A DNA stretch of 38,249 nt, taken from assembly GCA_002104945.1 (NCBI GenBank), contig MCFH01000118.1, positions 1 through 38,249 of the forward strand, written 5' to 3'. Made by a program: the position numbers and the translations under genes. Positions within the stretch are counted from its first letter, which is position 1, and each line of letters starts with the position of its first letter. Origin of the DNA: Piromyces finnis finn (taxonomy: Eukaryota > Fungi > Neocallimastigomycota). Shown here one piece after another: positions 1 through 38,249 of the stretch. The notes under the pieces were generated by a model. The model was not told where the DNA came from and did not search any database. It was given only the letters and a program-made list of their open reading frames with translations.

Positions 1-125
1 GACACTTCTCACATTGCTAATAATTCTTTTAATATCCGCTATCATATCATTCCAATAATAATTTTTCTTTAACCTTTGATAAGTCTTATAATAACCTTCA
101 TGACCTACGTTATGTGCTTGAAATA
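1..125 (-). CDS. pol: Element A integrase N-terminal HHCC domain (partial, frameshifted from the RT-RH ORF)
   Basis: Manual translation gives FQAHNVGHEGYYKTYQRLKKNYYWNNMIADIKRIISNCEKC. One extra A near 131 would join it to the upstream ORF (EEKVKLIFQAH). Confidence 0.85.
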
Positions 126-3065
126 TTAACTTACTTTTTCTTCTACAGTAGATATTAGCTGACGTAAGTTATTACCATCTACGAAATAGTCCTTCCCATC
201 TATGGTAGTAAATTTTTCAGCTATAAACTCCTTAATAACTTTGGTTAATAACTCTTCATTATTAGTTTTATTAATTTTTGTTACCAGTATCTTTTTCTCC
301 TCTTTATTCTTCATTCTTGATAATGCATCAGCTATAACATTATTCTTTCCTTTATCATATTGAATATCAATATCCAACTGACTTACTGTAAGACACCATC
401 TGTTGTGACGTGCACTATTTGGTTCCTTATTTTTAAATAAACCCAAAAGTGGTTTATGGTCCGTATAAACCATAGTAGTGTACGGGTTTCCTAAAATATA
501 AGGTTTTAACTTACTCACGCAAAAGAATAACGCAGCACCTTCTAACTCTGTTATTCCATAGTTCTTCTCCGCTTTACTAAGACTTCGACTAATATAATGT
601 ACAGGGTGTTCTATTTTGTTAGTTTCATCTTCTTGTAATAAAACACCACCCACTCCTTCATACGACGCGTCCGTACGTATGATAAAAGGCTTATCAAATT
701 CAGGAAACTTTAAAATGGGAGCGTTTATCAGTTTTTCTTTTAATACTTTAAATGCTTTTTCATGTTTTTCTTCCCATTTATATCGTACATTTTTCTTTAA
801 TAACTCACATAAGGGCGCGGTTACTTGAGAATAATTAGGAATAAAATTTCGATAATATCCTACTGCACCCAAAAACGAACGTAACTCATGAATATTTCCT
901 GGAGCTTCCCACTTCCTTATGGCTTCTATTTTACTTTCCAAAGGACTCAAACCTTTAGTAGATAACCTGTGACCTAATACATTTACTTCTTCCTTCATAA
1001 AACTACATTTCTCAAGATTTATTTTTAATTCATTTTCTTTCAATATTTCAAATACTCTCTTAATATGTTCCATGTGTTCTTCCACACTCTTGGAATATAT
1101 GAGTACATCATCAATAAAATTATATACACAATTTCCTATTAAAGGAAATAATATCTTATTCATTTCCCTCTGAAAAGTTGCTGGTGCATTAGTTAACCCA
1201 AACGGCATGACCTTAAACTGATAGTTACCAAACTTGGTAGTAAAACTAGTAACCTCAGTGCTTTCCTCATGCATAGAAATTTGATGATAACCTGAATATA
1301 AGTCCATAGTAGTGAATATTTTGGCTCCGTTCAGACTATCAAATATTTCATCAATATAGGGGAGTGAATAAGAGTCCTTTTCCGTGAGGTCGTTCACTCT
1401 CCTATAGTCCACACACATTCTCCACTTACCATTATGTTTTGGAACCAGAACTACAGGGGAGGACCATTCTGAATAGGACGGCTCTATTAATTTTTTTTCT
1501 ATTAGCTTAGTTAACTCTTCTTTTAGTATATCTGATTTAAATTTAGTTAACCTATAAGCTCTTTGTTTAACTGGTTTTACACCAGCCTTTAGATTTATTT
1601 TATGTGGTGATAATTTAGAAGGCGTTAATTCCTCAGAAGACGTCGCAATAATCTCTAAGTTTTCTTCCAAAAGTCGGAGTATTTCTTTCCGTTTATCTTT
1701 TGGTAAGGTGTTCAAGAATATCTCATTGTGTATATACTCCTGAGGTGGTAAACCTTCAATAGACTTCAAGCTTTTAGTATCTCCATCTGGTATCTTCTTA
1801 ATAGTACATACCAATTTTCCTTCATTATAATATTGGTTATTGATAGGTACTATTTCTTCTACTACACCTCTTTCTTTCACTTGACATAAGCTCTTGGTTA
1901 CTGGATTTATATATAATAAATTATCTACTTGAGTTTTATAATTTATTAACATATCATAGAACGGTTCTTCTTTTTCAAGTATTCTGAAGTCAACCACTAG
2001 TTCTACCTCTCCTATTCTAACTGGTATACGCACCACAGTACCCTCAGAGTATTCTTCATCAGTAGTAGCTAGTCGAATACGACCTTTGCTTATTCCTACC
2101 ACTTCATATTCCTTTGGTAGTCTTTTGTAAAAAGAAGATGTAATAACATTTAAGTTACTACACGTATCCACCAGTAGTTTTCCTGGTATCCCATCCACAG
2201 TCGCATCCACCATTGCTATATCCTCTTCTGAAGCTTCATTATTCTTACTTATATAGTCATGGTTGATATTATTTAATAAGGTTGTAGTAGCTACTATGTT
2301 ATTTAATGCACCTGATACCTTGCTTTGTACTTTCTCTAACTTTAGTCCTTGGGAAAGTTGTGTTCTTATTTTTGGGCATACATTAAATAACTGTCCATAA
2401 GTAATATCACATTTAGCTGTGTTTAAATCTTCAAAAATATCATAATCACTGGTATCACCTCTCATTTGGATATTACGTGTGACTTTCTCCTCTTTAGTTT
2501 TATCTTTTTCTTTATCTTTAGTCATTTTCAATAACGTCGGTAGAATATCTGTATTTTTCTTTTTAGCTTTTTCTACTTCTACTTTATCTTCCGTATCAAT
2601 ACTGACCTCCATATCTTCGTTTTCTTCTCTTTCGTCTTTATTTATGGTGGTTGGTGGTTTACTTCTTTGTTTTTCTCTGAGTCTTTTACTTTTCTCTTTT
2701 TCCTTGTTAATATTAGGTTGACTCAGAACAGACGTGTCAAGTTGGTTCTTGGGTTGTGATGGTGAACCTGATTCTAAACTCTCATTACTGAGTTCACGTT
2801 CTTGTTGCTTCCTAGTAGCAGGGGTAACTATTGGTCTTGGGTCTTCTTTTAATGATTTTTGTACTCTTTTCTTGGAAGAGTCTTCTTCATCATTAGCTTT
2901 TCTTTTAGCTGCAGCAATAATTTTATCTTCAATAGAAGATATTTCTTCATTATCTGATAAGTCAGAATACTCAGAATATTCAGAGTACTCATTATTATCA
3001 ACTGAACTGTTATTAAGTGAAGCTATTTTTGGATTACTGGGAGTGCTTCTTCTCCCACTATCTAA
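126..3065 (-). CDS. pol: Element A Pol (acidic spacer, protease, RT, RNase H), in the -1 frame relative to gag
   Basis: ORF 126-2612 has LLVDTCS (PR), WRMCVDYR/MPFGL/FIDD (RT) and IRTDAS/TELEG/YTDHKPL (RH). I translated the same frame open without stops from 3065 to 2612. Confidence 0.93.
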   Translation of the reverse strand, partial: LDSGRRSTPSNPKIASLNNSSVDNNEYSEYSEYSDLSDNEEISSIEDKIIAAAKRKANDEEDSSKKRVQKSLKEDPRPIVTPATRKQQERELSNESLESGSPSQPKNQLDTSVLSQPNINKEKEKSKRLREKQRSKPPTTINKDEREENEDMEVSIDTEDKVEVEKAKKKNTDILPTLLKMTKDKEKDKTKEEKVTRNIQMRGDTSDYDIFEDLNTAKCDITYGQLFNVCPKIRTQLSQGLKLEKVQSKVSGALNNIVATTTLLNNINHDYISKNNEASEEDIAMVDATVDGIPGKLLVDTCSNLNVITSSFYKRLPKEYEVVGISKGRIRLATTDEEYSEGTVVRIPVRIGEVELVVDFRILEKEEPFYDMLINYKTQVDNLLYINPVTKSLCQVKERGVVEEIVPINNQYYNEGKLVCTIKKIPDGDTKSLKSIEGLPPQEYIHNEIFLNTLPKDKRKEILRLLEENLEIIATSSEELTPSKLSPHKINLKAGVKPVKQRAYRLTKFKSDILKEELTKLIEKKLIEPSYSEWSSPVVLVPKHNGKWRMCVDYRRVNDLTEKDSYSLPYIDEIFDSLNGAKIFTTMDLYSGYHQISMHEESTEVTSFTTKFGNYQFKVMPFGLTNAPATFQREMNKILFPLIGNCVYNFIDDVLIYSKSVEEHMEHIKRVFEILKENELKINLEKCSFMKEEVNVLGHRLSTKGLSPLESKIEAIRKWEAPGNIHELRSFLGAVGYYRNFIPNYSQVTAPLCELLKKNVRYKWEEKHEKAFKVLKEKLINAPILKFPEFDKPFIIRTDASYEGVGGVLLQEDETNKIEHPVHYISRSLSKAEKNYGITELEGAALFFCVSKLKPYILGNPYTTMVYTDHKPLLGLFKNKEPNSARHNRWCLTVSQLDIDIQYDKGKNNVIADALSRMKNKEEKKILVTKINKTNNEELLTKVIKEFIAEKFTTIDGKDYFVDGNNLRQLISTVEEKVS

Positions 3066-3071
3066 TTTAAA
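3019..3071 (-). promoter_or_regulatory. -1 ribosomal frameshift signal: U UUA AAU heptamer plus H-type pseudoknot
   Basis: Heptamer at 3071-3065, 7-nt spacer, stem 1 TGGGAG/CTCCCA, stem 2 GAAGC/GCTTC. The -1 frame is the pol frame. Confidence 0.8.
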
Positions 3072-3982
3072 TGACCTTTTCTGGCCTTTTGTTTGTTTTC
3101 TTCTACTATGGCACTCAGCTTAGGACAATGATATTGAAAGTGTCCCTTCTCGTTGCAAAAGTAGCAAGTTTTGATAGTTAAGTTTCTCATTTTCTCCGTC
3201 AACTCATTCATAGGATCTTTCTTATCATTACCATAATTCGCTATTGTTGGCTTCTTGTTCCTTTCATAGCTATCTTCTTTTCTTTCATATTTATTTTTAT
3301 ATCTTTTATCAGAGTTAGAAGAGGTGGATACATCATAATTGTTAGCTTTATGACGATTTCTTAAATTTAGTCTGTCCCCATCTTCGGCAAGCTTGTAGGC
3401 TTCTGCTAAGGTAACTTCTTTTTCCCTACGCACATTTTCCCAGGCTTTATAGTTAGGCTCAATGGAATCTAAGTAATCTTCAACATCTACTTTCCTTCTA
3501 CGCTTCTTGTCTAGTTTGACATACAAGGAACGGTACCTTATGTTGAAGTCTTTTACTTTTTCATTCTTTTTGATTCGCATATCCCTAAGCTCCTTGAGAA
3601 GTTCTATTTGATCTTCCTTTACTCCATAAAATTCTTCTAACATAGTGACTATCTTTTTAAGGGAAGGGTAGTGAGCTCTTCTCTTTCCTCTACCTTCATC
3701 TTCTTCATCACTATCTTCACTGTCTTCATCACTTTCGAAGTCCTTATTAGGATTCAACTCTTGAATAAGTTCATTTGGTGTTCCTGTAGTAGTAAACAAA
3801 CAAGCTAGAAACACCATTTTTGGACTTTTAACATCTTGAAGCATAGTCCAATACTTTAATTGACTATACCAAGTCTTAATGTCCAAATTATCTTCGGTTA
3901 ATCTAGTGACATGCTTTAATTCCTTCATTAATTTAGCAAAGTCAATAGATTTATCAGCTCCCGTACTCATTTTTATATACAA
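3062..3982 (-). CDS. gag: Element A Gag with C-terminal CCHC zinc knuckle
   Basis: 306-aa ORF with CYFCNEKGHFQYHC and a capsid-like DFNIRYRSL segment, directly upstream of pol. Confidence 0.92.
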   Translation of the reverse strand: MYIKMSTGADKSIDFAKLMKELKHVTRLTEDNLDIKTWYSQLKYWTMLQDVKSPKMVFLACLFTTTGTPNELIQELNPNKDFESDEDSEDSDEEDEGRGKRRAHYPSLKKIVTMLEEFYGVKEDQIELLKELRDMRIKKNEKVKDFNIRYRSLYVKLDKKRRRKVDVEDYLDSIEPNYKAWENVRREKEVTLAEAYKLAEDGDRLNLRNRHKANNYDVSTSSNSDKRYKNKYERKEDSYERNKKPTIANYGNDKKDPMNELTEKMRNLTIKTCYFCNEKGHFQYHCPKLSAIVEENKQKARKGHLN

Positions 3983-4361
3983 GTTTTAAATAAAGATAAA
4001 AATACAATTTTACAATAATATTAAAGAATGAAACAAGTTTAAAAAAAAATAATTTTCTTTTATAAGAATTTAAAAGAATGAATTACAACAATATTTGAAA
4101 TATATTTAATTAACAACACTAATAATTATTCTCTTTAGTTAAACTAGTAATACCAATATAAAATACTTCCTTAACTGCACCAATTAACAATATTAATTTC
4201 TCTCTATTAACTATTTTAATTTGTGCCTTGAAGTATATAACTTTTTATTATACTAGTATAACCCTCTTTTGAATTATTAACTATTTTAATTAAATAATAA
4301 TACAAAAACAAATATAAAAGTAACTATAAAAATGTAGTGTGATATCAATATGTTATTATTA

Positions 4362-4379
4362 TCCCCGATATCTCCACCA
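4362..4379 (-). promoter_or_regulatory. Primer-binding site of A, complementary to the tRNA-Ala 3' end
   Basis: Minus strand TGGTGGAGATATCGGGGA. The implied tRNA end CCCGA-TATCTCC-A-CCA has U70 and A73, the alanine identity elements. Confidence 0.85.
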
Positions 4380-5243
4380 TTAATTATGCTACGGTTCAAA
4401 TAAGATATCACAAAACACTTGAATAGTTATAAAAATAAAAATTTATTTAATTTTAATTTTTATTCATTTAATTTATTTTTGATTTTTCAATTTTTAGAAT
4501 TTTCTCAAAAATCCTCGTACTTTTTCCAACTATCCATTATTTGAAATTTAATGGTTTTGGATAGCTAAGGATTTAAATTGATTTCATTCATAATATATGG
4601 ATCATTCACTGTAACATATATTAATTAAATCCTTAATATATATTATGAATAATCTCTTAATATTTGAATAGAAAAATTTTTAATTTATAATTAATAAAAT
4701 TTTAATTTATGATATGTGTAACATTTTTGCATATCATATATTATATATTTAATTATGACATATAATAAAATTATATTATTCAATTAATTATGCCCTTTTT
4801 TAGACATAAATAATAATTTTTCTGTCGAGGTATCTTCTGTTTTGTGTGTAACAGTTGCCTCTTTTAGTAAAAATTATAATTAAATTCTATGTCATAATTT
4901 CAAATTATAAAATATTATACAATAAAGTTCATTAATAAAATAAACCTTAAATAATAATAAAATTCCTATAACTATTTTAATAATAAAATTTTGTAAAATT
5001 TATAAGTATAAAATATTATAAGTAATTATACTAATACTAATAATAAAGGTCTTAAATAACTATATACAAATAATATAACTATATAATAAAAATATTAATA
5101 ATTACTAGAAAAATGTATAAAAATTATATATTATAATTTTTATATTTTAAAAATAGAGTTAAACACTAGTAAGGAATATAAATAGTTGAAGGTTAATTCC
5201 TAAAATTCTAGCTAATTCAACTATTTATGTTCATTCCTTAACA
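4380..5243 (-). repeat. Probable 5' LTR of element A (~860 bp)
   Basis: Lies between the PBS and a minus-strand TG terminus that interrupts the C LTR. The partner LTR is outside the window, so boundaries are inferred. Confidence 0.6.
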
Positions 5244-5439
5244 TGAATACTAGAAATAACTAAATTGTCTTAGTGGTTAGTAGCTAAGACTTTGAGTCTG
5301 AATGACACTAGTTCGAGACCTCATAGATACTATTTTAAAAAAATTATAATTTTATTTTATTTTATTTTATTTTTAAATTTTATTTTATATGAAGATTATT
5401 GATTGGTTAAGAATTTTAAGTTGAAAAAATTTTATAAAT
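5244..5439 (+). repeat. C 5' LTR, left segment (U3)
   Basis: Matches 17870-18065 except for a C/T difference at 5244. Confidence 0.95.
5259..5336 (+). ncRNA. tRNA-Gln(UUG)-like Pol III cassette (A box, B box, T4 terminator); stems decayed; 5' LTR copy
   Basis: tRNA invariant bases fall in exact register. Identical to 17885-17962. Confidence 0.7.
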
Positions 5440-5795
5440 TGTTAAAATTATAATGAAATAATTTTATATTTTATTTACTATTAATTAATTATATAATTAT
5501 ATATTATTTAAATTTTTATGTATTAATTAAATTAATTATATGAAAAGTATAATTTTATTTAATATTATATAAATATATATTTTTTACTATTATTAAAATG
5601 TAGTTCTTTTCATAATATAAGAAAAGACATTATTAAATAACTTGTATTAAATAATAATAAATATTAATAACAAATATTAATAAATAAATAATAATAAATA
5701 AATATAAAATAATATATATACATATTATACAAATATTTATTTATAAAGTGTTGGTGTTATATAAAATATTATAATAATAATATTTAATCATAAAA
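5440..5795 (+). repeat. B 5' LTR (TG...AA termini)
   Basis: Direct repeat of 11012-11367. Confidence 0.95.
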
Positions 5796-5809
5796 GATTA
5801 AGAGTCTCA
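5796..5809 (+). promoter_or_regulatory. B primer-binding site complementary to the tRNA-Lys(CUU) anticodon arm (half-tRNA type)
   Basis: GATTAAGAGTCTCA abuts the LTR. Its reverse complement TGAGA-CT-CTT-AA-TC reads as tRNA positions 27-40. Confidence 0.75.
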
Positions 5810-5823
5810 ATTGTCTCAAGAAA

Positions 5824-8769
5824 ATGTCTAATAATAAAAATAAAAATCTACTAAGTTCAAATATGGACCCTTCTAGTTTTATAGGAAAATTCCAAATAGA
5901 ACTTAATAAAGAAAATTTTCAAGCTTGGCAGATCAAAGTCAGAGATATTTTAAGATGCTGCGGTTTGGAAGAATATATTGATGAAAATAAAACTCCAAAG
6001 ATATATATAAAGAATATATCAGAGAGTGAAAAAGAAAATTATAAAGAAGTCCCACATGAGCCTAACATGTACTATAATAAAAATGTAACAGATGAAACTC
6101 TTGCTATTGATAATAAAGTAAGAATGTTTATTAGAAGTACATTGGCACCAAAATCAGTTGAAGATGTTCAAAGTAGAACACTTACTGGTTACCAAATATG
6201 GAAAACTTTAGAAAGTATATATATAGGAAACCAATCCAGTAAGAAAACTGACCTTATTAAAGAAGTGAATAGAATGAAATACAACCCACAAGATAGTATA
6301 GCCAGTTTTGTAAATAAACTAAATTTAAAATTTGAAACATTAGAATCCATGGGAGTCCATATAGATGAAGAAGAAAAGGCCGCCGTTTTATACAGAGCTA
6401 TGCCAAAACAATACCAATGGATAAATATATTCGATTATGAAGGTAACTGGACTTTATGTAGAGAATATGTATCAAATAGAGTTCAGTCTGTTCAAAGGTC
6501 AGAAGAAAGGGAACGAAGTAATAGGCTTGGATTTAATCAAGTTTTTAGTAGTGAAAGTGGCTATGGAAATTATGATAATTATAATCATAAAAATAATAAA
6601 TTTTCAAATTATAAAAATAAAAATAATAAAAATAAAAATGATATAATATGTCATTTTTGTAATAAAAGAGGCCACATTGAAAGAAACTGCATATTTAAAG
6701 AAAAATTAGCAAAAGAATATAATTCAAACAATAAAAATTATAAAAATAAACAAAATAAAAAATATAAAAAGAAATATGCAGATGTAGTTACAAAACAAAG
6801 AAGTAACTACAAGGATATAACACCAAATTTATTCAACGTGGATTATGATTCTACATATGAAAAAGAATCAAACAGTGTTGTAAAAGTAAATTTTTCAAAT
6901 AAAAAATATAAAAAGGTTATAAAATCAAAAGGGAACTTTAGTATGTGGATGCTAGATTCAGGAGCATCAGTTCACCTTACAAACGATATTAAATTATTAT
7001 ATAAAATTAAAAGACATAAAGAACCAATTTACTATGCGGATGGTGAAGTTGGTTATTCTACACATATAGGCAACATAAAAGGCTACTTTAATAAAGAACA
7101 AATAATTTTAAAAAATGTTTTATATGTTCCAGATATTAAAAGGAATTTAATATCTATTTCAAATTTTGTTAAAGAAGGTCTTAATGTAAATTTTAAATAT
7201 ATAAATAATGCTGCCACAGCATTTATCCAAGATAAAAATAAAAATAATATATATGTATCAAGAGAAGATGAACATAACATATTTAATGTTTATATATCAA
7301 AGACAAAATTATTTAACTACCAAATACAAAATCCAATGTATTGTTATTCAATTAGGAAGTTAAATAATGATGAAAAATTACATCTTTGGCATAGAAGATT
7401 AGGTCATTTTCATGCCAAAAGTATTGAAAATAAATTATTAAATATAAACATTAAAGATATTTGTGAAACATGTTCATTATCAAAATTAAAAAATCAACCA
7501 TATCATAGTTCTACTAATAAAAGTACAGAAGTACTTCAATTAGTACATACTGATATAGTTGGACCCATTAACGCGTCATCTATATACGGTAATCATTATT
7601 TTATTACCTTTTTAGATGATTATTCAAGATATGGATGGGTAATTTTTATAAAAAATAAAAGTGACGCGTTTAACGCGTTTAAAATATGGTATAATAAAGT
7701 TACCAATGAATTTAAAAAGAATATTACATATTTAAGAAGTGATAATGGTACAGAATATAAGTCTTTAAATTTTAAAAATTTTTGTGATACTCATGGTATT
7801 ACACAACAATTCACTGTACCATATAATCCACAACAAAATGGACGCGCTGAAAGGTTTAATGGAGTACTAATCCATGCAGCTACCACTATGATGCAAGATG
7901 CTAAATTATGTAGAAGATTCTGGGAAGACGCAGTCAGAACTGCCAATTATATACATAACAGGTTACCTCACAATGGAAATGACTTGAAGGTACCCTATGA
8001 AATGTTATATAATATCCCAGTAGACTACAGTAAATTTCGTGTTTTTGGATGTAAAGTGTTACATCTTAAACGTAACACTGAAAAACACAAATTTGAAAGC
8101 ACTTCGCTACCTGGCATATTTATTGGTTATGATGACACTTCTACCGGATTCAGAATTTTTGACTTAAATTCTTTTAAAATTGTCATCAAAAGAGTAGTTG
8201 AATTTTTAGAAGACCAACCAGGTAATTTTAATTTTGATGATAACGTCAAAAATGTCAATTTCATCGATTATGATTCATTAATCAATGAAATGGAGGGGGA
8301 CGATAACGAAAGTCTTCAACAGGACATAGAAATTGGCATATCATCAAACATTAATAACAATGATTTTCCAAATAATTTTAATAAAATAAAATATAATGCC
8401 AACAATAACTATATCGGCATTAATAGTAATAATAATAAGGATAATATTATTTATAACAATAATAATAAAGAAAACATTAAAAATTATAACATAAATGAAA
8501 ATAACAATTTAAATATAAATAACAATTTAAATATAAATAACAATTTAAATGAAAATAACAATTTAAATGAAAATAATATTTTAAAAGAAAATAACGATTT
8601 AAACACAAATAATAATTTAAATGAAAATAATAATTTAAATGAAAATAACAATTCAAATAAAAACAATAATTCAAATGAAAACGATAATCCAAATAAAAAC
8701 AATATTTCAGATGAAAATAATAATTCAAATGAAAGTAATGATTTAAATAAAAATAAAATAAAAAAATAA
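5824..8769 (+). CDS. B polyprotein part 1: Gag (CCHC), protease, GAG-pre-integrase, integrase, Asn-rich linker
   Basis: CHFCNKRGHIERNC, WMLDSGASVHL, HLWHRRLGH...CETC, LVHTDIVGP, LRSDNGTEY, NGRAERFN. Confidence 0.95.
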   Translation: MSNNKNKNLLSSNMDPSSFIGKFQIELNKENFQAWQIKVRDILRCCGLEEYIDENKTPKIYIKNISESEKENYKEVPHEPNMYYNKNVTDETLAIDNKVRMFIRSTLAPKSVEDVQSRTLTGYQIWKTLESIYIGNQSSKKTDLIKEVNRMKYNPQDSIASFVNKLNLKFETLESMGVHIDEEEKAAVLYRAMPKQYQWINIFDYEGNWTLCREYVSNRVQSVQRSEERERSNRLGFNQVFSSESGYGNYDNYNHKNNKFSNYKNKNNKNKNDIICHFCNKRGHIERNCIFKEKLAKEYNSNNKNYKNKQNKKYKKKYADVVTKQRSNYKDITPNLFNVDYDSTYEKESNSVVKVNFSNKKYKKVIKSKGNFSMWMLDSGASVHLTNDIKLLYKIKRHKEPIYYADGEVGYSTHIGNIKGYFNKEQIILKNVLYVPDIKRNLISISNFVKEGLNVNFKYINNAATAFIQDKNKNNIYVSREDEHNIFNVYISKTKLFNYQIQNPMYCYSIRKLNNDEKLHLWHRRLGHFHAKSIENKLLNINIKDICETCSLSKLKNQPYHSSTNKSTEVLQLVHTDIVGPINASSIYGNHYFITFLDDYSRYGWVIFIKNKSDAFNAFKIWYNKVTNEFKKNITYLRSDNGTEYKSLNFKNFCDTHGITQQFTVPYNPQQNGRAERFNGVLIHAATTMMQDAKLCRRFWEDAVRTANYIHNRLPHNGNDLKVPYEMLYNIPVDYSKFRVFGCKVLHLKRNTEKHKFESTSLPGIFIGYDDTSTGFRIFDLNSFKIVIKRVVEFLEDQPGNFNFDDNVKNVNFIDYDSLINEMEGDDNESLQQDIEIGISSNINNNDFPNNFNKIKYNANNNYIGINSNNNKDNIIYNNNNKENIKNYNINENNNLNINNNLNINNNLNENNNLNENNILKENNDLNTNNNLNENNNLNENNNSNKNNNSNENDNPNKNNISDENNNSNESNDLNKNKIKK
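8491..8760 (+). repeat. 18-bp imperfect tandem repeat encoding (NNNLNE/I)n
   Basis: Repeated AATAACAATTTAAATGAA-type units in frame. Confidence 0.85.
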
Positions 8770-8789
8770 AAATAAAATAAAAAATAAAA

Positions 8790-10951
8790 ATAATAATACA
8801 AAAGAAGATAATAATTTAAATAAAACAAATAAAAATATTAATGAAATATATGATGATAATGATATTAATAACATAAATCATATAAATAAATTTAATGATA
8901 ATAATGACGATAACAACGTTAATATTATTAATTCACATAATAAGAATAATATAAATAATAATATAAATAATAACTTCATTAATAATATGAAAGACAATAA
9001 CAGTTATAAAATTAAAAACAACAATAATAATATTCATAAAAAGAAAAATAAAAGAAAAGTAATCGACAGTGACGAAGAAAGTGAAGATGAAAGTAAAATT
9101 AAAATTAAAAGAAATAAATTCTTAAACAAAGAAGAAAGGATAAATAAAATAATTGAAAGCGAAAGAAAATCTAAGAACAAAATTTCTTATAAGGCTAAAG
9201 ACTTGGACAATGGAATTAGTTTATCAGAATTAAATAAAAATAAACAAAAAAATAATAACTCATTAAGCTATATTCCAAACCATTCACTAGATGTAGAACA
9301 AAGACAATATCCAAATTATCCAAGGAACAAAAGAAAAATTTTGGATAATAATGAAAAGTATACAACTAGTAAAAGAATAAGAAAAGAAATAAATAACGTT
9401 GATAAATCATCAACGACAGATAACCAAATAACAGAACCAACAAGTTTTTTTGAAATCTTTAAGAGAAAAGATAAAAGAAGATGGCTTGACGCTATAAATG
9501 ATGAATTAAACAATATGAAAGAACGCAAAGTATATGAAAAAATAAACAAAGTTCCACAAAATACTAATGTAATTACCTCAAAATGGGTGTTCAAAATTAA
9601 AAGGGATAGCAAAGGAAACATTACCAAGTATAAAGCACGCTTAGTAGCTAGAGGATTCACTCAAGAATACGGTACGGACTACAAAGAAACATTTTCTCCA
9701 ACATTAAAACATGATTCACTAAGAATTCTTACAGCTATTTCAGCAGAAAAGAAATTTTATATACATCAATTAGATATAAAGGCAGCTTATTTATATGCTG
9801 ACTTAAATGAATGTATTTATATGTATGCTCCAGAAGGAGACTCTACTTACCGAAAAGGCTATTGGAAACTAAATAAGGCACTCTATGGTCTCAAGCAAGC
9901 AGCACGAGAATGGAATAATAATATAACTGATACTTTAACTAATATTGGATTTAAAAGACTGGTAAGTGAACCCTGTATTTTCGTTAAGAAAGATGATAAC
10001 AATAATATAAAATGTTTGTTAGGAATATATGTCGATGATATCCTAATATCAGGTAACAATTATGAAATAAATAAAACTAAAGAATTACTAAAGAAAAGAT
10101 ACAAAGTTACCGATATTGGATATGCAGATTTTATTATTGGAATTAAATTTGAAAAATTAAACAATGGATACTTACTTCACCAAGAAAGATACCTTAGAGA
10201 TATCTTAAGAAAATTCAACTTAGAAAACTGTAAACCTTGCAAAACACCTAAACCAGCAAACGAAGTTGATGATAAACAAGAAAAATATAACCCAACAAAG
10301 TATCGTGCAGCCATTGGTAGTTTACTATATCTTGCTATATCTACTAGACCAGACATTTTATTTTCAGTCACCAAAGCAGCCAGAAAATCACAAGAACCTA
10401 CTTTTAAAGACTGGGAGAATGTTATTCAAATTTTTAAATACCTCAAAGGAACCATTAATTACGGATTGCTCTATTCAGGCGAAGCTTCTTTAAAGACCTT
10501 TGTAGACGCAGACTACGGTAGTGACAAAGTAACCAGAAGATCAACCACCGGATTTGTTTTCTTCATGGGAAGTGGTCCCACGAGTTGGTTTTCGAAACTT
10601 CAACATTGTATTGCTACCTCTACAGCTGAGTCAGAATATTACAGCTTATGTGAGTGCGGAAAACATTCACTTTGGTATGCAAACATACTTAATGAGTTAG
10701 GGATAACTCATAAATGTACTGTAATAAACATTGACAACCAGGCAGCAATTTATAATGCTGAAAATGATACTATTAATCCAAAATCAAAACATATTGATAT
10801 TAAGTATCATAAAATAAGAGAAATGGTAAAAGAGAAAAAAATTAAATTGGAATATATCAAGTCCTTAAATAACATTGCTGATGGTTTCACAAAATATTTG
10901 GATGCTACAAAAATGTCTATTTTTAGAAATAATTTATTACATAAATATTAA
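8790..10951 (+). CDS. pol: B polyprotein part 2: linker, RT, RNase H (frame offset from part 1 within the A-rich tract 8751-8800)
   Basis: WVFKIKRD, KYKARLVARGFTQ, YVDDILI, FVDADYG, STAESEY, IDNQAA, ADGFTK. The frame is open upstream of the Met at 8987 back to about 8790. Confidence 0.93.
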
Positions 10952-11004
10952 ATGAATATTAAATGAATATTAAATGAATATTAAATAAAAGTATTTATAC
11001 TTTT

Positions 11005-11011
11005 GGGAGAA
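11005..11011 (+). promoter_or_regulatory. B polypurine tract
   Basis: GGGAGAA immediately before the 3' LTR TG. Confidence 0.75.
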
Positions 11012-11367
11012 TGTTAAAATTATAATGAAATAATTTTATATTTTATTTACTATTAATTAATTATATAATTATATATTATTTAAATTTTTATGTATTAATT
11101 AAATTAATTATATGAAAAGTATAATTTTATTTAATATTATATAAATATATATTTTTTACTATTATTAAAATGTAGTTCTTTTCATAATATAAGAAAAGAC
11201 ATTATTAAATAACTTGTATTAAATAATAATAAATATTAATAACAAATATTAATAAATAAATAATAATAAATAAATATAAAATAATATATATACATATTAT
11301 ACAAATATTTATTTATAAAGTGTTGGTGTTATATAAAATATTATAATAATAATATTTAATCATAAAA
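11012..11367 (+). repeat. B 3' LTR
   Basis: Direct repeat of 5440-5795, followed by TSD TAAAT. Confidence 0.95.
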
Positions 11368-11610
11368 TAAATTAATTTAAAAAATTTTTAGTATAAATAC
11401 GAGTGAATTTTCCCAAATATTTTAAAGAATCGAGATTTTATTAATAAATAATTATATTATTAAACACTAACTTATTAAGTTAAATTCTATGTGTTTTTAA
11501 TGATATTTTTATAAATTAATAATTTACAGATTATTTTAAAGTGTTAATATTACTAAGTTATTTAGTAAATATTATAATTTGTTTTATTGTTAAAGACACA
11601 TTTCTTTACA
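11368..11610 (+). repeat. C 5' LTR, right segment (TATA at 11392, probable TSS ~11432, U5, ends TTTACA)
   Basis: Matches 18061-18303 with one substitution seen. Confidence 0.95.
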
Positions 11611-11620
11611 ATAAAATCTC
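11610..11620 (+). promoter_or_regulatory. C self-priming PBS
   Basis: AATAAAATCTC is the reverse complement of GAGATTTTATT at 11432-11442, 40 nt downstream of TATAAAT. No TGG tRNA-type PBS is present. Confidence 0.8.
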
Positions 11621-11679
11621 CTTATAATATAAAAGCTTAATACCTTAGTGTTTAAGAAATTGTTATAGATAAAACTTTT

Positions 11680-12400
11680 AAGTTTTATTGTTGAAGCTTT
11701 TCTTTAAAGAAATATTTTTACTTAAAGTAGTAGAATTAGTACGCTTTAGAAGCGGTATATAATTCAAACTATAAAAAGTAAAAGATTAACGGGATCGAGT
11801 TTAACCTGTACAATAATTGGGTTGGCAGGCTCTGAGCTATTCTACTTTGAATAAGGAAGTAGGAGAATCCGAGGTACACCACGTACAAGACGCTGTAATA
11901 AGCAAGCTGGCGTGAGATTTATAGTTGTATACTATCTTTTGCTGTTTGATTATAGACCGGAAAATAGCCGGAAATGCCTTACTTTAATAAAATAATATTT
12001 CTTAATTAATACATTTTAAAATTAAGTTTTCTAATAAAACAATTTCTAATTTTTAATTATAATTATTAATTGTTAAGACAATTTATTAAAATTGTAATAA
12101 TATAAAATAATATTCTTTATAACTCCTTTAGCGTGAGAAGTTAAACTCTTATACATAATACTTCTACGTTCGGATAAGGTTGATATAGGGAAAGAAAACC
12201 TGTAATAATTTTTATTGCTAACAATAAGTTAGACACTAAAAAAAAAATTTTTACACCGTTCCTTTCTTTTATTAATTTAATTAATATTAACAATCGACTT
12301 TATACGTGTTATCGTGAAGAGCTACGAAGGACTTATTATAAAGAATAAAACAGGTTATATATTTGATGGTTTAACACTATATAATCTGGTTTATATTATT
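11680..12400 (+). ncRNA. Conserved structured 5' leader RNA of C, homologous to the F leader
   Basis: About eight co-linear conserved blocks and two hairpins with compensatory changes relative to 18370-19060 (minus strand). Confidence 0.7.
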
Positions 12401-12503
12401 ATTTAATAAAAAGATTTACTCAATTAATAAATATAATTAAATACTTTATTCTATTATTTTTACAAATTTATTAAAGCTTATTAAAGAAAACATCATAAGT
12501 ACT

Positions 12504-14700
12504 ATGGAAGAGAACGAAAACAACCACATGGATAATAATAATATTTTCGAAAACGCAACTCTTAAGGATGGTTTTGCAGGGGATCGCAGATATCTGAAGG
12601 GTTTCTTAGCTAAGGTGGAGCTAGTGTTTATGCTATATCCTGAACGGTATCAAGACGACGCAACCAAAATTCTCTATATAATATCAAGACTTTATGGGGA
12701 CGCTATGAATTGGGCTGCTACTCTTATAAACAACCATGATCCGTGTCTTAATAACTACCAAGCTTTTGTTGACAGGTTTAAGGCTTTTTATGGTTATAAC
12801 GATGCTACCTATGTTGCAAATCAAATGCTTAGAACCTTAAAACAACGCCGATTAGGAGGAATTAGAGGCTATATCTTGGAATTTAACCGCTATGCTGATG
12901 AATCAAACTGGAATGAACAAGCCAAAATGGATGCATTTATAGCTGGCCTTAATCAACAAGTTGCAGTTCGTATTTTGGAAATGTTTCCGGGTCCTAGGGA
13001 TCTTCTTTCATTACAGACTATTGCTTCAAGAATCGATTCAAGATTATCTACACATCATACCTTTTTCCCTTCTGGTTCAAACAATAACCAAAACCGAAAG
13101 AAAAGATCTTTTCATCACTCTTCAAAAATAACAAAGTCCATTACAAACAGGAATAACCATGGCCCTATCTCAAACGAAGAAAAGGAAAGAAGAAAGAAAG
13201 AAAATCTTTGTGTGTATTGTGGTGCTTCAAGTCATAAGCTTAATAATTGTCCAAAAAGAAAGAATAAAGATCGTGAAAATCCTTCACTAATATCTATTCC
13301 CACACTTATATCCGCTCCTAAAGAAGAAAACAAAACTCATAATAAAATGACAACTAAATTTAAACTTTCTTATGAACTAAATACGGATATTCTTATTGAC
13401 TCAGGATCCAAACTTAATTTAATTGATGTAGATTACTGTAACGATAATAACATTCCTTATCATGATGACGGTAACCTACCAAATATCGTTGGTATCGGTG
13501 GTCGACAATCTCTTTTTAGAATTACATCTCCTTTGAATCTTCGCTACAAAGATCATCTCTGTCGAACACAATTCTATGTAACTGATCTACCTTATTATCC
13601 TTGTATTCTTGGAATAGATTGGCTTAAAGAACACAATCCTTCTATCGATTTCACAAAGAACAAAATTTCATTTGTATCCGATTACTGTTATAATCGTTGT
13701 ATAACACTCTCCAATAATGTCCCTGAATTTCCTGAAGAAAGATCTGCTTTTCCTGCAATGGAAGATCCTTCCTACGAACCTCCGCATGATTCATTCGCTT
13801 ACCCTATATTTGTCGATAAACAAAACATCCAATCTCAAAACGAAACTAATCGTACTTGTACTATTCTCTGTTCGGGTTCTTCAAAAAATATTAACAATTC
13901 TGTTTCTAAGAAGTCTTCTGTTAACTTTTCTACTTCGTCTCTCTCAAATCAAGAACCAACTTCTGTTTTGACTTCTTTTTCTGATTCTAATATTCATTCC
14001 AATTCTATTCTCAAATCCGATTCAAACTCTAAATCAGAACCCAATTCTTCTATTATACTTCCGGATGTTCTCTCTGACTTTGCTGATGTCTTCAATGAAT
14101 CTAATGCTGAAAAACTTCCTCCACACCGTCCATACGATTGTGAAATAAAACTCAAAGAAAATTCAAAACTGTTTTATGGACCGATTTATCCTCTAACAGA
14201 AACCGAATCAATTGCTTTAGAAGAATATATAAAAGAAAATCTCAAGAAAGGATTTATTAGAAAATCAAAATCGCCTGCGGGAGCTCCTATTCTGTTTGTA
14301 CCTAAGAAAAACGGTCAACTTCGTATGTGTGTTGACTATCGCCAATTAAACTCCATAACTATTCGTGATTCTTATCCCCTTCCTCTTATACAAGATATGC
14401 TTGAACATCTTGGAAAAGGGAAGATTTTCTCAAAATTGGATCTTCGTTCTGCCTATAACTTGGTCAGGATTAAAAGTGGTGATGAATATAAAACCGCTTT
14501 TACTTGCAAGTTAGGTCATTTTGAATACTGTGTGATGCCTTTTGGGTTGAAAAATGCACCTGCTGTTTTTCAACATTTCATTAATGATGTTCTTGAAGAC
14601 GTTCTTGGTAAATTCGCTTTCTCTTACATAGATGATATTATTATTTTTTCCTCTGATTATAAATCTCATATATCTCATGTCAAAACTGTTTTGAAACTCC
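12504..14700 (+). CDS. C polyprotein 5' part: Gag (CCHC), protease, RT N-terminal part; interrupted by the solo LTR
   Basis: CVYCGASSHKLNNC, ILIDSGS, LRMCVDYR, MPFGL, YIDDIII. Confidence 0.95.
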
Positions 14701-15303
14701 TGTAAAGATATCAAACGCCTCTGTTTGATATCTTTAATGTAACTTAAGCCACAAGTATTATTGTTTAAGTTACACAAATTATATTCAGAAAAAGAAAATG
14801 AGACATAATTTATTTATTAATAATTAAAGTTTAAAACAAAATAAATTATTAATTTATTTTTAATGTTTAACAAGTAAATTAATATTCTCAATTTAAATCC
14901 CTAGTTTTAGTATTGTTTTTTTATAGAAATAGATAAATAATAAATGATTAATATATCAATAATACATGGGCACATATTCAAATTAAATAGTACTTAATTT
15001 GAATTGCCAATTGTATTTTACTAAAAATAGTTATAGTTTAAATATTTATTAATAATTAAGATTTTAGTGTAGATTTTAAATAATAATATATAAGAAATAA
15101 ATAGTTATAATATAATATAAATGTATTTAGGAAAAATATAAATAGAAGATATTTTTCATCATTTTATCGATGTAATTGTTATTATTAAAATTCTATTATA
15201 ATAAAAGATATTTTTAATAAAACAATTTTTATTTTTATTTTAAATTTAGTGTTATTGTAATAGAATAGATATCCTAATCTATTCTTTCTGTGTCGCCATT
15301 ACA
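14701..15303 (+). mobile_element. Solo LTR of the D family (603 bp, TG...CA)
   Basis: TSD ACTCC at 14696-14700 and 15304-15308. It is the reverse complement of 26483-27086. Removing it restores KTVLKLLRDAG in frame. Confidence 0.96.
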
Positions 15304-17554
15304 ACTCCTGAGGGATGCTGGGCTCTATGCTAAATTGGAAAAATGCGAGTTCTTTGTTTCTTTTATTGATTTCCTTGGTCATAGGATTTCTACTGATGGT
15401 ATTCACATGGACCCAAATAAAGTTTCTTCTATTTTAAACTGGCCTACTCCATCTAATGTTAAAGAGGTTCAATCTTTTCTTGGTCTTGCGAACTACTACC
15501 GTCGATTTATTCCAAATTTTGCAAAGATCGCTCATCCTTTGCATAAACTTTTGAAGAAAAATGTTAAATTTGTATGGTCTAAAGAAGCTCAAGATGCTTT
15601 CGATTCACTCGAGTCCTTATTTGTTTCTGCTCCTGTTATTATATTTCCTAATCGTGAACTTCCATTCATAGTCGAAACTGATTCAAGTAACTTTGCCATT
15701 GGTGCTATTCTCTCGCAAGTCTCTCCAATTGATAATATAACCCATCCAGTTGCTTTCTTTTCTCGCTCTCTTACTGGTCCTGAACGTAATTATCCAATAT
15801 ATGATAAAGAGCTCTTAGCTATCGTTGCTGCTCTTGAAACATGGCGTCATCTACTTAAAGGCTCTTCTTCTACTTTTAAGATTTACTCGGATCATCGAAA
15901 TTTACTCTATCAAAAGAAACCTGAAAAAATGTCTCAACGTCTTGTTCGCTGGGCTTTGTTTCTCTCTGAATTTAACTTTGTTATTATTTATCGTTCTGGT
16001 TCTTCTAACGGTAAGCCTGATGCTCTATCTCGTCGTCCTGATTATGCTATCAATTCGAATTCCTCTTCTGATGTTCCTTTTAATGTTCTTCGCCCTGAAA
16101 ATTTTTGTGCCATTGTAACTTCTGTTTCGTCCATTAGTAATTCTTTTCTTTCCGAATATATAAATGATGACTTTTACAATAAAATCTGTGAATATCTTGA
16201 TTGTAGGAAACCTCCAATACCTCACCCTCAAATTGACAAATTTTCCTTAAGCAATAGTTTTTTCCTTTTTACTGACAGAATCTATGTTCCTCCAAATTGT
16301 CGTCTTTCAATTCTTAAACTCTGTCACGACTCTCCTTCAGCTGGTCATTTCGGAATAAAGAAAACATCTTCTCTTATTGCTAGAGACTTCTGGTGGCCTT
16401 CTATTTCTTCTGATGTTAAAGACTACGTTCGTTCTTGTGAAGTTTGTTGTCGTTCAAAAACCTTTCGTCATAAACCTTATGGTCTTCTGAATCCTCTTGA
16501 TATTGCTGAGCGTCCTTGGTCATCCATTTCAATGGATTTCATTACAGATTTGCCTTCATCTTCTGGTTTCACTTGCATTCTTGTTGTTGTTGATCGTCTT
16601 ACAAAAATGGTTCATCTCATTCCGTTCAAAAGTATTCCTTCCGCCGCCGAAACAGCCACAGCCTTTATTGATAATATTTTCCGTCTTCATGGCCTACCTG
16701 AATCTATTGTCTCGGATAGAGGTTCTCAATTTACCTCTAAATTCTTCCAATCCATCTGTTCCTCCCTTGGCATTGAACTTAAGTTGTCTACTCCATTTCA
16801 TCATCAATCAAACGGTCAGACGGAGAGGGTGAACTCCGTTATAGAACAATATTTAAGATGTTTCTCAAATTATAAAGGTTCAAATTGGAAAAGTTTTCTT
16901 AGTCTTGCAGAATTTAGTTATAACAACGTGGTTCAAGAATCATCCAAATTTTCTCCATTCTTTTTGAATTACGGCTTTCATCCAAAATATTCACCAGTTA
17001 TTCCAGACTTATCTAAAGTCCCAAGAGCAGAAGAGTTTACAAGAGATTTTAAAACTTTAATTAATACCTTAAAAGAAAATTTAAAATCTGCCATGGAAAC
17101 CCAGAAGAAGCATGCTGACAAACGTAGAAAAGAAGCTCCGAATTTTAAAGTTGGTGACAAAGTTTGGCTGGATAGTTCTTTAATTATCCACAAAGGAAAT
17201 AAAAAATTTAAGCCAAGAAAACTCGGCCCATACAAAATCTTGGAAAAAATATCAAATGTTACATTTAAATTAAGTCTCCCAAAATCTATTAAGATTCATC
17301 CAGTTATTCATGTATCCAATCTCGAGAAATATGTCGAAGATAAATTTGGAAGATCTCAACCACCACCGCCACCTATTACCGTTGACAATGAAGAAGAATA
17401 CGAAGTTGAAGAAATTCTGGATAAAAGAAGACATTACGGAAAAATACAATACCTGATTAAATGGAAAGGGTATTCAATCAATGAAGCTTCGTGGGAGCCT
17501 GAAGAAAATCTAAATTGCAAGGGGCTACTTAAAAAATTTAATAGAAAGAAATAA
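15304..17554 (+). CDS. pol: C polyprotein 3' part: RT C-terminus, RNase H, integrase, GPY/F motif, canonical chromodomain
   Basis: [14 protein letters not shown]...[40 protein letters not shown]...YLIKWKGY...SWEPEENL. Confidence 0.96.
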
Positions 17555-17852
17555 AAAATAGTTAAAAAATTCAAATTATATTTATTATTAATATTAAAAT
17601 CACAATTATTATTATTATCAAAACTTATTAATATCATTATCAATATCAATTTTATTATTAAACAATTTATTAATATCAAATTTATCAATATTTTATTTTT
17701 AACTTTAGTAATATTAAAAAAAAAAAAATGTATTTTATTATATTAAATGTATTTTTATAATTAAGAAAATTCACTCCTTAGTTTAGTTTATTAAAAAAGA
17801 AAAACATATATTTAAATATTAAAATTCTAGATTCGTCTGGTATCCGAATCCT

Positions 17853-17861
17853 GGAGGAGGA
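17853..17861 (+). promoter_or_regulatory. C polypurine tract
   Basis: GGAGGAGGA, 3 nt before the 3' LTR. Confidence 0.8.
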
Positions 17862-17864
17862 CCA

Positions 17865-18303
17865 TGTAACGAATACTAGAAATAACTAAATTGTCTTAGT
17901 GGTTAGTAGCTAAGACTTTGAGTCTGAATGACACTAGTTCGAGACCTCATAGATACTATTTTAAAAAAATTATAATTTTATTTTATTTTATTTTATTTTT
18001 AAATTTTATTTTATATGAAGATTATTGATTGGTTAAGAATTTTAAGTTGAAAAAATTTTATAAATTAATTTAAAAAATTTTTAGTATAAATACGAGTGAA
18101 TTTTCCCAAATATTTTAAAGAATCGAGATTTTATTAATAAATAATTATATTATTAAACACTAACTTATTAAGTTAAATTCTATGTGTTTTTAATGATATT
18201 TTTATAAATTAATAATTTACAGAATATTTTAAAGTGTTAATATTACTAAGTTATTTAGTAAATATTATAATTTGTTTTATTGTTAAAGACACATTTCTTT
18301 ACA
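17865..18303 (+). repeat. C 3' LTR (439 bp, TG...CA), uninterrupted
   Basis: TGTAAC...TTTACA, matching the split 5' LTR. Confidence 0.96.
17885..17962 (+). ncRNA. tRNA-Gln(UUG)-like Pol III cassette, 3' LTR copy
   Basis: A box TGTCTTAGTGG (17892-17902), CT-TTG-AG loop (17916-17922), B box GTTCGAGAC (17937-17945), TTTT (17959-17962). Confidence 0.7.
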
Positions 18304-19178
18304 ATATATCTATATATTTTTTTTTTAATTAATTATTATTTAAAAACTTATTTCTTTTTATAAAAATATAAGCCAACCTATATAATGTTAAACCATCAAG
18401 TATTATAGGTTGTGTAATTCTAAGTGAAAATCCCTCGTAGCTCTTTGATGATAAGCCACAAATATACCCGATGGTTAATATTAAATATAATTTAATAAAA
18501 GGAAGTAACGTAATTAATTTCTTTATTATCACTAACTTAATTAGCGGAAAGAAAATAATTGATTATCTTCCCCAATTATCAGATATAATTGAACACCAAA
18601 GTATTACGTACAGCAGTTTAACTTGCCACGCTAAGGGTCACTTTCGAATTATTTATTTATATTTTAAAAAGAATAATTTTTAAAAATCGTTCAATTAAAA
18701 AAAAATATTTTTTTTTTTTTTAAAAAATTATAAATACTAAAATAATATTTAATTTATTAAAAATTTGAATTACAATAATAAGTATAGTAGAACAGCATTT
18801 CACAGCAATTTTCCAATACTTATTTAGGGTGCTTAAGTAGTTCACAATTGCCCAGCTTACCGTATTACCAGTGTCATGTAGCAATTATGCGAGGCACTTC
18901 TATTTCTCTAGCAAAATAGAAAGGTTCAGCGCTTTCCAGTATCCTACTGTGAAAGATAAACTAGACCTAAAAACTTAACCACTAATTCCTAAATAAGTAC
19001 TGCTTCTAAAGCGTACTAATTCAGTTCTACTAAAATATTATACCTTAAAGCTTCAACAGTAATATAAATATTACCTATAACTTTGAAGGGTAATAAATTT
19101 TTAAGAAATTTATATAATATTTTAGTAATATTTTAATATTACTTTATCCTATGTATTAATAATTTTTATTAATATTAT
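18304..19178 (-). other. 5' leader of orphan element F, truncated by C shortly before the expected gag start
   Basis: Follows a PBS and is co-linear with the C leader in opposite orientation. Confidence 0.75.
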
Positions 19179-19196
19179 TCCCCGATATCTCCACCA
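19179..19196 (-). promoter_or_regulatory. tRNA-Ala PBS of element F
   Basis: Identical 18-mer to 4362-4379. Confidence 0.85.
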
Positions 19197-21055
19197 ATTT
19201 TTATGTTACGGTTCGAGGAATTTACTTTTATTTATAAAATATTAATAAATTTATTAATACTCAAAAATAATATTAAAATGAAATAAGAAAAATTGTTTTA
19301 TTAATAAAATTGTTTTATTAAGATATTAATATAAAATTATAAAATAAAATATAAAAAAAAATAAAAATATCTGTATATTCTCTAATTCTTATAATATACA
19401 CCTTTTTATACTTTTTGTAAAAAATTAAGTAGTATTAATTAAAAGAATTAGTCTTTAATTATTTACATTAATTTTAGTATTTAAATTACTTTTAAATGAA
19501 TAATAAAATTACATTACTATTGTAACGAAATATTATAATAATAAACACACACACTCTAATGTATCAAATATATATGTATTTTTTTAATAATGTTTATTTA
19601 TTAAATTTATTATTATAATACGACTAACTCGCTAGGTCAGTGTATTATCAAACTAAAGACGAAACAAAAAAAACTAATTTTTATTAATTATTAATAAAAA
19701 CACTAAAGAACTATTTATCTTTCTTATTCTCTCTTTATATATGAAAATTTTTTTTTTTTAATACAATTTGATAAGTGAATTAATTACTTAATGATTGGTT
19801 ATAAAAATATAATTATGAAATTTTCATTAATCTAACCTTAATGATTTTCTAGTCTAACCCTTATCATTAGATATACCTCATTACAACTATTATAATAAAT
19901 ATTTATACATATTATTAAATTGATTAACATACATTAAAAGTTTACTTTAAATATATTTAACTAAAGAATTTTACTATTTTACAGAAATATTATTCATAAT
20001 TTTAATTAATAAAAATTCATTAACTTGATAAATTAAACTAAAAGTTCAATAAACTATAATTTTCAATATATTATTATTACTAAATTAATTTTTAAGTTTA
20101 ATAAAATAAAATTTAAGTTCAATAAAAATAATTATTAATAATTTTAAATATAATTTAAGTGTATACATTAATTTACAATTAAGAATATTGTAAAGTTTTC
20201 ATACATTTAGGAACAATAATGAATGGATTAGGTCATAATCATTAATTATGACAAGAATAACATTATTTGTTGGTTCCTTAACAACAATGATGCAATATAT
20301 TTCAAAAACACCATAAATAAAATATAATTATGAACGTTAGCAATAGGGAATGATATATGAATAATATATTAGTTAATATTGTATTTATTTCTATTTTATA
20401 ATAATAAAAATAAATAATAAAAATAATAAATTTTATAATAATATAATTAAATAGATTTTGGTTTAAAGATTCTTTATTTAATTATTATTATTATTATGAT
20501 TATAACATTAATAACATTCAATACTAATAGGATCGAAAATTATTATTGAATAAATATAAATAGTTAAATATAATGTGTAAATATAAAAATATGTTGATGA
20601 AAGTATTATTAATGATAAAATATAACTTTTCTGAAATAGTAAAAATAAACAATAAATATTCTTTTCTTTTATAACTAATATTTAAACTGAAGGAAATATA
20701 ATAAATACTAAATACGTAATTATTAACCTAAAACTAACTTAAACTAAAACTATTAATATAAAAATAAAATAAAATAAAACTAATACTTAAAACTAAAATA
20801 TCAAATATTATTTATAAATGAAAAGTTCTCTCTCTTGATATCTTCTGCTTTAACACTCTCTTTTATATCTTTTCCTTTCTTGTGTAACTAATTATTCTAA
20901 TGTATGTGTAACATTTGCGTCATAATAATTTATACTAATATAGTTTAATTATTATTATCATTAGTAATTGATATACAATTTATAAAAGGATTAGATATTA
21001 TTCATAAAATATTTAAAATATTATATTTTTCTATGCATCTTGTATCAACAATAAC
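19197..21055 (-). other. Probable 5' LTR of F, possibly plus unrelated AT-rich sequence; outer boundary unresolved
   Basis: Lies upstream of the PBS. Shares the U5-end motif GAACCGTARCA and short motifs (TGTTACACA, CAGAAGATA) with the A LTR. No partner copy in the window. Confidence 0.4.
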
Positions 21056-21549
21056 TGTAAAAGGTTTTTATATTATTAGTTAATAAGTTACTAATTAGTT
21101 AATTAAGTTAGTTATTACCTCTCTATACGAGTTAATAACTAAATAAAGTTTTATAAAAAATAATAAAAGAAAGAAAATAAATATTATAACACTAAAATAA
21201 ATATAAACACTTATATAAATATTTTATGAAATAACTTTTACTTAAATAATTATATTTTAATTATATCTTTTATTTATTTATTATAATTATCTACATTAAT
21301 TATTATTATAGCTATTAATTTACTTTAATACTAACGCTAAAGTATTTAACGTTAGTTTTGACTATACTATTTAACTATATGAGTTTATTTTCTTTACCAC
21401 TTGATTGGGTAAAGCAAATAAACTTCCTATTTAATTAATAACCATTAATATATGGTTATACATATATTTGGCCAATAAATGATGACCAGAATATATGGTT
21501 TCAATTGAAATATTTGTGGGCAAACTTATGGCCACAAATATTTCTTACA
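21056..21549 (-). repeat. E 3' LTR (TG...CA)
   Basis: Direct repeat of 33731-34224. Confidence 0.93.
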
Positions 21550-21552
21550 ATG

Positions 21553-21559
21553 CCCCCCT
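21553..21559 (-). promoter_or_regulatory. E polypurine tract
   Basis: Minus-strand AGGGGGG, 3 nt before the LTR. Confidence 0.8.
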
Positions 21560-21570
21560 AAGGAGAAAAC

Positions 21571-24500
21571 CTAGGCGGGGTTTTGGACACTAACCATGAA
21601 TTCCTGGTAGCATTTATCTTGAAATTCCTTGAGTAGCTTATCATAGTGGGAGTTCTTATCAATGATATCAGCATCAACCCACTCTTGCCTAAAGTCACTA
21701 AAGGTAGCTAAGTATTGGTAGTTATCCTTCTTTCTTCTAGCATTCATGATTTTGATGATTTTCTGGTAGCCCACTGGTGCAGGTGTTAGTTCTTCAGGTT
21801 TGTTATGGTAGGGTTCAAGTTCACTGATATGAAACACTGGGTAGACGTTGGGGAAAGGTGACTTGCTGATATCCAACCGGTAGTTAAGCTTGCTTTCATT
21901 AATTCCAATAACCTTGAAAGGACCGTACTTTCTTGCTTGTAGCTTGTAGAAGGGAAGAGGGTTGTAATTTTCTGGTTTTCTTAACCACACCAAATCCATG
22001 AGCCTAATTTTAGGGTAGTTAAGTTCTCTTCTATGGTCCAAGTGGTCTAAGAACCGTGTTCTTGATATGTCCAGCATGTGCTTTAAGTTACCTAAGTTGT
22101 GAGCGAAGCTATCTAATACAGGAGCTTCGCCAAGTGAGTGGACAAGTTCTGAATCTTGAGGGTTCATATGTACCTGGTAGTTATACAAGGCTAGGAATGG
22201 GGACTGCTTAGTAGAACTGTGCACTGCATTATTATAACAGAACTCAGCTAAGTACAAGTACTTCAACCATTCGTCGTCATCAAAGGTCTTCACAAAGCAT
22301 CTAAGGTACATACTTACGTAGGAGTTGTTACGTTCTACCTGACCAACTGTTTCATGATGGCCAGTAGTAGCAAGGTTTACTTCTACACCAAAGAACCCCA
22401 TAATGTCCTTCCACAACTTACTAGTGAACTGGACACCACGATCCGTAGTAACCGATTTGGGACAACCATGTAACTTGAATACATGTTGTAAGTATGCTAA
22501 TGCTGTTTCTTTAGCAGTAGGCATACTCCTAAATCCCACTAAGTGTATCATTTTGGTTAACTTATCGCTACAAACCATGATACAACCTCTTCTAGTGACT
22601 TCTGGGGGTTCTGATGGACTACTACCTGGTTTTCTGCGTTCCTTAATAGGTAGGTCCGTCAGGAAGTCAATTTCTACTTCTTGCCAAGGTAAGTCTGCAA
22701 CTTTTACCCTAGCAGCGCTACCATACGGCTTGTGTCTGTTGTCCTTTTGGGTACAACATATGGTGCAAGCTTTAATATAACCCGCAATGTCATCCTTCAT
22801 TTTTGGCCAGTAATAGTTTCTGGCTATCAGGTCGTAAGTCTTATCCTTTCCTAAGTGACCCGCTGTTTCACTATCATGGTTAAGTTTTATGATTGTTTCC
22901 CTTAACACCTTTGGTACATATGTACGTTCTGGTGCATCCTTCCTAACAATCAACCCATTAACCATCAACCACTTCTTTTTGATGAGCTTGTGGCCTCTTT
23001 TTGCGTCAAGACCATCTCTAATTTCCCTAGCAAGCTCATCCGTGTTGTAAGCTTGTTTCAATTCTCCCACAAAGCTTACTTCTAACACCGCATAGCACTC
23101 TTCTTCCACTGGTGGAAATTCTTTTACCTGTTCAGGTCGAAGGAGGCTAGCTTTTTCCATCTCCAGTTGTACCTGTTCTGGAGATACCATTCTTGATAGG
23201 ATATCGGCTCTACCATTCATTTTTCCTGGCCGATATATTATTTCGAAGTTGTATGCAGCAAACAGCTCTTGCCATCTTGCCTGTCTTGCTGTCAACAACT
23301 GTGGTTTTGTGGCGAACAGGAGATTCCTATGGTCACTATATACTAGGACCTTATGTTTCGCACCCATCAACAGGTGTCGCCACTCGATGAAAGCATTCCT
23401 AATAGCCAACAACTCCTTTTCTGTGATGGAGTAGTTGATTTCTGCTTTCGTAAGCTTCTTGGAATAGTAATACACAGGGTGTAGTTCATTGTCATCGCCT
23501 AGTTGTGATAATACACCACCCACCGCGTAGTTACTAGCATCGCACTCCACTATAAACTGACGGTCATGGTCAGGATATGCTAATACTGGTGGAGACAACA
23601 GCATTTCTTTTAACTTCTCGAACGCCTGGATGCGTTCTTCATTCCACAGGAACTGTACCTTTTTGGACGTCATAGCATATAACGGCCTTGCTATCTTAGA
23701 GAAGTCCTTTATAAACTTCCTATAATAGTCGCAGAATCCAAGGAATGACTGTAGTTCTTTGAGGTTGGTTGGTTGTGGCCAACTTGCTACAGCTTTTAAC
23801 TTCTCTGGGTCGGTTTTAATACCATATTTTCCAACTACATGACCCAGGAATGCAAGTTCTTCCTTGTGAAACTCACACTTCGCTAACTTAGCTACTAGAC
23901 GATTATCTATTAGCTTTTGTAGGACTCTTTTTACATGCCCTACATGCTCTTCAAGTGACTTGGAGTAGATGATGATATCGTCCAAGTACACTTGGCAGCA
24001 GTCGTTGATTTTTTCTGCCAGCACCGTATTAATGAACCCTTGGAACGTGGCAGGAGCATTAGTCAACCCAAATGGCATCACTAGATATTCATAATGCCCA
24101 AACTTGGTTGAGAATGCCGTCTTGTATTCGTCACCTTCACGAATACGCACGAGGTTGTAGGCAGACTTCAAATCCAACTTGGAGAAGATAGTCGCGCCTT
24201 TCATAGCTTCAAACACTTGACTGATGAGTGGTAAGGGGAAGGAGTTACGCACTGTTACCTTATTAAGACGCCTATAGTCAGTACATAATCGTCTTTCACC
24301 ACTCTTTTTGGGCACGAATAACACAGGATAACCTGCAGGACTCTCTGACTTCCTGATGAAGCCCTTTGCCAGGTTTTCCTCTATATATTCCTTCAGTGCT
24401 TTTTCCTCTTCTGGATTGAAGGGATATATAGGCCCTTTATGAAGACTAGCATCCGGCTCCAGGTCGATCTTACAGTCGTAAGGACGGTGTTCTGGTAGCT

Positions 24501-24741
24501 GGTTAGCTATTTCTTCATTAAATGCTTCTTTGAAATTGTGGTAGTACTTCTCCACGATTTCTTCAGGCGTAGGTTGATTTTCGTTTAAGTTTTCTTCCTG
24601 TACCAACCCTACGTAAATGTGATTTTTCTCTAAGTTCGACTCTTGTACCAACCCTACTGAAACACAAGTTTTCTCTAAGTTGGATTCAAATGCCAACCCT
24701 CCGGAATCACATTTTTTCTCTAAGTCAACACTCTGTACCAA
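21571..24741 (-). CDS. pol: E Pol: RT, RNase H, integrase, divergent chromodomain-like C-terminus
   Basis: RRLCTDYR, MPFGL, YLDDIII, VECDAS, HDSETAGH...CTIC, TDRGVQF, KYGPF, YQYLATF...EWV. Confidence 0.95.
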   Translation of the reverse strand: MVQSVDLEKKCDSGGLAFESNLEKTCVSVGLVQESNLEKNHIYVGLVQEENLNENQPTPEEIVEKYYHNFKEAFNEEIANQLPEHRPYDCKIDLEPDASLHKGPIYPFNPEEEKALKEYIEENLAKGFIRKSESPAGYPVLFVPKKSGERRLCTDYRRLNKVTVRNSFPLPLISQVFEAMKGATIFSKLDLKSAYNLVRIREGDEYKTAFSTKFGHYEYLVMPFGLTNAPATFQGFINTVLAEKINDCCQVYLDDIIIYSKSLEEHVGHVKRVLQKLIDNRLVAKLAKCEFHKEELAFLGHVVGKYGIKTDPEKLKAVASWPQPTNLKELQSFLGFCDYYRKFIKDFSKIARPLYAMTSKKVQFLWNEERIQAFEKLKEMLLSPPVLAYPDHDRQFIVECDASNYAVGGVLSQLGDDNELHPVYYYSKKLTKAEINYSITEKELLAIRNAFIEWRHLLMGAKHKVLVYSDHRNLLFATKPQLLTARQARWQELFAAYNFEIIYRPGKMNGRADILSRMVSPEQVQLEMEKASLLRPEQVKEFPPVEEECYAVLEVSFVGELKQAYNTDELAREIRDGLDAKRGHKLIKKKWLMVNGLIVRKDAPERTYVPKVLRETIIKLNHDSETAGHLGKDKTYDLIARNYYWPKMKDDIAGYIKACTICCTQKDNRHKPYGSAARVKVADLPWQEVEIDFLTDLPIKERRKPGSSPSEPPEVTRRGCIMVCSDKLTKMIHLVGFRSMPTAKETALAYLQHVFKLHGCPKSVTTDRGVQFTSKLWKDIMGFFGVEVNLATTGHHETVGQVERNNSYVSMYLRCFVKTFDDDEWLKYLYLAEFCYNNAVHSSTKQSPFLALYNYQVHMNPQDSELVHSLGEAPVLDSFAHNLGNLKHMLDISRTRFLDHLDHRRELNYPKIRLMDLVWLRKPENYNPLPFYKLQARKYGPFKVIGINESKLNYRLDISKSPFPNVYPVFHISELEPYHNKPEELTPAPVGYQKIIKIMNARRKKDNYQYLATFSDFRQEWVDADIIDKNSHYDKLLKEFQDKCYQEFMVSVQNPA

Positions 24742-24795
24742 CCCTACTGAAACGGGATTTTTTTTAAGTTGGAACTCGATGCCAACCCTCCGGAA
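24590..24795 (-). repeat. 45-bp (15-aa) tandem repeat, ~4.5 copies, between PR and RT of E
   Basis: Plus-strand CCAACCCT at 24603, 24648, 24693, 24738 and 24782. Confidence 0.88.
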
Positions 24796-26482
24796 CTTCC
24801 GTTCCTGGTTTCTTTTGTAGCCTTGTGGCTACCATTACCCACGATTTCGGCTTCTATGTTTTCCGCAGTTACAGTTACCAGAGGCCTTCTTGCTTTTGCA
24901 TTAGTAACTGTAGTTATGGGACTTAATTGAGTACAGTAGTAGATGTCGCCACCATTTACACCATATCTGTTGGTATGTCCTTTATCCTTATCATTATCTA
25001 CTACGAAGTACCTCACTTGTGCATCTTTATCATAACCTCTGTAGATAAAGTGCTCATCCATGAAGCCCAGTCCCACAATGATCATCTCCGGCATGTTGTC
25101 GGATAGGTGACAACTTGTGTTGAAGCAGTATGGTTTAGCTTCTTGTTCGCCAGATGGAGTTAACCATAACTTCAACTGCAAGTCATCTGAGAACTGCTTT
25201 AACTCGATATCTCCATTCACAGTTCTGAATATGGCTGGTTTGTCCACTACCTTTAACCCGAGCTTCTTTGCTAAATTTGGGTGGATGAGGTTTGTAGTGG
25301 AACCAGTATCATACAAGACTTCTACCCTTTTTATATCTCGAGGGTTGCTTCTTGCATTTATTTCAGCTACTAGTTGGTTCTGACTGTAGTAACTGTTATT
25401 GACCGTCGTTTGACTTGCCATAGCCTTAAGTAGTGGGTTATTTCCCATACTAGAAGGTCCTTGCCTTGGTTGGAAGCTAGAACTTCTTCTAAAGCTTGAC
25501 TTATTTAAGGATTCACGACGTTCTTTAGTACCGTTATTGTTTTTTGCGTAAGCCTGAGTGTTGGTCTGCTCAACTTTAGGCTTATTATTTGGCTTGTTGT
25601 TCTTCTGCTTTAACTCAGCCCATCTAGATGGTCTACATGGGTCTGTGATGTCCAACAAGGCCATAATAGTGGTCTGGCGGTCTCTTTTGTCGTACTTTTC
25701 TATGGTTTCATTACGGAAGACTGCTTGGTGATCATCGCACTTTAACAAGACTTCACTTAATGTTTCCAGCGTACGTTCCTGTTCAGGGATATCATAGAAC
25801 GCTTCCCTGACAGAAGGCCTGACCTGTTGTATTAACACCTGTCTCCTAACATTTTCAGGAAGCCCAAGTGTTTCCGTCAATTCATTGAACTCTTCCAAGT
25901 AATCGTATGCTTTTCCCCACTCATGTGTGAGCTTAAGCAACTTTGACTTGCAGAGTTCATGGGGAGACTCTGGTGGGAACTTATCTTGAAGGTGGAGGAA
26001 TAGTCTTTCAGCATCAGGATTCCTACGCTGCAACATCCTCTCTCTAAGTCTATACCATCTCAATACTTTCCCACCTAGATGATCTTCAATGAAGCTAACC
26101 TTTGCCTTTTCGTCGTTACCATAGTCATATGGGTAACGTTTGAAATGACGTAAGCACTTCTCTTGAAAACCCTCTAAGTCTATCCCATTATTATCAAACA
26201 TAGGCACTTTTTCTTCATACCTATGTACTCGCCAGTCGAACATCTTCACATCCCCATCCTCGGAGTATTCCGTAGGGTTGGTGCTGCTACTAGTTCCAGC
26301 ACCATGAGGATTACCCATACCACCGGTTTGATAGGATGTTCTTTCATGAGCTCTGGCTTCAGCTCTTCTGTTCATGGCTTCGACTTTAGCCTCGAACAAT
26401 TTTTCTCTTTCTTCTAGAGCATTTCGTTGCTCCCTCAATCTGGCCATCTCTTTTTTCAAGCTCTTTTTTATAAGAGACAAAG
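24744..26482 (-). CDS. gag: E Gag C-terminal part and protease
   Basis: Capsid-like VLRWY...YLEEFNEL segment and LYDTGSTTNLI protease motif. No CCHC seen. Confidence 0.9.
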
Positions 26483-27086
26483 TGTAATGCTGACACAGAA
26501 AGAATAGATTAGGATATCTATTCTATTACAATAACACAAAATTTAAAATAAAATAAAAAATTGTTTTATTAAAAATATCTTTTATTATAATAGAAATTTT
26601 ATTAATAACAATTACATCGATAAAATGATGAAAAATATCTTCTATTTATATTTTTCCTAAATACATTTATATTATATTATAACTATTTATTTCTTATATA
26701 TTATTATTTAAAATCTACACTAAAATCTTAATTATTAATAAATATTTAAACTATAACTATTTTTAGTAAAATACAATTGGCAATTCAAATTAAGTACTAT
26801 TCAATTTGAATATGTGCCCATGTATTATTGATATATTAATCATTTATTATTTATTTATTTCTATGAAAAAACAATACTAAAACTAGGGATTTAAATTGAG
26901 AATATTAATTTACTTGTTAAACATTAAAAATAAATTAATAATTTATTTTGTTTTAAACTTTAATTATTAATAAATAAATTATGTCTCATTTTCTTTTTCT
27001 GAATATAATTTGTGTAACTTAAACAATAATACTTGTGGCTTAAGTTACATTAAAGATATCAAACAGAGGCGTTTGATATCTTTACA
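26483..27086 (-). repeat. D 3' LTR (604 bp, TG...CA)
   Basis: Near-identical to 32246-32844; differences seen are mainly 1-nt indels. Confidence 0.96.
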
Positions 27087-27087
27087 A

Positions 27088-27098
27088 TCTCTCTCTCT
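27088..27098 (-). promoter_or_regulatory. D polypurine tract
   Basis: Minus-strand AGAGAGAGAGA, 1 nt before the LTR. Confidence 0.75.
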
Positions 27099-27122
27099 AA
27101 GTCGAGCTCCTGCGAGATTAAT

Positions 27123-29465
27123 TTATAAGGAATCTTTTCTCGAAGGAATTTCAATTACAAATGGTTGGTATCTGTGCTTGATTAGATTACCAACTTTATT
27201 CTTTCTAATTTTCATGGAGGAGTCGTTCGACTTATATTTTGACTTTTTAGAGTTTCTTTCAAACTCTTGTATTAATTGTTTATCTGGAATCTGATCTTCA
27301 GAAATCCAAGTGGATTTGTCAAATCCTTTCCATGATAACTTATAAAATGTTTCACCATTAACAGATTTCATCTTTTCAATTTTCTCTGGAATTTTTTCAA
27401 TTAAATCTGTGTTAAGGTGAATGTTCCTCTTCCTACGATTAGACCTGTCGTTAAACTTGTTTTCAAAGTATGGTTCTAACAATGAAACATGAAAGACTGG
27501 ATGACATCTCATTGTCTTTGGAAGTTTCAATTTGAAAGCGAGAGAACTAACTTTTCCAATTATCTCAAATGGGCCAAGCATTTGAGGTGCTAATTTTCTC
27601 TTTAGGTTAGTTCCAGGAGAATCTTTCAATAACCATACTTTCTTTCCCACTTCGAACTCCGGGGGAATCATTCTCTTCATATCGGCATATTTCTTATATG
27701 TTTCTTTTGCTTTTTCTAAGTTTTCTTTTAATAATTTAAAGTTTTCATTCATATCAATTACTCTTTGTTCAGCTCTACTAGGTCTATCATTAGCCGGGAT
27801 TTCCAAGCTGAACTTTGGATGAAAACCATAATTAGCAAAGAATGGGGATTGATTTATAGATTGTTGTAAAGTATTATTATATGCAAATTCAGCAAATGGG
27901 ATAAGATCAACCCAGTTATTCTGCTTTTTATTTATAAAACAACGGAAATATTGTTCTAATATGCCGTTCACCCTCTCCGTTTGACCATCTGTCTGCGGAT
28001 GGTTGGCAGTTGATAATGAATGATTGATATTAAGAAGGTCACAAAGTCTTGACCAAAAGTCAGAAGTAAATTGCGAGCCTCTATCAGAAATGATGGAATC
28101 AGGAAGACCATGCAAACGGAAGACATTAGCAATAAAAGCATCAGCAGCAATCGAAGCAGTAGGAAGACAACGTAAAGGAATGGCGTGAGCAAATTTAGTA
28201 AATCTATCGACAACAACCATGAGAGTTGTCATATCTCTGGACTTAGGAAGATCAACAATAAAATCAATAGAAATATCAGACCAGGGCCTACTGGGAGTGT
28301 CCAAAGGGGATAACAATCCATAAGGCTTATGTCTGGGGACTTTGGATTTGCAACAAGTCACGCAAGATTTGATAAAAGATTTAACGTCTGAATGAAACCT
28401 TGGCCACCAAAAGTTTCTGGAAATCAGTTCAGTGGTTTTCTTAATACCGAAATGACCAGCAGCAACAGAATCATGATGAAGTTCCAAAACTCTTGTCCTA
28501 AGAGATTTAGGAACATAAATAAGATTATTATATAACAAAAATCCTTCGTTATCAATAATAACTTTATCAATATTTTTAATAGGTGCATTACATGCAGAAC
28601 CATTCATTTTAAATTGGACAATAGAATTATACAAATCGTCATTTTTAAGTTCTAATAAAATAGAATCGATTAACGGTTTGTTATCGCTATGATGAAACGA
28701 AATAGTAAGACAAGAAACATCAGAATTAATATTATTCTCTAAATGGTCACTTCTACGAGACAGGATATCAGGCTTACCGGATTTCTTTCCAGCTCTATAA
28801 ATGAGTTTAAAATCAAATCTGGATAAGAACAAATTCCATCTAATTTGTCTCTGAGATAACATTTCAGGTTTTCTAGGAAATGTTAAATTCTTGTGATCAG
28901 TATAAATTATGAACGGATGGCGTGCACCTTCTAAATAATGACGCCATTCTTCAAGAGCAACTACAATAGCTAAAAGTTCCTTGTCATATATAGGATAGTT
29001 TCTTTGACAACTCGTCAAACTTTTAGAAAGAAATGCAATAGGATGTAATTTGCCATCAAATTCTTGAGAGAGAATAGCACCGACAGCATAATTACTAGCA
29101 TCAGTTTCTACAATAAATTGTTTATTACTATCCGCATGTTTTAGAATAGGAGCTGACGTGAACAGAGATTTTAATAAAATAAAAGCGTCCTGATCTTCTT
29201 TCACCCAGTTAAAAGCAACATTCTTTCTAGTGAGTTTGTGAAGAGGGTTTGCAATTTTAGCAAAGTCTTTAATAAAAATTCTGTAATAGTTGCATAAACC
29301 AATAAAAGACTGAACCTCTTTAACATTCTTGGGAACCGGCCAATCGAGAATTGCTTTAATTTTATTCTCATCCATTTGCAATCCATCCTTTGAAATGACA
29401 TAACCAAGAAAAGTGGTTTTCTCAACATCAAACTCACATATTTCTAATTTAACATAAAGATTATT
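27123..29465 (-). CDS. pol: D Pol 3' part: RT C-terminus, RNase H, integrase, divergent chromodomain
   Basis: [15 protein letters not shown]...[41 protein letters not shown]...TWISE. The frame extends upstream of 29381 to about 29465. Confidence 0.94.
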
Positions 29466-31128
29466 TCAAGTAGTTTCTTAAGTACCTTTTTAACATGCTC
29501 ATGATGTTCTTCGATATTATTAGAATAAATAAGAATATCATCAATATATGAGATAACAAAATCGTCTAAATAGTCACTAAGGACATCGTTAATGAAGTGT
29601 TGAAAAGTTGCAGGTGCATTCTTTAATCCAAAAGGCATAACCAGATATTCAAAATGACCATACCTAGTACGAAAAGCCGTTTTGTATTCGTCACCTTCTT
29701 TAATACGAACAAGATTATAAGCGGATTTAAGGTCTAATTTGGTAAAAATCTTAGCATTTTTCACCCTATCCAAAAGGTCACTTATTAAAGGTAAAGGATA
29801 TGAATTACGAATTGTAATATTATTCAACCTTCTATAATCAATACAAAGTCTTAAGGAACCGTCCTTCTTTTTAACAAACAAAATTGGGGCACCAGCAGGA
29901 GACGATGATTTCCTAATAAAACCTTTATTTAAATTTTCATCTATATACTTTTTAAGTTCCTCTCTTTCAACTTCAGTTAATGGATACAAGGGTCCATAAA
30001 ATAAAGTTGAATCATCCTTAAGTTTGATTTCACAATCATAAGGTCTATGAGGAGGTAACACTTCACAATTTTTTTCGTTAAACACTTCACTAAATTCTAA
30101 ATATTGGGTTGGTACGGCGACCAATTTATCTTTATTAATATTCTTTTCATTATTATTATTACTACATGATTCATTATCATTATTACATGTTTCATTAATT
30201 TTCGTTACAATACATTTAACTTTTTTATTAAAACTAATATATTCATCATCGCTGTCATCTTCATCATTAATGGTTCTAACAAGGCGGCCTTTAACATATT
30301 CTTTTTCTTCATGGTTTGGGACGGAGGAATCTACTTTCGGTTTTTTGGTTAAGCTTCGGTCGAGAACATCATGATCTAATTGATCATTCTTGGACTTCTT
30401 TCTTGGTTTTCTTTTTCTTTTACCTGTGTTACAGTGTCTGGCACAATAACCAGAACTAAAAGCGATTTTCTTAGAGTCATAGAAAGCATTTGGATTATGC
30501 TTCTTTATCCACGGCAAACCAAGAATAACATCAACACCGGGGACTTGTAATCCATAAAGTTGAATTACTTCGAAGTGATTTTTGCAACGGAGCATGCACT
30601 TCTCAGTCCTTTCCCAAACACTAACAACTCCATCACTAACACCTGAAACACGGAATGGTTCCACTTTTTCCAAATTAATACCAAGTTCTTCAGCAAGACT
30701 TGGATTAATGAAATTTAATTCAGAACCGGAATCAATTAAAACCTTAATCTTAACTTCCGAAACTTCATTGGTACTCAAGTAAAAGTCCACAAGGTTTAAA
30801 TCACTTTTCACTCCCTTGACTCCAACTTTGTAAATTTTTGGATTAACAATTTTTGGAGTCCTTTCTTTCACAATTCTTAACACTTTTCTGGGCTTTACTC
30901 TATTAGGACAATTAAATTTTAAATGTCCTGGTTGTTTACAAAGAAAACATAACCCCTTTTTCTTTTCTTCTTCAAAGTTGTCTATGTTTTCATTGTAATT
31001 TTTACTTGATCCTTGGATATTCACATACCTTTTGCGTTTATTTTCTCTACTAATTCTAAATACATCCACATCCATAGGATCGTTAGCCCTTCTACCATTA
31101 AAATAAAATTCACTTAGAGAATTCCTTT
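29444..31128 (-). CDS. D Gag C-terminus (CCHC), protease, RT N-terminal part
   Basis: [40 protein letters not shown]. The frame extends upstream of 31075 to about 31128. Confidence 0.94.
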
Positions 31129-31666
31129 CATCATATCTTCAACTAAAATAGTTGAAGAAATCAATTGTTCAATTGAAGTTGGGTTTGATTCAATGAAAGC
31201 CAACTTCTCCCTAAGTGGTGGTAATAAACCTTTCAGAAACATGTAGATTTTTGCGCTGTCATTAAAGCTTGAATTTTGGCTAATACGTTGAAACTCGGTA
31301 ATGTAATCTAATACCTGACCAAGTTTCCTTTGGCGAAGATTATCTAATTTACCGTTAGCTACAACGGTATCGTATCTATAACTGCCAAAATTAGCCTTCA
31401 ACCTATCTACAAATTCATCATAATGGTTTAAACCCCACTATTATTCTTCATCAACACTGAAGCCCATTCCAAAGGTTTACCAGAGAAGTATGATATAACG
31501 AAGTCGACCTTGACTCGATCTGTATTATACAGTGTCGGTCGAGTACGAAATACCAACTCAACTCTGGTTAAAAATCCATCCAATTCTCTTTGTTTACCAG
31601 AAAATATCGGTGGAGCATTAATAATGTTCCCCGAATTCCCAGAAACACCACAGTCCTATCACCCAT
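31114..31666 (-). pseudogene. gag: D gag N-terminal part, broken by single-base deletions (~31657, ~31431, ~31127)
   Basis: Manual translation APPIFSGKQRELDGFLTRVELVFRTRPTLYNTDRVKVDFVISYFSGKPLEWA aligns by eye with C Gag FAGDRRYLKGFLAKVELVF...AMNWA. Confidence 0.85.
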
Positions 31667-31901
31667 CTCTAAATTTAAATTTTCAAACTCACTAATTAAG
31701 TCCTCCAACGTTAAATATAAAACAAAATATAAAAATGTTTTCTTACTACTGTTTCAAGTAAGTAATTTTTTTTTTTTTTTTTTTTAAAAGAAAAAACTAT
31801 TTCTACAAAAACGATGTTAGTTAATACAAAAGTTATTCAAACTCGATCTGTTATACAGTGTCGAACAAGTTTGTATTATATAATATAATATTAATCAGAG
31901 T

Positions 31902-31940
<39 letters not shown>

Positions 31941-31949
31941 CTTTGCTAG

Positions 31950-32197
31950 GGTAGCAACAAAGTTTCTTCAATACTCTCTTGAACCAAGGTAGCAACAAAG
32001 TTTCTTCAATACTCTCTTGAACCAAGGTAGCAACAAAGTTTCTTCAATACTCTCTTGAACTAAGGTAGCAACAAAGTTTCTTCAATAATCTCTTGAACCA
32101 AGGTAGCAACAAAGTTTCTTCAATAATCTCTTGAACCAAGGTAGCAACAAAATTTCTTCAATAATCTCTTGAACCAAGGTAGCAACAAAGTTTCTTC
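31950..32197 (-). repeat. 38-bp tandem repeat, 6.5 copies, in the D leader
   Basis: Units start at 31950, 31988, 32026, 32064, 32102, 32140 and 32178 (partial). No spacers. Confidence 0.95.
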
Positions 32198-32234
32198 GGG
32201 CGGTAGATATCCTAACGTACTCTTGAATAGTTAG

Positions 32235-32246
32235 GTAATTGTTATT
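32235..32246 (-). promoter_or_regulatory. D self-priming PBS
   Basis: Minus-strand AATAACAATTAC is complementary to the LTR site at 32366-32377, about 35 nt downstream of TATAAAT. Confidence 0.8.
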
Positions 32247-32844
32247 GTAATGCTGACACAGAAAGAATAGATTAGGATATCTATTCTATTACAATAACAC
32301 AAAATTTAAAATAAAATAAAAAATTGTTTTATTAAAAATATCTTTTATTATAATAGAAATTTATTAATAACAATTACATCGATAAAATGATGAAAAATAT
32401 CTTCTATTTATATTTTCCTAAATACATTTATATTATATTATAACTATTTATTTCTTATATATTATTATTTAAAATCTACACTAAAATCTTAATTATTAAT
32501 AAATATTTAAACTATAACTATTTTTAGTAAAATACAATTGGCAATTCAAATTAAGTACTATTCAATTTGAATATGTGCCCATGTATTATTGATATATTAA
32601 TCATTTATATTTATTTATTTCTATGAAAAAACAATACTAAAACTAGGGATTTAAATTGAGAATATTAATTTACTTGTTAAACATTAAAAATAAATTAATA
32701 ATTTATTTTGTTTTAAACTTTATTATTAATAAATAATTATGTCTCATTTTCTTTTTCTGAATATAATTTGTGTAACTTAAACAATAATACTTGTGGCTTA
32801 AGTTACATTAAAGATATCAAACAGAGGCGTTTGATATCTTTACA
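32246..32844 (-). repeat. D 5' LTR (599 bp)
   Basis: TG...CA; repeat of 26483-27086. Confidence 0.96.
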
Positions 32845-33430
32845 CAAAGGCACTAGATTGACGGTACAACGTTTCTTGGTTGTTTAGCACTTGCTGGTGG
32901 TCTTGTAACCTTTCCTCATGTTCTGCAGTAAAGGCATTTTCCACAGCATGCAGCTCTTCCAAGCTAACTTGGCTAGCTGACTCATTTGCTTCCAACCTTT
33001 GATCCACTTCAACAAATTTTTGCTGAAGAGCATCGTTTATCTCGCTCTTGTAAACCTCAATACCCCGAAGTTGTTCTTCCATAGCACCCAGACGGTTTCC
33101 CATACTAGCAAACTGGCTAGATATTTCCGAAACCCATCTATTAAGAAGAACTTCAATGTGTTGCATTGGGTTTACCTCACTATTACTAGTAAAAAAGAAA
33201 GAAGGATCAACAGGGCGGGCATAGAATCCCCCTGTTGAACCTGTAAATTCTGATTAGATTCGACCTCAGTGCTTTCGAGAAGCACCGGGGTTCGAACCTG
33301 ACATTCCCTCTACACCATCCATGCCATCCGCGCTCGCCGCGTCAGGACGGGTCCCGTCCCTTACGAATGATGTTTTTGTGTCCAATTTATGGACACCCCG
33401 AGGGTTAGGTGACTTACCTGTGTTTTTCAT
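32845..33430 (-). pseudogene. gag: E gag N-terminal part (coiled-coil-like); frame broken upstream of 33240
   Basis: ORF 32840-33166 continues across the CAAAG TSD into SYKKELEK(EMARLREQ). The ATG at 33430 opens a frame that stops near 33270. Confidence 0.7.
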
Positions 33431-33719
33431 TTCTAGCTCGAAAATAAATTCTTTTAATAAATTAAAGAATTTATTATATAAAATATGGTTATAATGAATT
33501 TTAAAATTTAAAAATAATGAATTTTTATTGCTAAACTATTAAAAAATAATTATTTTTAATAATAAATTTACTTCTTTTAAATATAATATTTGAATATTAT
33601 ATAAAATATTGTAAATAATTATTATAATCAATAATTTAAATAAAATAAAATATGTTTTTTAAGAACTTTTAATAACACTAACCTAATTAAAACTAAGCTA
33701 ACGTAAGAACTTACTATAA

Positions 33720-33731
33720 AGCGTTAGTATT
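33720..33731 (-). promoter_or_regulatory. E self-priming PBS
   Basis: Plus-strand AGCGTTAGTATT is the reverse complement of AATACTAACGCT at 34000-34011 in the LTR. Confidence 0.82.
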
Positions 33732-34224
33732 GTAAAAGGTTTCTTATAATATTAGTTAATAGGTTATTAATTAGTTAATTAAGTTAGTTATTACCTCTCT
33801 ATACGAGTTAATAACTAAATAAAGTTTTATAAAAAATAATAAAGAAAGAAAATAAATATTATAACACAAGAATAAATACAAGTATATATAAAATATTATT
33901 ATGAAATAAATTTACTTAAATAATTAATTTTAATTATATCTTTTATTTATTAATTATAATTATAAACATTAATTATTATTATAGTTACTAATTTACTTTA
34001 ATACTAACGCTAAAGTATTTAACGTTAGTTTTAACTATACTATTTAACTATATTAGTTTATTTTCTTTACCACTTGATTGGGTAAAGTAAATAAACTTTC
34101 CTATTTAATTAATAACCATTAATATATGGTTATACCATATATCTGGCCAATAAATGGTGACCAGAATATATGGTTTCAATTGAAATGTTTGTGGGCAAAC
34201 TTATGGCCACAAATATTTCTTACA
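33731..34224 (-). repeat. E 5' LTR (494 bp)
   Basis: Repeat of 21056-21549. Confidence 0.93.
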
Positions 34225-35533
34225 ATTGGTACGTATTATTTAATAATACCATAAATTTAATTATTTATTTTATTTCCAGGAGTCGAACAAAAGGGATTTA
34301 TACAAAATAATATATTCTAATAAAAGAATAAAAAAATGATTATTTGTATATTTATTTATATTATAACTAATAATTATTTTTTAGTGTTATTAATTATTTT
34401 GCTTTTACTTTTATTATTTTTAACAATTTATACACAAAGTATTTGAATATAAGAAAAAAAAAGGATTAAACATAAAAAAAAATCTTATTTGTAACTTTCT
34501 CTTTTATTTTATTAATAAAAATAATTTTAAGTACATTTATATATTTAATATAAAAAAATATTTTTAGTTAAAACAGATATAAAACTTCTCAATAATTAAT
34601 TATATTTATCAAAGAACTCCCTTTTCTTAATAAAAGTGAATTTTTGTTATTTTTATATAAAATTTTTATAATATTTTATTGGTTATTCAATAATAGATTA
34701 AATTATTATTTTTCTTAATAATTGCTAACCCCTTAAAAATAACTATATAAATTTAATATTTTTAACTATATAATTTTATCACGTATCAACAATGATAACG
34801 GATTGGTAGTTATATTACAACTTTTTAAACTACTTATTCGTTACCTTATATTGTTTTATCTCGACAGCTATTGTACGAGCTTAACAATATCTACTTGTTT
34901 TATTATTTATTTTAATTTATTTTATAATATTTTATAATATTTATAGTTTTATTATTTAATAATATTTATATAGAATAATAAACCAGATTTATTCTATAAA
35001 AATATTATTTATTATTAACACAATAATTACAAACTAGACAAGTTTAATTTCGTTTTTATATTTTTCTTTTATTTATTGTTTTTATACTTTTTTTTAACAA
35101 TAATTTTTATTATATAAAAACTTATTTTTGTCTTTTAATTATTATTATGTATTATTTAACTAACTATATTAACTATTATTAAAAATTCAACTTATTATTA
35201 ATAATCTAAGTCTTCTCATTTTTTACTAAAAAATTATTATTATTCTTTATATTAAAAATTATTTTTATAATTTAACCCAATCAAATATATAAATTTATAA
35301 AATATTTGATTTTATGTAAATTATATTTTTATAATAAACTATATAAAATTATTTAATAATTATTTTATAATAAAATTTTCTACTAATATCAAATTTATAA
35401 TATATTTATAATTATTATTTATCAAGATTTCCTCCCTAAGATACGACTTAGTGGTAGCTGATAAAAATATTCATAAATAATAATAAATATATAAGTTTTT
35501 GATATTTTTATACTAAATATTTAAAAATTTAAA

Positions 35534-35574
35534 TTTTTTTTTTTTTTTTTCTATATATATATATATATATATAT
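35534..35574. repeat. T17 tract followed by a (TA)n microsatellite
   Basis: Read directly from the sequence. Confidence 0.9.
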
Positions 35575-35971
35575 GATAAAAATAATAATAAATAAGGTTT
35601 ATAAAAAAAATGATGAAAAATTTGAAAATTTTTATTAATAAAATTTCTTTTTCAAAGAGAAATAAAAAAAATGAAGTGAAATTTTGTTAAATGTCGTAGT
35701 GTAAATATTTTTGTGTTTTTACATATTTTTGTAATGTAATTGTCGTATTATTTGTATATAAATGTTTAATGTGGTTTTATCTTTCTTTAAACTTTGAAAA
35801 TAGAATGAAATTTTGATTTTAATATGTCGAAATAATGTCGTTTTAAAATTGAAGTTACTGATTTGATATAATCTTTTAGATTGAAAATAATTGAATTTGA
35901 AATACTTTCTTTTACACTTTTTATTATACTGAAATATATATTCTTAAACGAATTATTTGATGAATTTTTGA

Positions 35972-36950
35972 TTATATCATTTTGTTTATTTCGCTTTTTC
36001 TTGATTTTAATTTCCTGTTAATATTAATATTCAAATGATTATATTTTAGAATTTTACTTTTATTTTTATATATCTTGATTTTGTGGCATTTTTCGTGAAT
36101 AATTGGCGTTTTTTCTGCTTCATCACGGCCGACAAGATTTGACTTATTAATTGAAAATTTAATAAGTGAATCGTTTTTAATTCTTTTTGGAAATTTGCTG
36201 AAATTTGAATGAAAAATGTGATATTTTGGATAAAAATATTTATTTTTAAATTTGAATAAATGTCGAAATTTAATTGAATATAAAAGTTTGTTTTTATTGT
36301 TAAAAGTCGAATTAAAATTTTGAATTTTGATATTATTATTAAATGAATTAAATTGAGATTCATTAATATTTGATGGATTGAAACAATGAATCATTGAAAT
36401 ATTTGAAAGATTATTTTTATTTTGTTTAAAATTTGAGGGACGAGCAACCATAATAGGAGATGAATTAGTTTTCATGTAGAGAGAGTCATCATCAGGATCA
36501 ATGTATAATCGGTGATCCTTTTGAGATTGACGACCTAATATAATATCATAACATGAATCTTCATCTTCTAGAATCCAGAATAATGCATAGATTTTTAAAT
36601 CACCAAATTTAAGAGTTAAATTAACAGCTTGATTTGTTGAAATAACTTGTTTGCTAGCTAATTTAAAGAAAGTTCTCTTAAAATGTGTAATATTATGATT
36701 TGCTGATATTAAATTAAAGAAGGATTTAGTAATAACATTAACATCAGAACCAGTATCTACTAAAACTCGGACAATGTTATTATCAATTGAGCCAATGACA
36801 GAAGCAATGTTGATTTTATTAATGACATTAATTTCGTTATCTGCTATATTGATAATATCATCATCATTGTCATTATCAGCATCATCATTGTTTTCATTAT
36901 TTTTATTATTATAATTTTCATTAATGATATTAATAAATGAATTAATATCT
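35972..36950 (-). CDS. G aspartic protease plus low-complexity C-terminal tail
   Basis: Manual translation IASVIGSIDNNIVRVLVDTGSDVNVIT...DIILGRQSQ is in frame with ORF 35972-36475. No RT motifs follow. Confidence 0.82.
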
Positions 36951-37269
36951 CATCATTAAGATCCATATTTTGAATGGCGTTTATTTTCCGAACGTCATTT
37001 GAATCAAGCTTTAAACCTTTGGCACAAAGTCTTCTGATGATAGGACTGACTGCAAGCAATTGTGCAAAAGAGATACCAGCATTTGTATTATTAAGGGCAT
37101 CAAAAATATTATATTCTTTATTTTTGCCCAACATGACAATAGAACGTAGGAAGTCATAATAGTTGCTTTTGGGAGACTTTTTGCTATCTATAACTTCTTC
37201 TAATTCGTCCTGTTTACTTGGTATATCTGGACCAATTCTTCTTTTATTTCTGGTTTCTTTATTTTTCAT
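36950..37269 (-). CDS. G pre-protease spacer (frameshifted fragment)
   Basis: YNIFDALNNTNAGISFAQLLAVSPIIRRLCAKGLKL resembles element A YDIFEDLNTAKCDITYGQLFNVCPKIRTQLSQGLKL. Confidence 0.8.
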
Positions 37270-38249
37270 CTTGCAGAGGAAATATTCTTGCCTGCAATTA
37301 CCGAGGGGTCTAAGATGTCTAGGCGGGAAGTAGTGGTATGAAAATTTGAATTTTTCTCATTACGAATTTCTTGCTGTTCTTTCATCTGAGTGGCCTTTGT
37401 GTGTATTGGTAATGGATTTTCTCGAAGTTTCTTTTTCTTCGACTGAGTCACGTGATCCTCATCATCACTTTCATCACTTTCTTCAGAACTTTTTCTCTTG
37501 AATGCATAAATAAGGTTTTCGATGTCCTTATCATCGACTGTATTTGTCACGTGATCACGTGTAACGTAATCCTTATCATCTTCATTGATTGGATCATCCA
37601 CCAAAGGGTTAGAGATTTTTTCTTTAGAATTTGGAAATTTTTTTGTTTTATGGAAATCACGTGTATCATCAACATAGATTTGCTCATTAATGTTGTTGAT
37701 GTTGTGGGTTTGGTTATTATCAATTTTGGAGTTAGAAGGGGAAGATTGAGAACTTCCCCCATTTAATTTAAATGGTTTTGGGTTTTGGAGGGTAGCTATG
37801 ATTTTGTTCACATCGGTCATTTCGTTTGGGCAGAAGCGGGCATCATGTCCTTTCTGGTTACAACGGTGGCAGATATGAATTTTCATCTGGGCAAAGCTTT
37901 TGGTCAAAGCATCCAGATCTGATTCTTTAGCTTCTTCTTTAGTAGTCTTTTCATTATCAGTACTACTATTATTTTCGTTATTATTATAAGAGGTTTTATC
38001 TTCAACTTCTATTTTTCTCTTATAATAATTATTTTTGTTTTTGAGTTCTTTTATTGGGTACATATTCATCATCACTTTATAAGCAGATAGAAGCTCATCT
38101 GCTTTAATAGCAATGACCATAGCATCCTTTAAAGTTTTTGGTTGTTTGTTAATAAGAGAATTTAATATAGAAGTTCTCCTATTAAAAGCTTTTGTATAAA
38201 GAAAAACAAGTCTTTCTTCAGAAGGCTTGTCCCTTTCTTTAATTTCTTT
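37266..38249 (-). CDS. gag: G Gag C-terminal part with CCHC (5'-partial)
   Basis: CHRCNQKGHDARFC. The frame appears open from the window end. Confidence 0.85.
   Translation of the reverse strand, partial: KEIKERDKPSEERLVFLYTKAFNRRTSILNSLINKQPKTLKDAMVIAIKADELLSAYKVMMNMYPIKELKNKNNYYKRKIEVEDKTSYNNNENNSSTDNEKTTKEEAKESDLDALTKSFAQMKIHICHRCNQKGHDARFCPNEMTDVNKIIATLQNPKPFKLNGGSSQSSPSNSKIDNNQTHNINNINEQIYVDDTRDFHKTKKFPNSKEKISNPLVDDPINEDDKDYVTRDHVTNTVDDKDIENLIYAFKRKSSEESDESDDEDHVTQSKKKKLRENPLPIHTKATQMKEQQEIRNEKNSNFHTTTSRLDILDPSVIAGKNISSAR

What the first reader, a model, noticed from the sequence alone, without database searches (positions are those of the whole stretch)
11680..12400. A ~750-nt structured leader RNA shared by two differently primed retrotransposons
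The C leader (+) and F leader (18370-19060, -) are co-linear through about eight conserved islands separated by divergent AT spacers. Examples are an identical 21-mer GAATTAGTACGCTTTAGAAGC (11733-11753/19002-19022), CYTTAGCGTG..AAGTTAAACT and AAGAGCTACGA. Two hairpins covary: TTCTACTT/AAGTAGGA versus TTCTATTT/AAATAGAA (11840-11864/18898-18921), and CAGGTTATA/TATAATCTG versus CAACCTATA/TATAGGTTG around a conserved TTGATGGTTTAAC apex (12351-12388/18374-18412). This is the signature of a large functional RNA, which I cannot match to a known family; candidates are an IRES, a packaging or dimerisation domain, a ribozyme or a captured ncRNA. A conserved GCTAAY...AAGTTAG (12217-12232) also looks like a branch point plus 3' splice site, so a conserved leader intron is an alternative.
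Basis: partly seen in the sequence, partly recalled or inferred. Interest (0 to 1): 0.87.

Follow-up and report, generated by a model that had tools for sequence, protein, structure and literature searches.

The report
Modular folded leader RNA with kissing loops
The long untranslated leaders of several unrelated jumping genes (LTR retrotransposons) of an anaerobic gut fungus carry the same folded RNA cassettes. One cassette has two hairpins whose tips always stay complementary to each other, which is the kind of contact retrovirus-like elements use to pair and package their RNA genomes.

Summary
The C leader (11611-12503, +) and the F leader (19190-18307, -) share two separable cassettes: M5 (about 11686-11978) and M (about 12111-12390).

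M also occurs in families G, F' and H of this genome, and in four further elements from other public samples. An 8-sequence alignment (54-68% identity) gives a consensus fold of -37 kcal/mol, against -0.7 for column shuffles. It has 75 pairs, 46 of them with compensatory changes, and the sense strand folds better than the antisense.

The main new result is a loop-loop pairing. The 7-nt loop of hairpin 1 (12140-12146) is complementary to the loop of hairpin 2 (12369-12375). Five different loop pairs keep this complementarity: 48 of 49 cells pair, and 5 of 7 positions change on both sides.

The leaders are strongly depleted of ATG, and RNA-like contigs run through them unspliced. They are therefore scanned 5' UTRs, not introns or IRESs. 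Rfam has no match.

My best reading is a retrovirus-type dimerisation/packaging domain, closest to the Ty1 SL1a-SL3a kissing model, exchanged as cassettes between distant Ty3/gypsy lineages. The structure is shown; the function is inferred.

First readers noted the same leaders on other pieces of this genome (s1-176536, s1-185468, s1-182226, s1-190361).

The parts
11367..11610 (+). 3' part of the 5' LTR of chromovirus C. The LTR is split by a copia insertion; the other part is 5245-5440.
   Evidence: Direct repeats D4/D5 match the 3' LTR 17865-18306 at 100%. The LTR ends ...TTTACA.
11612..11621 (+). Self-priming PBS (ATAAAATCTC), complementary to GAGATTTTAT at 11432-11441 in the LTR.
   Evidence: Read from the sequence. 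Family G has the covarying pair GAGTTTTTAT / ATAAAAACTC.
11686..11978 (+). Cassette M5. It holds the invariant 18-21-mer (11733-11753), a closed domain with a long-range helix (11753-11768 with 11945-11959), hairpin 11799-11837, hairpin 11840-11864, and a conserved GAAATGC carrying a short uORF start at 11974.
   Evidence: nhmmer matches in C, C2, F, F2 and in L086 and L094 from other samples. RNAalifold z is -6.9 for the sense strand and -4.7 for the antisense; 18 of 53 pairs are compensatory.
11980..12110 (+). Unconserved AT-rich spacer between the cassettes.
   Evidence: No conserved columns in the alignments.
12111..12347 (+). Cassette M, a closed rod-like domain. Closing helices: 12111-12132 with 12321-12347. 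Helix 12161-12168/12313-12319. A 14-bp helix 12171-12184/12293-12306. Helix 12188-12194/12259-12265. Apical hairpin 12218-12232. Side hairpin 12267-12286.
   Evidence: RNAalifold on 4, 7 and 8 sequences. Single-sequence folds of C and G give the same architecture, with z -3.9 and -4.7.
12134..12151 (+). Hairpin 1 at the base of M. The stem is 12134-12138/12147-12151. The 8-nt loop carries the kissing 7-mer GTTAAAC (12140-12146).
   Evidence: Stem pairs covary: A-T/G-C, G-C/C-G, A-T/T-A.
12351..12388 (+). Hairpin 2, just 3' of M. The arms are 12351-12361/12378-12388. The 16-nt loop carries the kissing 7-mer GTTTAAC (12369-12375).
   Evidence: Stems differ and stay paired in C, F, G, H, K82, N87 and R88. 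Loop complementarity to hairpin 1 is kept in 48 of 49 cells.
12504..14705 (+). Start of the gag-pol ORF of C. The first ATG after the ATG-poor leader is at 12504.
   Evidence: ORF list. Pfam hits: Ty3_capsid, Retrotrans_gag, RVT_1.
18770..19082 (-). Cassette M5 of the F copy.
   Evidence: nhmmer E 7.6e-82.
18371..18650 (-). Cassette M plus hairpin 2 of the F copy. Kissing 7-mers are at 18622-18616 and 18393-18387.
   Evidence: nhmmer E 1.6e-82; sequence read.
19180..19196 (-). tRNA-type PBS of F (TGGTGGAGATATCGGGG).
   Evidence: Read from the sequence. It is conserved in F and F2.

Best explanation
The leader is the scanned 5' UTR of the genomic RNA of Ty3/gypsy retrotransposons. It is built from independently folding RNA cassettes.

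Shown:
- Cassette M is a roughly 240-nt rod closed by long-range helices.
- Hairpin 1 sits at its base and hairpin 2 just 3' of it. Their 7-nt loop motifs are complementary and co-evolve.
- Cassette M5 is a second closed domain.
- The cassettes occur in different combinations in distant lineages.

Inferred:
- The two loops pair between two RNA molecules (hairpin 1 with hairpin 2 of the partner, and the reverse). This would nucleate genome dimerisation and mark the RNA for packaging by Gag, as proposed for Ty1 SL1a/SL3a and as in retroviral leaders.
- The folded or dimeric form would resist scanning, so the RNA would partition between translation and packaging.
- Different loop 'codes' would keep families apart. 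Families that share a code (C, F, F') could co-package and recombine, which would explain the mosaic distribution of the cassettes.
For: - **Conserved fold.** Eight M sequences at 54-68% identity give a consensus energy of -37.1, against -0.7 +/- 1.0 for column shuffles. There are 75 pairs, 46 compensatory, and 89% of cells are paired. The antisense strand reaches only -17.3.
- **Kissing loops.** Five loop pairs are found: GTTAAAC/GTTTAAC, GTTGGAC/GTCCAAT, GTTGAGC/GCTCAAT, GCCAGGC/GGCTGGC and GTTGAAC/GTTCAAC. 48 of 49 cells pair, and 5 of 7 positions change on both sides. In the 7-sequence alignment, an unbiased scan with J78 left out found this as the only 7-column window pair with at most one unpaired cell; 0 of 300 shuffles reach 4 compensatory pairs. 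No mixed loop combination exists in an M copy in the genome.
- **Position.** The cassettes lie between PBS and gag.
- **ATG avoidance.** C has 2 ATG against 16.8 expected, F has 3 against 28, and G has 1 against 10.7. Other A/T/G permutations occur 6-29 times. The relatives show the same avoidance.
- **Transcripts.** RNA-like contigs run collinearly from inside the LTR through the leader into gag-pol.
- **Patchy distribution.** Pol identity is 62-75% for C-G, 51-69% for C-E and 38-52% for C-D, but only 36-41% for C-F, and the C and F gag proteins show no similarity. A, B, D and E nevertheless lack the cassettes. F' is a mosaic. F-like and C-like elements from other samples carry M, M5 and M3 in varying combinations.
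- **Precedent.** Ty1 has complementary 7-nt apical motifs about 270 nt apart that are needed for retrotransposition (PMC5454406).
Against: - No experiment or probing data exist. Covariation cannot tell intermolecular from intramolecular loop pairing.
- One homolog (J78) does not keep the loop complementarity at the aligned columns.
- K82 has one G.G mismatch.
- M and M5 are each dispensable for proliferation. G has many copies without most of M5, and F2 has at least 3 copies without M.
- The runs used as RNA evidence are only guessed to be RNA.
- No Gag-binding evidence.
Confidence: 0.55

Rival explanations
1. The two loops kiss within one molecule, locking M and hairpin 2 into a compact tertiary fold. 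That fold would serve another cis function: nuclear export or stability of an intronless RNA, control of scanning and translation, or a step of reverse transcription.
For: Both hairpins sit next to the closing helices of M, so they are close in space. Covariation is equally compatible with pairing in cis. The -61 kcal/mol domain lies in a scanned UTR and must affect translation.
Against: Nothing favours it over the dimer model. The closest studied case (Ty1) argues for intermolecular pairing. Family-specific loop codes are easier to explain by partner choice.
Confidence: 0.27
2. The conserved islands act at the DNA level, as binding sites of an internal enhancer, promoter or insulator in the leader, as in Drosophila gypsy.
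For: Islands of invariant sequence are separated by free spacers. Some invariant motifs are single-stranded in the model.
Against: 46 pairs have compensatory changes. The strand asymmetry with invariant G.U pairs points to RNA of the sense strand. The loop-loop covariation has no DNA-level rationale.
Confidence: 0.06
3. The leader is an IRES, or a shunt platform for cap-independent translation of gag.
For: It is a long and highly structured 5' UTR.
Against: ATG is specifically purged from the whole leader, including inside M. That implies linear scanning. IRES and shunt leaders normally tolerate many upstream AUGs. The AUG in the hairpin-2 loop is absent in K82 and N87.
Confidence: 0.05
4. Part of the leader is a conserved intron, with the branch point at GCTAAY and the acceptor at AAGTTAG.
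For: The motifs resemble fungal splice signals. One low-depth contig joint runs 11757>12359 in run X2.
Against: The main contigs of three runs are collinear through the leader. The single joint has TA..AT ends and only 25 nt on its shorter side. ATG avoidance extends over the putative intron. The two motifs are the paired arms of the apical hairpin in all 8 sequences.
Confidence: 0.03
5. The shared region is a captured cellular ncRNA or a self-cleaving ribozyme.
For: None beyond its being structured and unannotated.
Against: No Rfam family matches at E<=5. All listed genomic matches to the island pattern belong to five leader sequence types. The cassette always lies between PBS and gag.
Confidence: 0.03

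Closest known systems
Ty1 (Ty1/copia) TIPIRT domain: pseudoknot with SL1a and SL3a hairpins carrying complementary 7-nt apical motifs (Gamache et al. 2017, PMC5454406)
   Same: It lies at the 5' end of an LTR-retrotransposon genomic RNA. The domain is closed by long-range helices. Two hairpins a few hundred nt apart (about 270 nt in Ty1, 229 nt here) carry non-palindromic, mutually complementary 7-nt loop motifs. The proposed role is a symmetrical two-kiss dimer that starts packaging.
   Different: There is no sequence similarity. Ty1's domain lies mostly inside gag, whereas this one lies wholly in the 5' UTR of Ty3/gypsy elements. The evidence here is natural covariation across families, not mutagenesis. 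Here the domain is a portable cassette found in unrelated lineages.
Retroviral 5' leader packaging/dimerisation signals (HIV-1 DIS/Psi, MMTV and FIV long-range interactions; PMC11449360, PMC4264320, PMC2987497 as listed)
   Same: It lies between PBS and gag. The structured domain is held by long-range interactions. Dimerisation is started by loop-loop kissing, and translation competes with packaging.
   Different: Retroviral DIS loops are palindromic and pair homotypically; here two different loops pair heterotypically. There is no splice donor, and the leader is much longer and AT-rich.
bicoid mRNA 3' UTR domain III loop-loop dimerisation (from my own knowledge, not checked here)
   Same: Two different single-stranded loops of one RNA are complementary to each other and pair in trans.
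   Different: It is a cellular mRNA localisation signal, not a retroelement, and is unrelated in sequence.
Caulimovirus 35S RNA leader (ribosome shunt; from my own knowledge, not checked here)
   Same: It is a leader of about 600-900 nt folded into a long rod upstream of the first large ORF of a reverse-transcribing element.
   Different: Shunt leaders are full of short ORFs. This leader is purged of ATG.

Membership tests
Retroelement dimerisation/packaging leader (Psi/DLS-type cis element) | Lies in the genomic RNA between PBS and gag (or at the 5' end) | tested here: met
   The LTR ends at 11610, the PBS is at 11612-11621 and the gag ATG at 12504. The position is the same in F, G and the elements from other samples.
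Retroelement dimerisation/packaging leader (Psi/DLS-type cis element) | Evolutionarily conserved RNA secondary structure with long-range closing helices | tested here: met
   z -36 against shuffles, 46 of 75 pairs compensatory, sense strand favoured over antisense.
Retroelement dimerisation/packaging leader (Psi/DLS-type cis element) | Exposed complementary loop sequences able to form a kissing complex | tested here: met
   Five covarying loop pairs, 48 of 49 cells paired. Whether they pair in trans is not testable here.
Retroelement dimerisation/packaging leader (Psi/DLS-type cis element) | Required in cis for RNA dimerisation and encapsidation; bound by Gag/NC | not testable with these tools
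   Needs biochemistry or genetics.
Ty1 TIPIRT domain (homology) | Sequence or model similarity to the Ty1 5' domain | tested here: not met
   No sequence relation was seen. The elements are Ty3/gypsy by Pfam, and Rfam gives no match. The resemblance is functional and architectural only.
IRES | Leader that need not be scanned, so upstream AUGs are tolerated | tested here: not met
   ATG occurs 2, 3 and 1 times against 17, 28 and 11 expected.
Spliceosomal leader intron | GT-AG junction present in transcripts | tested here: not met
   Contigs are collinear through the leader. The only joint has TA..AT ends, low depth and a short side. The runs are only guessed to be RNA.
Any Rfam family (ribozymes, snRNA, SRP, etc.) | Covariance-model match | tested here: not met
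   Zero matches at gathering score over the window, and zero at E<=5 over both leaders.

The most novel reading that the evidence does not exclude
The hairpin-1/hairpin-2 loop pair is an evolvable, family-specific 'dimerisation code'. It would decide which retrotransposon RNAs are co-packaged. Lineages that share a code (C, F, F') would form heterodimers, and template switching in those particles would move whole leader cassettes (M5, M, M3) between otherwise unrelated Ty3/gypsy lineages. This would make a modular, horizontally exchanged packaging system within one genome.
Probability: 0.33. Interest if true: 0.8.

Novelty: new variant of a known kind. Interest (0 to 1): 0.66.

Why it matters
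Little is known about how LTR retrotransposons other than Ty1 select and dimerise their RNA. For Ty3/gypsy chromoviruses I found no described leader structure in the held literature.

Natural variation here gives five compensating versions of a heterotypic kissing-loop pair. This amounts to a ready-made mutational series that makes the Ty1-type two-kiss model directly testable in a second superfamily.

The cassette-like distribution across lineages with unrelated gag genes also offers a concrete system for asking how packaging specificity and recombination between retroelement families are coupled.

Finally, it defines at least two, and probably three, new RNA families for Rfam-type annotation of anaerobic-fungal genomes.

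Tried and rejected
- **Rfam.** No match at gathering score over the window or at E<=5 over both leaders. No tRNA genes.
- **Metagenome pattern scan.** The scan for three invariant islands returned 10 loci, all GC-rich, unrelated chance matches.
- **Family H.** Only short pattern matches of H were seen.
- **Loop uORF.** I rejected the mini-uORF ATGGTTTAA in the hairpin-2 loop as a conserved feature, because the ATG is absent in K82 and N87.
- **J78.** It does not keep the loop pairing at the aligned columns. A 7-nt complement lies 360 nt downstream (L078:947-953), but this is not established.
- **Relatives without cassettes.** L083, L084, L085 and L095 (Piromyces sp. E2) show no cassette in the flanks available.
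- **M identity tree.** It is star-like (54-68%), so it does not date transfers.
- **Contig starts.** The starts at 11483-11544 are not taken as transcription starts.
- **The count of structure pairs.** Not used. The same counts were computed in scripts, to avoid typing long bracket strings.

Full report
**Setting**

The window is a nest of LTR retrotransposons in a 56-Mb, very AT-rich eukaryotic genome. Protein relatives are named from Orpinomyces, Piromyces and Neocallimastix, so the host is an anaerobic gut fungus.

- **Element C** is a Ty3/gypsy chromovirus. Its 5' LTR is 5245-5440 plus 11367-11610, split by a copia element. The leader is 11611-12503 and gag-pol starts at 12504. A solo LTR is inserted at 14701-15303, and the 3' LTR is 17865-18306.
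- **Element F** lies on the minus strand. Its LTR starts near 20283, a tRNA-type PBS lies at 19196-19180, and the leader runs down to 18307, where C's 3' LTR cuts it.
- **An intact F copy (L061)** has a 1370-nt leader, a 345-aa gag and a separate pol.
- **Copy number.** C and F are both young multicopy families: more than 35 and more than 26 copies at 95-100% identity.
- **Priming.** C has a Tf1-like self-priming complement (11432-11441 against 11612-11621), which covaries in its sister family G. 'Differently primed' is therefore correct.

**The observation**

The two leaders are collinear through conserved islands. The homology resolves into two separable cassettes: M5 (about 11686-11978) and M (about 12111-12390). 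An unconserved AT spacer separates them. The quoted 21-mer and both hairpins are at the stated coordinates.

**Distribution**

| Element | Cassettes |
|---|---|
| C | M5 + M |
| F | M5 + M + a third cassette M3 (L061:5388-5880) |
| F2 | M5 + M3, no M |
| F' | M + M3, with an unrelated LTR |
| G (sister of C) | M only |
| H | M, context unknown |
| A, B, D, E (in the window) | none |

F' has pol 98.5% identical to F but leader and gag only 84% identical.

By pol identity, G (62-75%), E (51-69%) and D (38-52%) are all closer to C than F is (36-41%). The C and F gag proteins show no BLASTP similarity. A is F's sister at 68%.

Elements from other public samples repeat this pattern:
- C/G-like elements carry M (L082, L087), M + M3 (L078) or M5 only (L086).
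- F-like elements carry M (L088-L091), M3 (L092) or M5 + M3 (L094).
- Some relatives carry none (L083-L085, L095).

The cassettes are therefore long-standing parts of both lineages, and recombination reshuffles them.

**Structure of M**

RNAalifold on C, F, F' and G gives a closed rod-like domain plus a 3' hairpin. The consensus energy is -45.8, against -8.9 +/- 2.8 for column shuffles (z -13). The antisense strand gives -35.5.

Single-sequence folds of C and G reach the same architecture independently, with z -3.9 and -4.7.

With eight sequences at 54-68% identity, the consensus is -37.1 against -0.7 +/- 1.0, and -17.3 for the antisense. There are 75 pairs, 46 of them with changes on both sides, and 89% of cells are paired. 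Invariant G.U pairs and the sense/antisense gap point to RNA of the element's sense strand.

**Kissing loops**

Hairpin 1 is 12134-12151, with loop 7-mer 12140-12146. Hairpin 2 is 12351-12388, with loop 7-mer 12369-12375. The two loop 7-mers are exactly complementary in C and F.

| Element | Hairpin 1 loop | Hairpin 2 loop | Note |
|---|---|---|---|
| C, F, F' | GTTAAAC | GTTTAAC | fully paired |
| G | GTTGGAC | GTCCAAT | one G.U wobble |
| N87 | GTTGAGC | GCTCAAT | one G.U wobble |
| R88 | GTTGAAC | GTTCAAC | fully paired |
| K82 | GCCAGGC | GGCTGGC | one G.G mismatch |
| H | GTTAAAT | GTTTAAC | wobble |

- 48 of 49 cells pair, and five of the seven positions show changes on both sides.
- In the 7-sequence alignment, an unbiased scan of all 7-column window pairs found only this one with at most one unpaired cell. 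J78 was left out of that scan. None of 300 shuffles gave a window with 4 or more compensatory pairs.
- No M copy in the genome mixes the two codes.
- J78 is the exception. Its loops do not match at the aligned columns, and its hairpin-2 region is followed by a long A run.

**M5**

With C, F, F2 and Q86, the consensus is -33.4 against -10.9 +/- 3.3 (z -6.9); the antisense z is -4.7. A long-range helix (11753-11768 with 11945-11959) shows 9 compensatory pairs.

The 18 nt CTAGTACGCTTTAGAAGC are invariant in C, F and Q86. Support for M5 is real but weaker than for M.

**What kind of RNA region it is**

ATG is specifically purged from the leaders. C has 2 against 16.8 expected, F has 3 against 28, and G has 1 against 10.7. 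The other permutations of A, T and G occur 6-29 times. K82, J78, L084 and L085 behave alike.

The whole leader, M included, is therefore scanned by ribosomes. That argues against both an IRES and an intron.

Contigs of three runs lie collinearly from inside the LTR through the leader into gag-pol. The only joint in the leader has TA..AT ends, low depth and a 25-nt side.

The runs are only guessed to be RNA. However, the depth ratio between the E LTR and the C body differs about 30-fold between two samples of one study. That pattern fits expression rather than copy number; this is my inference.

**Mechanism**

The closest studied system is Ty1. There, two hairpins with complementary 7-nt apical motifs about 270 nt apart, nested in a long-range pseudoknot, are needed for retrotransposition. 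Compensatory mutants restore function, and a symmetrical two-kiss dimer was proposed to start packaging (PMC5454406).

By analogy I propose that M with hairpins 1 and 2 is the dimerisation/packaging domain of these Ty3/gypsy elements, and that folding or dimerisation competes with scanning.

- **Shown:** the fold, the loop covariation, the position, the scanning signature and the modular distribution.
- **Inferred:** pairing in trans, recognition by Gag, the translation/packaging switch, and code-dependent co-packaging as the route of cassette exchange.

The main rival is an intramolecular kiss serving another cis function. These tools cannot exclude it.

**Comparison and novelty**

No Rfam family matches. 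The held literature shows no description of leader structures in chromoviruses or in anaerobic-fungal retrotransposons.

The kind of element is known: a retroelement leader cis-RNA with kissing loops. New here are this RNA family, the natural series of five compensating heterotypic loop pairs, and the cassette exchange between lineages with unrelated gag genes.

First readers noted the same leaders on other pieces of this genome. I treat those notes as repeats of the same families, not as independent support.

Noticed in passing
L061:5388-5880 (intact F copy); also L066:4163-4637, L067:4735-5205, L078:962-1222, L092:69-326, L094:2353-2622: A third conserved, GC-richer leader cassette (M3) lies between M and gag in F-type elements and in one C/G-like element from another sample. 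It is absent from the window because C truncates the F copy there.
   Followed up: partly
L067 (G000:C156:954000-963999) against L061: F' is a mosaic. Its pol is 98.5% identical to F, its leader and gag are 84% identical, and its LTR is unrelated. One recombination breakpoint lies at the 5' edge of cassette M.
   Followed up: partly
window 11432-11441 and 11612-11621; L062 about 3773-3782 and 3945-3954: The Tf1-like self-priming complement of C (GAGATTTTAT / ATAAAATCTC) covaries in family G (GAGTTTTTAT / ATAAAAACTC).
   Followed up: partly
window 31908-32249 (-): The leader of element E carries seven tandem 38-nt repeats and is much less ATG-depleted (12 ATG in 1169 nt). It has no M or M5.
   Followed up: no
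window 8390-8969 (+): An array of 18-nt tandem repeats lies inside the copia element's ORF region.
   Followed up: no
window 11757>12359 (run X2): One low-depth contig joins the end of the 21-mer region to the 5' arm of hairpin 2 and skips 601 nt (TA..AT ends, 25-nt side). It is probably a template-switch or assembly artefact at a GGT(T)ATATA microhomology, or a rare deleted copy.
   Followed up: no
window 11350-12550 against 12550-14000 (run X3): The contig covering the leader has 13-fold lower word depth (51) than the contig covering gag (668). This could be AT bias, or shorter transcripts that lack the leader.
   Followed up: no
window 5233-5250 against 17860-17875: The 5' LTR of this C copy lacks the terminal TGTAAC seen at the 3' LTR. 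The flank at 5244 downward does not continue F, so the nest is not a simple insertion of C into F.
   Followed up: partly
G000:C166:486716-486969: Family H is a single-copy M homolog with loop 1 GTTAAAT. Its element context could not be fetched.
   Followed up: partly

Follow-up and report, generated by a model that had tools for sequence, protein, structure and literature searches.

A tRNA-derived cassette with Pol III-type promoter boxes holds a fixed place in the LTRs of one chromovirus lineage

The long terminal repeats (LTRs) of a chromovirus from the fungus Piromyces finnis carry, near their 5' edge, a tRNA-derived cassette in which an A box and a B box of the type-2 RNA polymerase III (Pol III) promoter stand at tRNA spacing and the tRNA cloverleaf has been lost. 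The cassette keeps the same position in the LTRs of related elements, and conservation across this family is concentrated on the box positions that the promoter consensus specifies. We give an even chance to the reading that selection has maintained it as a type-2 Pol III promoter module, derived from a tRNA or SINE, that would recruit TFIIIC and Pol III upstream of an ordinary Pol II promoter. The analysis was based on contig MCFH01000118.1 of assembly GCA_002104945.1, taken over its full length of 38,249 nt and referred to here as the window; all positions are those of its forward strand unless an element or contig is named.

The window consists of nested LTR retroelements, and its DNA is very rich in A+T (13–18% G+C in intergenic and 26–43% in coding sequence). 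The element bearing the cassette, element A, lies on the forward strand and was recognized as a Ty3/gypsy chromovirus from its LTR pair and its Pfam domains: capsid, reverse transcriptase (RT), RNase H, integrase zinc finger and core, an SH3-like domain and a chromodomain (Chromo, E=1.5e-15). Gag, RT, RNase H, integrase and the C-terminal chromodomain follow in that order, flanked by the LTRs, within an internal region at 11611–17864 that codes for capsid, RT, RNase H, integrase and chromodomain. As inserted, element A measures ∼6.9 kb. Its 3' LTR (17865–18303, forward strand) is 439 bp long and starts with TGTAAC, a start common to its relatives; its 5' LTR, on the same strand, is divided into a left part (5239–5440) and a right part (11367–11610) by the nested Copia element B (5441–11366, forward strand). 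The two LTRs are 100% identical from 5245 onward, which indicates that a recently active lineage carried the cassette. Their first 6 nt differ (5239–5244 versus 17865–17870), the other 433 nt being identical, and no target-site duplication was found flanking the element (at 5239 and 18303); the differing start and the absent duplication could stem from an aberrant end or from rearrangement at a later time. Element B has identical LTRs, the same orientation as element A and a target duplication of 5–7 nt, and it sits ∼104 nt past the T run of the cassette. This is a single case and allows no inference on targeting to the cassette.

The gag-pol of element A (12504–17554, forward strand), which covers capsid, RT, RNase H, integrase and chromodomain, has one solo LTR nested inside it. 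Compared piecewise with uninterrupted relatives, it shows a single interruption and no other stop or frame change, so the solo LTR accounts for its one frame change. This LTR belongs to another family and is 98% identical to the LTRs of a second chromovirus at 26483–32844 (compared: 26483–27086), from which it follows that the family of that chromovirus was active after element A had inserted. The second chromovirus lies on the minus strand, nested in a further gypsy element at 21059–34226. Relatives of element A with an uninterrupted gag-pol, open over ∼1300–1400 aa, exist. The original prediction had called the carrier an autonomous chromovirus; the term suits the chromodomain-bearing Ty3/gypsy family, with its open gag-pol relatives, and not the window copy in its present, once-interrupted state. 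Elsewhere in the window, the open reading frame (ORF) at 126–2612 is another gypsy pol, with ∼70% identity to Orpinomyces sp. proteins in a protein search, and two minus-strand ORFs at 35972–36475 (167 aa) and 37266–38120 (284 aa) matched no Pfam family, the latter having no homologue in the protein collection. Tandem arrays were observed at 8390–8969 (18-nt units, within the Copia coding region) and at 31908–32249 (38-nt units, close to the nested chromovirus's 5' LTR).

The cassette occupies 17885–17962 on the forward strand of the 3' LTR and is present as an identical copy at 5259–5336, forward strand, in the 5' LTR, as had been predicted. Since the LTR begins at 17865, the cassette starts at LTR +21; it was correctly placed at the 5' edge of the LTR, inside U3, but does not begin at the first base as the original prediction had implied. 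Direct reading places every tRNA-numbered base, stem count and T run of that prediction in the register claimed: T8 at 17892, A14 and G15 at 17898 and 17899, G18/G19 at 17901/2, A21 at 17905, C32/T33 at 17916/7, TTG at 17918–20, A37 at 17921, C48 at 17932, G53 to A58 at 17937–42 and C61 at 17945, with TTTT at 17959–62 beginning two bases after position 73. The A-box-like motif (17892–17902; copy at 5266–5276) has 1 mismatch to TGGCNNAGTGG and the B-box-like motif (17936–17946; copy at 5310–5320) 1 mismatch to GGTTCGANNCC, both on the forward strand and both against the consensus as printed in PMC12193147 and PMC2996970. The gap between them is 33 nt, and the cassette therefore has the type-2 Pol III layout, in which A and B boxes matching the consensus lie 30–60 nt apart. 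No second A/B pair of like quality is present anywhere in the window on either strand, and none at ≤2 and ≤2 mismatches was found in the non-coding DNA of the window's elements C and D, the Copia element or the partial gypsy element at the left end. When the window was shuffled with dinucleotides preserved, only 2 of 200 shuffles held any A/B pair, even at the looser thresholds of ≤2 and ≤1 mismatches; pairs being so scarce in shuffled DNA, the boxes exceed chance expectation.

Base composition sets the cassette apart from its surroundings, with 42% G+C compared to 12% in the rest of the LTR. There is no T4 run from LTR +1 to +94, and the first T4 run past the B box lies at 17959–17962 (copy at 5333–5336) on the forward strand, with further T4–T5 runs up to ∼18000. 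The LTR outside the unit has one T4 run per 20 nt. The T run that had been proposed as a terminator is thus present two bases past position 73, but it constitutes weak evidence because T runs are very common in DNA of 88% A+T. In the 341 nt from 17963 to 18303, runs of T4 or longer number 17 versus 3 of A4 or longer, a strong strand asymmetry.

The cassette no longer encodes a tRNA. Stem pairing in the window copy amounts to 0/7 in the acceptor stem, no Watson-Crick pair (2 G-U) in the D stem, 1/5 in the T stem and 4/5 in the anticodon stem. ARAGORN made no tRNA call for the cassette at default or 90% thresholds, and Rfam gave no tRNA match even at E≤10; relaxing ARAGORN to 80% and below produced inconsistent isotypes and registers, with Leu, Val or nothing called in relatives. 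Across the family alignment, 38% of cells pair in the cloverleaf, against 41% when shuffled and 32–44% when slid, so that the cloverleaf is lost from the lineage as a whole. The proposed kinship with tRNA-Gln(UUG) applies to the window copy only: L005, L004 and L002 differ at the TTG triplet, and relatives carry other triplets. Promoter-box matches that outlive the cloverleaf, which the original prediction had described, were borne out by these results.

The LTR has its own signals for Pol II transcription and for reverse transcription. U3 of the 3' LTR (17865–18124, forward strand) contains an inverted CCAAT-like GATTGG at about 18026–18033 and a TATA box, TATAAATA, at 18085–18092, both on the forward strand, the latter ∼125 nt downstream of the cassette. 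The predicted start of R, which is also the candidate self-primer, lies at 18125–18134 (forward strand; 5' LTR counterpart at 11432–11441), 33 nt downstream of TATAAATA. This 10-mer is complementary at 10/10 positions to the 10 nt that follow the 5' LTR, and the primer-binding site (PBS; 11611–11620, forward strand) is its exact complement. The primer pair covaries in three versions (the window, L002/L006 and L009), and a covarying 10-mer complement is the signature of Tf1/Tj1-type self-priming. The PBS would thus be complementary to the first bases of the transcript, as in Tf1, with the transcript start taken from prediction. An element with its own Pol II promoter and self-primer does not need the cassette as a primer or as a genomic promoter. 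A role for a cassette RNA as primer of reverse transcription was rejected on its own account, as its 3' end is not complementary to the PBS, which matches the LTR's own R start. Likewise, a host tRNA gene lying beside the insertion, as known from tRNA-targeting elements, was ruled out: both identical LTRs contain the cassette internally, as do the LTRs of relatives situated in other contexts.

Directly upstream of the 3' LTR, a hairpin (GATTCG-N9-CGAATC) and a polypurine tract together form a block at 17830–17864 on the forward strand. This block is kept in L002–L006, L008, L009, L011 and L015–L017 with a column identity of 0.92, unlike the other non-coding DNA of those elements, which is barely alignable, and it is followed by an LTR start, TGTAACGAA, common to the relatives. 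The conserved block and TGTAACGAA fix the LTR start at 17865 and hence the cassette at LTR +21 to +98.

The relatives are metagenome contigs with 64–74% pol protein identity to the window and the same extreme base composition. They were identified either through their proteins or with an anchor built from the polypurine tract and LTR start, and together yielded 11 further LTR starts. Scanning with the anchor returned 6 true loci and 1 chance match from metagenome contigs, no match from viral contigs and 1 chance match only from prokaryote genomes. The cassette was found in the same place in 10 related LTRs (L002, a second LTR of L002, L003, L004/L011, L005, L006, L008, L009, L015 and L016), that of L003 being cut by the contig end. 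Across the family the A box lies at LTR +27 to +35 and the A–B gap is 32–33 nt, the spacing expected of a tRNA with a short variable loop. A-box mismatches range from 0 to 3 and most copies have one B-box mismatch; L004 has a perfect A box (9/9) together with 1 B-box mismatch. In no copy with preserved boxes does a T4 run occur before the end of the B box, and the first T4–T8 run follows 10–23 nt past the B box across the family, in DNA where such runs are very common.

Two contigs showed unusual arrangements. In L002, a second, inverted family LTR (∼50–568, minus strand) abuts pol and bears a cassette too, with 2 mismatches in the A box, 1 in the B box and a gap of 32 nt. L004 (4418–4706) and L011 (minus strand) are near-identical contigs that become fully divergent ∼10 nt past the T run of the cassette; the end of L011 is its own start repeated in inverted form, which makes an assembly artefact likely.

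Chromoviruses at ∼50% identity (L012, L013, L014 and elements C and D of the window) lack the cassette at their LTR starts. Judged from this distribution, the cassette is a derived, long-kept trait of one lineage.

Conservation was assessed on 11 LTRs (alignment A3) from ∼6 lineages, with statistics that ignore relatedness. Mean pairwise identity was 0.77 in the consensus-specified box columns (A box 0.80, B box 0.75), 0.42–0.44 in the N columns inside the boxes and 0.57 in the remaining columns of the stretch between LTR +10 and 30 nt beyond the B box; the inter-box region was fairly conserved too (0.67). Random placements of both masks reached the observed identity in 107 of 20000 cases. The expectation that boxes rather than stems would be conserved is thus upheld, with specified columns above the others and above the N columns (∼0.43) and cloverleaf pairing no better than in controls. 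Closely related copies have nearly intact boxes against 60–80% identity in the remaining LTR; between the window and L005, for example, the A box matches at 11/11, the B box at 9/11 and the remaining LTR at 238/383 positions.

Box quality is better behind a long open gag-pol than behind a broken one. Copies with a long open gag-pol (1295–1409 aa) have 0–2 A-box and 1 B-box mismatches, compared to 3–4 box mismatches or a deletion in the decayed copies L016 and L017 and 3 A-box and 1 B-box mismatches in L009. The boxes of L016 (2542–2687) have decayed, and L017 (4079–4224) retains the same LTR start with the cassette deleted (∼50 nt); both LTRs stand behind short open pol stretches. The L017 deletion says little either way, since that copy looks dead.

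These patterns bear on the simplest alternative, that a copy of a tRNA or SINE landed in an ancestral LTR and has been decaying there harmlessly as a neutral passenger. The lost cloverleaf, an anticodon that differs between relatives and the degraded or deleted boxes of L015, L016 and L017 are what such decay would leave, and quite a few Repbase LTRs are known to hold tRNA-like pieces (Kojima, PMC10886601). We nevertheless regard neutrality as quite unlikely, as position and spacing are the same across lineages whose pol differs by 26–36% and whose LTRs are otherwise barely alignable, the G+C island (42% versus 12%) persists despite strong A+T bias, specified box positions are kept where N positions vary, and degradation is found mainly in copies with broken coding regions.

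What selection acts on is a separate matter, for the cassette also has a fold of its own. All family members fold into two adjacent hairpins (z-scores −1.4 to −3.5), and in the second of these the B-box core, GTTCG, is the partner of a conserved YGAAC (5' arm at 17925–17929 in the window) wherever the B box is intact. In the family alignment this structure has 88.5% of cells paired, compared to 17–50% when it is slid, a control that is biased by the derivation of the structure from the same sequences. The covariation score was 0.17 against 0.127 in shuffles, 15 of 500 of which reached it, and covariation is weak, with both sides changed in 2 of 14 pairs. A candidate compensatory change in L015, where the altered B box seems to match the upstream arm, was dropped because it depends on a register shift.

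Such a fold could represent a structured cis element, its two hairpins past the polypurine tract having a role in replication, either at the level of plus-strand DNA or within the 3' untranslated portion of the genomic RNA. Plus-strand priming, primer removal, packaging or stability are possible roles, and the boxes would then be a mere relic of the captured tRNA. Two neighbouring hairpins in every member, pairing at 88.5% with covariation above most shuffles, conservation of YGAAC outside any Pol III box, outward extension of the second stem by different sequences in the window and in L005, and the adjoining, strongly conserved hairpin and polypurine tract are all in keeping with it. Furthermore, because the region between the boxes is conserved and YGAAC pairs with the B-box core, the hairpin rather than TFIIIC binding could be the object of selection. 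On balance we think it rather unlikely that the cassette is a structured element first and foremost: the fold was taken from the very sequences it was scored on, which introduces a bias into the slid control, changes on both sides occurred in only 2 of 14 pairs, and the register of the first hairpin differs between members. It also leaves unexplained the 9/9 A box of L004, the tRNA-like spacing of 32–33 nt and the variability at N positions. The alignment is suggestive of selection on a fold next to the purine tract, which may act together with selection on the boxes.

Returning to the promoter-module reading, the ancestor of a single self-priming chromovirus lineage would have captured a tRNA, or the head of a tRNA-derived SINE, at the 5' end of U3. 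The lineage would since have retained a type-2 layout, comprising an A box, a B box 32–33 nt downstream, a T-free body in the sense of one without T4 runs, and T runs soon after. In every LTR, TFIIIC may bind the box DNA, and Pol III may or may not make a short RNA of roughly 75–115 nt. The bound complex would then stand ∼125 nt upstream of the TATA-driven Pol II promoter of the LTR, and might keep that promoter open or shield it from silent flanking chromatin and read-through transcription. A boundary of this kind could be useful to an element that is aimed at heterochromatin by its chromodomain integrase and sits in dense transposon nests. We favour TFIIIC recruitment because of where the module lies, because the element's lifestyle is chromodomain-directed and because tDNA and extra-TFIIIC sites have barrier activity in yeasts, where heterochromatin is blocked by tDNA and TFIIIC sites alike (PMC2040200, PMC3395662). 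Against a Pol III role, a T4 run may be too short to act as a terminator in fungi, and a Pol III complex bound in the 3' LTR would obstruct the path of genomic transcription. That the Pol II promoter is insulated or that a small RNA is produced, as the original prediction had offered, is purely conjectural.

A different beneficiary can also be imagined. [quoted passage not shown] Helenus and Cassandra demonstrate that LTR-borne Pol III promoters can drive the propagation of TRIMs, and the conserved terminal, polypurine-tract and self-primer signals could be reused by a short derivative. In ∼113 kb of related loci, though, we found neither a short non-autonomous derivative nor an independent copy of the cassette; Pol III could not cross the T-rich LTR, with its one T4 run per 20 nt; and a transcript started in U3 differs from the R-to-R genomic RNA that self-priming requires. 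Service to TRIMs or to a small RNA is accordingly, in our estimation, very improbable.

Should the promoter module indeed recruit TFIIIC, it would represent a natural case of a mobile element that brings a tDNA-like boundary of its own into heterochromatin. The genomes of anaerobic fungi would then be strewn with TFIIIC sites and tRNA look-alikes, with a bearing on tRNA gene prediction, on nuclear organisation and on the origin of Pol III-promoted TRIMs (TRIMp3).

Several known systems share parts of this anatomy. We know of no Pol III-type cassette in the LTRs of Tf1/Tj1-type elements. The lineage resembles Tf1-type chromoviruses in an integrase that carries a chromodomain, and Tf1/Tj1 in a PBS complementary to the 5' end of its own transcript (PMC4600332). 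With the heads of tRNA-derived SINEs the cassette has in common a decayed cloverleaf, A and B boxes spaced as in a tRNA and an end in a T run; it differs in having no LINE-like tail and no independent copies, being found only at its fixed place in the LTR. Yeast tDNA and extra-TFIIIC boundary sites (ETC, COC) illustrate the proposed mode of action, in which B-box DNA acts without a useful RNA (PMC2040200, PMC3395662), although those are host loci.

The original prediction had named Cassandra as the nearest precedent. Cassandra, too, carries in both LTRs the remnant of a Pol III gene with conserved internal promoter and terminator. That remnant, however, is a 5S (type-1) sequence in non-autonomous plant elements, where the Pol III transcript is the template for transposition, whereas the boxes of the cassette are tRNA-type (type-2) and Rfam gave no 5S match. 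Helenus is a closer parallel: these are TRIMs with tRNA-derived LTR sequences, reported from fungi, animals and Selaginella (Kojima 2024, PMC10886601).

Helenus (a TRIMp3) is like element A in its tRNA-derived sequence in both LTRs, in conservation centred on boxes A and B, in a predicted RNA that is not a functional tRNA and draws inconsistent isotype calls, and in hosts that include fungi. Helenus elements are nonetheless non-coding, 311–1263 bp long and thought to be transcribed wholly by Pol III, whereas element A codes for gag-pol; and fungal Helenus pairs with Copia partners and uses tRNA primers, whereas the PBS of element A matches its own R start. Neither a non-autonomous TRIM nor primed by a tRNA, the lineage is not a Helenus. 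LTR-borne remnants of Pol III genes have so far been described only in miniature non-coding elements, where they are thought to replace the Pol II promoter, and no account of a coding LTR element with such a module was found in the literature searched. It has been argued that the autonomous partners of TRIMp3 have to rely on Pol II promoters and that LTR sequence is unlikely to be common to both (PMC10886601). The lineage of element A differs from Helenus in exactly this respect, as a TATA-type Pol II promoter lies downstream of the cassette and both promoter types share one LTR; since the boxes are kept beside a TATA promoter of the ordinary kind, the module must have a function different from driving the genomic RNA. 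Somewhat short of an even chance, and so tentatively, we propose that two polymerase systems are combined in one LTR, the TFIIIC/Pol III module acting as a portable chromatin boundary or opener on behalf of the element's own Pol II promoter; this lineage would then be the first counterpart of TRIMp3 elements of the autonomous type, and they may have originated from it.
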